A DNA stretch of 64,000 nucleotides from Lytechinus pictus. Its lineage: Eukaryota. Where the stretch lies: NCBI RefSeq assembly GCF_037042905.1, contig NC_087245.1, positions 5,706,001 through 5,770,000 of the forward strand, in the 5' to 3' direction. The notes under the pieces are model-generated. The model made no database searches. It had not been told where the DNA came from and saw nothing but the letters and a program-made list of their open reading frames with translations. Both the position numbers and the translations under genes were made by a program. The stretch's first letter is position 1, and every line of letters starts with the position of its first letter. This document shows, one piece after another, positions 1 through 64,000 of this stretch.

Positions 1-2570
1 GATGATTCAGAACTTTTCTTAGATTGGAAATGTCCAAAATGTACAATGAAAGAATTACCTTTTTATAACGATACTTCTGATACTCTAAACAAATGTTACC
101 TTTTGTTGGAGGAATCAACTATTCAATAATAATAATTGGAGATTCAATTTTGATCTAAGACGCCCGAGTAATTCACAGACTATGAAATACAATCAAATCA
201 ATAGTATTTATTCGTTAGAACAAATAAATACTTCAGAATATACATGAATAATGGGTGGTTCCTCAACACTAATTGATCATAAGCTTACAAATTTTATAAA
301 TAAAGTGAGGTCTTTTGGTGTAATCGATATTGGGCTTAGTCATCATGCTATGAGTTTTCTCATTTGGAAATCCCATTCAATAAGTACCCATGAAATATAT
401 ATAACTTTGAGGAAGAGTGGAAATATTGATATCAATCATTTTAAATCTGATGTTAAAAACCAAAATTGGAATGAAACAGAAAATGTTGATAATACAAATG
501 ATGCAGTAAAAAGGTGGGAAGAACTTTTGCTAGAGGTTGTGGATAACTAAACATGTAAAGAACAAACACTCTCCCTGGCTAAATGAACACCTCTTCAACT
601 TAATGAAATAGAGAGATCGAATTTTAACGTAATGCTAAATCTAAACAAGAGGAAAGGTTATGGGTAGAGTATAGGCGCTTAAGAAATAAGGTCACCTATG
701 AAATTAAAAAAGAAAAAATATTATTATGAAAAATTATGTCAAAATCAAACTAGAAATGAGTCTTGGAATGTATTAAAATATTTTATATCAAATCGTAATG
801 TATCATCCGCTAACCATTCATGCACTGGTGACGCTTTCGATACTGCTAATAAATTTAATCTACATTTTGCAAGTGTTGCTGACAACGTATCTATTGATGA
901 AACGCAAGATTTAACAAATTTTTCTAAAGTACTTGATATTGATGATATATTTACTTTAAACAAAATACAAGAAAGTGATATTTTGAAAGAAATCAATACA
1001 CTTAAAAACAAAAAGTCAGTTGGAGTTGATGGTATATCTACATTTATTCTAAAGACATGTGCTAATGAATTAGTTCCCTCAATAACCTATTTAATAAATA
1101 AATCTATTGTAGACGGAAGAGTACCAGGTAAGTGGAAAGTTGCCAAGATAAAAGCTTTACACAAAAGGGGGATAAATCGAATCCTAATAATTTTAGACCA
1201 ATTTCATTACTCCCATGTGTTTCTTATTGAAAGGGTCATTCAAAAACAACTATTGCATTATCTTAATAAAACAAAATCCTCATTACTGAACAATCAGGAT
1301 TAGACCTAAACACTCAAATACGACAGCCCTATCACAGGTTAAAGATGAATGGCTTCTTGCCATGGATAATGGGGATTATATACGGGAGCCGTCTTTTTAG
1401 ATTTACAAAAAAGCTTTTGACTTAGTCAATCACCAAATGCTTTTATCTAAACTCTCTCTCTTCTTGGAGTTACTGGTAAATTGGTTCTTAAGCTATCTTT
1501 CCGATCGCAAAATTAAAACTTGTTTGAATAATGTCTTTTCTTATGAATATGTAATTTCAAATGGTGTACCCCAGGGGGTCTATATTAGGTCCGCTTCTTT
1601 TCGTTATATTCATAAATGATTTGTCATTTTCTCTTCATAAATGTTCTTTTCATTTGTATGCCGATGATTCTGTTTTATATTTCTCGGACAAAAATCCACT
1701 TGTGGTTGAAAGAACACTTAAAGGCCAATTCCACCTCAGAATTTTTTTTTTGAATCAACAGAGAAAAATCAGACAAGCATAATGCTGAAAATTTCTTCAA
1801 AATTGGATGTAAAATAAGAAAGTTATGACATTTCGAAATTTCGCTTATTTTTCACAAAATAGTTATATGCACAATTTACCCACATGCATATGGGAGAATC
1901 GATGATGTCCCTCACTCACTATTTCTTTTTTTTTTATTGTTTGAATTATACAATATTTCAATTTTTACAGGTTTGACAATAAGGACCAACTTGACTAAAC
2001 CATATAAATGTTAAGCAATGGTAACTCCACATGTTCAGTGAGAAATAAAACTTTGTTTCACAGGACAATGAGGAGAAAGTTAGAATATCTCATATTTCAA
2101 ATAAATCAATACAAAAGAAACAGTGAGTGAGTGATGTCATCAGTTCCCTCATTTGCATACCGACCAGGATGTGCATATAACTATTATGTGAAATTAAAAC
2201 TTAAAAATGTCATAACTTTCTTATTTTACATCCGATTTTGATGAAATTTTCAGTGTTATGCTCGGTGGATTTTTCTCTTTTTATTCAAATCAACTTTTTT
2301 TTGGGGTGGACTTGTCCTTTAATAATGAACTGAAAAATGTTGCAAATTGGATGAGCAAAAATCGATTAAAACTTAATTGTAATAAAACCGTAAGTATGTT
2401 TTTACTTTTTAGGTACTCGGCATATGTTGGCAAAACTCTTCACTTACGCATTCGCGAAACAGATATTCAAATGGTAAGAAGTGTTAAATATCTTGGAGTT
2501 TTTATAGATAGGGAACTTGAATGGAATGTTCATTTTGGTCATATATGTGTTCAAAAATTGGTAAAATAAC
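1..2570 (+). mobile_element. Decayed non-LTR retrotransposon (CR1/L2-group LINE ORF2: APE endonuclease + RT), split by a MITE
   Basis: Frameshifted fragments carry LINE motifs: IIIGD(F)NFDL near 130-160, TLIDH and LSHH (EN end), KKSVGVDGI, WKVAKI, GSILGPLLF, LYADDS, WMSKNRLKLNCNKT, VKYLGVFID. Confidence 0.9.
1722..2318. mobile_element. Non-autonomous Kolobok-type DNA transposon (MITE), TTAA target duplication
   Basis: TTAA at 1718-1721 and 2319-2322; termini AGG...CCT; imperfect terminal inverted repeats of roughly 110 bp; removing it restores the host RT frame. Confidence 0.85.
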
Positions 2571-2821
2571 ACATATATCTAGACAGTATAACAAACTACA
2601 GATAAATGAAAAATTAAAGTGTTAATGAAAAAAATATGTAATTGGGGGCAAATTGTAACCAAAAAAGAACCCAAAATGTTGTTTTCGTCCTAAAGAGTCA
2701 CTTTTAATGAGCCCCGATTTATCTGATTCGTGTATTTTTGTGCTCAGTGACTATGAAAACATATGGCTATTACATATTGCAAGCTACTTGTAAAGATATT
2801 TGTGTTCAGTGACCATGAAAG

Positions 2822-4155
2822 CATGACCCTGGGAAGCGAGGGTGCTTTATTATTCTCCATTGGCAACACTAGCTGGAATTCTAGTAGTTGTGAGAAATTG
2901 ATAAATGTAACACAAAAATGCACCCTATTTTGCTTGTCAAATTTCTCGGGACCAAAATGGCCTTCATTTCTTAGTGAAAGTTTTATATTTATATTTTTAC
3001 TTGTTTAATTTACATTAGCGCCCCCGTTAAAATATCTGTCCCAGGGCCCTGCCTATACCCCGTGTATTTTTCTCCTGATCTCTAATAGGGAGGGCACAAC
3101 CTTGCCATAGGCCCTATCAGCTCATGATAGATTCTGAGCTCAAGAACCTGTGAATAAATAAATATTTCTTTATTCGGATCGAACATTTTCACAGAATGTT
3201 CTCGATGGCATAATTCCTAGTCCAGGTGCCTGTTGCAGAAAAAGTTGTGTTTAAAAACACCTAAAGATCAATCGTAAGTGACTAACCGTGCACCCCATTG
3301 GTTAAAAGTCAACTTTTTATGAGTTACGTTTGATTTCAAGTCTTTCTGCAACAGGGCCCAGATATCGAGGGCCAAGGTCACGTGCTCCATTTCCACCAAT
3401 GATGAGGAAAAGCGAGGTTGGTGTGTGAGGTAAGGACCACGCCCATGCCGTCTGTCCATTTTCCCCCCGTGTTTCTCACTGGTTAATTTACTAGAACAAT
3501 CTTTCCATTTTCACGTTTTTTATGTTTTCATTTTGCGATGGGAGGGGGGGGGGGGGTAGCATTTCCTTGCTATCTCTGCATGTAGACAGGCTACCCTTCT
3601 GCACTCTAGTGCTTGTATCGGTGTCATGAAAGTCATACACCCTCAGGTTTAATATGCACCATGGAGTTTGAACGTGACGCTAATAGGCCGGCCTAGTGTT
3701 AAAATACTGATTGGAAAGTGTTCTAATACACCAGTGGTGTTGACCTAACACCATTAATTTTAATACTACAGCGTGTCCCACGAAAATTGTTAAAGGCACT
3801 CTAGATGGGTATAATATTAGAATTACAGCATTATATTGTTTATATTCTTTACGCTCGTAAAATACAATTCATTTCCTACAACTGGAGTAAGTTTTATGTG
3901 ATATGATTCAATCATAACAAAAATATGAGCATTTTGTTCATGACATATTAGGAAACCTCTCCATCCATGTTTTGTATTAAGTAGTATGTGTAGACAGGTT
4001 GAGCTAACAAGATGGCTATCTTTTTACGCTTGTTAAGTGGTGCAAATTATATTTATTCATGTTCAGCCATTGGCGTAAATATGCAAGGATTTCTTTTTTC
4101 AAGACCATGAAGACTGGGGGATAACCTATTCTTCATTCATCCCCTCTGATTACTA
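2822..4155 (+). repeat. Copy 1 of a diverged local duplication (copy 2 at 53128-54265)
   Basis: Collinear matches, e.g. GATAGATTCTGAGCT, TTCTTTATTCGGATCGAA, GCACTCTAGTGCTTGTA, TATGCACCATGGAGTT and CAGTGGTGTTGACCTAACACC in both copies. Confidence 0.9.
3226..3358. mobile_element. Small PIF/Harbinger-type MITE, CAG target duplication
   Basis: TIR CCTGTTGCAGAAA / TTTCTGCAACAGG; CAG on both flanks; same family at 53498-53628 and 54719-54868. Confidence 0.7.
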
Positions 4156-4640
4156 GATGAGATCAAGATGAGATCATGGAATAAAACATATTTACTTTAA
4201 TTAAATTCCTTATATTTAAAATATTAACCAACCAACCAACCAATCAACCAACCAATCAATCAATCAATCAATTTTAATGTTTGATTAAAGATATCATAAC
4301 ATTCTTCTTAAACCTTCAATTTTCTTTTATTCAAGTATCGGCCCGCAAGTTGTGGGCCGAAAATCTAAAAAGGAAATAAAAAAATAAGTGAATGAAGACG
4401 TAATTGGACTGCGTATACTTTATTCAACGCAATAACGAAACTTGGATTCAGAGGCTTTCTTATGAGTTCTCAAAAAGAATAATAACTCTGTGTTTAATGA
4501 ATCATATCACATGACATTCAAGCCAGTTGTATGAAAAAAGTGCTAATTTACGATTACAAAAATTATATACAATATGATTGAGTTATTTTCACATTATATT
4601 CAATTAAAAGTGCCAATAACAATTTTTGGGGGACACGCTG
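3769..4640. mobile_element. Non-autonomous Tc1/mariner-type element, TA target duplication
   Basis: TA|CAGCGTGTCCCACGAAAATTGTTA...TAACAATTTTTGGGGGACACGCTG|TA. Confidence 0.85.
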
Positions 4641-6874
4641 TAGTGTGCAATGCTTGTTCGTCCTCTTTAAACACCGGCGGTGTAGTTTTAACATTACTGT
4701 TTTTTTTTAAAGAGCACACAAACAATTCTTGTTGTGGCCGTATGCTCATGATTGACAACATTCCAAATATGAAGAACAGAAAGTGGTTGTAAACAAAGTC
4801 CTAGATCATTGTGAACACCAATCCAGTTAAATAAGTTTTTCTTTAATAAATATTAACAGTACAATGCACCAAAAATTACTATCAAAGCAAAGAGTCGTTG
4901 TAATTGTTCAGTTTTCCCTAGATTGAGAATTGCGATTAAGTAATTGCAGTAGACATGGTAGACATGGTAGAGCAAGGCATAGAGGATATTCCAACAAGTA
5001 AAGTCCAAGAAGCAATTCGGTGGTGTGCCTGTGAGAAGAGGTAGGCTAATCTCTTGTCACAGGCACACTGGTCTCATTTAGAGCTATATCGAGTAATGTA
5101 TACAGACAATATCCATGGTATTTTGGTAAAAAGCTATTTTTTCCATAAAACTTTAAAAATGGCCGTCATAATTGCAAATTTTGAATGGTCATCTGCAATG
5201 AAAATTCATTCACTAGACACTTTAGGTAATATTTTTTTCATAATTGATAATTTTTTTCCACAATGATACACAGGAAACCTATTTCCGACTCAACTTTTTC
5301 TGAACCGTCTGTAAAAAAAATGTAAAGATTATTATACTCCACTTTGTCTGTTTATACTTATATGAATCTCTCTCTTGCAGTGGGTTGAATATGTCACTTA
5401 CAAGACTATTTATTTGGTGCAACAGCTAGGTTCTGTCGACCATTGGAACGATATCCCTTTTCACGTCTATTTGTCAAAACTCATAGCTCTGCGTGCTCGC
5501 ATTTTATGTGTTAATTATAAAAAAAATACTTAAAATCCCTTTTTCATATTGGTTTATAAAAAATTTCGGCTCGCGCTTCGCGCGCACATTGATAATTAAA
5601 AATATTCATTAACACGCGCATGCCGTTCACAATTACAAAAGATGCTTCAAATGTCCCGTTTTCAGACCTGAATATATAGGCCCTATAAAAAGATCGCACT
5701 CTCACTAGGCCAATTTATTAATGAGATACACATCTTTTCCATGAATTCCTGCGAATAGTCCTAGATCGGAATATCAAATAATTTCATATAGCATGCCCTT
5801 CGAGCTTGCCTCATTGAAAAGGTGTGATGGATTTTTTGTTAAATTTCCCCCTTTTCAGATTAGAATATCAAAATTTCTCAGCTCGCGCTCGCATAATTTA
5901 TCTAGGAAGATACTTATCCTTTATCATGATTACGGAGTGAAATGTAGATACAGTTTTTTTTCAGCCCCTCCCTATTGGCGATTTTATGAAAACTTTAAAA
6001 TAAGTTTAATTACATGCAATAGAAAAGGGAAGGTGGGAACTTGACATCATGAGCCCACCTATATAACATGAAGGCGTACGTATAACTGTTTTCACAATGC
6101 TAAATTAAAATTCAATAACTTTAGTATTATCACATTATGCCATTTATAATGACACTGCGATTTTGAGCAGTAACATTTTATATTTTACTTCATTTATTTA
6201 CATAGATTTAACTATTTTTAGCCATCAGTGCGTTTCATGAAAGGACTTGTCTGACGTTTTACCCGACAAGGCATGTTTTATCTGACAGTTACCATAGTAA
6301 CAGTGCTTCTCAGCCAATCAAAATGAAAAAAGCTGTCAATTCTGACAGCTTGTCGGACGAAAATGTTGTTGAAACGCTCCTCCTGAGTTTAATATATATG
6401 ATCGGTGTCAAGTGTTTACAGCATTGGTAATGATTAAACAGCATTTTAAAAGAAATATATAACCTCCGAGGGCGACATGGCCCTGGGAAGCGGGTGTGCG
6501 TGCTAGGGATGCGTGTATAGGAAGCACGGGTAGTACCCGCTGGAATTCTTATAGGTGCATGTGAAAAAACGAACAACAAAAATGATTTTAATTTTTAATT
6601 GAAACCCTCAATTTTTCCTTTTTTTTTTGCTTGTCAAATTTCTCAGGAGCAAAATTACCGTTTAATGCACCTTTTTTGGCTTGTCAAATCTACATCAGCT
6701 CCCCCAGTAAAAAAACCCTGGACCCTGTGTATCTTCAGTTTAATCTCCTAAGCTTGCCGCTCTTCGTGATTAACGTATACGTTTATCCATAATGATTATT
6801 CCAATTTTTGCGCAAATCAATTTTCACGACTCAAGCGGAACGATTTGTCGACAGTCTTCGTCACTCGCTCAGAG

Positions 6875-7137
6875 CAGTTGCGTACAGATGGGGGGGGGGG
6901 GGGCACCTGCTCCCCCCAAATTTTTACGACCAAGAAAAAAAAGAGAAAAGAAATTAGAGAAGGGAGAAGTATGTTTATTTTCTGAATATTATGTCAGAAT
7001 CTATCACAAAATTGAATTTTGTTGATAAAAATCTTGAAATATTTGCTCGCTCGCTTCGGTCACTTGCATCTGTTTAAACCAAATTCCTGATACGCCATAT
7101 CACACCCCCTCAACATTTTTGGCTCATTACGCCACTG
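6875..7137. mobile_element. hAT-type poly-G MITE about 640 bp upstream of the sulfotransferase ATG
   Basis: TIR CAGTTGCGTA / TACGCCACTG; 8-bp flanks GCTCAGAG and GCTCAGAC (7/8 match). Confidence 0.75.
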
Positions 7138-7773
7138 GCTCAGACAGGCCTGTGTAAAGACTGCATGATATTAGATGCAAATAAATCATACTTAGGATAT
7201 TTTCAAATTTCAAACTTTTATAAATACGCAATTGTGTTATTTTGATCGAGATTCTCTTATCCGGGAAATGTATACCGTCCATCCACTTTGTATGGCCGGC
7301 AAATCCATTTGCAAAATACAGCTCCAACAGCGCCCCCCCCTGTCCAGCAGATTGCGACGTCAAGGAAAATGTGTTTGAAGAGAATGTTAGAGACGCATTT
7401 ATTCGTTCTGCTGTCAAATTGTTTCCAGTCAAACGAAATAAAAGCAGTGCGTATTTAGTTGCTTTTACAAAAAAATATACAATTAACAAATGGGAGGACA
7501 GGGTTGCTAAAGCTTGCTTTCCTCCCGGGTGAACATATCCTAACCAAATCACACACTGCAAAAACAGAGTGTTGATCGCATTAATCTGGACCAAAATGTA
7601 TGGATTACTGTGAGGAGTCTGCATGAGGACCATCGATATCTCGGCCGAAGGAGCGAATCAGACCAACTAAAATCGTCTAGAGGATATCATGCTTCAAAGT
7701 TGTCTCTGTAATTAAAGGAAATTTTTTATTTTATGATTTTGATCGTGTAACTCGTGGATTTAAATTCTCAGAG

Positions 7774-7931
7774 ATGAGGTTTCACTTGACAAGATTTCTT
7801 GTATGGGTTGTTTGTAGCGCGGGAGTTTTTGTACTGTTCTTCCGGATTCAATCTGCCCGGATTGATGGGGTCACTTATCGGCACATCAATGGACTAGATC
7901 AGCAGGATATCATCGTTGCAGATTCACAAAG
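7774..7931 (+). CDS. Sulfotransferase exon 1 (short cytoplasmic tail, signal anchor, stem)
   Basis: MRFHLTR followed by hydrophobic FLVWVVCSAGVFVLFF; ends at donor AG|GTTTGA in phase 2, which matches the acceptor phase at 31757. Confidence 0.75.
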
Positions 7932-7935
7932 GTTT

Positions 7936-7967
<32 letters not shown>

Positions 7968-9277
7968 GGGGGGGGGGGAGGTATTCTCCTACTTGTGCCT
8001 CGCTATTTCAAGCGCATATAATAATTTAGAATCAAAGTGTGTTTTAGTTATCAATGATCATCACGACATGATCGACATGGCGATATCTCCATCATCAGCA
8101 TCTTAATCACACCACTACTGCCACTACAATCGCCACCTTCTTTACCATTCTTCCTTATCATCATTATCATCATCAATGATGATAATTCGATTGTTAGTCT
8201 TTGTTTAATCTGTAGAAAAGAACCAGTAGAATATCAAGACAAACAGGATATGATTCCAGTTAGAATCTCCATATGATTAACATGATTGTCGAAGAAAATT
8301 TCACTGTAATCTTGTTTCAATTCATATCAGGATGAGGTGAGTCTTCATCAGACCTGCCGAACCCAGTGCCTGTTCCGAGGTTATTTCAATTCACACTCGC
8401 TATTCCCGTTGTATCTATATATTATTAGCCATCAATTAATTAAATGCATATATCGGCCCACTTCCATAAAAACATCCATGCGTGTAATAAGGGAATAGGT
8501 AATCTGATGAATAATTGAACCAGTATCTATAGTCTAAATTAAATCGAGCACCAAGTAGGCATTCACCAAATTGCTTCCTACGTTAACTCGCTGCCAAAGG
8601 TTGTTCTAATCATGGACCTACTATACACCATGTTCTAATGAGTGCTACGAGAGTAGCAATAAGGAATCGTCATCCAGAGAATATTGATGGATGTTCTTAG
8701 AGAGTGATTATGAGGTTACCTGTGTTGTTTTCGCCAATACCATAAACTGCAATGAAATTTGTATTTTTTTTCAAAAAAATCCTCAACGATAACGAGGGAA
8801 ATAAGTCACAATCATTATACAATCACGTGAAGCCGGTTGGAAATACTGAATTCCTTCAGAATTTCAGAGAAACATTCTATAAATTTCCGTTCAAATATTT
8901 TATTATTTTCATTCTTTTTATGTCATGCAGTTGAATTGTATTTCCTGTTTTTCAATTAGGTGGTACTGAATGTATAAATGGATACCGATATTTTATACAA
9001 ATAAGCTGCGCCTTATACTTTCCTACTTTTGTTTTTAAGCCTCTCTATTTTATACCATTTTATGCTAATGGATTATGACTTATCCAAATTCTTTTTCCTC
9101 TTCAGGCAGGCTGAATCATTTCCTATAGTGGGTCAAACTTGTTCACTAGAAGTTCACATTTGAAAAACAAAATTATTTCATATTCATACAATACCCTTTA
9201 ATTGTTTGATAGATAACGATTAGCGTAAAAAGGAGTAAAAAGAGACCAGAACACCGGTCCTACATATAAGAGTTATA

Positions 9278-10091
9278 CAGTGCGTCCCACAAAAAACGAA
9301 ACCGAGATTTATCGATGATTTATCATAACTTAATCACAAATACAATAGACAAATGACCTACCATTTTTAAGCTTAGAATCTCCTCTTTCATCTGGTATTA
9401 CTTAGATAATTCCTCATTCACGCATGAGTGAGCAAAAACAATTTGAAGAAAGGATACCAAAAACTAATTTGGCGGGCCGTATCTGGGTTTTAAAAAGAAA
9501 ACCACATGACTAAAAAGTTCAATATCTTTAATTTGATACCTCAATTACAGAAAATGGTCAAGAAATAACAAAGTTCTGGTTATTTGAAATAAGGCTTGAA
9601 TTTCAATAATTTCATAAAATGAAGAGGTTTTACAGGCTTGCGTTCAAACTCTCTCGACATTCCGTTTTGTTGACGATCAGCCATGCATTAAGTCTTTTGT
9701 TACCGTGCGATAGCTTCTGTGGGAAGCCAGTGAAAACACGTTTATTTAATGAAATTATGGAAATACAAGCATTGTTTCGAGGGATCATAACTTTTTTACT
9801 TCTTGACCATTTTCTGTGATTAAGGTATCAAATAAAAGAGCAGATATTGAACTTTTCAGTCATGTGATTTTCTCTTTGAAATTCAGATACCCCCCGCCAA
9901 ATGAGTTTTTTGTATCCTTTCTTCAAATTGTTTTTGCTCACTCATGCGTGAATGAGGAATTATCTAAGTAATATCAGATGGAGGAGGAGATTCTAAGCTT
10001 TACATTGGTAGGTCATTTGTCTATCTTATTTATGATTAAGTTATGATAAATCATCGCTAAATCTCGGTTTCGTTTTTTCTGGGACGCACTG
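9278..10091. mobile_element. Foldback Tc1/mariner-type MITE with very long TIRs (~340 bp arms), TA target duplication
   Basis: TA|CAGTGCGTCCCACAAAAAACGAAACCGAGATTTA...TAAATCTCGGTTTCGTTTTTTCTGGGACGCACTG|TA; the arms stay complementary to about 9618 and 9745. Confidence 0.9.
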
Positions 10092-11146
10092 TATGATATT
10101 TGAGGCCGACTCCTTGTCTGTCGATAGTATCTTTAAAACAAACTTATGTAACTAGTCATAGTAAACATCATTAGACCCATTGCAAGATTTATTCAAATAT
10201 AATTATATTCATTCAACGTCTCATAAAAACAAATGTAATACATTAAGAATCAATAGATTTTTGAATGACTACAGTAAAACAATAATAAAACTAATACAAA
10301 TTAACAAAACTTCATAAAACAATGAAATGGATGTGAGGGAGAAACTAACCACTGTTCTATCAGAGCTACTACCTGAGTATAGCCATTATAGGCGTACTAT
10401 TGTTGATGTAGCAACAAAAACCCCTCTTTTTCTTTTCTTTTTTCATTTTATTTGAGATGGATTGAAAGGGGTATAAGCGAATTATAGGATTTACCCAAAA
10501 AAAACCATTCAAGATCAAATATTTCAAATTGTTCATATTATGAGTGTCAAAGTTACTACTTGTTACATTAGATTGTTGTAAAAATAAACGACAAAGAAAC
10601 AAATAATCAGTGTTAAAGTTACTTCTTATTGTTGTATGCCAAGACGATTTGTTTATTTTATTTTATTGGAGGATCAAACATCAACCCAATCAATCCCATT
10701 CCATACTTCACAAAATATTGGCTTCAGGAAAAACTGAAATTGATTTCAACAATTTTAGTCCTATAGAATCGCCGGACTACCACAGTGGGGGAATGCAGAC
10801 TTTATGCATATAATTATGTTGCTCTACTGAAGCAATACATCAGCATTGTATAGAAGCGACTGACAAGCATATATTCTATATCGTCTTAATGGGGCTGCGA
10901 AGGATGAGATCAACAGGACAAGTAAACATCAGTTCCTTTTAAATCGTTCCTCAAACAAAATGGACAATAAAACATTTTATACAAATAGATCACGTTACGT
11001 CATGATGAATATCAATTAGATTTTTTTTGTTTAATCCGGGAACAACAAGCGCTTGGATTTACGTGCAAGTTTATCTATCTATTCACCATATTAAGGATTT
11101 CCATAGACAATTAAAGCTTGTTGATTTCTTTTCCGTAAATCTTTAC

Positions 11147-11362
11147 TCAAGAAGAAGTAGTAATAGAAGAAGTATAAGAAGAAGAAGAAGAATACAAAGA
11201 AGAAGAAGAAGAAGAAAAAGAAAAAGAAGAAGAAAAAGAAAAAGAAGAAGAAGAAGAAAAAGAAAAAGAAGAATACAAAGAAGTAGAAGAAGAAGAAGAA
11301 GAGAAAGAAGAAATGAAGAAGAACAAGAAGAACAAGAAAATAAAAGAAAATAAAAGAAGAAG
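11147..11362 (+). repeat. (GAA)n-rich polypurine tract
   Basis: Directly visible AGAAGA repeats. Confidence 0.95.
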
Positions 11363-13129
11363 AGCTTAATGGTTCTGTATGCTTTCCAATGCCTTATAAA
11401 ACAGTGTCGGCATTACATGGTAATGGTGGTGATTTTTACCTGATTGCTAAGAAAGCATGAATGCTTGTAAGCAAGCAACCTCAGGACCGACGGCTTAAGG
11501 TCCTCTCCGAGGGAACTGGTAATAAGGATTAATGCCTCATATCATTTTTTTTCAAGAAGTCAAATTTTCATTGGGAGAGGAGCGATATCAACCCCTGTCA
11601 CCTAGGATCGACGCATCTGAGTTAGGGTACTTTATCTGATTGCGAATCATTTGTTAGATTAATCATTGACATTGGGTAAACATTTATTTCCGCACATTAT
11701 ATCGAAACTGATTGCAATCACTCACATTATATTGGTATAATTTTGACATGCTTGAAAATACATATAATTATCTTTAAAAAAATAATAAATTTTGCCTTGC
11801 ATAAAAGCAGTAATTTTGCTATATGGATTGCAGGTTTACTAATGGTTCATGAATACAAGATCAAGCTAAAAAACATACTGTAATTCGTTTACTTATGCAG
11901 GATAATTGTTTGTGGAAAGTGGCTGGGTCTTGGGAGAGTAAGATTTATTTCCCTTCCGTAGAAAGCACCATTGCAAAAATAAAATTGCACTTTTTTTTAT
12001 AGGCATATTATTTAGTCAACATAAACAAAATGATTTCAATGAGTAGAGAAAATCAAATATGTACACTAGCGGATCCAGTGGGGGGGGGGGGGGGGAGGGG
12101 GCACAGCCGGCCCGTTACCCCCTTTTGAGAAGCAAAATTAAATTTTTTAATGTAAAAATGCCTTTAAAAAACAGAAGTGAGCCCCCCCCCCTTTGAAAGT
12201 GAAAACCTTTTTTTTTGCTTGTTAGTTTTTTCTCGGGGACGCAAAAACTTTTTTTTAATGGCTTGTCAAATTTTTCCTGTAAAAAATGTGCCCCCCTTTT
12301 GCAAAATTCTGGATCCGCCCTGAATATGTATATTACCTAACATTGACATTTTTAATAATATTATATGATATACAGGAGGAAGCGTATGGAATGATTTACC
12401 TTCGGGTCTACAAAATGCAAATTCTATTGAAAGTTTTCAAAAAGAAGTACAAGAAAATACTCTATCTGCTCTCCATCCTTTACATTTCTATGTCGGTTTC
12501 TATTTTCAATTCGGTATTTATCACCCGGTGCACATGTATACTCTCGTGTTTCTAATGTTTGTTAATTATACCTATTTCTATTACTTACATGACTTATGTG
12601 TGTTTATTTTCTCTAACAGTCAATTCATCTTCTGTTGAGGTGGACTTTGAATGTCTGACATTTTTTATGAGTTTTCTGTATAGACTTAAATGAAGGAACC
12701 CCTTTTTATTGTGACATCAGTATTAAGATAAAATCATAAATGTACTTATCAAGTTCATATTGAAGTTCAATGTTTAAAGTATATCCAAGTAATCATTTTT
12801 AATGTGAGATGATTATTCCACTTTGGTAGTATATAGGTTCCTTGTTTGATTCATTAAAAAACAAACATAAACTTTGATTTTTCTCTCAAATTCTAAACCT
12901 GCCATTGATAAGGTATTATTAATACCATTTTTTATTTTCATGACGATTGTGTGATTGTTATATTTCATTTTTTTGTTCATCTCAAATAATAATGATATTA
13001 ATAAATTGCTTTTGTATAACGTTTGATACATCGGAACGACGTCTCTGGGCGCATTACAGATTCTAATTACCCCGGTCATCGGATCATCTCATTCCCGCAA
13101 ACAATGTATGCATTTTCCCACTCACTGGG

Positions 13130-13300
13130 GAACACTCCAATAAAATTCCCCAGTCTCGATCGCTAGACATACTACATAGACTTTTGCATCCTTCCGGGCC
13201 CATTTAACACTTGGGTGGAGAGTGGCAATGGACGCTATGCTGTGATGGGATTCGAACACACAACTCTCTGATTGCAAGGCGAGAGCCAGAACCGCTATAC
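13130..13300 (-). mobile_element. tRNA-derived SINE fragment
   Basis: Minus strand reads GTATAGCGGTTCTGGCTCTCGCCTTGCAATCAGAGAGTTGTGTGTTCGAATCCC (A/B-box-like head) followed by a SINE-like body. Confidence 0.65.
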
Positions 13301-15167
13301 GCGAAAAAAATCCTGAAATCAAAGTAGTTTTAATGAAACCAATAAATTAATGAGAGCGAAAATTTATCAAAGAATATGTGACAAGCTATTGATTTTTTTT
13401 ATCTGTTCAAGTTTTTATTTTGTGACGTCACATGAGTGTGAGCGGCATCCCCCACATGCCCCCACATTGCATGTAATATCAAAGTCTATAAAAATCAATT
13501 TTTCTCCGACTATTGCTTATGGTTTTACTTGTGCATGGTAATTGAGAAGAAGAGGTAGGCCTATGTATGTACGGGAATAAGGAAGGGCAAATAGAGCAAA
13601 TGAGGGCTTCTATCAAAACAATAATTGAACAATATTGACCAGAATTCACAAAGACGATTTCGATTAGATAATATTTTTTCAGATATCTAACAGCATAACA
13701 ATAAAGATTCATAGCTATTTATCAAAACGGGAATGTCATGACCGTTGATACAATTGTATTATTTTTATTTTCAACCAAAAAGGGCTCCATAATTATGAAG
13801 TAACATAGTAAATTAATTTACTTCAATTATTGATTCATCTCAGGAATAATAAAAAGAAGTCCGTCAACAATTCTCTTTGTTGGGTCGTACACTGTATAAA
13901 ACGTAAGAAGACTCACATCGAAAAACTACATGTATTATGATAACGTTGATGGGTCAAATGTTGTACATGTAACACTTTTGGGAATTTATAGATCATAAAT
14001 TAAGTATATACTGCAAAGCATTTTGATTACCTGCTTCTTCCTTTTTTCATCCCATCTTCTTCCTTTCCCCTCTGCTCTCTCTTGAATTTATAACTTTCAG
14101 AATCTTTCTTTTTTTCTCTCTCTTGATCTATGGTCGCTTACTATACAAGCATTCATGATTTCTTAGCAGTCAGGTACCACCACCACCACTACCACCACTT
14201 TACCCACTCTCCTTATTCCCAGCCAGTATCGTTGATAATTTCCCATTTTACATCTTTAACCTTTGAGTCTCACGACTTTCTAAAATATATGTAGGCCTTC
14301 AATATCTGTTCAAATTAACGCACGCAATTTCTTTGTGAGAAGTATACTAATATGCATACCTAAAAGGCTTTCACCAAAGTTTGGTTGAGAACGTCAGAGC
14401 CGATATGAAAGTCATGATCAATAATCCAATGAGCAAGCAAAGACGCTGTATATTACATGTCGATCTTTTATTCTCCTAATTTAGTGGGGATCTTTTTATA
14501 CCGACTTCTCTAGCTTGAGTGAACGCGCGGTGCGTTACCACTGTCACATAAGAAAGTCGGGGTATAAGAAGTATGAAATGATCAAACATTAAAGCTATTT
14601 TGCATTTTGGTCCAGTGAGGTTTAAAGTATTCAAATAAATATATGCTTATAGCAGTAAAGGATAATTTGAGGAATACCAAACAACTGACTTAAATAATAA
14701 GAATAACAACGAACAGTTATATCAAGAGATTAATTCGAATTGATGCTGTGTCGGCTCGATACAAATCCGAATTGGTATTAAAAAAATATACATAGCACAC
14801 AAACTCAATGCGAAATCCTACGCTTAAAAATAAGTAGGCGTACACATACTTTCCCATATCGATAGATAATTGTAAATTGTAAAATTTTACGAAAATCATT
14901 TTGCGACACCATGCTTGTCGTACTCAATTAAAAAAAACTATATAGCATTGTTTTAACCAAAACTGTCAACCGCATCCGAAAAGTATAGATCCAAGAGAGG
15001 CTAGGCCTGAAGTGTTCTCTTGTCTAATCGACAATATCATAATGATAATAAATTCAAGTTTCAAATCAACACTATTCTTAAGACGAGTGAAACTCTTATC
15101 GGATAGAAATTCGTTCATATTTCCTTACTTAATTTTGTTTCAATCATTATTCTTAACTGATGTTTAA

Positions 15168-15365
15168 AGGTCAAGTCCACCCCAGAAAAATGTTGATTTG
15201 AAAAATGTAGAAAAAATCAAACAAGCATAACGCTGAAAATTTCATCGAAATCCGATATAAAATAAGAAAGCTATGATATTTTTAAGTTTTGCTTATTTTT
15301 CACAATGCACAACTCAGTGGCAAACAAAATAAAAGAATCAATGATGTCCCTCACTCACTTGTCCT
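15168..15365. mobile_element. Internally deleted copy of the Kolobok-type MITE
   Basis: TTAA|AGGTCAAGTCCACCCC...CACTTGTCCT|TTAA; left ~190 bp match the 1722 copy, and only ~9 bp of the right end remain. Confidence 0.85.
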
Positions 15366-17679
15366 TTAAATATGCCTGTGTCAATTTGTACTCTGTTCTT
15401 GCCACACAATCCTATATAGTGGCTTTTTGTTCATACGTTTCAGCATATGATATTTTTCATATTTTAAAGTGTAGGATGGACAAACCTCATACGGATAACC
15501 AGTCGTGTCAATGGGTAGAATTATCCTTTTATTCACTATCTTTATCAGTCTACGCAAAAATACACACACATCACGATTTCATTTTCATTTTAATTTCGAT
15601 TCATTTATTTCATTTTCAAAAAAATATAAATCAAACTAATTCAGTCGAGGTAGTGTATTTATTTCATACACTCTCCACACATCGTGATGCATCGTCTTTT
15701 AGGAAATAGACGTCCTCTATCCTCTGGAGGCTGTAAACATGGTAAAGAATGATTGTAATATTAACCTTCCAACGCATTCTCGTTTTTTGACCCTCTCAAT
15801 ATTTTATTCATGCAATGAAAAAGATAAAATGTCTCACGGTCAGTTAAAGTATGTGGAACTGGAACATGATATGGAAAGTAGGGAGCCTTTCCCCTTAAAC
15901 AACGATGCAATGGGAACACCCCCGCCACCCTAGCCCCCGAAGGACAAGATAACACGCTATGGTGCTCATAGGCATTCGAACAAGGTGTTGAACTTCACAC
16001 TCTCCCCCATATAGGAAGTCTGTGATGCTTAGCCTCCAGGGAAATTTGGCGCAATTTCTTTCAAAATTCCCTTGCAGAGATTACCTCTTTGGAACGATTT
16101 TTAGAAGTCACTTCAACTTCATCTAGTCTTGCTTTCGCTTTTCCTTGATTGCCGTCTATTTATTTGATTGCTCGTCTTAGCGTCCTTTGGTGCCACGTGT
16201 CTATGTTTTTTGAGACATTTATATGGTATAACGAGATGGAAAATTGGTGAACTGTCTGCCGAACCGTAAACTTTCCATTTCCAAAGCGCAATCCCGGATG
16301 AGACGATGCTGAGGATAGTCGTGTTTAGTACGTGAGGTTGGAAACACACTTTACGTGCATATGTACATTATATGAAAAATAAATCAATAAAAAAACACGT
16401 AACAACAGTCGTGGGTAAATGGAAAGGATGTGAGTTATGAAGCGATTGATTTAGATATGGATAGAGGCCTAATGATAACAATTTTATGTTACTGTAGCGC
16501 TTTTCATAAATCAAACGGCTTAATAAAGGATAATAAGTGAAAAGAGGAAATAAACCGAAAAACAATAATATAATATGTTTGCAACCCTTTTATTTCACGC
16601 TCTACATTTTCCTGAACCTGGCTCTGATGCTCTTTTGAATTAAAAATGAAATTAAAGAATTGACATGCATACTGAAGTAAACAACATTCCCCCTGCATGT
16701 ACCCTCCTACATGTCCTAATCATTTTGCACAATGCAATATAATCAAACAACCTTTATAAATTTCGAGTTTGTTATCAAATGCTTTTTAATAGTTCAAACA
16801 AGGTTAAACATTATGTGTTGATATTTCAAAAAGCAGTGTTCAATATTTATCAATAAACATTGCTATACTAAGTGTAAAGAGTGAGCTTAAGTTAAAAAAA
16901 TGAGTTCTTCGACGCTTTTCAGCGACTGTGTATAAAAAAATTATGCTCTGCCTTTGTATTCATTTTGTAAAAAAAATACATCTATAAGCTAAGCCCCCTT
17001 CATTCATTTACGAGTGAAATCTGAGGATATTCCCTTAATACTACAAACTGACAATGCAAACATAATTATTCTAGAAAAAACAAACAATAATCTGTTTTAT
17101 GATTGATGAGTTGTGCACCAACTTGAGCGCATATATAACTAAGATGATATCAACGTTCATTAAAAACCATCTTCCGATTTCACTATCTTCATGTATATTT
17201 GGTTATATATATGTTATATATATATATATATATGTTTTTTGAATATTTTGGTTACTTGTTAATTTATACTTTGCTTTATAATATGCACACTAATGTTTTT
17301 ATTGCGAATTTAGGAGAATAAGTTAATACTAAAATAAGTTGAGATTAATAATGTCACCGTACTATTAAAATCGGATAAGAATAAATTTACCGAAGTACTT
17401 TATGAAGAAAAATCATGCAACACGAATCGAATATGTTTGTGTAAATTATTTTGAAAGGGCAACTTTGCACACGACAGTTCAAGTCTAAAAAAAAACCCAA
17501 AACATGAAAATTGCAGTTGGTAAGCACATATCCAAATGCTTGTGTGGATACAAAGGGTAGGCCTATGTCCCATTTTGGCCAGTACTTCAAAAATTGAAAA
17601 AAAAATCTATATGTTATTGTTTGAATTAGAAAATTGAAATATAAATACTCCGAAAAATTCACTTTGCCCAATTGATCGT

Positions 17680-17842
17680 GGGCCCGGCAGACATGAACTG
17701 TGCAGCGCCAGATCGACTCTTAGATGTTGACCGGCAAACATTGTGGCAGCAATTCCATCTTTTAACGTGTCTGACGCGGCCGGGGTTTGAACTCCCGACC
17801 TCCTAGTTGTGAGACGGAGGCTCTACCAACTGAACCAATGGG
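17680..17842 (-). mobile_element. tRNA-derived SINE fragment
   Basis: Minus strand TTGGTTCAGTTGGTAGAGCCTCCGTCTCACAACTAGGAGGTCGGGAGTTCAAACCCC has A and B boxes, then non-tRNA body. Confidence 0.7.
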
Positions 17843-18666
17843 TAGTTCCCATCTTATGTCTCCTGTTGGGAGTCAATATTGAAACAACATCTTCCATTCT
17901 TTTTTGTGTGTGTGATGAACACATTTGGCTAAAATTTGTACTGAATTATTGTGATCATAATATAGCACCCCTTCTGTACCATTTTTTTAAAAAGAAAGGA
18001 TAGAAAGAAGACAATTTTGTATGCATATGCCCTTTTTTCATGAATAGTAAATTTTCTGGTTTGTCGGATTTTATAAGGTAAAATCATGAAAATTTCATTG
18101 ATTTAGCAGTCTTGGTTCCTCTAGTGGCATAATGGGGTAGGGGGATTGCCCATCTCTCTTAGGGTGGTATACTGAATTCAATCACCCGATATTCTATCAT
18201 TCCACCAACGGAAAAAAAGGAAGTAAGTCAAACGCCCCAGATTAAATCTTTAAACCGGACCAATTAATTAGGTAAAGAGGGAATATACATGTATATTATG
18301 CTTCGATTACGTAAGACGTCTGTCTTTGCCGAGTACATCTTCACATGCAAACCGTAATTAGTCTTACTTACCACCTAACTGCGCAAACCTAAGGTATATA
18401 ATTATTTAAAAAATGGCAACTAGCTTGTTAAGGTTTATGGCGGGTCCATCTGATTATGAAACATAGTGGACTTGATTCCCCCTACAAGGTCTGTATACAA
18501 TGTAGACTAACAAAAGGTTCAATATGCGAGTACAATGAATATCATTCATTTATCTGTGCATTTTTGTCACAGCGCTTTCATGTTCAAAATGGATAAAAGT
18601 CTTTTTCACACGGTTGAAGACAATCAAAATTATCGGGCTCATTTCGTTGTGAATCACTTTTCTTAA

Positions 18667-19071
18667 AGGGGTGGTCCAGGCTGGAGATATTTATATCTCA
18701 ACGAATAGAGTAAAATTCACAGAGCAAAATGCTGGAAATTTGAACAAAATCGGATAACAAATAACGAAGTTGTTGAATTTTAAAGATTTGCATTATTCCG
18801 GTGAAACAGTTATAGGCATGTCTTCATGAATATTCATTAGGTGAACTGATGATGTCATATCCCCATTTGTTCTTTTGCATTTTATCATATGAAATATGAA
18901 ACGGATTAATTGCTTTAATTATTTATTGCCGCAACTTATTTCATCATAATGGATACATATCATTTACACATGTATGAAAAAATGAAACAATTATGATTTC
19001 ATAACATAAGAAAAAGGAAAGTGGGGATATGACATCATCAGCCCTCCTAATGAATATTCATAACGATGTGC
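18667..19071. mobile_element. Truncated TTAA-AGG (Kolobok-like) MITE of a second family
   Basis: TTAA|AGGGGTGGTCC start; internal inverted repeat CTGATGATGTCATATCCCCA / TGGGGATATGACATCATCAG; right terminus not found. Confidence 0.55.
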
Positions 19072-22000
19072 TGAGATGTGCTTCAGCCGACGTTCCTTGA
19101 ATAGTACAGATAATATAATTCATGGAAGTAGAAGTAGTCAAGTTGGTGCTGGTAATGGTGGCGGTTAAGGCTGGGAATAAAAGTAGTATAAAAAAAATTG
19201 TAGTAGAAGAAGAAGTAGCAGCAGTAGAAGCAACGGCAGCGGTAGTAGTAGTATTAGTAACAGGAGTAGTAGTAGTGATGGTGGTAGAATTTTAATTTCA
19301 ATTTGATGGTATTTTACATAATTAAAAGGCAGATTTGGATGCAAGCACGGTCTATAAGAAATTGCAATAATTCAAAATAGTCATAAAAAAGGTTTGATTT
19401 TCACACGAACGAAAGTAAAATAAAACAAAATAACAAAAACTAAAGACATTACGTCAAATGTAAATACCTGGGTTGAAATATTCGCTATAGCAGTTGCAGT
19501 AATATTATGGTAATCGCTTATTCTCATTAAACAAAAAAATAGGCATGCATGGTTACACCCGCATGGAACGCCTCGCGTCACAGTGCGCACACTTTTTGGT
19601 TTGGTTACTATATAATATGCTTCGACTGCGGACACTGGCGCATCAATCGAGAGTTTCTTAGATTGAGGGGGTTTTTAGGGGGGGGGGGTGCTTTAAGTAA
19701 ATTTTGGTTAAATAATTGTATTATAAATGACATTGTATATTTAACATCGAATGCCTTTCTATATCTCTAAGATTTGACTTTTTGCACGCTTTCTATAGAC
19801 CTTTTATCATGCATACGCATTATGAAATTTTAGGTAATTGCATAAAGTTATTAATAATTTAATTTGTTTATTTACATGTATGAAAAATGGTCATTGTTAT
19901 GATATACGGTACTGTATTTTTCAGCTTTGTGTATACTTATCGTTAAAGCCATAGGAAATCAAAATTCTGTGTACGCATACATTGACCAATAAAAGAATCT
20001 TGAAAGACATTTTAGCTGCCTCACTTCGCTCGCTCATGAATCTTTCTAACAACGCTCTCTTATATGCAGCACCATATTCAAACAAGTATGCTAAATAAAA
20101 TTAAAAAGCATGATAAGTAAACTTGAACAGGATACGCAAAGTGAATGAAATTATACGACAACTATATGTGTCTTTAAGAACATCTTTTCAACAAAGGATA
20201 ACGTCATAAATAAAAGGTGTGTTTATATAGATGAAAATGAATTAGTTTGAAGATCATCACCTATCTTTTCTTGCATGAATATCCCTTTCTTTTTCCCTGC
20301 ATAGATAGTGTTTTAACGTTGAAGTAAGAATACCTTTATCCTAAGAAAATCGAACAGAGAAAAAAAAATGGAACCATCAGCCAAATTCTAGATTATGTTT
20401 AAAGCTATAATCTTTTCTTATATAAATTTTAGATAGGTAGAACTCTATTCATTTCTCGCATATTTTTTTAGGGAAGTGTCAATGCTCCAATTCGTTACCA
20501 CGCACCGCCAGATAATTTCCCAAGCGAGTGTGAATTTCGAGATTGATGGGCTTGTTGGTCTAAACCAACATCTTATAATTGCTTCCATAAATCTCTCTTC
20601 ATCCGATGGGTGGTTTTTAAGAAATGAAGAAGTAAATCAAAGAAAGGAAAAGGAATCAGCCGTTTCGGATTGGATGTCATCGTCTAGGGATGAATTAGCT
20701 TATAAATATTTGTTTAAGCACATTTAGCGCGAGTAGGCCTATCTTCAGAAGATGTGAACATAGAGCACAGATTTAGAAAAAAAAACTGATGAGTGTGGAT
20801 AACTCCCAAAAGGGACCTTATTCTTTCGGCAAGGAATTAAAAAAAATACATATAAATTTGGTTTAAAAAACACTGCAAAAGTGCCAAAGTGCCCTGGTCA
20901 CAAGAAAAAATAATAATTACAGTATGTTAAAAGTAAGTTGGGTCATATTTGACTTACCACTGGTATTTTTTTAAGAGAACGTAATAACGAACACTTTAAT
21001 AATTTATAGATACAATCGAATATAATATCATACAGGAAATAGCTGTAAGGAAGTAACACAGACAGGGGCCATTATCAACAAACAATACAAATGCCTGCAA
21101 TAAATTTCATTAAAAAGAAAAGTTACAACCGTAACCGATCGCAGAGCTCAGTCAGATTCATGGTGAGACATGTCTGTAGATAGGTCTATAACAATCAATC
21201 AGCGTTAAACGGCCGAGTCTGGTTTAACATTCAATTTTTTTAACTTAAATTATCATTTTAGAGCATTCTGCTGCAATCTTTATGTTGTTCCTTTTCCTGA
21301 ACAATTCCTCGTTGGTGACGTGACCCCATCCAAAGTCCATTGTTGGAACTTCATTGAATAAATATGCAAGTTCCGTGACCAACTTTACTAAAGTAGACTT
21401 GCTAGAGTTGATATAAGTCACTAGATTTTGCTCGCAATAAAAGAGAAATGGATAAACAATGGATTTTGCTATAATTTTTCTCAAATTTCAGATCACATGT
21501 CAGGGTAAAGTTCGGTTATCATGGTGTTGTGTTGTGGCCTGGACGAAATAATTTTTATTTTGATACTCAACCGTCAGGTTCTAAACCTGTCGAATTTATA
21601 GTAACAAAATAAACAGGATACATCTCATTTCGTCAAACGCTGTTTTCGACGATGTTGATCAATCCCTTTGTAATTTTGTAATCTGAAATTCACATTAGAA
21701 TAAGATATGAAGTTTGAGCATCTATAATGCGAATTATAAATTGTTATTATTACTATTATCATCATCAACTTCATCATTTATTTATTAGAATAATTATATT
21801 CATCAGGTAAAAAAAGATCAGCAAAAAGCTGTTTTTCATCAATGACCTGATGAAAAACAGAATCAAGATTACAACAAAAGTCATCAATACCATACATGTA
21901 AATTAAATCAAATTCTGAGTTATTACTTAGGGAAAGCTTAGTAACATATAAATAAACAAATATTTCAACATAAATGATAACATGAAAAGACTACAATTTT

Positions 22001-22679
22001 TAAAGTTATGAGAACGGGAAAAATGTCGATATAAACTACAAATCGTATGATTTACATCATATTTATTTATCATTGTTGTTGTTTAAATCATTATCATCAT
22101 CATCTTAATCAATTAGCGTTTTGCAACACAGATATAGAATATATCCCTTCAATAACCTGTTCACTTTGTTCATTATTGTGGGCCTACTGATTTTTCCCCG
22201 ATTCATTTTAGACTAAGCAAACTGGACTAACTTAAAATTAATTAAATCGGCTTGAATCTGCTAATGTTTTAATACATCAGCTGCTAACTGATCACACTGT
22301 ATGATTCGCTTCAGAGTCATTTTTCCTCACGTTTTTCTTCATTTGTGTGTGGGTGTGTGTGTGGGGGTGTGAAAATGAGTGTTTCCATCCACTGATTATC
22401 AAGGATTGGATAACTTTCATGATTGTTTTTTTTTCATGTTTCTAGTTTCCTTTATTTCATTTCGATTCAACATTACACAAATATGAAATAATACCCATAC
22501 AAATCAATACAAGGGAATATACAATGTAAGTAATATAACCATACAAAGGAAGTAGATAAATGTTTTCGGTAGGCAATAAACAATTATGATAATAATACAA
22601 TGGCATGTACGATGAGGGTGAAACAAACTGTAGAACAATCTTGATTAAACATCTGCAAGGGTATTTTTATTTATCGTTT

Positions 22680-22942
22680 TAATGAAATAAAAGTTGAGGA
22701 AATGGAGGGATCCACTGACAAGTAGGGCTTGTTAAATGTGGATCCCTCAAAGAATTTGATAAAAATAGATTAGTATATGTATAAGTACTGTATAAAATAC
22801 GAGAAGCAGGGGGAAATAAATAAAGTTGATATGATGGTTGATAATGGAATATGAAGTTATTGAAAGGAGAATGAAAGAAAGAAACGTAAACGAGATGATC
22901 GGGTGGTGCCTATGTGTATAGGTGAAAGAGGAAGAGGGGAAG

Positions 22943-22976
<34 letters not shown>

Positions 22977-24760
22977 TGGGGGGGGGGGGGGGGGGGAGAG
23001 GAAGAGAGATAAAAAAAATGAGGGAAGGAAGGCAAAGTTGGGTACCGATCGCTCAATTGGAGTCGCTTTATATGCAGGGAATATGATTCGATAATTTGTT
23101 TTTTAGCTTGATTTTAAAACAATTCAAACTAGCGGAATTTATAATGTCATTGCTGAGAGAGTTTCAGTATTAAGGACCGTAAAAAGTAATTGTTTCTGTG
23201 CAAAGATGGTGCGGGTACGGGGAAGATGGAAACGGTGCGACTGTCGGGTTGGGTAACTGTGAATGGTGTTAGTTTTGTAAACATGTTCGGTGTACATTTA
23301 TGTTCAATTTGTACATGAATTGCCCTGTATCAAAAAGAAACAAATCATCGGTATTAGAACGAGTAGGAACATTATTAAAGGACAAGTCCACCCCAACAAA
23401 CAGTTGATTTGAAAAAAAAAGAGAAAAATCCAAGAAGCATAACGCAGAAAATTTCATCAAAATCTGATGTAAAATAAGAAAGTTATGACATTTTAAAGTT
23501 TCACTTACCCCCCCAAAACAGTTACATGTACATCCTAGTCGGTACGCAAATGAGAAGACTGATGACATCATCTACTCATTATTCTTTTTGTATTTTATTA
23601 AATGAAATATTATAATTTTCTCCTCATTGTCAAGTGATATAAAGATTAATTTCTCCCTGAACTTGTTAAATTAGCATTATTTTATTACCAGTACTGTATG
23701 GTTCAGTCAAGATGGCCCTTATTGCCAAATCTGTAAAAAAATGAAATACTGGATGATTCAAACAATAAAAAACAAAAGAAATAGTGAGTGAGGGACATCA
23801 TTGACTGTCTCATTTGCATGTCACTGAGTTGTGCACATAACTGTTTTGTGAAAAATAAGCGAAACTTTAAAATGTCATAGCTTTCGTATTTTACATCCGA
23901 TTTTGATGAAATTTTCAGCCTTATGCTAGTTTTATTTTTCTCTATTATTTTATTCAATTCAAAATTTCTCTGGAAATGACTTGACCTTTAAAGATCCTTT
24001 TGGAGAATAAATATCTTGTCAGTGAGAATTTTGTAAGCACTACGCCATACCAGTATTCCATAGCCAAAATACTGAAGTATTAGTGTAAAAAGTGTTGTTT
24101 TGAAAAAAAAATGTCTGTTTATTCATTATACCAATATTTCGCGATATAGTTTTTGATATATTAAGGATGTGAATGTTTCGTTTCAATTTATCGTCAATCA
24201 TGAGCCCTAAGAATTTAGTTGAATTGACTCTGTTGAGAGGCGTATCGTCTAAAAGGATATCACCTGGTAGATTTTGCAAAGTATTACTAAATAACATAAA
24301 ATTTGACTTTAGGATGTTCAAAGATGTTTTTTGGCTTTAACCCACTGCACTACACAATTTATTTCAAGATTTGTAGTAGAAAGAAGCGTAACCGGGTTAG
24401 CATGAGTATAAAAGAAGTTGGAGTCGTCTGCAAATTAGATGAAAGATAGAACATCAGAAGATTTATAAAAGTCGTTTATGTATATATATTAAATAAAAAG
24501 GGGCCAAGAAGGCTTCCCTGTGGAACTCTGCAACTTATTGGTCGTAAGGATGAATTATGATTATGTATTTGTACGAATTGTTTTCTATTTCATAAATAAT
24601 TCCTGAACCATTCCAAGGCTTTCCCTCTAACGCCATAGTGTGACAACTTTACTAATAGGATATCATGGTTAACTGTATCAATAGCCTTGGAAAGGTCCAA
24701 TAATATTGCGAGAGTGTTAATGCCGATCAATGACATGTGATAGTGTATCAATTCATTTTG
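22680..24760 (-). mobile_element. 5'-truncated decayed CR1/L2-group LINE, split by a Kolobok-type MITE
   Basis: Minus-strand RT remnants [29 protein letters not shown]-like at ~24425-24440, TKFLGLMIDDKL, GQFMYK; hairpin-containing 3' end near 22700-22750. Confidence 0.85.
23379..23987. mobile_element. Kolobok-type MITE, full-length copy in opposite orientation to 1722-2318
   Basis: TTAA 23375-23378 and 23988-23991; starts AGGACAAGTCCACCCC, the reverse complement of the 2318 end. Confidence 0.85.
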
Positions 24761-24849
24761 ATATTGCTTCAGTTGTATTATGATTTGATCGAAAGCCAAA
24801 TTGCGATTGACAAAAAAGATCACGTGTTTGCTTAAGAAGTCTGTCATAT

Positions 24850-25175
24850 TTTGTTGCTCGCTTTTCATTGCATTCATGGATCAGCTCTCCAATACAATCT
24901 TTCTTTTATCATGTTTATCAATTATATACCCACTATGTCTCTACGTTCTTCAACATCTCGTTTGCTTGTGTTTCCAAAAGTTTCAAAAATCTTTTGCTCA
25001 TGCGTGCCCCATAAGGTATGGAACAAACTTCCTGAAGACAATAAAAATTGTATCTTTGTTGAGTCTTTCAAAAATGTTCTTAAAACCTTTCTTTTTACTT
25101 CTTAAATTATTTTATGCGCCTTGAGCACTCTTCATGGTGGATTTGGCGCATTATCAGTCACATGTATTATTATTG
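24850..25175 (+). mobile_element. L2-type LINE 3' end fragment
   Basis: Peptide remnant LRS...VPHKVWNKLP...FKNVLKTFLF, then tail GCGCCTTGAGCAC...GGCGCATTAT...TATTATTAT. Confidence 0.7.
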
Positions 25176-25886
25176 GCTGCCAAAAATGTTTTGATGCCTA
25201 ATAAAGACCATTATTATTATCATTATTATTGATTTGTCTTGAATCGTAAATAAACATACATTGGGACCTTAGATAAGGAGAATGTAAAGAAAATATATTT
25301 GTAGTCCAAAATTAGTTGCCTGTACACGAACATAACAAGTGGGAAGTAATACATGTATAGTTCCGTACATACTGAATATATATTCTTCTTCTTCTTCCAG
25401 AGTAAGTGCTACTTCAAGGTGATGAAGATAAACGCACTGGTTATCTGTTATTCTTCTTGTAGCTTTATGTTTGACACGCTAGATTCAATTTCAGCTTTCC
25501 TCATCATGCTCATTAACATTTTTTCTGTGGGGTGAAATATAATTTAGCTCTAATTTTCTTTAGGTTTTTTTTTTTCATTTTCTGTCTTTTTAATCATAAT
25601 TCTGTTCAATTTATTCCATGCATGTCTACAGAACGAGCACATCCTGCTTTTTGACTTTTCGTCTGGGCTTTAGATCATTCTTGAACGACTTGCCAGTACC
25701 GCGGGCTGTCTATTCTGATCAGGGAGTTTACCCACTAGAGGGAGAGGGAGAGAGAGAGAGAGAGGGAGGGTGGGGGAGGGGGTTTGGGAAATATAAAGGA
25801 GAGAGATATTAAGAGAGAGTGATGTGGAGAGAGATGGTGCGAGAGAGACACTCGCAGACATGGACTGACACATGGAAAGGGCATCA

Positions 25887-26036
25887 CAGGGGCCGCGGAA
25901 GCGGGAGGGGCACTTTTTTCCAAAACCGTGTACAAAAACGTAAAAATGACCATATGATTGTGATATTTGGCATGGTCAGCCCCTTCCACTTTTGGCTCAG
26001 CCCCCCCCCACTTTGAAAACCGTTCCGCGGCCCCTG
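25887..26036. mobile_element. Small poly-G MITE (inverted sister copy at 52376-52576)
   Basis: TIR CAGGGGCCGCGGAA / TTCCGCGGCCCCTG. Confidence 0.8.
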
Positions 26037-26189
26037 CATCAGACAAAGTCATGGGTCGCTGGGTGGTTTAACAAGTGGCGGGGGGTGGGGGACTGACCAT
26101 TTACAAAATCACAATCAGATCGCAATTTTTTAAAATTCACGTTTGTTGGAAAAGTGGCCTACCGAACCCTGAAAAAGGGAGGAAGGTCG

Positions 26190-26448
26190 GATAATAAGTG
26201 CGCAGATATAACGTCCTTAAGTCGTATTATTACCTTGGCTTTATAGCCCCGCTACCCTTAGACATGTTAGAGCGCGGAAGCATTTTAGTAATAAACCTCC
26301 GCCAGGTACCCATTTACCTTCCTTGGGTTGAGTACACCATAATGTGGATCAATTTCTTCCCAGAAGAAGTTACGTCATTGCTGTGATTCGAATCCACTAT
26401 CCTCTGTTTCAAAGTCAGAAGACTAATCGACTGGGCCACAACGCTCCG
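26190..26448 (-). mobile_element. tRNA-derived SINE
   Basis: Minus strand GGAGCGTTGTGGCCCAGTCGATTAGTCTTCTGACTTTGAAACAGAGGATAGTGGATTCGAATCACAG head, then body, ending in a GCGCACTTATTAT-type tail. Confidence 0.7.
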
Positions 26449-27275
26449 CAAATAAGTCCGCTGATGAAGGATGGAGGGGCGAGGATTTAACTTCTATTGA
26501 AACATCAAACATCTCTATCCATGAAATTTACCGTATTTATATATGAGATTCTAATGGGGTATTCTTTATTTCTATACATGCACGTTTTCAAAAACTGGTA
26601 CCCTGTATAAACATACACCCTCCCCTAGTATCCCTCCAAAATAAATCGTTAAGTAAACCTCATATGATGTGCACCTTCACTGTTCCAACCCACATCGGCA
26701 ATCATCCGTTGAATAAAAAGTATTTGTTCAAATCTCGGAGCTAAGCCATTCCATTATAATCATTAATCTTATTATTTTATTATCGACACTACTGTTATAA
26801 CAATTATCATTACCAAAGGTATATCGGGGGGGGGGGGGGGGGTCAAAGGTCGGCATCAGCCCTATTGGCGGCGCGAAAAAAAGAGGGGAAAGAGATATAG
26901 GAACAATAAGTGGAAGGAAAGGAAAAAGAAGAAGAAAGATGAGAGAAAGAACAAAAGTAAATGAAATTTAGCGATTAGAATAATTACTTCTGCTTCAAGA
27001 TCGCATCGCCTGGTTATTTAGATAGGCCTACATAATCCTGCTGAATAGTATAACATGGAACTCATACTGTTATCAAGTCAATTTACAACAAAACTATCTG
27101 CACGCTAATCTAAAATGAGTTTAGCTCGCGCTTCGCACCCGCATTATTGGTTAGTAAGATACCTATCATCTTCGAGTCCCTGCAAACAGTCCTCAAACTG
27201 TATCTTTTCAGGTCAGTGAATCTGCAAAATTCAGTTTGCGCATTGTGCTCGATTTTATATACTCATTTTTTGTGT

Positions 27276-27773
27276 GTCTTGCCTGCATAGCTGAGCGTGA
27301 CTTTAGGTACCGCTTTTTTCGACGGCGGCGTCAATACTGAAATCTTAACCAAAATGTAAAACATAACTTAGAAAGAATATGGACCTAGTTCATGAAACTA
27401 GGACATAAGGATAATCAAGTATATCACTGATAATCGTACATGTGTTACAGGTCGCATGATTAAGGTCAAAGGTCGTTTAGGGTCAATGAACTTTGACCAT
27501 GTTTTTGGGCTTCAGCATTGAAATCCTTACCATGGTTAACTTTTTCAAATGTTATAATAACTTAGAAAGGATATGGACCCAGCTAATGGAACTTAGACAT
27601 AAGGGTAATCAAGTATCACTGATCATGATCCACACCACATGATCAAGGTCCGAGGTCATTTAGGATCAATGAACTTAGCATAAATGTGTTTTGGGGGATA
27701 ATTAATCCTAGTCAGGACTGCTGCTATATCGAATCGTGTAATGCAGGCAAGACTGCCAGAGGCGTTCCACTTG
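27276..27773. mobile_element. Non-autonomous Helentron/DINE-like element with internal tandem repeats
   Basis: Subterminal inverted repeat GTCTTGCCTGCAT / ATGCAGGCAAGAC, T-rich flanks, two internal units containing AAGGTC(A/C)(A/G)AGGTC; same family at 63662-64000. Confidence 0.65.
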
Positions 27774-30594
27774 TTTTTTGTTGTTTGCTTTTTTTAATGT
27801 TACGTTTTCAGGTCGGAATATTGCAGCTCGTGCTTTGCACAAGCATTATTTGATTGGCGAGATATCATGTTCATTATTCCCTACAATTATTACATTGTCC
27901 CTTTTTACGTCAGTACATTAAATTTTAATTTTGTTAGATTAAATACCAGCCTATAATGTTGTTGGATTTTTCTGTATGTATTGGATTCAAATCAGTTCAT
28001 GTTTAAATGGAATTCGGTTTGGAGAACATGTTGATGGACAATCATTCCGACCATGGACATGCGGCATATTTAATTTCCTATTCAAAATGCGGAATTATAT
28101 TTAATTGAGATTAGCTTTCCATTCATTGAGCCTGTGCATGTGTGTTTGGATGTGTATGTAACTTTATGTGTGGTGTGTTTGAAGTGAACACTTAATGAGG
28201 GAAATGATACCCTTTTGTCGATGAAGGCCATTCAATATTTTGATTCCAGAAATGCTTCAGAGTATGTAATGAAGGGTTTTAATATTGACTGCTTGGTAAA
28301 TAGTGGTAGTCTTACGTCGTTTTTCACCCTTTAAAGTTTAATCGATTCCATGCATTTAATGTATAGGCCTAATGACTGGTATACAAAACATATCATTGCA
28401 CGGACAGTCATAAAAATTATCAATGTTGTTCAGGTTTACTCTTAATACGTTATTTTTTTCATTGTAGGATATCTGATCACTTAAATTTGTTCCTCATACT
28501 TTTTTTTTTACTTCAGCAAACCAACCTCCAGACCGAATAGAGGACTGCTGCAATCATAGTCAAAGTCGTATAACCACTGTGGATAATTCTTTTATGATAA
28601 AGAGAAATACAAAAATATATAGAATAAGTTAAGAGAAGATTATTCACGTTCATAAGAATAACCGTTCTTCAAATCACTCGACAATTGCAAACAAACTTAA
28701 AATAAAACTAAATTATATTAAAATTTTACGAAACCAGCATGACCACTATAGACATAACAAGTTCTCCTAGATCATTAACAGCCTTTTGAACTCTATTGAT
28801 TAAACGTATAAACTAAACTTTCCTCCCTGAATAGGTTGGATTTGGAAAACACACTCTATTTACGTTGCATCGTTTAGCTTGTATTTTACTGAATAGATTT
28901 ACAATGTATAAAAAATAATTGGGGTTGTGCCTGAAAATTTATATGATTGCAATATGTTGCACTGTTCTAAAAAGTACTTTCGATGAGAGAAGTCAGCTAA
29001 CATGGCTAACTAAAAGTAACTGCATCAGTAGCATGCAATTTCAAATGAATCTCAATCTTTAATCACCTTGCAATTAGGGCCTAACTCTTGCCTTTTTTTA
29101 TATCGACATACTTTAGATTCCACTTTTTCAAGACGGTTCATATTCCTGTGCTGCATCAGCGTGTAACTGTGAACTTCCAATCTTGCTTCCACATCACGTT
29201 TTGATCGTGTTATATCCAACACCTATAGGATATCATCATCAGCGGTTACGACGATTCATCATTTCTCCTGGAGATGATGATGCTATGATTTTCACTCTCA
29301 CTCAAATAGACGGGCAGTCTTTGTCTAAGGTCAATTCGGATTGCGTCATTCCATTTATTTTTTTTTCCAACCAGTTGTTCGCCTTCTATGAGCCATCTTT
29401 TCATTAATTTTCTCTTCACATAAATGTGAAGCCCGTCGGCCTATAGGGACGACTTTAGCAGTTTAGTGAAAATGACAGTGTTTATGATGATGGTGGTGGT
29501 GGTGATGGTGATGATGATGATAATGGGCAATATCTTGCCGATGCTAAGATGAAAAATCATACAAATTTACTTGATATGTTGTCTGAAAACCGTCTTTACG
29601 TAAGGAAAGAGTGTTGCTCCAAATTACTAAGTTTTATCTTTCCACAAGAGGTCTGAACAACAAAGACTGTATGGCGTAGATCACGTTCATTAATACGTAA
29701 CAAGGGACGTAGATATCATGACTTAATCTGGAGAACGCTACTTAATTGATATCAGGAGCCAGATTTGCAGAAATTATTTCCACAAATAATGATCATTCGG
29801 TGTCCCCTGGGTTCTACATGAATTGGATGTAAACCCTTCACTGCATTAGTCTGATGCATTCTCGTTGTTCTCTCCACGTCTCCATAGATGATGTGCTTAG
29901 AAAGACAAAATATTGGGAAGGGTTATTCGTCAAAAATATATTATCGCCCCTTTATAAGATTAAATCACTATCTCCTACAGCCGATAATACGATGGGATAA
30001 TTTGATACTCACAGGATGGGCGTACATTTTTACATGCTGTATATCTTCACCTACATTACATGGTAAGCCAGATATTTGTTGACTAAAGTTGTAGATATTA
30101 TTTAATTATACTTGAACTTGAAAGCCATATATCTTGGACTGCCTCTATTATGTATCTATATAGCAAACATTGTGATCGGTTTATTCATTTGACCTAATAT
30201 GTAAGAGTATTACCAAAATTGCAGTTTCGATGATTTCTTTTTCTTCATTGAGAGTTTTTAATCCTTTCACCCCTCCCTTTTTATTTCTTGCTATACAACT
30301 CGTATTTATCAATGTAATATTTGTAATGAGTTCGTAATGGAAATGTAAACATGTATTTGCTTTTGTTGTCATTTTTGTGTATGAGGTTTTTGCGTTTTTT
30401 CTGTTCTTAAGGAGACTTGTACGTACAGTCAAACTTGCATTTTCAAAAATAATGAATTGAAAGAAAATATCTATTGCAGTCCTTTGATTTTATATAACAG
30501 TATAATGGTCTATATGTAGGCAATGTTAATCATATTCAAGTTGTGGCTCTGGCCATGGATGATTATTATTATTATCAATTCAGAATATGTTTCA

Positions 30595-30970
30595 TTAATG
30601 TCGTTAAGACACCGTAGTCGACTATAAAATAAGTCATAATCATGTCAATATACGACATCAATATAACGTCTAATGTTGATCAGGAATACGTTGCTAAGTC
30701 ATCATTAAGACGTCGTATAACTATACTAGTAGTCGACTATTAAATATGTCATAATAACGTCAATATACGATGTCAATCGGACTCTTGATACTCGTCAGGG
30801 AAACGTTGTAAAGACGTCATTAAGACGTCGTAGTTGACCATTGAAGACGTCATAATCACATGAATTTACGACGACAATATTAAGACTTACGTTGGTGTAA
30901 GTTCTCGTCCTTACGACGTCATTTTACGATGTCAGTATAATGTGGGACTCGTCGTAAAAACGACGTAAAC
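30595..30970. repeat. Degenerate tandem repeat rich in GACGTC motifs
   Basis: Recurring TCATTAAGACGTCGTA...GACTAT...GTCATAAT...TCAATATACGA units about 100-120 bp apart. Confidence 0.65.
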
Positions 30971-31756
30971 AAAGTGTTTTTTAACGTGGCAAATAAAAGG
31001 TACAATTTAAAAAGTCCGCATGTATACTAAGCTATCATTGTACACACGCCACGCAATCAGCCAGTACATAAAAACACACAATAGTCACCACTTGTAGGTT
31101 CATACACACAAATACAAACCCCACACACCCATGGCGCACACATTCACCTTAAACATTGATAGTCAATCACTACATTAAAGGGCCCTAAATGCTGGGGCGG
31201 ATCCAGGATTTTCCAGAAGGGGGCCATTTTTGTAAAGGAAAAATTTGACAAGCAAAAAAAAATAGGCCTCACTATAACACATGCATGACATATTTCCCTA
31301 ATTTTTTTTTGCTGGTATCTCAGGGGGGGGGGGCAAGGGCCGGATGTGCCCCTACCTGGATCTGCCAGTGCCTCAATGGTACACGTTCTGGTTCCGGTAG
31401 CTTCCTCAACACTTGTCTTCTTACATTTTGTCATATTTGAAGACTTTTGATTTGTTGAGAAACTTAGTTCCTATGGCTATGCTAACAGTGAGATTATTCA
31501 GATAAATTGTAAATTACTAGATAAGACACCAGAAACTGTAGTCTGCTTATGAAACACTCCCTCGACGTATCTTAAAAAGATTTATCTTCGAATCTCGATT
31601 AATAAACCAAGTATTTGAGTTCAAATATAATATACATGTATATATGACATTCATGACACTGCATGGAAAATAAAGAAAATTTCGATTAGTGAACACTCCA
31701 TTTTTAAACTAACCCTGCAGCCAACGTTAATCACGCTGTTTTCCTCACATTTACAG

Positions 31757-32801
31757 GTCACGGAACCTCCCTGAAGCAAGTGCGCTGAAGGCTACCGTCC
31801 ATTTCGCGGAATCAACAACCTCTACTATGGGGGATCCCTATATCAACGAATGGATACCGGATGCAAAAAACCTGTTACCAAATTACTTTACGAGGAAAGA
31901 CAGCAAAAAAGATGAACGGAGATACACGGATGGCATCCTTGTATACTTACATCTTAACAAAGCAGCTGGTTCAACGACTAAATCGTGCCTTTCTAAGGTG
32001 GCAAGAAAACGTTCTGTTTCAGGATCAACTGCCGTCTTGTCCAGCACTGCAAGGGTACAGATCCAAAAAAAGCTTGAACATAAAGTTAATTATAACATTC
32101 TCATGGGTGGTTATGCATTCGGTATATGTGATGCAGCTATGGATAAAAATTGCTCGTATTTTACTATATTGAGGGATCCATACGAACGGTTGTTATCATC
32201 GTTCACATACTGCAGGAGAGCTGGTACGGACCAGACCTGCCAAGGTCTAAGTCCGTGGGATGTAACTCTTAAGGAATGGGCCATCCATCAGGGAAGTTAT
32301 TTCTTCCGACAGTTGCTAATGAAACCTTATTTCTGTAACCCAAACCAACACTACACAAACTGGAGCCTCAATGGTATTCCTCATTCCAAAGGTACAACCT
32401 TCTCTCGTTCTCCATGCTGGTTCCGAGAGAAGGTCATCCTGAACCGATCTCTGTCCCCAGCCCTAATGGACAACCTACTAACCTACTGTGTAGAACACCT
32501 AGAAGAGTGGTTCTCTGTCATTGGGCTAACCGATCACTACGACCTCACTCTCGCCATGCTTGAAAAAGTGTACCAAATACCCTTTCAGAAAGCATGTACA
32601 GGGAGTGAAATCAACGTAAGTAACTATCACAACTTGGCAAACGATACCAACGTAAACAAGACTGAGACCGTTTCAGACTGGAAAAGAGAGCTTCAAGAAG
32701 ATCCAGAAGTATATGAAGCTCTTCGAGGAGATATAGTCATTTATGAAAAAGCAAAACAAATATTTGAACGTCAAAAGTTGGCATTCTTTGCAAGAAAATA
32801 G
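31757..32801 (+). CDS. Golgi carbohydrate sulfotransferase exon 2, catalytic domain (Sulfotransfer_2 / HS-OST / Gal3ST-like fold)
   Basis: Acceptor TTTTCCTCACATTTACAG|G; open frame to TAG at 32801; 5'-PSB motif YLHLNKAAGST, 3'-PB motif FTILRDPYERLLSSFTY, C-terminal FSVIGLTDHYD and DIVIYEKAKQIF motifs. Confidence 0.9.
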
Positions 32802-33103
32802 TACATGACGTTGTTGCACGAACTCAGCCCCATGACACTATGCTGACAGTAATATTTGGCTGCGATCCACTGGAGATGCCAGTTTGCCAACAGACTTTTG
32901 CACAATATTAGACAAGAACTCGACACCAGAATTTCGACAAAAGTCTTTCAAACGATTCTTTTTACCAACATTAGTTTGACTGCAGTCTTTCTCGATGAAA
33001 TATCAATATTGTTTGTTGCTCGGGAATCACACTGCTGGAAACAACACACAGTCACCACACTGTGAAACACAATATGATTACATTGTGGTTTACATCGTGC
33101 TTA

Positions 33104-34360
33104 TACCCCCTTTACACCAGATGAAGTTCCTGCTACGTTCTTAAGTTCAGATGAAACCCTAGGACGTGGCGCCAACTTTGTTTGATTATCTTGAAAGATG
33201 TGAATTTTTTTACGTACGTGCCCCTTCGGCGCAAGGTTATTGTGAAGTTTATGCTGCGTATGTGGTGTGCCCATTAAGTTTATTCTGAGAGCAGAACCGG
33301 TCCATGCTTCGTCTAAACGGTTCCCGCTACGTTCTGACTACATACAGCAGAAAGATTGCGCGATTTGCTTTGTCTAGTCGATTTGGACGTGTCGCCAACT
33401 GATACCCCATTGCACCAAAGCTACGTCAATGCAGTTCTCGCGTCAAAGAAAAAATGGCTATGACGCAGTGGGAACTACTGCTACAGCGTACTGAGAGCGT
33501 AGCGAGAACTGTTGTTAACGTGACATTGTCTGCATGATCTCCGGAGACCAATTTGTCGCCACGTGGACTTTGAACATGTCCAAAGTCCACGTAGCGGGAG
33601 CGCCGTCTGAACTGTGCGTAGTAATGACACAGTAAGGACCTATAACAACTCCACCGACGAGGACACTGGACGAACGTGGCAACAACTCTGTTCATATTTA
33701 CTGTACTGCTACTACGCGACATCTACGCAGCAATCACGCACACCCAGTTGTTGGCGCTTCGTACAAATAGATGAAGGTACAACAAGTACAGCAATCTGCT
33801 GGATGGAGTCAGAACGTAGCGGGAACCGCTTCGACGCGACGCAGCATGAGCCGCTTTTGCGCGCATAATAAACCTAGTGAGAACTTCAGAAGAACCTGGC
33901 GCGGACGTAGCATGCAGTTGACAATTTCACTTTTTTTTTGGAAAATCAAATGAAGCTGGGAGGTGCTAGGTATTCTTCGGAATTTGAACAACGTAGCGGG
34001 AACTTCAGCTCATGTATAGAACGTAGTGACGACTGAATGTGCATGGTGGCCGCGCAGTAGACATGGACAGAGTTGTTTCTTGTCTACGGTATACGTCGTT
34101 GGAGCTGTTATAGTAGGTCCTAAGTAGGTCCTAATTGCCACGTCATTACTACGCACTCTTCAGATGGCGATCCTTCTACGTTGACTTTGGACATGTTCAA
34201 AGTTCACGTAGCAGAAAATGGGTCTCCGGAGATCATGCAGACTGTGCCACTTCAATAGCAGTTCTCGCTATGCTCTCAGTAGCAGCACCCATTGCGTCAT
34301 GGCCAGTTTTCAATGACGTAGCGAGAACTGCATGGCCGTAGCGTTTGTGTAAAGGGGGTA
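33104..34360. mobile_element. Composite PIF/Harbinger-type non-autonomous element, TTA target duplication
   Basis: TTA|TACCCCCTTTACAC...GTGTAAAGGGGGTA|TTA; second left-end copy at ~33403; long internal inverted repeats. Confidence 0.75.
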
Positions 34361-35464
34361 TTACATAGTCATTCCTCTGTGGTAATTATATTGGAGCACA
34401 TTTTCTTACTGAGGTACATAGTGTGCTAGTACTGTGAATTATTAGGCTTATAATGACTTCGCAAAGTGGAAAGTCCCCCATGTTATCGCAGTGGAAGTGA
34501 TTATGATTTTTTTTATGTTCCTGTCGTTATATACCACAGTGGGGATTTTTCACTCTGTGGTTAATACCGTTAAGGGACTATAAGTAAAATATTCAGTGTC
34601 GACATAATGTGTAACACAATGTGAGAATGTGTCTAATTTATCACAGTGGAGTGACTATTTGAATACAGTATGACCACATTGAAACACAATGTTTTCATAC
34701 TGTTTCACTTATCTACCTATATTGGTTATAGTTTATAGAAATGGTATTGGATCTGTCATTATCATAAAATTCGTACTTTATATCCGAATTTTCTTACATT
34801 AATTTTCTATGAACAGACAAGAAAGCCCGTAATACGTATTTGTTCTTAAGGCTTGTTACGATCGTCTGCGTTCGCGGAGCGGGGATGGAGCACTGCCGCA
34901 CCCTTTCGAGAAAACCGGGGGAGCTTTTTTTTCGAAAGGGTGGGTTGAGGGCGGGAGTCAAATAAACGCACCTTTTCGGGACAGCCGAGGGAGCTTTTCA
35001 GGAAAGGCTATTTAATAGTTTTCTGAACCAGTTGTTTCTATGAAAATTATTCATCTAACTAAAACAGAATATTAATAGACTATTGGTAGAGGTGCACAGA
35101 TGGGGGGGGGGGGGCTTGGGGCGCCCCCCAAAAAAAATGACGACTAAAAGAGAGAAAGGTGAAATATGATAAAATTTTCTGAATATTTTAATGACTTTGT
35201 CAAAATCTGATACAAATTGGATTTTTCAAATGAAAATGTCTAATTTTCTTTTGCATGACTGGCGATTAATTTGTTTTGGTTAAATATTTTTTTTCGGTGT
35301 TATCCTTCATGCTTCAAGACTTTGCAAAAGTCGAAACAGCGATATTTTAGTCATTTGTCATTTTTAGAACAATTATTGATGTTTCAATACTAATATGCCT
35401 ATCATTTCACATGTATTGCATACGCCAGCTGGTCCCTTTCATGATCTATGGAACTCTAGTATCA

Positions 35465-36605
35465 AATTATTAAAACCTTAGGCTTATTATTGACTCATAT
35501 CTAGACTTTAGAAGTCATGCAAACAAAGTTGCAAAAGATGTTAAGCAAAAGTTGGGTATTTTGAGGAGACTGAGATCTACCTTCTCCGCTGAAAAATTGT
35601 CACAGATTCACTGGGGGTATATAATGCCCTATAATCTCTATTGTTGCAATGTATGGACAGGGAGAAGTGATGTCAATTACGATATCCTTAATCTCCTACA
35701 TAAAAGGGCAGCATACTTAATTTCACACTTAACTTGGGAAACCCCGTCCAATGAAGTATTTAATAAATTATCTTGGCCAACATTGGACAAACTCTTTTGG
35801 AAATCTGCCTGCTGCACAATGTTTAAAATAATCCATGAACTTGCCCCACCTATACTTTCACGTAGAATTGTACGTCTAGACACCGTACTAATGAGGAACT
35901 CTAGACGATCAAATAAAATGAATTTGAGACTCCCAAAATGTTCCACCTCTTTCTATCAAAATTCTTTCCTTTATTCAGGTGCCACAAAGTGGAACAACCT
36001 TCCGGACGCTACGCGGCTAGAAAATCGACTAACTTCCTTTAAATTACTCCTAAAATAATATAATGCAATCACAGATAGGAATATGACATCACTTCTCATA
36101 CTTACAGCCCATGTATTATGTTTTATTATGAATGCATGATCATTTCCTCAATTTGGTTTTTATCCTATGCTATATATACATAAGAATAGATTATGCTTGA
36201 TAGGTCAAATATTACATAATATTCTTTGCTCCTGAACTCTCTCTCTCTCCCTCTCCCTCTCTCACATTTTTCTTCCCTCTCTCTATCTCTGCCTCTCTCT
36301 CCTCTCTGTTTGCCTCTGCCCCCTTTCTTTCTCTCTCTCTCTCTTTCTCCCTCTCTTACCATGTCCTTTTACTTTCTCATTCTGAATCTTATTTTGATGT
36401 GTATATATGTCTTCTTTACTAGTGTTTTCTTTATGTTATGAATTATATGTTTTTAGGTATTAATGCAGAGCCCTGTGGAAGACCAGCAATTTATTAATGA
36501 ACGTTTTAATTTTATATATTGTGTAATTTTACATATTTGTTTGTATAAAGTTGAACAGGCTACTCTGGATAAAGATTTGAAATAAATAAATAAAATAAAT
36601 AAATT
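35465..36605 (+). mobile_element. 5'-truncated CR1/L2-group LINE (post-RT C-terminus and 3' UTR)
   Basis: LGLIIDS.LDF, LGILRRLR, YCCNVW, LHKRAA, SFLYSGATKWNNLP; 3' end AGAGCCCTGTGGAAGACCAG...CAGGCTACTCTG with (TAAA)n tail. Confidence 0.85.
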
Positions 36606-37540
36606 ATATATCGAAGAATTTTCGAAATGGCCCTTTTGTGATTTAACTGATTTATTACTCATTATCAGCCTTTCATTTGATTCTGCACACATTACATAAA
36701 ACAAATTTCTATCATTAAGAGGGAAAGAGAAAGAAACATTGATATGAAATGAAAATAGTGTATGAGGGAGAAAGAAATGATGTACAGAGAGACAACAAGT
36801 GAGAGAAAAAGACAGGGAGGGGGGTTACACAAATAAAGAAAGAGAGACTGGTGTCACAGCGTCAGAAAGTCCAACCCATAGAGATTTATTACTAGTTTAA
36901 TAGTATATATCTCTATGGTCCAACCGCACCAGTTGTCCAAATCAATGTATGGTGTCTTCAAAGAGACCCAGCGAAGATCAAACGATGCAACCGCATCAAA
37001 TGTCCAGGCGTGATCGCGATGTCGTGAATATTAGTGCACATAGGGTCAACGTAGTCTAATATTCAGACCCTTTTAACACTTTTTACTGAAAATTAGGTAA
37101 TGTTACTTTTCCTTATTATTCCACTGGACTGCTGGAATGGTGAGCATAGTGTAATTCCACAGACTTTGAAAAACAAAAGCAAATGCATTTATGGCATTGT
37201 GCAATGTAGTCGAAATTCGCTGACTCTCTAAAAATTGAAAATATTTAAAAGAGACAATATTTACATCTACCTCAAGATCGATGTATGAGTCTAATTCCAT
37301 GAGAACGGGTTGAAAATTGACCTAACTAGTTCAAACCGCAAGAATTTTACCTAATTTTTGCCATAATATACTGTTACTATGGCAACAAATTTCTGACATG
37401 CACATGGGTGTCGATCGGTATTCTTGGTTGGGGGGGATGATTGACACAAATGTTCTTGTGGATGGGGATCTTTCAACATTACCCCCACTAAAATCACAAG
37501 TTAGGACATTTGGGAGTGGTTGATATGCATGGTGTTCTTG

Positions 37541-40227
37541 CAGTGGCGTACCGTGAGTCACGGCATTGGGGGGGAGGGGGTACCAGCAAAATTTTTGAGT
37601 CACTTAGTGAGCGCGCGAAGCGCGCTCAGTTGCCAGGTATACTGACCTAATAGGGACATTTTAAGGACAGTGCCATTAAACGGATATGTATCTCACTGCT
37701 CAAATAATGCGAGCGCGAAGCGCGAGCTGAAAATTATGATATGCAGACCAAAAAAGGACATTATAAGCACATTTTTGTAATCATGATACATACCTGTCTC
37801 GCTAAACAAACAATGCGAGCGCGAAGCGCGAGCTGAAATTTTTGTAAATATTTACCCCAAACAAGGACATGTTAAGGACTATATTTTAGGAATCCATTAA
37901 GAGTATACATATCTCACCATAGTCATCTAATGCGAGTGCAAAGCGCTTGCTGATTTTGCTACATCTAAACACATGAAGCACTTTTTGTAGTCATTGTAAT
38001 CATGATAATACGCATCTCACTCATCAAATATTGCGAGCGCGAAGCGCGAGCTGAAAATTTAGGATATTCAGACCTGAAGAGAGGCATTCTAAGGCCTGTT
38101 TGTAAGAATTCACTAAAACCATACGATATGTATTTCACTAAACAAATGATCATGACGAAAACCTTTCATTTGAAAACACTATACCCCAGTTTCCCTCAAT
38201 CAATTCTCTTCTCCAAGTACGACAAACCATAACTGCCCCAAGCAAGCAATTTAAGTATCAAAACACCTGTTTCTTGACCTCGGTCCGAAGATAACACAAC
38301 AGCCCGAGCAAAGCATGCCGTCATTTTAATTCACTTACTTTCCTTATTTCGAGGTCGATTTTCTTCGTTCGAACTTGAAAATGGACTAACATTGGATTTC
38401 TGAATACAATATGCATTTGAAAACGTGATTAAATATCGAATACAATAATTTCATTCCGAAGGTCCTACTACAGGCAGAGAAGTCTTACGTAATACTGTAT
38501 AAGCTGTAATTTTCGCGGGGGTTTTATTTTCGCGGATTTCGCGAATTGCCGATCGGCCGCGAATTTAACAATGCGCGAAAATATTGACACACTTCTTAGT
38601 CAGTGCCAATGTCCCCAACAGCAAAGCTTTGCTATTGAAAACATATTGTGTAGTGAGAAAATTGAGATATGCACCTCTATATGTACAAAAAATAAGGCTT
38701 AGAAAGTACAGTTAGTGATTCAAAAAGTTAGCTAGAATTTCACTTTTTTTAATTTCTCAAACAAAATCAGAGCCTAAACTATTTTCTAACATTATTTTAT
38801 CAAAATCTATACACTCACTGTAATATTAAAATGTATTTTCCATGAAATAATTTGATTTTATTGTCATCTGATTGACTCTATACACACGTATTGGCAGCTA
38901 TTTGCATACTCATTAATATTCATAAGTCACATGACCAGAGCTTTTGAGGTGAAGATTCTGTTCACAAAATTCCACATTTTTGCACTTTTACCAACTTTTT
39001 GAAAAATTAATAGAACAAAACACATTTTCTAAAGATTGCTTAACCCTATAAATTACAGATCAAACTGTGGCATGATGAATTTTCAGATCTAAAGGTAAAA
39101 AAATTGAAATTTAAACCACCTTTTTCCACAGTTTGTAACTGTTTTTACAGGGACATATTTATGTATAAGAGACACATCAGCATAGAGACTCTGAGTAGAG
39201 ATTTGCATGTGATTTACACTAGTTTTACTTCTTTTAAATGCTGTGGAAATGTTTACTACATCTTCCGATCGCGAATTTAACAACCCGCGAAAATGTCGGG
39301 ACCCCCGCGATTCGCGAAAAATTCTGTACGCGAAAATAACAGCTTCTACAGTAGCACAGCTGTTGTTTATCATTTCGTCCTTGGCTCAACGCTCATAATC
39401 TGGCCTGTGGAGGTAAAATTGAGACAGCGGGGATTACCTGGCCTAGCGGGATTGATCAGGCGGGTGTTTCATAAAGCTGTTCGTAAATAAAGAGCGACTG
39501 GTGATCCTGTCTTGCGGTAAATGGTACACACCATTGGCGAAGATCTAGCGCGCGAGAAAGGATCACCAGTCGTTCTTAAAGTCGCTCTTAACTTACGAGC
39601 AGCTTTATGAAACGGCCCCCTGGGCTTGGAAATGATTTTGGGATTTACAAACGCAAAATGGGGTATAGAACCGCAGTTTGCAATCTGAACTGCGGTCTTT
39701 CTCCAAACGGGGGTTTGACGTAATGATGCGATCGAAAATTTTTGATATTCAGATCAGAAAAAGGGACATTTTAAGGACTGATTTTTAGGAATTCATGAAG
39801 AGCAATCATATCTCACCAATCTACTAGTGCGAACGTAAGCACGGACAGGAAATGTTTTATATTAACACCTTAAAATGGGGCAATCACTTTAAGTAGTCAT
39901 GAAAAAGAACCATATGTCACTTCGTAAAACAATAATAAGTCGAAGTGCGAGGAAATATATTTGGAGTATATTGACTTAAAAACGTTAAACAGACAATGCG
40001 AGTACCGGGAACAATGAAGAAATCTAGGCCTGAGCAAAATAAAGTTATGAAAAAATGTTTCTTATGTATTATAACATAACATTATTATAATATAACATTA
40101 TAATGAACAATAATTTCTTCATTCCCACTACGTTTCTCTTCCTTTCTCCTCTTCCCCGTTTTTTTTTTGGCCAGCCGATTGGGGGGCACGTGCCCCCATG
40201 CCCCCCCCCCCCGTAGTTACGCCACTG
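37541..40227. mobile_element. Non-autonomous hAT element with nested insertions
   Basis: TIR CAGTGGCGTA / TACGCCACTG; perfect 8-bp duplication TGTTCTTG (37533-37540, 40228-40235); internal GCGAGCGCGAAGCGCGAGCTGAAA repeats. Confidence 0.9.
38495..39351. mobile_element. TA-flanked MITE nested in the hAT element
   Basis: TA|CTGTATAAGCTGTAATTTTCGCG...CGCGAAAATAACAGCTTCTACAG|TA. Confidence 0.8.
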
Positions 40228-42099
40228 TGTTCTTGGAAATTATTTCATTATTGCAGTGTACTGTATTTATAATTTTTTTTTGAAAATTCAATTTGTGTTA
40301 CAAGTAAGCCTATTCTAAACTCATACGAAAGAAAAAATGACAAAAATTGTCTGGACCATGTACAAAGTGATCTGTTTATTGGACATGATGTATACAACTT
40401 CTCTCTTAAATCTAAACCCGACTGGCGATATCTTTTTTCTTCTTAATGCATGATGATAAAATGCAGATTCGGACAAATTAAGACTAGTACAAATTAAAAA
40501 CTGTGTGGCTTCTCGTGCGCCATCGGGCTTACCGTCATTCCTTAGACGATTTTAACCCTGGATTTTAACATGTTTTAAATGCTTTATAAGTGCATAAAAC
40601 AAAAACAAAAATAAAAACAATCAAAACTCAACTGTCATGTTATGATATTTCTCCAACATTTTCTTGAACCATCAGTGTGTAATATCAGCTAATATATGTG
40701 TTAAAATGAAATTTACGTACCGCATGAGTGTGCTCATATAGAATGCAAAACTGTCATCCCTTTCCAAACTCAAAAGAGATTTTTTTTTGCCAAAATAAGA
40801 AAGAGCCAATCAAGTTTAGTTATTCAAGTCCATAACAATAACAAGAATAACATGGAAAAAAAAACCGATGTTCAAATCCGATGTTCATATCCGAAGATAC
40901 GCTTTAGAGAGAAATGAATGATTATTCTTTCTGAAACCATTAATTGATTTCACTTATTAAAAAATTGTAAAAATATGATCATATTACCACTGGTGCCTGG
41001 GATGGAACACCCTATCAAAAAAAGTTGTTTTTCGTCGGGGTCCTTTTATGTCATGTGTTAAAAAATATCATATACGTAAACATTTCATTCTTTTTCATCT
41101 TGAACCTCCACCCATCTGTTTAAAAGTCCTGGAAAATAATGTTTTTATTTAATAACAATATACACGAATTGCGAGGGAAACAAACTGACTGATGGCCTAC
41201 TATAATCATCACTATAATCATCATGATCAAACCTTTACATTTTTTCATCATCATTATTATAAATTTTCTACCCTAAATTATTGGGGGGATGATAATACAG
41301 GCCATCCCCCCCCCCCACTTGAAATATTGGGGGGGATATATCCCCCCATCCCCCCGTGATCGACACCCATGGACATGCACATAAGAAATAGGCATATGTC
41401 TTGGACGTTTTTGCCCCAATTCAATGTGCATGCCAATTATGACAATTTGCTGAAAAATGATGAAGTAATTATAAACCGCCGGATTTTTACCCAATATTCG
41501 CCATACAATGTGTTGTTACCACGGCAACACAGTTTCCAACACACTCATAAAACATCTTTGCCTCAATACCGATGTATGAATAAAATACCATGATAATTAT
41601 ACTTAAAAACTGATCTAAGTAGTTCGATCCACTAGATTTTTTAACCATATTTTCACCATTATAAGCTGTTACCATGGCAACGTGACTTCTGACACGCACA
41701 CAGAAAGTTGTCTCAGACATCTTTACCAAGTGGTTGAAAACTGATGAAGAAATTTGAACTGCAGGGTTTTTATACCCAAATTTTGACATAATATGTTGTT
41801 ACCATGACAACACAACACAACTTCCAACACATGCGAAAAATGTGTCTTGCACATCTGTACCAAAAAGACCAATGTGTATTCCAAATTTCATGAGAATTTA
41901 TACTAGGCTTTAAAAGTAAACGTCGGGGCCCACCATATTTCACAACTTCTTATCCACGTCAGATGTCCAGAAAAAAAAGAGATGCGAAAATATTTTTAAA
42001 GATACCATTCAAAATTAATAATAATTATTATGATATATTCAGTTTGTCTTGAATATTCTGATAGTATATTTTTCTGTTAAAGAATGTAAGTTTGAGAGA

Positions 42100-44670
42100 A
42101 GAGATAGGGGCACCCATAGATGAGGAGTGGGGTATTACATAATTATCTGAAAATACTTCCTACGTGAGAAGAAAATATCTTGAACCTGTAACATTAAAAA
42201 TATTGGTGCTCGAATTGCTGCGTGCTGATAGCAGCTCACTGTTCGTTCGTATATTGTTTAGGAAATCTGATAGTCACTTAGAATTCTTTGAGAGTTTAGA
42301 ACAAGATCTCGAGAAAGTATTTGCAAAGTCATGCAATGATAGTATAATTGAGGATTTTAACTGTTACATGTTAACTGATAATAATCTGTCAAATAAGTAA
42401 AAGAAAATATCTATGTATGGCCGTGCAGATGACACAGGTTATATCTGAACCCACGAGAGTTACACCTAACAGTCAATCACTTATTGATTTAATTTGCATT
42501 TCTGACTCACTTAGTAAAAGTGTCATAAAATCAGGAGTACAAATAACAGGTTTAAGTGATCACTATGTAATATTTCTTGTAATTAAAGGTAAATATCAAC
42601 CTCTTTCTCCAAAGACAAGCAAATTTCGCTCGTTCAAACATTTTGATTTTGACACATTTTAAGAAGATATGAGCAATTGACTGGAAAGAATTTCATTCAT
42701 CTGGTCAGGATGTAGAAAAAACATGGAGGTTGTTTTAAAAATACTCTGATGGAAATTTGTGATAGACATGCCCCATTCACATCAGTGCGTCTTAAGCAAG
42801 GAGTTGTACCATGGATTAATGAAGACTATCTGAATCTAGCACAAGAAAGGGATTACTGTCGAAAACAATTAAAAAAAGATCAAATTAATATCTTGGTGGC
42901 AAAAATTTAAGCATTGTCGAAATGGAGCAAACAATATTATTTGAATAAGCTTTTGAAAAAGAATTAATATCAGAATGAATTTCAAAACTGTGTTAATATT
43001 CAAAAGAATTGGAGAGTTATTTCAAGACTTATACCAAACAAAAATAAGAAAGAAAATAATGATATCAAACTTACAATGGGAAATGAACAGATACCTACCA
43101 AACAAATAGCCAATGTTTAAAACAAAGCCTTTAATGACGTAGGACTGAGATTACAGACTCCTTTGGATAATACATCAGTTGATGCATAAAGTAGTTTACA
43201 AACATTATCTTTACTCGAATGTGAATCTAAATTCAATGAAATAAAAAAAGATTATAGAATACTTGAATGAAAACAAACTTCTAACGAATTTCCAGTCAAG
43301 TTTTAGACTTTGCATTCTACTACTACATGTCTAACAAAAATTACATAATATTTTTTTGATAAAATGGATCAGCGGCGAATGAACTAAGGTATTTTCCTCG
43401 ATTTACGTAAATCGTTTGATGTTATACCATACAATTTCATTCTTGGAAAACTGAAGTATTGGAAATTAATGGTATCAAATGTGATTCAATGAAATCATAT
43501 TTAACAGACAGGTGACAGTTTGTCGTAATAAATAATTGTATTAGTGAAAGTGCAAAAATTAGATCAGGCGTCCAATAGGAATCCATATTGGGTCCATTGA
43601 TATTTTGCATTCTAAAATGTGTCTTTATGCAGATGATACTGCTCTGTTCTGTCATGATATGGAAGTTCAAAAACACATGACAAGTGATTTTGATGTTATC
43701 TGTATATGGCTCAACTTTAACGGTATGCATTTGCATCCAAAAAAGACAAAAGTCATGGCATTTAGTCATAGGAAAAGATTGAAAAATTATGCTTTAATGA
43801 TAAAATTTGGAAATGATTCCATAGAAAATGTAAATTTATGATCAAATACTTGGGTGTAACACTTGACTCTGGCATGACAATATCTCGCACGATAGGTTGT
43901 ATAAAGAGAATCAAACAATTCCTCCCGCCTAGGATTCTTAAGAATTTATACTTTGCCATGATTTTACCTTACATTCGATTATTGTTGTACATCTTGGGGA
44001 AGCTGTGCAAAAACCAAAAAATTAAAGTACAATAACTGCAGAATAAGTATGCCCGAATAGTTTTGAATAATGGACTATTTTACTCCCCAACATGAATTGT
44101 TGTCTACACTCAAATGGCAAACAGTGGAGGAAGGTATCAAATATCAATTTTGTGTTCTTGCTTTCAAAATACAAAACGATTTAGCCCCAGCCTATCTGGG
44201 ACCACTTATCTGCAAACGTATGATGTAACTTATAAAACACGATATTCCGAACAATGTCCCCTTTAAACACCCTGCCCTAGGACGAATTATAAAAGAAAAT
44301 CTTTTGAATATGTTGCTGCCGTCGTATTTTATTCTCTCTCTTGTGATATACAAAAATGCACGTCCCTCCATGCATTAAAAAACCCACTGTAAATCATTGA
44401 AATTCTGACGGTCATACATGTAATTGCACTGAATACCTTGATGTAAATGTAATGATTCCATGAGTAATTGTTGATTTCACTCTATATGTATTTAATGTAT
44501 TCGGTTAATACTTTATTATGTGTTACATAATTATATACATTGAATTGCTATGATTTTGAGTTATTTGTTAAACTGCAGGGCGCCTTAGTAAAGCAGTTTT
44601 GCCAAATGAACAGGCCTACCCTGCAGCATAAAATAAAGAAAACAATAAATGAATAAATAAATCAATAAAA
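42100..44670 (+). mobile_element. Decayed CR1/L2-group LINE ORF2 and 3' tail
   Basis: EDFNC, EPTRVT..SQSLIDLI, GLSDHY, PWIN, FLDLRKSFD, GSILGPL, LYADDTAL, IKYLGVTLD; tail GCAGGGCGCC...CCCTGC with (AATA)n. Confidence 0.9.
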
Positions 44671-44695
44671 GTTGGTTCGGATACAATATATATAT

Positions 44696-44733
<38 letters not shown>

Positions 44734-44737
<4 letters not shown>

Positions 44738-45088
44738 CAATGGTAGGCGTAGCTTTAATCAAGGTTCCCCAGAGCTATCTACCCTTTGGAAAAATTGGTG
44801 ATGCCGAAAAAATGTCTCTGACAGATTTTCGACACTATACCAATTACCACCCGACAAAGGAAATTATAATTGGTATAGTGTCGAAAATCTGTCTATCTGA
44901 CGGTCAATCGGATCGGGGTCGCCCTAGCCACTAACCCGTCTCTGTGGTCTAGTGGTTAAGGCACCGGCGTTCAAAGCTGGGGGCCCGGGTTCGATTCCCG
45001 GCAGAGACATTTTTTCGGCATCACCAATTTTTCCAAAGGGTAGATAGCTCTGGGGAACATTGATTTAAGCTACGCCTACCATTGTTCT
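44734..45088. repeat. Palindromic (foldback) element carrying a tRNA-like gene, embedded in (TA)n
   Basis: 87-bp arms 44734-44820 / 45002-45088 (2 mismatches); inner perfect 27-bp arms 44820-44846 / 44867-44893. Confidence 0.9.
44938..45009 (+). tRNA. tRNA-like gene, 72 nt class I cloverleaf, anticodon TCA (opal suppressor-like; functionality unknown)
   Basis: Acceptor GTCTCTG/CAGAGAC, D arm GTCT/AGGC, anticodon arm CCGGC/GCTGG with loop GT-TCA-AA, variable GGGC, T arm CCGGG-TTCGATT-CCCGG, followed by T6. Confidence 0.7.
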
Positions 45089-45154
45089 CTTCATCCATTT
45101 CTTTACAATATTTAAATAAAAGAGTTGCCAAAGCTGTTGTACATGTATAACTTT

Positions 45155-45218
<64 letters not shown>

Positions 45219-45221
<3 letters not shown>

Positions 45222-45757
45222 TGGCGTAACTACGGGGGGCATGGGGGCACGTGCCCCTCCCCCCTCCATCAGCTGGCAAAAATAAGGGTAAAAGAATAAA
45301 AAGAGGGAGAAAAAAAAGAAAAACGTAGTGGGGGATGAAGAAATTATTGTATATTATATTATACTATGTTATATTATTATATACTATGTTATAATATATT
45401 TATTACATTATATTATATTACTTAGGAAATATTTTTCATAAATTTATGAAACATAATTTTCTTAGGGCCTATGTGTTCATCATTCCCGGTGCTCGCATTG
45501 TCTGTTTAATTCCTGTTGTACTAAAACATCCCGTTTTCAAGTTAATATCCACCAAAATAGGCCTATATTTCCAGTGATCATTGTTTTATGTAGTGGCATA
45601 ACATTATGCTTCTTTTTCATGATTACCTAAAGTGATTGCCCCCTTTTAAGGTCTGCACTTACGTTCGCGTTAGTGGATTGGTGAGATATGTTAGCTCTTC
45701 ATAAATTCCTAAAAAACATTCTTAAAATGTCCCTTTTTCTAGTCTGAATATCGAAAA
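45219..45757 (-). mobile_element. Partial inverted copy of the right end of the 37541-40227 hAT family
   Basis: Starts CAGTGGCGTAACTACGGGGGG, the reverse complement of the 40227 end, and stays collinear with ~39730-40227. Confidence 0.85.
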
Positions 45758-45862
45758 TTATATATATATATATATATATACATACTAAGACATCAGAAAT
45801 GCGAAACAAATTCACGAGTAATGCAGTTTTTGAAGTGCCAACAATTAAGTTCTTTTATTCAC

Positions 45863-45907
45863 TCTCCCAATTTTCGGTATATAGACATCTACCTTCTTCA
45901 GGGAAGA
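45863..45907 (-). ncRNA. Minimal type I hammerhead ribozyme-like motif in a probable Penelope-like pseudo-LTR remnant (~45780-45910)
   Basis: Minus strand TCTTCC-CTGAAGA-A-GGTA(GATGTCTATA)TACC-GAAA-ATT-GGGAGA, followed by AATAAA; flanked by (TA)n and TACA repeats. Confidence 0.55.
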
Positions 45908-46860
45908 TACATACTTATATACATACGAATACATACGAAATTTAGCGGGAGAAAAATATTTTGAGGCTTTCCTAATTCTTGGTTTATATATTTTGGTTAA
46001 ATGCTCGAGAACTCATATCTTACTACAATTTATTTGCCAGATTACACTTGTCAAGTAAAAATAAGCAAAGAAAGGGTTATAATTAGAAATTCATTTCCCC
46101 CTGGTGCGCTTATTTGACGACACCATACTGACATCTATCGATCGATCGAGCGCTGACGCGCGCGACGTATGACGTGGTCACGTGACATGCATAGATCTAG
46201 TCCGATATGATCTAGTCTGATCGATCTGCACGGTGCGGTTGCACATGTATGACGCGCGCTGTATGTATACAGATCATGTACAAGATACAGACTGTATACA
46301 CCGGCCTTATTGACGGTCGAGCGCCGTCGCGTCGTCGTGTCGAGCAATAAACAACGTAACTTAGTAATAGTAGGTGAGTAAACTCTTAAGAATTAGATCT
46401 ACGCCTACGGTAGTACCAGTACCGTTTGTATACCGTATTTAATATTAAACATTATTAAAATTGATTGTTTGTACTCTATAGACCATCGCATCGGTGCTTC
46501 TGCCCAAAAAAGTGGATTTTTTCTAGTTTTCGCGGCGATGTTCGTGGATTTTGAAAACATGTCTTTGCGAAAAAAGGGCACTTTCGTGAGCCGAAGACGA
46601 AGTCGGCAGCCATATTTCCCGGAAATCGAAGCCAATGCTAGGATCGAAAAGATGATAAAAAACATGAAAACTACGACAATAAATAACGCCTCAAAATGTA
46701 GCTGTAGTGTAGCGCCCTAAGACTTCGCCGTTGCGTGAACGCTCGCTATTTTCACTACCGCCTTACCGGTACCGTAGCCGTAGGCGTAATGTACCGTACC
46801 GTACTCATGCGTTTGCAATTAACTGCGCACTTTCTATCTTAGCATCGTTAGCTTAGCCGG

Positions 46861-49800
46861 TGTAGCGGCGGATTTGGTTCCACCGGCGGATACCGTATCC
46901 GCCGGCAGATATCGTTCTAAATGGCCGATATCGTTTTTGATCGGTACCATATCCGCCGGGTTTGACGCGGCTTGATGTTTGCAGATTTGGTTCCTCGGCG
47001 GATTTGGTTCTATTGATTATACGTGTAATATTGATTTGGACAGACAACCTCGGCAGCGCGCGCATGCGCAGCTCGGCAATGTCGATCGCAATGCATGGGG
47101 GGGGGGGGATTTTCGTCCGCCTTTAGTGAATTTTTATTCAGGGGCGGATCCATACAGCTTTTGACAAAGGGCTCGATGGGGGTGAGGATTAATAGGAGTA
47201 ATAATGTCTCGATATGTATTACGTAGACCTAGCTGACACATACGCAAAACTATGCTATTTATTATTATAAGATTTTGATGAAATTTTCATCATTTTGTTT
47301 TGTGAATTTTTATACTATTTTCAGGGACTCGATTTTAAGGCGCGCGAGAGCGATCGCGCGCTACATGCGCGCCTTAATCCATTTTTGGTAGCGCGATTAA
47401 TAGCGCGCCTCGCGATAGCTGATGACCTGCGCGAAAATGCCTAAAGTCGCCCTCGAAATCACCCAAAATCATGCTTTCGGGAACAACATAAAATCTGAAT
47501 GTCGCCCCCGAAATTATTGCCGAGTGATAACAACTCAACGGCCCACTAGTGCCATATGCTCGAGCTCCGCTTACCATTTAAAAACCATCCAAAATCCACA
47601 CTCAAAATCACGAATAAGCCTTAAAAGTAGCGAGTAGCGCAGTTTCAAATTCCGAAGTTGCGTTATTTTTTCTGTACCACGTATTTCCATACACATGGTA
47701 TACCAGGTATGGAAAAAAAAAATCAACGCAACGGTCGGGAAAGAGTTGCATGTCTAGGGGTCCATTATGACTACCACCGTGTGCCATTTCGAATGCACAT
47801 GTTTCCCCTACAGATATCACAATTCTGTGATAAAATAATTCGAATTACACAGGAAATAAATCCCAGAGTCTAGTAACCTAGCATTGGTGAGTTGTCATTC
47901 GGCTTTGCTTTTCAAAACGGCTTATTAACTTCCAAAATAAGTTAGGGCCTATCTAATTTATCAATTATAACTAAAAAATCATTTGTTTTCTTTTTCTAGG
48001 GGATGAGGTATTATATCAGACAATAAATCATCAAACAAAGCTCCATCTTTTTTACAAGGACGGCGGCAGGCTCACGCATTGGCGCTTTTACTAGCTAGCC
48101 AGTTGGAGCTCTGTCTCTCTGCCAGAGCTCTGGGGGACAATTCGCTCAGTAAAGGCCTCAATGATGGTGATTTTCTGTTTCAGACAGAGTTTACATTTCA
48201 GGAATATTATTCAAAACTGCCAATAAAGTTTGATGATTTCTTCATTGTCATGTATATTTAAGTTCTTAATGAATACATTCTCACCAAATTTAGACTCCCC
48301 CATAGAGAAATTAAATTTTCATGGAGATCTGCGTTTTCAAAGAACTTCAGGAAAAGTTAGGGTTTGTGGGCCTTTATTACATGTACATGGCTGACTAGGG
48401 TATTGTACTGGAATAAATGGAGTAGAAATTAGATATTGAATTCATTTATATCCAAGTCCAACTCACAGTCACACACACACTCACAAACCCACACACACCC
48501 ACCCATCCACACACACCCACATCCAAGATTCTAAACATGATAAATAACTTTAAAAATCATACAATATTAAACAAAAAATAATAATTCCTTAATAAGTGAA
48601 CAGGTATTCCTCAAAATACAAAAAAGTAGCATTTAAAAAGAGCCCCCGAAATTTGACAAAAAAATTAAAATGGAGCCCCCGAAAAAAAAAAAAAAATTGT
48701 CAGTGACTTAACTTTTAGCCAAAGTCAAAACCTAACTAAAACAGGTTTTACAACACACAATGTAATTACAATACATTGTAAAACAATTATAAATACTTCC
48801 TTTGGTTGTTGATTGTAATTTTATAGTACATACATTTCCTCCATCCATTTTGTTAATTGGGCAAAAAGCTCCCCTTGTATGTTGAAGAAGAGCTTTTTGA
48901 AGTGCTCCTCTACCGCTCTCCTTAAAAGTTCTAGGAGAGCTTTTTATTGCTCCCCTTATAATTATAAAACCGAGTCCCTGTATTTTCAGTCCGCAGTATG
49001 CATCGATCTCTTTAACTGTGCTTTTTCACACCATGTTTAGTGTCAGTTTGCCAGACTGTTTGGCGAAAATTTGCACCCCCATATAGGCCTATAGGTTTTT
49101 GAAACTACAAATTTTTAGAAAAATTTCAACAAGTTAAAATTTTCATATTTAAAATAAATGATTCAAATTAGTGTATGAAAATATTTTTTTTGCTGTTAAC
49201 TCATATTATTGCCTGTAGAATGCTAATTTTTGGTGAAAACATAAATTTTTTATTTCTAACAAACATAAAAAAGGAATGTCAGAACATGATTAATTTCTTA
49301 TGTAGTTTATTGAAGGCCTATTTTTAAATTTTCATGTATTTTTTTAAATTTGTTTTTTTCATTCTTTTTTTTCAATGTTAAGGAATCTGAATTAATTTAT
49401 TTGATTTGATTTGATTTATTGTTTTTTTCTGCATCCATGGAACATTCGTATAATACATTTTCCATAACATAATAAACATGATATTATGTTAGCATTTTTG
49501 GCATGAATCATAAATAAAGTGTACTAAAAAAATTATTCCAGACAAAAATGATTAACTACCAAATTATTATAGGCCCTATGATATTCACAATTTGCAGGAG
49601 AAGGATTGTCATCATAAGCAGTTTGCTTGTTCATGACAATCCCAAACTAAAACTAATTAAATTAATTTATGCATTAATAAAGCAGAATGGGCATATATTT
49701 TTAAATACGAAACATCAATTCATGCAATATTTTTAGTATGAAGATGAAGATGATAAAGGTGAGGGTGACGGTGATATGATGATGATGATGATTGAAGGGG

Positions 49801-51056
49801 ACCGGATCAGATCACCCTGACAAAAGTTAGATACGCCACGTACTGTTTGGTGCTCCCTAATTTACCTCTCAGTCATCTAATTTTAAGATCAATATGGGAT
49901 CTTTAGTGAAATATAATTTCTCCTTTACATCTTTTGTTTCTTTTACTTTACCCCCTCCTGGTTTTCATCTCTTTATTTTCTTTGCCTTTCTTTCTGTCCC
50001 TGCTCATTTCGCCCCTTTTGCCTCTTTTCCAGTTTCCTATATCGTTCTTGCACATTATGAATATATCTGGGGCGTATACGCGTGGGTAATATAGCACCAA
50101 AAAGGAGAAATAGAAAGAGGAAGGGGAGGGAGAGAAAAATAGAAAAAATATACGAGAAAATGTGGAGGAAATAATAGTAATACATTGGAATTTCGTAATT
50201 CAAGAATTTCATTTGCAGTGATCATTATTTATACAAATTTATACAAATACTGATTTTAATTATCGAAACTGCCATTGTTTGTCTTTATTTAATACTCTGT
50301 ATTAATCATAATTGATGCATATTGTGCCCAATTTATCCCCAAAATTGTGATAAGAAGGACTTTTCATACTGCAATAAATTAATAGGTATAAAATAAATTA
50401 ACAAATGCATGTTATTATTTAGACTACAAGCATTATCATATCATGGGGTAAATTCTTTGTATACTAGTAGTGCAGTAGACATTGAAAGTTGAATGAAGAC
50501 TAAATGTGGACTATTTAAAGACCCAGACCATACCCCAAAAGTTGACAAATCAGTCAAATCGAAAGCTATTAATTCAAACTAAAAACAGAAATGCAAGTTT
50601 TATGCAGTCATCGTTTACAGCTGAATATTTTGCTTAAGAATAACTCCAATTATCGGGTTTCGAAAATATACTTTCTTGTAAATATGCTTTCACCGGCCTC
50701 GCACCGAGACCGTGACGTCATGTAGTGTTAGAAGTGGTGTAATTCCCGTAGAGTTGTAACAAGAAAATGGGTTATTTTCCCCTTTCAGATTACGCATTTT
50801 ATTTCTTCACTTCTATCACATAGAGATATCATAAATATATTTTTCTGCAAGCTTTAATTGATGAAATCTACCGCTTTTGACTAGTTTTCTCGTACCACGT
50901 GACGTATGTGAATGAAGGATATCGCGATAGCGCAAGAACGATATCTTCCGAAGAGAGTGGCCTTTCTTGGTACTGAATCCGCCGGAGTAGAACACGATCC
51001 GCCGGCGGATTTTGTGCTTAGAACAGTATCTGCCAGGCGCAGGATCCGCCGGTACA
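46861..51056. mobile_element. Non-autonomous Ginger1-type DNA transposon (TGT...ACA, CCGG target duplication) with nested insertions
   Basis: CCGG|TGTAGCGGCGGAT...ATCCGCCGGTACA|CCGG (12/13 TIR match); subterminal CGGCGGAT and GATATCGTTCT motifs at both ends. Confidence 0.7.
47322..48980. mobile_element. CAG...CTG TIR element (hAT- or P-like) nested in the Ginger-type element
   Basis: TIR CAGGGACTCGATTTTA / TAAAACCGAGTCCCTG; TATTTT on both flanks; no coding capacity seen. Confidence 0.65.
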
Positions 51057-52375
51057 CCGGCCTTAGGCTTAGCGCGCCGTTTAAAATAGTCAACAAAAAG
51101 TTAGACTAACGACTAACGTTAGAGGTGAATTTCAGCTGCCTAGCCCTAGCCCTAATCTCACGGAGCTCGCGGGAGGAATTCTTTTTACAAGTCATGATAT
51201 GTCCTATGGATTAAAATAGAGGTCTAGTTTGTGCAAAATAGTTTAACAGCCTAGGCTACAGGATGGGAATAACCGAAAGCGGCCGCACACCGGTGACCAG
51301 GGTGCAACTAGATCTATTATAAAATAGCTGTATTATTTCAAGCATCGCGATTGGTCAATACGCGTCACATGACATCCAACTTTTTTTGTGCAATGCACGG
51401 TAGTGCAAAAGGTGTGCAACGAAAATTGACATTGCACGCTCGAGCAAACCAGTGCGGTAGAAGTCCAACAAAACTGTACTGTAACTTTAAAAAAAATTGT
51501 TTCTGTGTTGCTATTTTATAAAACAAATAATGCACTTGCTCTGTCGTGCGTAAAAGTAAATGCAGAGAAAGCTCGGTTTCTTCAGATGGAGCACACTGGG
51601 CACTCGCCGCAAGCGGCTCGTGCACAGTGCGACTCCTATCTAAAGAAACCTCGCGTGCTCTGCATTTCCACTAACGCACTCGGCTGCATGCATTATTTGT
51701 ATACTATACCCAGTTGTTGTGTGTCCGGACAGGTTGTGTGTCCAGACGAACAATTTTTGAAAGTAGGTCCTAATTTGGAAGAATTTACAAGTTAAGTTTC
51801 CATCAATTTTTAGTACAAAATGTTAGGAAATATTAATTATTATAGAGAACAAAATAGAAGATGATTACAACTATTGAATTCATATTTGCGTGTGTAATCC
51901 AAAGACAAAAAAGAAGGCTTCAAAAATATGAAGTGTCCGGACACCCGACCCCCCATCCTACTACTAGTACTCATCTAGACCCTAGTCTAATTAGATATCT
52001 AACGTTAGACTAGGTCTATAATTAATTAGTCTATATATAGGGCCTAACGTCTTAGGCGTGGCTGGCGCTGCGCTGGAACGACATGCATCGCTTAGATCGA
52101 TCCTAGGCTAGATCTAACGTTAGATCTATTACGGTTAGATTCTAATTTACTTTTGTTACTTTGTTAGGCCTAGCCCAAGCCTAGGCTAGATCTAACGTTA
52201 AGGGTTTAATCTAGCCATAGCCTTTATTTAGGCCTCCTAGACCTAGGTCTAGACTTATAAACTAAAAACATTGCCCTAGTCCATGTCCTAGAATAGATCT
52301 AGACTATAGGATATGGCGCCCTAGCCTTTACTCTTTAGGCCGAGATCTAGACGCTACCTTGATTCTAGGACTAGG

Positions 52376-52576
52376 CAGGGGCCGCGGAACGGTTTTCAAA
52401 GTGGGGGGCTGAGCCAAAAGTGGGGGGGGGGGGCTGACCATGCAAAAAAATCACAATCCTAGGCTATGGTCATTTTTATGTTTTTGTAGGACCTAGGGTA
52501 ACGCGCCCGGCCCCTACACGGTTTTGGAAAAAAAGTGGGGGGCTGAAGCCCCCCTCCCCCGCTTCCGTGGACCCTG
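52376..52576. mobile_element. Small poly-G MITE, sister of 25887-26036, carrying extra micro-insertions
   Basis: CAGGGGCCGCGGAACGGTTTTCAAAGTGG...TTCCGTGGACCCTG. Confidence 0.8.
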
Positions 52577-53127
52577 GATTCATCAATGAATCTTTGCCAA
52601 TATCAAGATTTTTTCTTTTTTTAAAGTATGAAGATGCTCACGAGGAATTATTTTACTAGCCACACAAGTATCAGAACTTGTGGGAATACATTAATCAATT
52701 GCTACATTTAGAATTTCCGAAAACTTGGTCCACTCTGTAGCCTACGTCAATACAAACATTGTCCTGATCATGAGAAATCTCATCTAGATCTCTAGACTCT
52801 AAATCTAGATTTAGATCTAACAGTCTAATTTCGGTCTAGACTCCTCTAGTCCTGATTGGGCAACCTCCTCGACTAGTTCAAGTCTTTTTTAACTTTTGCA
52901 GTGACTCCATTTGATTATTTTTCTATTTAGGTCTAGATCTAGTTTATCATCTAGATTTCTAGGCCTATGTAAAACTAAAATCAATGCCCAATTCGTGTTT
53001 GTATTAGGTCTACTAGACCTTGATCTAGAGTCTATTTGGAAATATAAATCATGTAAATTTGTACCTTTTGTCGAATGTAATTAATAAATTTTGAATTCGT
53101 CCAGATACTATTTTATATAGTCAGAGT

Positions 53128-54265
53128 CATGGCCCTGGGATGCGGGGGTGCTTCAGCATTCCCAAGGTTTACCTGGGGGTGCTGCGTGTATCATTCTAAT
53201 GCCCCACCCCTTTCTTTCTGCTTGTCAAAAATGGCCTTCATTTTTTAGTGAAAGTTTTTTTTTAAATAATTTTTGCTTGTCAAATTTACATCACCCCAGT
53301 TAAACTATTGTTCCCAGGGCCCTTCCAAACACCCGAACATGTATCCCCCCTCTAATCCTGTATAGGGATGGCACAACCTTGTCATAGGAAACATCAGCTT
53401 ATGATAGATTCTGAGCTGAAGATCCAGTGACTAAATAGATGTTTCTTTATTCGGATCGAATATTTTCCCGAAGGCATAATGCATAATGCTACCTCAAGGG
53501 CCTGTTGCAGAAAGATTTGCGTTTCAATACAACTAAAAATCAATTACAAGTCACTAACCGTGTATCATATTGGTATAAGTAAAGTTTTTATGACTTTTGA
53601 TGGTAAGTCTAGCTTTTTGCAACGGGCCCGAGCAATACCGAAAATACCGAAGAGGTCACGTGCCTCGAATTTTCAACAATAAGGAGAAAAGAGCGAGGTT
53701 GGTGTGTAAGGTAAGGGCCACGCCCATTTTCTTCTCCATGTTTCTCACTGGTTTAATTTACCATTTTCATTTTTTAATGTTTTTATTTTTCGATAGGGGG
53801 GGGGGTTGACATTTCCTTGATATCCCTACATGTAGACACGCCACCCTTCCGCACTCTAGTGCTTGTAGAATCATTTGGTGTCATGTGAATCATACACCCT
53901 AAGATTTACTATGCACCATGGAGTTGGAACGTGGCACTAAATAGGCCGGCCGAGTCATGAAATATCCATTGGAAAGTGCTATAATACGACAGTGGTGTTG
54001 ACCTAACACCGTGAATTAATTCTACAGCGTGTCCCAAGAAAATTTTAATGGCAATCTAGGTGGTATAATATTAGAATTACAACAATATATTGCTTATATT
54101 CTTCCTACGCCCGTAAACTACAATTCATGATTGTTAGATCTATTTAAGCATGTTAAGTGATGCAAATTATATTCATTCACGTTCAGCCATGGGCATAAAT
54201 CAGCAAGGATTTCCCCCTTTTCAGGACTTGGGGATGACCTATTAATTCGACCCTGTGATTATTAA
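53128..54265 (+). repeat. Copy 2 of the diverged local duplication (copy 1 at 2822-4155)
   Basis: Collinear with copy 1, including the same three MITE insertions at the same positions. Confidence 0.9.
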
Positions 54266-54645
54266 GAATTGTTTGTAAGAGCAATTACAATCATGTATTT
54301 AGTTATTTCCTCTTTAAATATATTCATAGCATATAATGATTAAGAATATTCCAGAATGTCTCAGTAAAGCTTCTTTAGGCATGCCCATTTCTAAGGGACT
54401 TCAAAGTCGATGGTGATATGAATGAATGATATGAAAAGTTGCGCAATCAAGAAAATTATGCCTCTCTTAGACCTAACGAATTCACCAAATGAGTTTAAAT
54501 TCGATATCGCATCAAACTTCATCAAACTTTCAAGATATGTAACTAAGTAGATACCAAAGTAGAAGAATATCTTTTAATTGGCAAACTATATCTAAGTGGA
54601 GTTAGCAGCGCCCTCATTTGACAAGAATATTGCATAAACTTCCAA

Positions 54646-54967
54646 CGAGGCGTTGTGGCGTGCGCCTGTAATCCAAGCTGTTGGGAAATTACAAATTGAT
54701 GCAGAGGTTCGAGCCCTGGGGCCTGTTACGTTGCAGAAAGAGTTGCTTTTAAGCGCAAGTCAAAATATCAAGCGTAAGTCCCGAATGCGGGTGCTTCATT
54801 GGCTGAAAATCAAGTTGCGCAAGATTTTTTGAGTTGCGTTTGATTGCAACTCTTTCTGCAACGGGCCCCTGGTCACGTCTTTTTGATGGTGACGTTAAAG
54901 GTCGGTCCCAGACGTAAATAACCGTATCTGATTGATACGCGTCTGACAAAACTCAAATACACACACA
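54646..54967 (+). mobile_element. Candidate 7SL-derived SINE (~170 bp once the inserted MITE is removed)
   Basis: Head GGCGTTGTGGCGTGCGCCTGTAATCCAAGCT resembles the 7SL/Alu 5' domain; B-box-like GGTTCGAGCCC; (CA)n tail; TTCCAA on both flanks. Confidence 0.7.
54719..54868. mobile_element. Harbinger-type MITE inserted in the candidate SINE, CTG target duplication
   Basis: CTG|GGGCC...GTTGCAGAAAGAGTTGC...GCAACTCTTTCTGCAACGGGCCC|CTG. Confidence 0.8.
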
Positions 54968-56135
54968 TTCCAAAAAACAAATTTTCAAAAGACGTGAATC
55001 TATTCGAAAATCTAAAAAAGTAGATTTTAAGCTGCACTTTATTCAAAATCCATGTCATTTTCATCAAATTCGGCATAATTGTAGATGAATATATTCTGAG
55101 GACATTAAAACATTAAAAATATTGGGTCCATGTGCTCGTTTTTGAAATATCAGTGTCTAAACTGTTACGAGTTGGTTTGAAACAGCCCATAATGCGCGGA
55201 AAACGTGCAAAAGTCTGATAATACCATCCACAATGTCTTTTTGTCTTTTATTAGAACAAATGTGCTTATCTAATACACCCCAAAACGCGCCAAAAGCTTT
55301 GTATCTATGTGAGGAAAAATTCCAAACCACTCTACCATTTATTCAAACTCGTGGTTATATTCGTCATACTTTGCAGCCCTACAGAGTAAAGTATTTTTTA
55401 AAATTGTAGAGGTATCTAAAAATGGTCCACGGAATAATTCCAGTTTATTAGCTTCATAAGGATCTGCAGTTACTGCAGATAAGGAGAAAAAATCAGCTCA
55501 TACCTACAGCTGATTAATAACCTGTTCATCCATTGTGACGTCAGCGCGCAGAGTGTAAAATATGCGCAGATCATGATGCACACAAACTGGAACGTCCTTA
55601 AAGACAATACTAGAAGCTTCCAGAATAGTGGAAATTTATATAAGCTGGCAGTTTCTTCATAATATCAGATCAGAACTCAGAGGTTCACACCAGACTTTAT
55701 GTCAGAGTATTGTTTATTTCCAACTGGAATACAACATTTATCTTCTGTGGAATTATTTACACGCTATCAATGAACTGTTTGCAGTTACTTTGAAGGGAAA
55801 TTCTCAGTTCTCATCGAGATCATCAACCTGTTTTAATGTAGCTTTTCAACCCATGGATTGCTGGAATTGACTGTTAATCATCATCAACATCGTCTTCACA
55901 GACATTTCAACTTGTTACAGTGACTCTTGTGATTCATCATGTTTCAACATCAATTTCGTCATCGCCAGCATTCATCATCATCATCATCATCAGTGTACGG
56001 AAGAAGAAGGCAAGCCTGTCGAGACTTCCGGTCGTTCCTTCTGATAGTACTTGTTCCAACTTGACTATTTTAAATGTCTTGTAAAATTACATGCATGCAT
56101 GTTGCGTGGAGGGTGGACGATTCTTTTTATTTTTT

Positions 56136-58943
56136 TTAGGGAAGAATTTGATGATGGCAAGACCAATGTTTGTCCAGCCTATGTTTGAAAGAGTCAATAG
56201 AGGGTGCCGACACAACAGATGGAGGAAGATTATTCCATAGGTCTACAACCCTCTGACTAAAACTGTTCCTCCTTAAAGTGGTATAAGACCTCTGTTTAAA
56301 CAATTTTAGATGATGTCCTCTTGTTGTGTCTTGAATGGCAGGGATGAAATATACAGAAGAGTCAACATTAACAAGTCCATTCAAAATCTTAAATACCTCG
56401 ATCATGTCTCCTCTTTGTCTTCTGTAGTGTAGTGAGTACATTCCAAGGCTTACAAGTCTATCCTGGTATGGTAAATGTCGCAATTCTGGAATTAGCTTTG
56501 TAGCTCTTCTCTGTACCTTTTCGATTTTAACAGCATCCTCCTTGAACCTTGGATGCCACACTACATTTCCATATTCCAAAATAGGACGTACTAATGTCTT
56601 GAACAAGGTTGGCAATGTTGTACTTGAGATGACAGTAAAAGTTCTTTTGATTAGTCCAAGCATCTGATTGGCTCTATTCACGATATGTGCTACATGTAAG
56701 TGGAATTTCAGCTCCTCATCAATCATGACTCCAAGATCCTTTTCTACAACAGATACTTGTAAAATCTGGTTGTTTATACTGTATGTTGTTCTAGTATTAA
56801 CTCTTCCAATATGCATGGTTTTGCATTTAGCCTGGTTGAAGGAGAGTTGCCAGGATTGGGCCCATAAGGTTGCTGCGTCCAAGTCATCCTGTAGCGAGGT
56901 TTGCTGGTTTACAGAGACATCACCATATATCTTAGTGTCATCAGCATAGATTTGAATGTCATTACTAATCACATTTGGGAGGTCATTTACATATAAGACA
57001 AAGAGTTGAGGTCCGAGAATACTCCCTTGAGGCACGCCACTAATCACAGGGGTCCATTGGGAGAAATCCCCACGAATCGACACTCTCTGTACACGTCCTA
57101 CTAGAAAGGCTTTGATCCACTCAAAAACTCTGTGCTCGATGCCATATGCTTGTACTTTATTAAGTAGTCGCTGATGAGGTACAGTATCAAAGGCCTTGCT
57201 AACATCAAGATATATTACATCTACAGGTCTCCCTTTATCCATAAGATATGTCCAGTCCTCCATTTGTCTCATAAGTTGCGAAATACATGACCTTCCAGAG
57301 GTAAATCCATGCTGGGCATTGTGTAACAATTTATTACTGTCAATATGGTCTATTAAAACATTGCGTATAATGGCCTCCATGACTTTGCCTATTACTGAAG
57401 TTAAACTTATGGGCCTGTAGTTACCAGCAAGCTGCCGAGACCCCTTCTTATGTACTGGGGTTACATTTGCCATCTTCCACTCCACTGGTAAGACTCCTTC
57501 GTTTAGAGATCTTTGAAAGATGATCGCTAGTGGGAGACTTATCTCACATGATAACTCCTTAAAAACTCTTGGATGGAAATTATCAGGTCCGGCAGACTTA
57601 TTTACATTCAATTTCTTTAATTGCTCTTCCACCATTTCTTGTGTAATGTTGGTATTTCTCAAGGAAGGTCCATCAAATTGTTTATCAGGTTTAGGTAAAC
57701 TACTCAGGTCTTCCTTTGTAAAAACTTTGGAGAATGTTGTATTAAAAACTTCAGCAATATCAGTATTTGTGGTCACTTTCTCACCATTCTCCGTCACCAG
57801 TACATCAACCCCTCTTCTTGTCTTCACTTTGGAGTTAACATAACGCCAGAAGTCCTTGGAGTTATCTTTAATAGAAAAAGTGAGGTTCTCTTCAAAGTCA
57901 GTACTAAGAGTTCTTGTCAGTTTTCTGAGAGAATTACTGACATCACGGTAATATTGAAAATCCTCCTGGTTGAGCGTTGACTTGTAACGTTTCCAAGCTC
58001 TGAGCTTTTTTTTACTCAATGCAACAGATTCTCTCGTCGAGTATACTTTCTTCTTTCCACTAGACATGGCTTTACCAACTGGAACATATTGTTTAATACC
58101 ACTATGCAAGTACGTAGAAAAGGTATGCCAAGATTCTAAACAGCTCGTATCTGATAAGCAATCTTCCCAATCTACATTAGCCATCATTAGTCTCATATCG
58201 TTATAGTTTCCTTTGTTAAACAAAAGTGATGAAGATTGTGTAAGATCAGAAGTGAATGACTCATAATCTGCTTCAAAATACAGGCAACAATGGTCACTGC
58301 GCCCAAGGGGTGAACCATAGCTAATGTCAGATATCAGTTCAGGTTTGTTTGTTATGACAAGGTCAAGAATGTTACAGTTTTGTGAAAGTCTGTAACGAGT
58401 TGGCTCATAAACCAGTTGGTGGAGAAACAGATCCTGTAAGCAGTTAAGAAAAGAGATAGCTGAAGCATTACGTTGGTTATTTACCACATGACAGTCCATC
58501 CAGTTTATCTCAGGATAATTGAAGTCTCCAACAATGATTAATGAGTGTGGTGATGAGATAGCTCTGAGTTGCTCTAGGTCACGTAGAAGACAATCATTGT
58601 TTTCCTTTGTACTAGAAGGACTTCTGTAAACACATATAACGATAACCTTTTCACCACTACTCAGCTCCAGATTGCAAGCAATTATTTCCTTAAAGCTAAA
58701 GCGGAAACCAAGCTCAGTCACTTTGATATCAAGTTTCACATAAACAGCAATTCCTCTGATTTTCTCCAAGTCCAAGTTTGAGATGAGAGTATATCCTGGG
58801 ATTGCAATCGAAGGATCTTGAAGTCTGAATCTGCTATACTTAGGAGTCACTTCAGTCAACAAAATAATATCCAAATTTTGTTGTTCAACTATCATTCTCA
58901 AATCATTGTATTTATTAATCAAGGAGTCACAGTTCGTATACAT
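56136..58943 (-). CDS. CR1 ORF2: APE-like endonuclease + reverse transcriptase, 935 aa uninterrupted
   Basis: YTNCDSL, LTE, VYRSP, VGDFNYP, SDH (EN); KSAGPDNFHP, NYRPISLTS, QHGF, YLDVSKAFD, GVPQGSILGP, YADD (RT); CR1-type C-terminus TRGH..KL, FSQRVVDLWNNLP. Confidence 0.97.
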   Translation of the reverse strand: MYTNCDSLINKYNDLRMIVEQQNLDIILLTEVTPKYSRFRLQDPSIAIPGYTLISNLDLEKIRGIAVYVKLDIKVTELGFRFSFKEIIACNLELSSGEKVIVICVYRSPSSTKENNDCLLRDLEQLRAISSPHSLIIVGDFNYPEINWMDCHVVNNQRNASAISFLNCLQDLFLHQLVYEPTRYRLSQNCNILDLVITNKPELISDISYGSPLGRSDHCCLYFEADYESFTSDLTQSSSLLFNKGNYNDMRLMMANVDWEDCLSDTSCLESWHTFSTYLHSGIKQYVPVGKAMSSGKKKVYSTRESVALSKKKLRAWKRYKSTLNQEDFQYYRDVSNSLRKLTRTLSTDFEENLTFSIKDNSKDFWRYVNSKVKTRRGVDVLVTENGEKVTTNTDIAEVFNTTFSKVFTKEDLSSLPKPDKQFDGPSLRNTNITQEMVEEQLKKLNVNKSAGPDNFHPRVFKELSCEISLPLAIIFQRSLNEGVLPVEWKMANVTPVHKKGSRQLAGNYRPISLTSVIGKVMEAIIRNVLIDHIDSNKLLHNAQHGFTSGRSCISQLMRQMEDWTYLMDKGRPVDVIYLDVSKAFDTVPHQRLLNKVQAYGIEHRVFEWIKAFLVGRVQRVSIRGDFSQWTPVISGVPQGSILGPQLFVLYVNDLPNVISNDIQIYADDTKIYGDVSVNQQTSLQDDLDAATLWAQSWQLSFNQAKCKTMHIGRVNTRTTYSINNQILQVSVVEKDLGVMIDEELKFHLHVAHIVNRANQMLGLIKRTFTVISSTTLPTLFKTLVRPILEYGNVVWHPRFKEDAVKIEKVQRRATKLIPELRHLPYQDRLVSLGMYSLHYRRQRGDMIEVFKILNGLVNVDSSVYFIPAIQDTTRGHHLKLFKQRSYTTLRRNSFSQRVVDLWNNLPPSVVSAPSIDSFKHRLDKHWSCHHQILP

Positions 58944-59072
58944 AATTTTCAGTTTTCTCCTATACCTAGTGCTATTTACAACTTCTCCTGTATGTTCTTT
59001 ATTATTAAGTTTTTTTCCTTGTCCATTACTATCTATTCCTCCAATGTCGTCATCTGGGATTAACTGTGGACG

Positions 59073-60033
59073 TCATTGTTGTTGAGAAGACTTTGTGTTT
59101 CTGTCTTCACTTTTTTCGTCCACACATGTAGCACCTGAAGACTCCAATTCGCAAGGTAGCTTTGGCGCCCGCAAGATGTCCTCCTTTGTTTGTGCAGGCT
59201 CGGCTTCATTTTGGACATCAGTGTCTTGTGATGGTAAGATGTTATCTTGGCTATCATGCAGTGGTAAGGTTGGGTCCTTTGACTTTACCGGCTTCTTGGG
59301 CACCTGTCCATTCATTAGATCCGACAGACTGATGTCATATGCATTTCCATATTTCTTTTTGTCTTTCAATGTAACAATCTTTCCATGGCGGATTGCGATG
59401 TTTTCTTCTCCTTCAGCCCTTCTTTGATGTAATTCTGACATCAGTTGTTTTCTCTGTTTTCTCTGGTTTGGAGTGAGGTCAGGTGCAATATAAGTACCAA
59501 TGCATTCTATTTTTCTCCACAGTAAATATCTCATACACTCTGAGAGACATCTTTTGGCAATCCAAACATGACCAGCTTTCACAGGCTTCACATTCGATCA
59601 TGTGTTTTATGTTCACTTTATTACAGTAATTACATACAAATTTGTCTTCACACTCACCCAGCTTCTCCTTTATCTTCCGTTGATCTGTTTTAACGTTAGT
59701 ACTTGCCTTCTTTGACTTGTTCAGTTTCTTTGCTTTAGCAACTTGCGATGCTGTCGCAGAATCTGGTATGGAGTTACCTTCATCATCAGCAAGAATAACT
59801 CGTCGAGTGGTTCCAGCGTAATCTCTGCTTGAGTTGCTTGTGTTAGCCCGGGTAGTACTAGCCTCGGTTAGAGGCTCATGATCTGGTTCTGAATCCTGAG
59901 AGGACTTAGCGTCGGTTATTTCAACGCTTTTTTTATTTTCCTCTTTCTTTCCAAATGGTGAAATTTTATTCAATTTTTGTTGGATTTTGCTAATTTTACT
60001 TTGATCTTGTGGATCAGCTTTATCTTTGGCCAT
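59073..60033 (-). pseudogene. CR1 ORF1, frameshifted at ~59495 (PHD finger joined out of frame to the C-terminal domain)
   Basis: Frame A: MAKDK...CNYC...IECEACESWSCLDC...MHWY then stop; frame B: YIAPDLTPNQRKQRKQLMSELHQRRAEGEENIAIRHGKIV. Confidence 0.8.
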
Positions 60034-60629
60034 GATGATATATCTTGACGGCTGGAGATCAAAACGGAAGTTGTATATCTTCCCCCGAAGTCTCGGCGAG
60101 CTGTCAAGGCTGGGTCCGGTCTCCGGCCGCGCCGGCGACGATCGCGTCAGTGCAGTGCACTCACAATAGCTGAAAACAATTTGGCGCGAAAATTGAAGTT
60201 GAATCCCAAGAATCAATCGCCCAAAACTGGTGCAATCCAATGATTGTTAGTCGAAATTTCAGATCAGTATAATATCCAGTGGCAATACTTCGAACATGTC
60301 ACTTGAAAATCCTGAAAAATCACGATTTTTATCCTATATTTGTTATTGTAATCAGAGAGAATCAGAAAACACGTCCACCCGTCACGTCACGTCACGCACC
60401 AGTCATTGTGGGCATTAATTTAAGGAACCTTTGCCAGCCAACTTGGCTATATAAATTATTTGGATTATACATTTGTGGACTAATCAGAACTGACACTTCA
60501 AGAGATGTAAGATTATTATTTTTGTTTTGTTTAGTGTATGATTGATCTATTTCCTGTAATAAAAAAAAGGAAATCAAATTTAAAACTAAATTTTAATTGT
60601 TATTTGTTGCAGTATCATAACAAATAATT

Positions 60630-60647
60630 TGGGGGGCTTGTCCGGGA
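60630..60647 (+). promoter_or_regulatory. Primer binding site, tRNA-Pro-like
   Basis: TGGGGGGCTTGTCCGGGA just after TAACA; close to TGGGGGCTCGTCCGGGAT, the complement of the tRNA-Pro 3' end. Confidence 0.8.
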
Positions 60648-60778
60648 AACAAAAGCCAATTTGCACGAAAAGCCAATTTGAAACGAAAACCAATTCGAAT
60701 TGAAAACATGTTTCGAAACTTTTGGAAAGTTGTAAATATGTTGGGTTATTATTTGCTTGTATTTCTGTTTATTCCACT

Positions 60779-62715
60779 ATGGCTACATTTGATGTTAACG
60801 AGTTTCTTGCAATGACAGAATTGTCAGATGATAATTTGAAGTCACTGAAAAAAAGCAATTTGACAACACTTTGTGATCATTTGGGTGTATCTCTAGCCCC
60901 AGCTTTAAAGAAGGCAGAGATAACTGACTTGTTAGCTAGTCACATGAAGCTTACAGAGGAGTCTGAAACTTCTGTCATGTTTTCAAATGATGCTCAGATT
61001 AAACTGGCAAAATTTGAAATGGAAAATCATCAAAAGAAAATCATTTTCTCTTTCTCGACATTCTCTTTGATTTTTGTTTCCATTTCAAATTTTGCCAGTT
61101 GAATCTGAGCATCATTTGAAAACATGACAGAAGTTTCAGACTCCTCTGTAAGCTTCATGTGACTAGCTAACAAGTAAAATCAAAGAAAACCTTGAGAAGG
61201 AAAGAATCAGAGAAACATTGAAATTGAGAAAATGAGATGGAGTAATAGTTAAATTTGAAAGAAATTGAGTTAGCTCATGCAAATACTAACTCTGCTAAAT
61301 ATAAATCTCCACAAGACATTGATGTGGCGAAGGACATTCGCCTTCTGCCAAAATGTGATGAAGAGGGAGTTGATACATATTTTGTGTCATTTGAAAAAGT
61401 GGCCAAGAGACTGAATTGGCCTGAGGAATACTGGACTGTTCTCCAAAGTGTTTATGTTGGAAAGGCTGCAAAAGTCTATTCTTCGCCTTCTGAAATGCAG
61501 TCATGTGACTATGCTACAGTAAAATAAATAATTCTCAATGCATATTAGTTGGTACCAGAAGCGTACAGACATAAATTTAAGAACATGCAAAGACAATCAG
61601 GCCAGCCTTATGTTGAATTTGCTAGAGAACAAGAAATGATGTTCGATAAGTTGTACATCACTGAAAGTTGACAAAGATTTGGTTCACCTTAGGAAAGTTG
61701 TGCTCCTAGAAGAATTAAAAAAAGTCTTTTGGCATTAAATCTCACTTAGATGACCATATAGTTACTGAAGTCAGTAAAGCAGCCATAGTAACTGATGAAT
61801 TTGAGGTTACACATAAAGGTAGTGGAGATAGGCCTCCTTTCAAGAATTATTGGAGGAAGAAAGGTAAAGGGTCATTTGAATCCCACAATAAACATGGTGA
61901 GGGAAATATGCTAGCAAGGACAAAGACAACAACAAGAATTAGCCTCGTGGGCACACAGAATCAACCAAAAGGTCCGAGGGTCGAAATTCCAAAATTTGTA
62001 CTCATTGTCATAAATTGGGACATTAAAAAAAATAATGTTGGAAATTGGTTGGAATGCCAACCAAATTTAAGAAAGACATGGGTTTTGTCAACCAAACAAG
62101 TGTTCCCTCGATGGAGTTTGTCCCATCAGAGCCCATTCGATGTTGAGAGTATTTCTCTGTTTTTTTGCTGATAAAGTCAAACAGGTTGATGAAAGCTTTA
62201 GAAGCTTCTTGTATGATGGTGAGGTATCCCCTTGTTCGGCTGGTGCTGCTGGTAGGTCGGTGGTGGTCGTTAGGGATACAGGGGCTGCACAGTCCCTGAT
62301 GGTGCCAGGGGATTTGGCTCTCCCTCAGGAGAGTTCAGAGAATGCCAAAGTCTTAATTCAAGATATTGGCCCAAATTTCATGTCGGTTCCTTTGCATAAG
62401 GTCGACTTAAAATTGTGACCTAGTTAGTGGTCCTGTGACTGTTGGTGTCGTTCCAGAATTACCCATGGAAGGGGTTGATTTCTTGTTAGGTAACGACTTG
62501 GCTGGAGATGGTCTAGTGGTTTCGGAGAAGCCGGTTGAGGTAGCTGAAACTTAATTGTTGCAGGAAGATTTTCCAGCGATTTTCCCGGACTGTGTTGTCA
62601 CTAGGTCTCAGACTCGTAGAGCTGAAAATGATGATGCGGATTCTGCTTATGTAGAGGAGAGTACTGATGTCTGGTTAGCTGAAACCTTTTTCAAGGATTT
62701 AAATGGGGATAATGT
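60779..62715 (+). mobile_element. Decayed Gypsy (Gmr1-like) gag and protease; RT/IN and 3' LTR absent
   Basis: Capsid-like IRLLPKCDEEGVDTYFVSFEKVAKRLNWP, LVPEAYRHKF; zinc knuckle remnant CTHCHKLGH..CW; protease RDTGAAQSL; FLLGNDLAG; many stops and frameshifts. Confidence 0.9.
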
Positions 62716-63661
62716 TTCACTCGGTGTAGGACTAGTTCTTAATCAAAGGACTGTAATTTTCACATGATTGAATTATGGCAGTTTGATGCAGATAAATTTA
62801 TGTCAGTAATGCCCTCTTCCCTCAATATTTTTTTATATCTTAATTTGATCTATAAGAACAGTTTTGATCATCTGATGTCATCGAGATTATAATCACCATA
62901 AGGAAGAACAGAATGCGCGATGGATATTTTGAAGTTAAGAGATCTTTTGATGGAACTAGTAGAAGAACTGAAGATTACCAGAGTAAGTAAAACAATTTCA
63001 TCCACATTCCCTTCCTTTATTCACATAATGATAATTGATGTATATATATATCATTTAGGTCTATATGCCCTCTCAGTCATATTTGCCTTTCAGTTTAAGT
63101 TGAATGTCGTATGTCTAAAGGTCTTAAATAAAGGGGCAGCATTTTAAGGGATGGCATTTGAATCAACATTTCACCGAATTCCAGAAAAAGGGTGATACAA
63201 AGGATTTGAAGAAGATTTTGCGTATTTTAGGTTCAACTGTCAAATAAAAAACACTTTCAAAGACAAAAAAAATAATCCCTGTAATAAAATCTTGAATAAT
63301 TGTGAACAGTACGAATAAGAATTGAACTGTACACAGATATGATTGTTCGTCATTTTTATGTAAAAAGTGGACATATTCCTTCAGAAAATAGAAGTTCATT
63401 CATTGTTTATATTCGTGATTCATTTCATATTTACTTGTTATTGTTATTTTCCTGAAAGAAAATGATATTTAAAGATAGTCCAATTGAAAATTCAATAATT
63501 GTAGGCAAAAGGGAAATTATTAAGCACCTAAGAACAAGATGGGACTTTGATTATCAGAAGTGAATACATACATTGTTATAATTTGAAAAAAAGATGGAAA
63601 AGTCCCGTCCCACAAACAGTCGAACGTGAAAAAAAATCAATACAGCTATAATTTCTCATTT

Positions 63662-64000
63662 TGTCTCGCATGCATAGCAGAGCGAGACTGTGGGCACCGC
63701 TTCTTCGAAGGCGGCGTCAACATCAAATCTTAACCTAAGGTTAAGTTTTGGAAATAACATCATAACTTGGAAAGTATATGAACCTAGTTCGTGAAACTTG
63801 GACATAATTACTGAACATCCTGCCTTGGTTTCAGGTCATATGACCAAGGTCAAAGGTCATTTAGGGTCAATGAACTTAGACCATGTAGGGACAATCAATA
63901 TCGAAATCTTAACCTAAGGTTAAGTTTTTGAAATGTCATCATAACTTTATATTATCATATTTCATGAAACTTACACACAAGGGTTATAAAGTATTACTCA
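63662..64000. mobile_element. Helentron/DINE-like element, same family as 27276-27773, runs off the window
   Basis: GTCTCGCATGCATAGCAGAGCGAGAC start; AAGGTCAAAGGTCATTTAGGGTCAATGAACTT unit. Confidence 0.7.

Follow-up and report, generated by a model that had tools for sequence, protein, structure and literature searches.

Structure of the Locus

The window, that is, the whole 64-kb stretch of DNA analyzed here, contains a 72-nt cloverleaf with a TCA anticodon, which was detected by ARAGORN and which also matches the Rfam family RF00005 (60.9 bits, E-value 9.8e-11) with no non-standard pairs. Its anticodon loop begins with a G at position 32 (G32), its discriminator base is an A (A73, at 45009), and a run of six Ts (T6) follows immediately (table 1). 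All these features, together with the flanking (TA)n, had been described in the initial annotation and were borne out by ARAGORN, Rfam, and Tandem Repeats Finder. Mirror alignment likewise recovered the inverted duplication that had been placed near 44856: its left arm (44734–44846) faces the forward copy across a 20-nt loop centered on 44856–44857 and retains, of the tRNA, only the 3′ acceptor strand and the discriminator. About 109 nt, corresponding to the leader described below and to most of the tRNA, are missing from this arm; its two parts are joined by a jump over this stretch, which is a closed domain in predicted folds (a single case), and the first of them stops ~22 nt before the usual short end. 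The forward arm continues to 45159, beyond the inverted repeat, which is thus not the boundary of the element.

Table 1. Features of the insertion, in window coordinates.
Feature	Position	Strand	Basis
(TA)n microsatellite, left part of the target site	44686..44734	.	Tandem Repeats Finder, period 2, 24.5 copies
Inverted 5′ arm, part 1: unit positions 246–332 (3′ acceptor strand, T6, 3′ domain)	44734..44820	-	85/87 nt identical to 45002–45088
Inverted 5′ arm, part 2: exact mirror of 44867–44892	44821..44846	-	Sequence comparison
Main copy: 5′-truncated unit, positions 92–404 of the 406-bp repeat	44848..45159	+	Alignment to array unit, 5 mismatches, 1 gap
Antisense leader	44882..44937	+	Predicted rod with tRNA
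Cloverleaf derived from tRNA-Glu, carrying A and B boxes; rewritten in its acceptor stem and anticodon arm	44938..45009	+	ARAGORN, Rfam, host tRNA comparison
Loop G32-T-T-C35-A-A-A38, readable as TCA anticodon; self-complementary at 32/35, giving a predicted two-unit 3-4-3 bulge-helix-bulge	44969..44975	+	Sequence, folding; determinants in PMC6614914
T6, Pol III terminator-like run directly 3′ of the discriminator	45010..45015	+	Sequence; kept in copies and older subfamily
3′ domain to short end; hammerhead-like relic where PLE pseudo-LTRs carry theirs; canonical core absent	45016..45111	+	By-eye comparison; strict core scan
Tail of ~50 nt, at one end of an insertion only	45112..45159	+	29/30 scorable inverted insertions
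Right part of the target site: (CA)n followed by (TA)n	45160..45218	.	Tandem Repeats Finder for (TA)n, 45171–45218

Other repeats lie in the window. Directly 3′ of the TA tract, at 45219–45270, starts a repeat rich in G/C runs, which we take to resemble the ends of small non-autonomous DNA transposons. On the other side, a broken reverse transcriptase-like 3′ fragment (43500–44390, +), with a YADD-type motif recognized by eye near 43626, ends before the TA tract and is probably an old LINE. The segment 46100–46960 is CpG-rich and dense in short palindromes, the surrounding window being AT-rich. A further repeat, found at about 54640–54740 (+) and at G000:C2:36238100-36243600 (near 5260–5380 of that locus), has a B-box-like motif after its start, which presumably resembles the 5′ Alu domain of 7SL RNA; it is possibly a 7SL-derived SINE, and Rfam gave no match to SRP RNA at the gathering threshold in the window.

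A Young Family of 406-bp Units

A 20-mer taken from the arm has 2,353 exact matches in the 812-Mb genome and the anticodon arm, with its anticodon left free, has 1,878, whereas the reversed controls of both searches gave 0. The family numbers about 1,900–2,400 copies, mostly located in TA microsatellites. Among the anticodon-arm matches, 99 of the first 100 listed read TCA (37 from one array); among the ARAGORN calls made on loci of the family, which overlap and are family-enriched, TCA accounts for 226/263.

Tandem copies define a head-to-tail, non-coding unit of 406 bp, with the tRNA at unit positions 182–253. The longest array consists of 44 modules at an exact spacing of 406 bp, with 30/43 units identical and TA tracts at both ends. 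Further long arrays, at G000:C28:803827-806860 and 888287-891320, have units identical or nearly so to that of an array on C2. Divergence is lower within an insertion than between insertions (median of 2 vs 5 mismatches for 17 pairs, one of which is mis-anchored), and rare variants are common to both units in 7/17 within-insertion pairs. The long identical arrays and this lower divergence, along with the ragged starts upstream of the tRNA described below, argue for a multimeric or circular template, and a circular template fits all three observations. Folded as a circle, the unit reaches −129.0, compared with −98.0 ± 6.6 for 40 shuffled sequences.

An older copy of the unit is also found in each repeat of a 4.2-kb segment present three times at G000:C1:2833000-2852000, near two intronless ORFs of 358 and 382 aa that look, by eye, like seven-transmembrane receptors. 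This 4.2-kb spacing (C1:2.84 Mb) was considered as a possible helper element and rejected, as it corresponds to a segmental triplication. Two metagenome pattern scans for the family returned 0 matches.

Insertions Have the Anatomy of Penelope-Like Elements

Insertions were surveyed in non-overlapping loci, in which BLAST defined 113 clusters; six of these, at a locus edge, were dropped, leaving 107 segments. Some insertions, including that of the window, were parsed as two clusters, and the 12 starts at position 1 are probably such splits. The 3′ ends of 86/107 segments fall at one of two points ~50 nt apart. A microsatellite flanks the 3′ side of 84/107 segments and the 5′ side of 64/107, which is in agreement with the early proposal of a mobile element targeting TA microsatellites. 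The 5′ ends are spread across the unit, at least 54/107 segments beginning upstream of the tRNA. They do not pile up near the tRNA start (8/107 within unit positions 178–194), and the accumulation at 219–220 expected for a linear excised unit is absent among the 107 segments, a result that is neutral for a circle. An inverted 5′ arm with varying breakpoints is present in 35/107 segments and, in 29/30 scorable inverted insertions (hand count; 5/35 are interrupted), one end is long and the opposite one short.

Partial tandems, an inverted 5′-truncated copy, and a one-sided tail have been described for insertions of Penelope-like elements (PLEs; PMC8557442). Because the insertions surveyed here share this anatomy, the palindrome of the window, initially taken as a property of the element itself, is a scar produced insertion by insertion and not part of the element. 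The genome is rich in PLE families with reverse transcriptase and GIY-YIG ORFs, which insert into the same TA tracts and likewise display the two-ended pattern. From their linker motifs, we take them to be Nematis-like and Neptune-like. With little doubt, the 406-bp repeat is a PLE-type non-autonomous retroelement, both young and abundant, and its retrotransposition into (TA)n by a PLE is likely.

The autonomous partner sharing its flanks that had been envisaged did not emerge from the PLEs examined: none of 96 PLE-protein loci (30 + 19 + 30 + 17, drawn from 430 and 687 candidates) has the 3′ end of the unit. Nor were Naiad-type PLEs located by a Pfam GIY-YIG search, which gave 16 matches; the three that were translated correspond to two C-terminal-type PLE pieces and one unrelated gene. 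PLE fragments lying beside copies were rejected as parts of the element, being separate insertions in shared TA tracts. A very young PLE family, found at G000:C1:29206000-29211500 and many other sites, encodes a 909-aa ORF (Pfam RVT_1) in dozens of equally scoring copies, and its 3′ end has no match to the 406-bp unit. At G000:C15:1879589-1918998, a frameshifted PLE ORF forms a tandem array of at least 12 units with a period of ~2.8 kb. Four PLE families of one type have in common a short inverted motif in their one-sided tails, which is absent from the 406-bp unit and may help to match passengers to helpers.

Origin and Conservation of the tRNA Module

The cloverleaf is identical to the host tRNA-Glu(TTC) at 48/72 nt, with a marked difference between its D-arm (15/18) and T-arm (21/22) regions on the one hand, and its acceptor stem (5/14) and anticodon arm (7/18) on the other. 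The Glu-like character of the D and T arms, already pointed out in the initial annotation, is thus confirmed by comparison with the host gene, from which both arms derive. A T-T-C-A run occupies positions 34–37 in the host Glu loop and 33–36 in the repeat tRNA, so that the TCA triplet is a one-base slip of the Glu loop. As for the host genes, the tRNA-Glu(TTC) array at G000:C16:2592760-2598801 has a spacing of ~385 bp and a G after the acceptor stem, and a tRNA-Lys array at G000:C4:9700711-9735957 contains many variant copies.

Of 86 ungapped copies of the family, 51 have an intact cloverleaf, 84 read TCA, and 84 carry at least five Ts after the tRNA; only four genome matches have another base at position 34. 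We also identified an older subfamily (54 matches, from which 30 loci were taken and 27 non-redundant rows used), whose flanks are ~75% alike to those of the young one. It has TCA in 22/27 rows and keeps the T6. The tRNAs of the two subfamilies differ at 10/72 sites, eight of which are in stems, and pairing is kept throughout, three pairs having changed on both sides. Pair-preserving changes in the acceptor and anticodon stems amount to three double and two single ones, while the D and T arms, which carry the A and B boxes, are unchanged. Eight random transitions would preserve pairs to this extent with a probability of 0.0014, or 0.009 if restricted to the acceptor and anticodon stems. Since all stem differences between the subfamilies keep pairs, which is improbable for random transitions, the cloverleaf fold is under selection. 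The stretch is therefore not an ordinary decayed SINE head, which had been set out as the observation that would undermine the first reading: TCA, stems, and T6 are kept across copies and in both subfamilies.

The same comparison says little about the anticodon. With flanks 75% alike, a triplet would stay the same in about 42% of cases (0.75 cubed), so that the constancy of TCA between subfamilies does not demonstrate selection on the anticodon itself. The loop as a whole keeps 6/7 bases, which, with only two subfamilies compared, is not significant by itself. Both subfamilies keep G32, which lies in a CpG; 20/27 of the matches lacking it have a G-to-A change. By comparison, base 32 is a pyrimidine in 31/32 distinct host tRNA sequences (Glu and Lys only) and a G in none.

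An Antisense Leader

In both subfamilies, the 52–56 nt located 5′ of the tRNA are complementary to its 3′ acceptor strand, T6, variable loop, and D and T arms, whereas the anticodon arm stays outside this pairing. The rod predicted between leader and tRNA has an energy of −66.4 kcal/mol, against −43.8 ± 3.5 (best −57.9) for 300 shuffled leaders. The older subfamily forms the same rod (−69.5 kcal/mol), again below all 300 shuffled leaders, and cognate leader-tRNA pairs are more stable than swapped ones, the differences being 1.1 and 4.2 kcal/mol. Predictions have the acceptor stem form when the leader is 10 nt or shorter (probability 0.78–1.0) and disappear when it is 20 nt or longer (0.00–0.07). 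The leader is thus predicted to mask the cloverleaf in both subfamilies. It could be the relic of an old inverted insertion.

These data also bear on the transcript. The T6 placed directly after the discriminator agrees with the tRNA-sized Pol III RNA that had been anticipated from the sequence, but this RNA would not be the sole product, since at least half of the segments start upstream of the tRNA; the copied RNA must for the same reason span units. We searched three long-insert RNA-seq runs from one study, using a quarter of each read, keeping in mind that such libraries lose tRNA-sized RNA. Family reads numbered 1,611, 1,076, and 797 of 12.9 million per run, in both orientations about equally, and read ends did not pile up inside the unit in any of the three runs. 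This pattern is as expected of passive read-through and counts against the splicing model presented below; retrozymes, for their part, have been reported as abundant RNAs. Head-to-tail joints were found in RNA reads (182 in one run), and as genomic tandems give the same joint, they do not distinguish circles from tandems.

A Possible Route to RNA Circles through tRNA Splicing

We tentatively propose, at somewhat less than an even chance for the whole chain of events, that the 406-bp repeat is copied by a PLE and that its tRNA module acts both as a Pol III promoter and as a tRNA-splicing substrate, from which one unit would be excised as an RNA circle. Pol III would start at the tRNA of one unit of a tandem, sometimes pass the first T6, and stop at the T6 of the next tRNA. 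The leader of the second unit would take up the 3′ half of the first tRNA and the D arm of the second, so that the 5′ half of the former and the 3′ half of the latter would make up a single tRNA body, interrupted by 406 nt between positions 37 and 38. G32 would pair with C35 of the next unit, providing the strong proximal pair and the 3-nt bulge used by TSEN. Cuts at both 37/38 sites would free exactly one unit, which RtcB would close in the manner of a tricRNA. A PLE reverse transcriptase/GIY-YIG protein would then nick (TA)n and copy round the circle, giving rise to tandem, truncated, and inverted insertions. TCA would be a by-product of the need for a C at position 35 in a slipped Glu loop. 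The model would therefore account for both the odd G32 and TCA without decoding. The more general statement, that this is a class of ribozyme-free retroelements whose unit poses as the intron of a tRNA assembled from two neighboring copies, with TSEN and RtcB making the circle and UCA plus G32 serving as the splice signal, is made with more hesitation still, as a possibility that we would not call probable.

Several observations are consistent with this scenario. In both subfamilies, the loops of two units can form the series G-C, U-U, U-U, C-G (G32:C35′ and C35:G32′) with 3-nt purine bulges (AAA or AGA), whereas the host Glu loop gives none. The intron-type conformer is favored over that containing the unit's own cloverleaf by 4.4–5.3 kcal/mol in 5/5 natural dimers, and the same contrast with shuffled leaders has a mean of −0.5 to +0.1 (12 each, best −3.1). 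Work in flies and human cells has shown that splicing requires a strong proximal pair but is little affected when this pair is exchanged for G-C, that it declines when the helix is paired throughout, and that the 3-nt bulge and a 6-nt distance do not vary (PMC6614914). Animal TSEN takes the tRNA body as its ruler and cleaves at 37/38 only (PMC10485636), which would explain selection on the acceptor stem. In human cells, Pol III commonly continues past terminators for several hundred bases (bioRxiv 10.1101/2025.10.17.683076).

Other observations count against it. The energy model gives the G32:C35′ pair a probability of 2e-5 and forcing it costs 5 kcal/mol; the unconstrained optimum of the dimer keeps both local anticodon hairpins and lies 2.8 kcal/mol below the intron-type form. 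Positions 2 and 3 of the helix are U-U pairs in the two-unit model, and unpairing these positions inhibits splicing of a fly reporter (PMC6614914). Moreover, RNase Z would cleave a fast-folding first cloverleaf ahead of the synthesis of the second unit. We also dropped hybrid acceptor pairing as evidence, as it occurs in 14/15 dimers and equally in 30/30 shuffled-leader controls. Altogether, folding modestly supports the hybrid tRNA and does not support the G32:C35′ pair itself.

Alternative Explanations

The strongest competitor of the splicing model dispenses with excision altogether: the family would be a passenger of PLEs, with a tRNA serving as an internal Pol III promoter and nothing else, and thus a PLE counterpart of Helenus and Cassandra. 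A linear read-through transcript, or a host multimeric RNA, would be copied, the leader would prevent processing, the loop would be neutral, and arrays would grow by template switching or unequal crossing over. Such a role agrees with the invariance of the A and B boxes between subfamilies and has parallels in Cassandra, which runs from a start in one small-RNA module to a stop in the following one, and in Helenus, to which every predicted Sup-CTA tRNA of some rust fungi can be traced (PMC10886601). It is also economical, TCA being explained by the one-base slip and no unobserved splicing step being required. However, a mere promoter could do without pairing in the acceptor and anticodon stems, where the three double and two single pair-preserving changes are found; the 5′ ends of insertions do not accumulate at the tRNA start, and G32 is left unexplained. 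We consider this explanation rather unlikely, though the best of the alternatives.

Processing of a short transcript or of an internal cloverleaf by RNase P and RNase Z, which would either reduce multimers to monomers or release a tRNA-sized decoy acting in trans, appears improbable. Covariation of the acceptor stem, the position of T6 directly after the discriminator, and the predicted formation of this stem behind a leader of up to 10 nt all suit it. With 20 nt or more of leader, however, the stem is predicted to be lost and internal copies should be hidden from these enzymes, and the 5′ ends of insertions do not cluster at the tRNA ends.

Still less credit can be given to the suggestion of an opal-suppressor-like tRNA made in the initial annotation, in which the 72-nt RNA would be matured, charged, and used to read UGA for a partner element or for the host. 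Its charge might be Trp, a guess that we make from A73, G1-C72, and C35-A36 in the light of tRNA identity rules. The frequency of intact cloverleaves and of TCA in the ungapped copies, the persistence of TCA in the older rows, and the scarcity of other bases at position 34 seem to speak for it, and some PLEs do carry an in-frame UGA, read as Sec (PMC8557442). However, young copies are alike everywhere, so that constancy within the family is no sign of selection; G32 is atypical, being absent from the host Glu and Lys sequences, and thousands of active suppressor genes should, we infer, be costly. In the PLEs located, none of them of the Naiad type, ORFs extend over as many as 810 and 1,026 aa uninterrupted by stops, and TGA-only breaks are sporadic. 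A UGA-containing PLE was accordingly rejected as a partner, no systematic in-frame TGA being present in the PLE families examined. No observation links the anticodon, a one-base slip of the Glu loop, to decoding.

Finally, a fold-back DNA transposon or MITE with terminal inverted repeats and a tRNA present by chance is evoked by the near-perfect palindrome of the window copy and the TA on both its sides, but is scarcely conceivable given that most copies have no inverted arm, that the extent of the arm varies, that 5′ ends are ragged, and that head-to-tail arrays reach 44 units.

Comparison with Known Systems

The family is reminiscent of animal non-LTR retrozymes, which are also made of non-coding tandem units (150–450 bp) occurring as dimers to long arrays, with a self-paired fold, a circle proposed to be closed by RtcB, and a proposed mobilization by PLEs (PMC7229834; bioRxiv 10.64898/2026.07.22.740005). 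The defining trait of retrozymes is that every unit contains a type I hammerhead, whereas the 406-bp unit has a whole tRNA, T6, and an antisense leader, and cutting would be performed by TSEN. A strict search for the hammerhead core was empty on both strands of the dimer, and the tRNA was the only Rfam match at the gathering threshold in the window; a hammerhead look-alike upstream of the tRNA was rejected, as it is not kept in the older subfamily. The family is thus a retrozyme-like PLE passenger that lacks the hammerhead.

Non-autonomous PLE derivatives such as MRC1 share with it microsatellite targets, including (TA)n, and multicopy head-to-tail insertions, but the 406-bp unit differs from them by having no ORF, a tail of ~50 instead of 30–40 nt, and a tRNA module (PMC8557442). 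Helenus, Ajax, and Cassandra (TRIMp3) are likewise non-autonomous, with an internal Pol III module derived from a small RNA, and Helenus yields predicted suppressor tRNAs; these are, however, LTR elements with PBS, PPT, and target duplications of 4–5 bp, moved by Gypsy/Copia (PMC10886601). In place of two LTRs, PBS/PPT, and short target-site duplications, the present family displays ragged 5′ ends, inversions, and head-to-tail arrays, and its ends are of the PLE type. The schistosome repeats Sm-alpha and Sj-alpha are also abundant and tRNA-like and inflate tRNA predictions, but they are SINE-like with an active hammerhead, and the available part of their description does not mention a conserved whole cloverleaf with T6 and an antisense leader (PMC2770079). 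A classical tRNA-derived SINE has a tRNA head at its 5′ end, where full-length copies start; here, the tRNA is internal to the unit and at least 54/107 segments start upstream of it.

With tricRNAs, the model has in common an insert predicted between positions 37 and 38, a strong proximal pair, a 3-nt bulge, and closure by RtcB (PMC6614914; PMC10485636). These circles come from introns of working tRNA genes, whereas the “intron” would here be a mobile unit, with exons from two copies. As to tRNA-Sec, it shares the UCA anticodon but is characterized by a 9/4 fold, a 6-bp D stem, a long variable arm, a length of 90–101 nt, and G73 (PMC5330540). The repeat tRNA, with its 72 nt, 7/5 fold, 4-bp D stem, 4-nt variable loop, A73, and thousands of copies, was rightly distinguished from it from the start. 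Our literature searches turned up neither a PLE passenger that bears a tRNA and lacks a ribozyme nor a transposon circularized by tRNA splicing; the family may be catalogued in Repbase or Dfam.

Significance

Thousands of tRNA-Sec or suppressor tRNA calls in such genomes should be taken with caution, as they are repeats. Even if the splicing step is wrong, the Pol III-module design of Helenus and Cassandra extends to PLE passengers. As a young family of ~2,000 copies, the 406-bp repeat would offer a chance to test the open proposal that PLEs copy RNA circles. If the model is true, a transposon would make its RNA circle through the tRNA-splicing pathway, and not by means of a ribozyme or back-splicing. 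Circular transposition intermediates would then have one more natural origin, and animal TSEN a client that is not a tRNA.

What the first reader, a model, noticed from the sequence alone, without database searches (positions are those of the whole stretch)
51960..53040. Hotspot of TA-duplicating micro-insertions (TAGGCCTA/TAGATCTA/CTAG-rich DNA), shown by comparing repeat copies
Seen: this kilobase is saturated with short palindromes (TCTAGA, AGATCT, AGGCCT, TAACGTTA). The MITE inside it (52376-52576) differs from its sister (25887-26036) by two insertions at TA sites, each with the TA duplicated: TA-GGC-TA at 52460-52466 and TA-GGACCTAGGGTAACGCGCCCGGCCCC-TA at 52487-52516. Independently, 45558-45565 has TA-GGCC-TA where the sister at ~39955 has plain TA. 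Isolated TAGGCCTA and TACATGTA recur across the window. Known: TA-targeting cut-and-paste transposons leave TA-few bases-TA footprints. Inference: repeated insertion and excision at an accessible site is rewriting the local sequence, so the motif density may record germline open chromatin.
Basis: partly seen in the sequence, partly recalled or inferred. Interest (0 to 1): 0.7.

Follow-up and report, generated by a model that had tools for sequence, protein, structure and literature searches.

The report
Transposon-scar hotspot beside a CpG island
About one kilobase of this animal DNA holds some 60 times more tiny TA-flanked insertions than its surroundings, most likely scars left where jumping genes landed and left again; that it marks an open germline promoter is plausible but not shown.

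Summary
Outside the MITE, 51960-53040 holds 30 TA-[G..C or ACGT]-TA words in 880 nt, against 31 in 55,400 nt elsewhere; no shuffle reaches this. Other copies of the MITE family in four sequencing runs lack the 5-nt insert, and listed joints in three runs skip the 28-nt one, so these are gains at TA. A further TA-GGGCC-TA (47943) is plain TA in a near-identical contig.

The words fall into two classes: CATG and CAG/CTG cores are dispersed; GATC, GGTC, GGC, GAC and ACGT cores are clustered. With four intervening repeats subtracted, 37 clustered words lie 20-1211 nt behind a candidate splice donor of the window's strongest CpG island.

Best reading: stacked excision scars of TA-targeting DNA transposons, plus some local duplication. 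No source element for the G..C or ACGT cores was found. Open chromatin is untested: the RNA run shows almost no reads at the island, and CpG is depleted in half the patch.

This scan already reported TA scars in this genome (TACATGTA), another invertebrate (TAGGCCTA) and diatom promoters. New here: the clustered class, its empty-site evidence and its position.

The parts
51960..52375 (.). Core of the hotspot: 22 TA-[G..C/ACGT]-TA words (53 per kb; 35% of TA sites)
52577..53040 (.). Right part of the hotspot: 8 words (17 per kb); CpG o/e 0.44
51063..51316 (.). Left part of the hotspot, between two repeats: 6 words (24 per kb)
52376..52576 (.). High-copy MITE (CAG..CTG ends) that serves as the internal control; its sister at 25887-26036 has a 5-bp TSD (hAT5-like, inferred)
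52460..52466 (.). TA-GGC-TA: 5-nt gain at TA, absent from many family copies
   Evidence: table 4, 78
52487..52516 (.). 28-nt gain at TA; parses as stacked TA-bounded pieces (cores of 5, 3 and 14 nt) or as a 5-nt core plus a 19-nt GGG..CCC remnant
   Evidence: tables 5 and 5c, 78; local templating not significant
52102..52200 (+). 21-nt direct repeat (52102 and 52180): local duplication of a chain of words
   Evidence: longer than in all 500 segment permutations, max 19
47943..47951 (.). TA-GGGCC-TA, plain TA in other copies, including a near-identical X6 contig (47744-48010, 4 other letters, 7 gaps)
   Evidence: tables 4 and 8
45558..45565 (.). TA-GGCC-TA against plain TA in the 39.9k sister (two copies only, so polarity is inferred)
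45599..45606 (.).
45901..46855 (+). CpG island (o/e 1.7, the highest segment tested) with an E-box-like CACGTG at 46179 and a candidate donor AG|GTGAGT at 46373/46374; candidate promoter and first exon, not shown to be transcribed
   Evidence: X23 depth 0-0.15 over 45900-46561; motif labels recalled
46402..46786 (.). TA-flanked element with short imperfect CGCC..GGCG inverted ends; its arms hold part of the local CCG/CGG cluster
   Evidence: I23
46856..51062 (.). ~4.2-kb element with 17/18 inverted ends, TTA on both sides, a GGCC right terminus and clustered ATCCGCCG subterminal motifs; PIF/Harbinger-like by TSD (inferred); splits the hot zone
   Evidence: I24; the unique X1 contig ends 30 nt inside its left end; no Pfam transposase
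51317..51959 (.). High-copy repeats inserted in the hot zone (limits approximate); 1 word only
   Evidence: tables 2 and 8

Best explanation
The patch is a local pile-up of excision scars of TA-targeting cut-and-paste DNA transposons. (1, shown) Short fixed cores are added at TA with the TA duplicated and the flanks kept. (2, shown) The rate is far higher here than elsewhere, even inside a MITE that sits within the patch. (3, inferred from Tc1/mariner chemistry) Each word is what remains when an element inserts at TA, excises with a staggered cut inside its own ends, and the break is end-joined: 2+2 nt from both ends gives the palindromes GGCC, GATC and ACGT, and 3-5 nt gives GGC, GAC and GGGCC. 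(4, shown arithmetically) Each scar adds a TA, and neighbouring G..C cores spell CTAG, which explains most of the CTAG, TCTAGA and AGATCT excess. (5, shown once) Local duplication copies some chains. (6, inferred, about 45%) G-ended and AC-ended families prefer this stretch because it is the start of a first intron behind a CpG-island promoter that is or was open in the germline, whereas the CA-ended families land anywhere.
For: Empty sites at 52460, 52487 and 47943 in reads or contigs of 3-4 runs, and at 45558 and 45599 in a paralogue. At 45558 and 47943 the core is not present within 30 nt of either flank. TA-TA spacing in the patch is in excess only at a 4-nt core (27 vs 13.1, 0 of 200), matching the +4 Tc1 scar (PMC13148408, passage) and the 2-4 terminal nt rule (PMC6943129, passage). 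Intact TA|CAG..CTG|TA elements at 3769-4640 and 9278-10091 can account for the dispersed CATG and CAG/CTG class. TA-duplicating elements with GG ends exist among PHIS transposons, though in fungi (PMC12730594, passages and 2 supplement rows). 37 words fall at +20 to +1211 from the candidate donor, and the next two at +2320 and +2653. One of 15 metagenome hits (L009) carries the same chain about 240-275 nt upstream of a LINE ORF1-like frame.
Against: No element with TA|GG, TA|GA or TA|AC termini was found in 64 kb, and no filled allele was seen. Cores are more varied than one family would give, so at least three end types are needed. Chaining is no more than density predicts (18 vs 15.0, 417 of 2000), so there is no sign of scars attracting scars. 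TA-GGG-TA at 48396 differs from other copies by lacking 2 nt, so not every such word is a gain. The C. elegans germline repairs Tc1 breaks mostly by HR or TMEJ rather than clean end-joining (PMC13148408, passages). Against step 6: X23 depth is about 0 at the island; CpG is depleted in 52376-53040; the LINE at 56.1-60.1k has no such chain in its 5' leader; and the +20 to +1211 figure depends on four element limits that I inferred.
Confidence: 0.6

Rival explanations
1. A non-transposon cut-and-repair process, such as an unknown TA-cutting nuclease with fill-in or templated end-joining, writes short palindromic cores at TA. A break-prone site then amplifies its own words by local copying.
For: No source element for the G..C or ACGT cores. 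The 21-nt repeat exceeds all 500 permutations. Four different self-complementary cores occur. The 28-nt insert shares 8 nt with the inverted MITE terminus nearby.
Against: That 8-nt match is not significant (312 of 2000 shuffles). The cores at 45558 and 47943 are absent from their flanks. The dispersed class matches the ends of intact TA-flanked elements in the window.
Confidence: 0.2
2. The words are transcription-factor sites, multiplied by tandem duplication at bound germline sites and kept by selection as a homotypic cluster.
For: The patch lies beside a CpG island. Short insertions duplicate motifs at human spermatogonial binding sites (PMC8559717, abstract and section 7). TACATGTA is bound by PsMyb37 in Phytophthora (PMC11134190, passages).
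Against: The verified gains arise at plain TA with no neighbouring motif to duplicate. Core length varies from 3 to 5 nt and core sequence varies, while the TA borders stay fixed. Gains also occur inside transposon copies.
Confidence: 0.1
3. The scars are real, but the hotspot comes from local hopping around resident elements (for example the 4.2-kb element with a GGCC terminus) or from the age of the spacer DNA, not from a promoter.
For: The words begin right at the element's right end (51063), and its terminus reads GGCC. Younger inserted repeats carry few words (1.2-1.6 per kb). There is no RNA at the island.
Against: That element is flanked by TTA, while the verified sites duplicate TA outside any TWA context (52460, 52487, 45558). 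The MITE gained 2 inserts at its 4 TA sites, so age alone does not explain the rate. Other resident elements in the window have no such halo (0.53 words per kb over 1-45200).
Confidence: 0.1

Closest known systems
Tc1/mariner excision footprints (Sleeping Beauty TA-CAG/CTG-TA, PMC6943129; Tc1 +4 scar, PMC13148408; Minos six-bp footprint, PMC3386967; all seen as passages)
   Same: TA duplicated, a 2-4 nt fixed core, flanks unchanged; the CAG/CTG and CATG words of the window are of this type.
   Different: The clustered cores start with G or AC, some are 5 nt long, and they are stacked at up to 53 per kb in natural germline DNA; the source element is unknown.
Repeated Stowaway insertion and excision at one TA in a Triticeae beta-amylase intron (PMC1925063, passages)
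   Same: Serial gains and losses at a TA in an intron, and a new insertion beside an older footprint.
   Different: One site across species, against dozens of sites over about 1.2 kb of one haplotype.
PHIS superfamily: PHISTA (TA TSD, consensus starting with GG; PMC12730594) and ISL2EU (AT TSD, GG ends; PMC4482050)
   Same: GG termini; PHISTA also duplicates TA, so it would leave GG..CC cores.
   Different: PHISTA is described from rust fungi only, ISL2EU duplicates AT rather than TA, and I saw no footprint description for either in the passages read.
Motif-duplicating short insertions at spermatogonial binding sites (Kaiser et al. 2021, PMC8559717)
   Same: Germline chromatin state leaves a local excess of short insertions that clusters words.
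   Different: Those are tandem duplications of the bound motif; here non-templated cores are added at TA.
Excision-associated mutation near grass genes (Wicker et al. 2016, PMC5023962, abstract)
   Same: DNA transposon traffic near genes rewrites regulatory DNA.
   Different: It concerns substitutions flanking excisions, not stacks of fixed scars.

Membership tests
Tc1/mariner-type excision footprint | TA present on both sides of the gain; empty site has one TA; flanks kept | tested here: met
   Clean at 52487, 47943 and 45599; one extra change beside 52460 and beside 45558
Tc1/mariner-type excision footprint | Core of 2-4 nt | tested here: met
   4-nt spacing in excess, 27 vs 13.1; G..C cores of 3 and 4 nt in excess, with a 5-nt minority (6 vs 1.5)
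Tc1/mariner-type excision footprint | Core equals the termini of a TA-flanked element in the genome | tested here: inconclusive
Tc1/mariner-type excision footprint | Filled allele (element at the same TA) in another haplotype or species | not testable with these tools
   No listed piece spans the patch and the tables were capped
Tc1/mariner-type excision footprint | Cognate DDE transposase | tested here: inconclusive
   No transposase family in six frames of 44001-57501 or in 26 chosen ORFs; the rest of the window was not scanned in six frames
PIF/Harbinger (TWA TSD) or ISL2EU (AT TSD) footprint | Duplicated unit is TTA/TAA or AT | tested here: not met
   The empty sites at 52460, 52487 and 45558 have no TWA, and the gain lengths fit core plus TA (TSDs from PMC4482050)
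Flank-hairpin footprints (hAT, Transib/RAG; recalled) | Insert is an inverted copy of the flank | tested here: not met
   Cores are absent from both strands of the +-30 nt flanks at 45558 and 47943
Motif-duplicating insertions at germline binding sites | Insert duplicates an adjacent motif | tested here: not met
   Not so at the verified sites; one non-adjacent 21-nt repeat exists
Open-chromatin, promoter-proximal target | Active transcription start or accessibility peak next to the patch | tested here: inconclusive
   CpG island and candidate donor present; X23 depth 0-0.15 there with about 6% of the run read; no run on record as an accessibility library

The most novel reading that the evidence does not exclude
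An undescribed group of TA-targeting transposons with G or AC ends homes to the first ~1.2 kb behind germline-active promoters. It has cycled there so often that it wrote most of the CTAG-rich DNA at first-intron starts. Scar density by core class would then be a fossil map of germline accessibility and of each family's targeting, readable from an assembly alone and shared across distant eukaryotes.
Probability: 0.3. Interest if true: 0.8.

Novelty: new variant of a known kind. Interest (0 to 1): 0.5.

Why it matters
Excisions of cut-and-paste elements are usually invisible. If these words are their scars, they count past transposition site by site and family by family. The split into a dispersed and a clustered class makes target preference testable without finding the transposase first. 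If the clusters track germline promoters, palindromes that motif-finders would call factor sites (as TACATGTA is in Phytophthora) may often be mutational in origin, which bears on how regulatory DNA turns over in invertebrates.

Tried and rejected
(1) Whole-genome counts: no genome is held. (2) More MITE copies in metagenomes: 0 hits. A 17-nt chain gave 15 loci, 14 of them isolated chance-like matches. (3) Run search: no RNA holder listed, and best share of words 0.37. Depth ratios of X1 to X11 were looked at as a hint of an enrichment library and dropped, because the library is not on record, the species differ and the tool warns against this use. (4) My first idea, that the CpG-rich block at 50.9-51.06k is the host promoter, was dropped: it is the right end of a multi-copy 4.2-kb element, so the + strand RNA at 51018 (51 of 52 first mates on the minus strand) may come from any copy. 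(5) The CCG/CGG cluster at 46.4-46.9k (6 of 9 in the window) was not counted as scars, since it lies in or beside the inverted arms of two elements. (6) Positive feedback between scars: not supported. (7) Local templating of the 28-nt insert: not significant. (8) A 5-bp TSD of the patch MITE displaced by 10 nt: the 5-mer occurs in 26 of 395 local 20-nt windows, so this is weak. (9) CpG decay as the cause of clustering could explain only ACGT cores (decayed forms: 8 copies, none in 46-53k), not GATC, GGTC or GGC. (10) Literature: exact-word searches found only oomycete or unrelated uses; topic searches listed no paper on such scar clusters in echinoderms. The library lacks most subscription papers and Repbase Reports, and I read only passages of PMC13317027, not its motif supplements. 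(11) Possible decayed coding frames at 48.0-48.4k and 55.6-56.1k remain unidentified.

Full report
Setting. The window is repeat-rich animal DNA (about 36% GC) with LINE fragments, many MITEs, one tRNA and one long sulfotransferase-like frame. Earlier notes of this scan call the genome a sea urchin; I did not test that.

CTAG occurs 30 times in 52001-53000 and 0-8 times in every other kilobase. In the 880 nt of the patch outside the MITE, CTAG (33 vs 10.3), TA-GnnC-TA (14 vs 1.4), TA-GnC-TA (7 vs 1.3), TA-GnnnC-TA (6 vs 1.5) and TAACGTTA (3 vs 0.0) exceed all 200 dinucleotide shuffles. Among TA-TA spacings of 2-7 nt only the 4-nt one is in excess. There are 30 such words in 880 nt against 31 in 55,400 nt elsewhere, about 60-fold.

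The inserts are gains. Laying runs at 80% likeness brought in other copies of the MITE family. The 5 nt at 52459-52464 are left out in 8-9 contigs of X1, 29-37 of X11, the one of X6, and 18 of 60 and 27 of 52 reads of X23, giving the sister's sequence. Joints from 52448-52458 to 52515 skip the 28-nt insert in X1, X23 and X11, and the letters X11 shows between them end in a plain T-rich run before the TA. The same table gave an unplanned case: TA-GGGCC-TA at 47943 is plain TA in all four runs (13 of 17 X23 reads), including an X6 contig with 4 other letters in 267 nt, so the process is recent. TATA at 47699 is TA in most X1, X23 and X6 copies. Of the 12 indel rows shown (of 238), these account for 4. 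The other 8 are not scars of this kind, and one (48396) shows a TA-GGG-TA that lacks 2 nt relative to other copies. No listed piece spans the patch, so the inserted alleles themselves were not confirmed by reads. Across 27 paralogue pairs in the window (11,790 nt, 903 TA sites) the filter listed 16 TA-bounded differences. Nine lie in an AT-rich satellite. The rest are 52460, 52487, 45599 (core ACAT), 3761, 30716, 54095 and a tandem-repeat case at 63862; only the two in the patch MITE have G..C cores. That MITE has 4 TA sites in the sister, and 2 were hit.

Two classes of word. In 51060-53040 (3% of the window) lie 7 of 10 TAGATCTA, 4 of 5 TAACGTTA, 5 of 11 GGTC/GACC, 5 of 6 GGC/GCC and 5 of 11 GAC/GTC words. 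By contrast it holds 0 of 13 TACATGTA, 1 of 17 CAG/CTG and 2 of 9 TAGGCCTA (the interval was chosen after seeing the data). Intact TA|CAG..CTG|TA elements exist at 3769-4640 and 9278-10091, and TA|CC..GG|TA pairs at 11439-14174 and 33405-34358. None was found with TA|GG, TA|GA or TA|AC ends.

Anatomy of the surroundings. The CpG-rich blocks at 46.86-47.0k and 50.9-51.06k are the inverted ends of one 4.2-kb element: 17 of 18 nt match, TTA stands on both sides, all 9 ATCCGCCG words of the window lie in these ends, and the unique X1 contig stops 30 nt inside the left end. By its TSD it is PIF/Harbinger-like (PMC4482050, passages); no transposase was found. Left of it lies the strongest CpG island (45901-46855, o/e 1.7) with a candidate donor at 46373/46374. 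Subtracting this element, a TA-flanked 385-nt element, the repeats at 51317-51959 and the MITE puts 37 words at +20 to +1211 from that donor; the next are at +2320 and +2653, one lies at -182, and 8 lie inside the elements. The gains at 45558 and 45599 lie 300-350 nt upstream of the island. This reconstruction rests on my element limits, and the distal limit of the third element is approximate. One metagenome locus of 15 (L009) has the same chain about 240-275 nt before a 527-aa frame that precedes a LINE-type endonuclease. The LINE at 56.1-60.1k in this window has no chain in its leader. RNA run X23 (about 6% read) has depth 0-0.15 over 45900-46561. CpG o/e falls to 0.55 in the MITE and 0.44 to its right, and the patch MITE shows 2 CpG transitions against 0 in the sister (small numbers). 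So a promoter-proximal position is plausible, but present-day activity or openness is not shown.

Mechanism. Tc1/mariner excision leaves the first or last 2-4 nt of the element between two TAs (PMC6943129, passage). The typical somatic Tc1 scar is +4 (PMC13148408, passage), and Minos leaves six bp (PMC3386967, passage). Self-complementary 4-nt cores are what 2+2 nt from two matching ends would give (inference). Adjacent G..C cores spell CTAG: 33 observed against 27.7 from independent left and right contexts. The cores at 45558 and 47943 are not in their flanks, which argues against tandem duplication and flank-hairpin repair. Chaining does not exceed what density predicts (417 of 2000), but a 21-nt repeat does exceed all 500 permutations, so local copying has contributed at least once. 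Candidate makers of G..C cores are G-ended Tc1/mariner families or PHIS elements with TA duplication. Such elements are described in rust fungi with consensus sequences starting with GG (PMC12730594, passages and 2 supplement rows); a TA-duplicating animal group named IS4EU is my recollection only (PMC3673617 passages gave no TSD). In C. elegans the germline repairs such breaks mainly by HR or TMEJ (PMC13148408), so clean heritable scars would imply different repair here.

Comparison and novelty. Footprints as such are known, and repeated insertion and excision at one intronic TA is described in Triticeae (PMC1925063, passages). Germline chromatin shaping insertion clusters is described in human (PMC8559717, abstract and section 7), and excision-linked mutation near genes in grasses (PMC5023962, abstract). 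Ten searches of the held library listed no description of dense scar clusters in echinoderms; subscription papers, Repbase Reports and unread supplements could hold one. This scan has noted TA scars before: 39 findings in at least 9 genomes for one word search, TACATGTA several times in this genome, TAGGCCTA in another invertebrate, and chained cores upstream of diatom genes. These are unchecked AI notes and not independent support. Searches for a clustered CTAG or TAGATCTA class returned none.

Verdict. A real, recent and strongly local TA-duplicating insertion process; excision scars are the best explanation (0.6); the open-promoter link is open (about 0.45). New variant of a known kind, interest 0.5.

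Noticed in passing
window 46856-51062: A 4.2-kb element with TTA on both sides, 17/18 inverted ends and ATCCGCCG subterminal motifs found nowhere else in the window; about 7-11 related contigs per run at its ends; high-copy repeats nested inside.
   Followed up: partly
window 44734-45088: An 87-nt inverted repeat (98%) around a tRNA (44938-45009), set between two TA microsatellites; earlier scan notes describe a similar tRNA-bearing repeat.
   Followed up: no
window 31731-32798: A 356-aa single open frame with a Sulfotransfer_2 match (E 6e-06), the only host-like coding frame identified.
   Followed up: no
window 56139-60100 (minus): A LINE with endonuclease and reverse transcriptase in a 978-aa open frame and a broken ORF1 region upstream.
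   Followed up: partly
window 60927-61175: A 99-nt inverted repeat at 99% with 51 nt between the arms, inside a decayed stretch (60.7-62.8k) that looks retroelement-like by recall; no Pfam match.
   Followed up: no
window 11439-14174 and 33405-34358: TA-flanked inverted-end pairs with CC..GG termini (2.7 kb and 0.95 kb), candidate makers of CCGG or CCC/GGG cores.
   Followed up: no
window 25887-26036: The sister MITE has CAG..CTG ends and a 5-bp TSD, which fits hAT5-type elements.
   Followed up: partly
window 55640-56086 (minus): An acidic, stop-interrupted frame that may be decayed coding sequence; no Pfam match.
   Followed up: partly
L009:133-167: A chain of GGCC, GATC and ACGT words between TAs, upstream of a LINE ORF1-like frame in animal-like DNA from a metagenome.
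   Followed up: partly
window 54713-54867: Other copies of this repeat skip 153 nt here (923 X23 reads, 117 starts; also in X1 and X11 contigs), so the window copy carries an insert with inverted arms at 54729-54863.
   Followed up: no

What the first reader, a model, noticed from the sequence alone, without database searches (positions are those of the whole stretch)
54640..54973. Candidate 7SL-derived (Alu-like) SINE in an invertebrate genome
Seen: removing the CTG-flanked MITE (54719-54868) leaves a ~170 bp unit, CGAGGCGTTGTGGCGTGCGCCTGTAATCCAAGCTGTTGGGA...GAGGTTCGAGCCCTGGTCACGTCTTTTTGATGGTGACGTTAAAGGTCGGTCCC...CAAATACACACACA, bounded by TTCCAA on both sides (54640-54645, 54968-54973). Known: the first ~40 nt follow the 7SL RNA/Alu 5' domain (GGCGCGGTGGCGCGTGCCTGTAGTCCCAGCT). 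7SL-derived SINEs are established for Euarchontoglires and hagfish, and I know of none from echinoderms. Inference: the TSD, microsatellite tail, B-box-like GGTTCGAGCCC and non-7SL 3' half point to a retroposed chimeric SINE, not a 7SL gene. The GACGTTAAA..GGTCCC stretch recalls conserved SINE central domains (Deu/Meta type; from memory, low confidence).
Basis: partly seen in the sequence, partly recalled or inferred. Interest (0 to 1): 0.85.

Follow-up and report, generated by a model that had tools for sequence, protein, structure and literature searches.

The report
Sea-urchin SINE with a 7SL head
This is one broken copy of an abundant short repeat in a sea-urchin genome whose first ~40 bases match the signal-recognition-particle (7SL) RNA; it is likely a retrotransposon that joined this Alu-type front end to an ordinary tRNA-type element, a design I found reported only in a few vertebrates.

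Summary
Confirmed. In Lytechinus pictus, 54646-54967 is a 169-nt element split by a 150-bp MITE. Four public runs of two species labels all show the empty site (one TTCCAA) and the MITE-free head-to-body join. Summed depth over head and body is hundreds of times that of the adjoining flank in the two DNA-like runs, so this is a dispersed family. The head matches the Rfam SRP model at 32 of 38 positions (E 1.5e-4 alone, below gathering; no tRNA hit) and the hagfish SINE1 head at 25 of 26. The 7SL part stops near nt 45. A B box follows in register with three relatives that share the 3' half but have non-7SL heads, then the 5' end of the Deu domain (not Meta). Likely origin: a head swap onto a tRNA-Deu SINE. 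A 46-nt Alu domain is known to bind SRP9/14 and promote retrotransposition. One RNA run shows about 10-15:1 strand bias. Not tested: host 7SL gene, true copy count, partner LINE, Repbase/Dfam. The scan has noted this family before (23 notes, same genome); papers to 2026 list 7SL SINEs only in vertebrates.

The parts
54640..54645 (.). 5' target-site duplication TTCCAA
   Evidence: empty site with one copy in 4 of 4 runs (joint 54639->54968, 6 letters fit either side)
54646..54690 (+). 7SL (SRP RNA) 5' Alu-domain-like head. Confident match 54648-54686. It holds the A-box-like stretch 54649-54658, helix 3, the UGUAA junction and helix 4
   Evidence: Rfam RF00017 model positions 4-41, 32 of 38 identical plus one inserted base, counted from the printed alignment; 25 of 26 identical to the hagfish SINE1-1_EBu head over 54649-54674, by eye; two-hairpin fold, z -0.98, so not unusually stable
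54691..54706 (+). Linker of unknown origin. Many family copies carry 7 more bases (a repeat of the B-box core) between the linker and the body
   Evidence: Low posterior values in the Rfam alignment; no significant match to the heads of L001-L003; 7-nt insert tables 5c and 7
54707..54715 (+). Pol III B box (GTTCGAGCC), probably inherited from a tRNA-headed parent SINE
   Evidence: 6 nt separate the GTTCGA core from the body start, the same register as in L001, L002 and L003; the B-box consensus is recalled
54716..54718 (.). CTG, left copy of the MITE's 3-bp target duplication
   Evidence: joint 54713->54867
54719..54868 (.). 150-bp MITE inserted later. GGGCC ends and a CWG target suggest PIF/Harbinger type (class recalled)
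   Evidence: Inverted arms 54729-54777 and 54815-54863; relatives at 3232-3359 and ~53495-53629; high depth with mixed flanks and CAG at the loose ends
54869..54871 (.). CTG, right copy of the MITE target duplication
54872..54908 (+). 5' end of the Deu domain (Inv/Nin part). Two private changes at 54883-54884 create a T5 run
   Evidence: 26 of 37 columns identical to the start of the AmnSINE1 Deu domain (28 of 37 with the family's majority letters), by eye against Fig. S4; no likeness to the Meta consensus there; majority letters table 3
54909..54959 (+). 3' body with a hairpin (54909-54945), candidate LINE-recognition region; partner LINE not found
   Evidence: z -1.81; shared with L001-L003; 0 of 25 predicted pairs show compensatory change; no match to LINE ends in the window
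54960..54967 (+). (CA)n microsatellite tail
   Evidence: other copies run on in CA repeats (table 7)
54968..54973 (.). 3' target-site duplication TTCCAA
   Evidence: summed depth drops from about 600,000-710,000 to 430-790 across this boundary in X6 and X12

Best explanation
This is one MITE-interrupted copy of a dispersed, multi-copy ~170-176-nt repeat with a target-site duplication and a CA tail, likely a SINE that arose when the first ~45 nt of 7SL RNA replaced the front of a tRNA-headed Deu-domain SINE, so that it would be transcribed by Pol III from a 7SL A box plus a tRNA-type B box and would be copied by an unidentified LINE. Shown: the multi-copy family, the empty site, the MITE-free form, the 7SL-like head, a 3' half shared with elements that have other heads, and strand-biased RNA. 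Inferred: template switching or recombination as the origin; Pol III transcription; LINE dependence through the 3' hairpin and CA tail; and, less surely (about 0.55), that the head binds SRP9/14 and so helps the RNA reach ribosomes making LINE protein, as the 46-nt 5' Alu domain does in human cells. This copy is likely inactive: the MITE splits it and it has T4, T6 and T5 runs that would stop Pol III.
For:: summed contig depth over the head (54660-54690) is 743,504 in X6 and 907,503 in X12, like the body (727,000-942,000), against 433-4,645 in flank bins other than one peak of 11,000-14,000; 103-123 contigs carry the family's letters at the diagnostic head and body positions, at 96-99.8% of depth. 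The empty site and the MITE-free joint are in 4 of 4 runs, 4 studies and 2 species labels. In RNA run X21 the element bins are biased to one strand (510:50, 790:66, 1908:140, 1993:162, 1695:114) and the MITE bins are not (251:345, 467:507, 484:567); in most stranded libraries this means sense RNA; 51 molecules end at 54655. SRP is the best Rfam hit and tRNA is absent at E<=10; 3 of 3 metagenome loci share the 3' ~95 nt (scores 120-148; 0 of 300 shuffles reach them) but not the 7SL part (46-257 of 300 shuffles score as well), with B boxes in the same register. Deu start. (PMC12199147): the 46-nt 5' Alu domain binds SRP9/14 and promotes retrotransposition; the authors suggest such a piece failed as a SINE for lack of a B box; 5S-onto-tRNA head swaps are described in Deu-SINEs.
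Against: The 7SL match is short (about 39 nt confident) and below Rfam's gathering score. The host's own 7SL gene was not seen, because no genome is held. The tRNA origin of the relatives' heads is by eye only: ARAGORN found 0 tRNAs in 3 loci and Rfam gave no tRNA hit. No partner LINE tail was found, and the 3' hairpin has no compensatory changes in 4 sequences. The head fold is no more stable than shuffles. Summed contig depth is not a copy number, by the tool's own warning. 645 RNA reads at the 3' end come from what looks like one locus (agreement 0.87), so the strand bias could come from one host transcript. Human-like reads are filtered without notice, which may thin the head. The empty site could come from paralogous flanks, since the flanks are themselves a low-copy repeat.
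Confidence: 0.85

Rival explanations
1. Same element, but the 7SL piece only supplies an A box and a transcription start. It no longer binds SRP9/14, and LINE recognition rests wholly on the 3' end.
For: The 3' half already works with non-7SL heads (L001-L003). Helix 4 differs from the Rfam consensus (one inserted base, two changes). The 3' strand of the Alu domain is absent.
Against: The retained length matches the 46-nt unit that suffices for SRP9/14 binding. Helix 3, the UGUAA junction and most loop bases are kept. An A box alone would need only about 15 nt.
Confidence: 0.35
2. An ordinary tRNA-headed Deu-SINE whose worn head resembles 7SL by chance.
For: The B box and body are tRNA-SINE-like; the Rfam score is low (22.3 bits); a Deu-SINE (SINE2-3_SP) is known in sea urchins.
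Against: 32 of 38 positions match the SRP consensus and 25 of 26 match hagfish SINE1; no tRNA hit; no match to the heads of the 3 relatives.
Confidence: 0.04
3. A one-off 7SL retrocopy or pseudogene fused to a SINE fragment at this locus only.
For: Only one copy in 64 kb; short 7SL retrocopies are common in other animals.
Against: The head is as deep as the body in X6 and X12; the head-to-body joint is in 8-13 contigs per run and 964 reads; head letters are uniform.
Confidence: 0.02
4. Human Alu contamination, or horizontal transfer of a vertebrate SINE1.
For: The head is nearly identical to the hagfish SINE1 head over 26 nt.
Against: The body is Deu-type, not RTE or Alu; the element sits in sea-urchin DNA with a TSD and a nested urchin MITE; it is seen in 4 studies and 2 species labels. 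7SL 5' ends are conserved anyway.
Confidence: 0.02

Closest known systems
SINE1-1_EBu of hagfish (Kojima 2020, PMC7245038; main text parts 1-3 of 4 and supplement 1 read)
   Same: 7SL-derived head on the body of an older tRNA-derived SINE; microsatellite tail; 25 of 26 identical bases at the 5' end
   Different: The hagfish element keeps 7SL nt 1-96 plus the 3' end (a full Alu domain with 7SL's own B box), has RTE-derived body and tail and ~17-bp TSDs. This one keeps only ~45 nt, has a tRNA-type B box, a Deu start, a CA tail and a 6-bp TSD here
Alu, B1, Tu and Urop (PMC13023118, passages read)
   Same: 5' Alu domain of 7SL at the start
   Different: Those are 7SL with a ~183-nt central deletion, poly(A) tails and L1 mobilisation. 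No 3' 7SL piece or poly(A) here
Deu-SINEs: AmnSINE1, EbuSINE1/2, SINE2-3_SP, Nin/Inv domain SINEs (PMC7245038 Fig. S4; PMC4824008, PMC5804259, PMC4758252 passages)
   Same: First ~37 nt of the Deu domain directly after the B box; precedent for a foreign small-RNA head (5S) grafted on a partial tRNA head
   Different: Only the 5' end of Deu is kept; the head is 7SL, not tRNA or 5S. SINE2-n_SP sequences could not be compared
SA46/AY46 engineered minimal Alu domain (Moldovan et al. 2025, PMC12199147; abstract and first part of the Discussion read)
   Same: About 46 nt of the 7SL 5' end
   Different: The engineered piece needs an outside promoter and poly(A)/L1; here a B box and another LINE-type tail are attached in nature

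Membership tests
SINE (SINEBase definition) | Short (<1 kb), interspersed, not tandem | tested here: met
   169 nt; mixed flanks at the loose ends, agreement 0.39-0.43. Some head-to-tail joints also exist in X12
SINE (SINEBase definition) | [quoted passage not shown] | tested here: inconclusive
   Over 100 distinct contigs per diagnostic position and depth hundreds of times the adjoining flank in X6 and X12 (organism B); 35-68 contigs at most such positions in X1 (organism A). No genome to count in. Earlier notes say about 1,000-1,600, not checked here
SINE (SINEBase definition) | >=60% identity to tRNA, 5S or 7SL over >=60 nt | tested here: inconclusive
   84% over 38 positions; beyond position 41 the Rfam alignment is low-confidence. 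The head seems composite; the host's 7SL was not available
SINE / non-LTR retroposon | Target-site duplication and simple-repeat 3' tail, no terminal inverted repeats | tested here: met
SINE / non-LTR retroposon | Transcribed by Pol III from internal A and B boxes | tested here: inconclusive
   Boxes present; strand-biased RNA and a pile of ends at 54655 in one run; the polymerase cannot be told from this
SINE / non-LTR retroposon | 3' end shared with a partner LINE | tested here: inconclusive
   No match within the 64-kb window; the genome's LINEs could not be searched
SINE1 in the broad sense (5' part from 7SL RNA; Kojima 2020) | 5' head derived from 7SL RNA | tested here: met
SINE1 in the broad sense (5' part from 7SL RNA; Kojima 2020) | Distinct from a plain 7SL retrocopy (uniform chimeric structure among copies) | tested here: met
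   Head-to-body joint in 4 of 4 runs; uniform family letters
SINE1 in the broad sense (5' part from 7SL RNA; Kojima 2020) | Head traced to the host's own 7SL gene | not testable with these tools
   No genome held; earlier notes claim it, unchecked
Alu/B1/Urop/Ebu1-1 architecture | 5' and 3' ends of 7SL fused by a central deletion, giving a full Alu domain with 7SL's own B box | tested here: not met
   The 7SL match ends near nt 45; what follows the B box is shared with non-7SL relatives. Not filed under this lineage
Deu-SINE superfamily | Deu domain after the head | tested here: inconclusive
   Only the first ~37 nt match (26-28 of 37, by eye); the rest of the domain is absent. This fits the Inv/Nin 5' part, whose own consensus I did not see
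MetaSINE superfamily | 66-bp Meta domain | tested here: not met
   No likeness to the Meta consensus (by eye)

The most novel reading that the evidence does not exclude
The first 7SL-derived SINE in an invertebrate, and a natural version of the minimal 46-nt Alu domain: a 7SL stub that lacks its own B box was rescued by a tRNA-SINE's B box and tail, uses SRP9/14 to reach ribosomes making a non-L1 LINE protein, and is still transcribed and insertion-polymorphic in a genetically tractable sea urchin.
Probability: 0.5. Interest if true: 0.78.

Novelty: new variant of a known kind. Interest (0 to 1): 0.65.

Why it matters
7SL-derived SINEs are described as extremely rare: supraprimates, hagfish and shrew moles as of February 2026. 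All share a central deletion that keeps both ends of 7SL. A sea-urchin family would be a further independent origin, the first outside vertebrates, built differently: only the 5' ~45 nt, the piece shown in 2025 to be enough for SRP9/14 binding and Alu retrotransposition. Relatives with the same 3' half and other heads give a natural control, so one can test directly whether a 7SL head improves LINE capture or is only a promoter.

Tried and rejected
No whole genome is held, so there was no copy count, consensus, 7SL gene or LINE library. BLAST and nhmmer of the window found no second SINE copy. Pattern scans for the head found nothing in viral or prokaryote contigs; the body pattern found nothing in prokaryote genomes and one chance match in viral contigs (L004; dropped). 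ARAGORN and Rfam did not call tRNA in L001-L003 (the best was a mascRNA-type hit at E 1). The neighbouring LINE (56136-59072, minus strand) ends in (GAT)n and shares no tail. Meta and UCON3 domains were rejected by eye. The E-value was set aside as inflated by the MITE. A mobile SINE-plus-MITE composite was rejected: depth at 54725 is only 1,864-3,116 against about 500,000 beside it, and MITE flanks are mixed. The run search listed no holder on record as RNA (no evidence either way). Motif searches in the supplements of PMC5786205 and PMC4758252 found only generic Deu-start matches (one file was not searched). The look-up of earlier findings by sequence and by place gave nothing. Literature searches listed no paper, by title or abstract start, on an invertebrate 7SL SINE; Repbase, Dfam, SINEBase data and most subscription journals are not searchable here.

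Full report
Host. A window protein (31827-32798) is 99% identical to a Lytechinus pictus protein and 64% to the L. variegatus one, so the window is from the painted sea urchin. No whole genome is held, so family-level evidence comes from laying four public runs on 54350-55250 (4 of 23 listed runs, about 6% of the RNA run read) and from three metagenome loci.

Observation. All coordinates hold: TTCCAA on both sides, CTG around a 150-bp MITE, and a 169-nt unit when the MITE is left out. One search shows that both duplications are real. The joint 54639->54968, with six letters fitting either side, is the site without the element; it appears in X1 (1 contig), X6 (2), X12 (2) and X21 (1 read). It may be an empty allele or a paralogous copy of the flank, which is itself a low-copy repeat; no record spans the whole filled stretch. 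The joint 54713->54867 is the element without the MITE: 8, 12 and 13 contigs and 964 reads.

A family. In the two DNA-like runs of organism B, summed depth is 743,504 and 907,503 over the head and 603,000-942,000 over the body, and falls to 433 and 790 in the bin after the tail. The tool warns that this is no copy number, and overlapping contigs inflate it; I read it only as 'many copies'. At the diagnostic positions 103-123 contigs carry the family letter, at 96-99.8% of depth. In X1 (organism A, which holds the stretch best) the contrast is 14,000-30,000 against 112. The window copy differs from the majority at seven listed positions (54682, 54688, 54883, 54884, 54922, 54924, 54939; 190 further rows were not shown). 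Many copies carry a 7-nt repeat of the B-box core. X12 also shows tail-to-head joints (54967 to 54649, 54652, 54662), that is, tandem copies.

The head. Rfam's best hit for 54630-54725 is Metazoa_SRP, 22.3 bits, E 1.5e-4, with no tRNA hit up to E 10. Model positions 4-41 match at 32 of 38 with one inserted base, at high posterior probability; after that the alignment is unreliable. The stronger score (E 5.6e-7) is partly an artefact of the MITE. By eye, 54649-54674 is identical at 25 of 26 bases to the head of hagfish SINE1-1_EBu as printed in that paper's supplement. The head folds into two hairpins as in the 5' Alu domain, but no more stably than shuffles (z -0.98). The host's own 7SL gene could not be checked.

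The body. All three metagenome loci share the 3' ~95 nt (79% mean column identity; 0 of 300 shuffles reach the scores) but none matches the 7SL part. Their upstream parts carry A-box-like and B-box-like motifs by eye, and their B boxes lie 6 nt before the body, as here. ARAGORN and Rfam do not call them tRNA, so 'tRNA-headed' is an inference; their host species are unknown. The first 37 columns of the body match the start of the AmnSINE1 Deu domain at 26 positions (28 with the family's letters) and do not resemble the Meta consensus (by eye). Papers describe Inv as the 5' part of Nin and Nin as part of Deu, with Inv listed for echinoderms. The last 60 nt form a hairpin (z -1.81) with no compensatory change in four sequences, then (CA)n. 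No LINE end in the window matches it.

RNA. In X21 the element bins are biased about 10-15 to 1 to one strand, while the MITE bins are balanced. 51 molecules end at 54655, and none of the six loose ends shown for this run lies at the element's 5' end. This fits transcripts that start at the head. Against that, 645 reads at the 3' end continue into one flank (agreement 0.87), so one locus gives a large share and could be a host transcript; human-like reads are also filtered. Pol III transcription is suggested, not shown.

How it likely works. Steps shown: a uniform head-body chimera, dispersal, TSD, later MITE insertion. Steps inferred: a tRNA-headed Deu SINE gained the 5' ~45 nt of 7SL by template switch or recombination, as described for 5S heads on Deu-SINEs and for the hagfish element. 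It kept the parent's B box, so the promoter is hybrid. A LINE recognises the 3' end and inserts copies by target-primed reverse transcription. Moldovan et al. 2025 show that a 46-nt 5' Alu domain binds SRP9/14 and promotes retrotransposition, and suggest that such a stub failed as a SINE because it lacks a B box. This family looks like that stub with a borrowed B box. Whether the head still binds SRP9/14 is open (about 0.55). This copy is likely dead: the MITE splits it and T runs at 54747, 54825 and 54880 would stop Pol III (terminator rule recalled).

Comparison and novelty. It is SINE1 in the broad sense but not of the Alu/B1/Urop/Ebu1-1 build, which keeps both 7SL ends. A 2024 paper lists SINE1 only in primates, rodents and hagfish; a February 2026 paper adds shrew moles. 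Nine searches listed no invertebrate case. Repbase, Dfam and SINEBase entries could not be searched, and an unpublished entry is possible (my guess: one in four). Supplement 2 of PMC7245038, the supplements of PMC4824008 and one file of PMC4758252 were not read and might hold related consensus sequences. The scan itself has 23 earlier notes on this family from other pieces of the same genome; they claim about 1,000-1,600 copies and a head from the host's own 7SL. I read them after forming this view, could not check those two claims, and do not count them as support.

Verdict. Real feature; new variant of a known kind; interest 0.65.

Noticed in passing
window 44734-45088: A 355-bp element with 87-bp terminal inverted repeats (97.7% identical), at the end of a (TA)n run, carries a 72-nt tRNA (44938-45009; Rfam 60.9 bits) with anticodon UCA. 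ARAGORN labels it tRNA-SeC, but it has ordinary length with no long variable arm, so it looks like a UGA-suppressor-type tRNA inside a MITE. An internal hairpin lies at 44820-44893.
   Followed up: no
window 56136-59072, minus strand: An open 978-aa LINE ORF2-like frame (endonuclease and reverse transcriptase motifs by eye, CR1/L2-like) ending in a (GAT)n tail near 55975; its 3' end does not match the SINE tail.
   Followed up: partly
run X12 laid on window 54350-55250: Tail-to-head joints (54967 to 54649, 54652, 54662) show tandem copies of the SINE; their letters suggest the family's 5' end differs from this copy's first bases (table 5c).
   Followed up: no
window 3232-3359 and ~53495-53629: The two other MITE relatives lie at the same position within a shared ~900-bp repeat (2954-3872 and 53228-54128, 76% identical), so they are one old insertion carried by a host repeat.
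   Followed up: partly
L002 ~77-436: An inverted-repeat element sits directly in front of, or inside, the A-box region of the related SINE's head (by eye): a second case of a MITE-like insertion at this lineage's head.
   Followed up: no
window 9275-10094, 60927-61175, 1718-2322: Long palindromic (foldback) elements of 820, 249 and 605 bp; the last has relatives at 23370-23991 and 15159-15367.
   Followed up: no
window 31827-32798: Single-frame 324-aa protein with a sulfotransferase-type Pfam domain (PF03567; family name recalled), used here to identify the host.
   Followed up: partly
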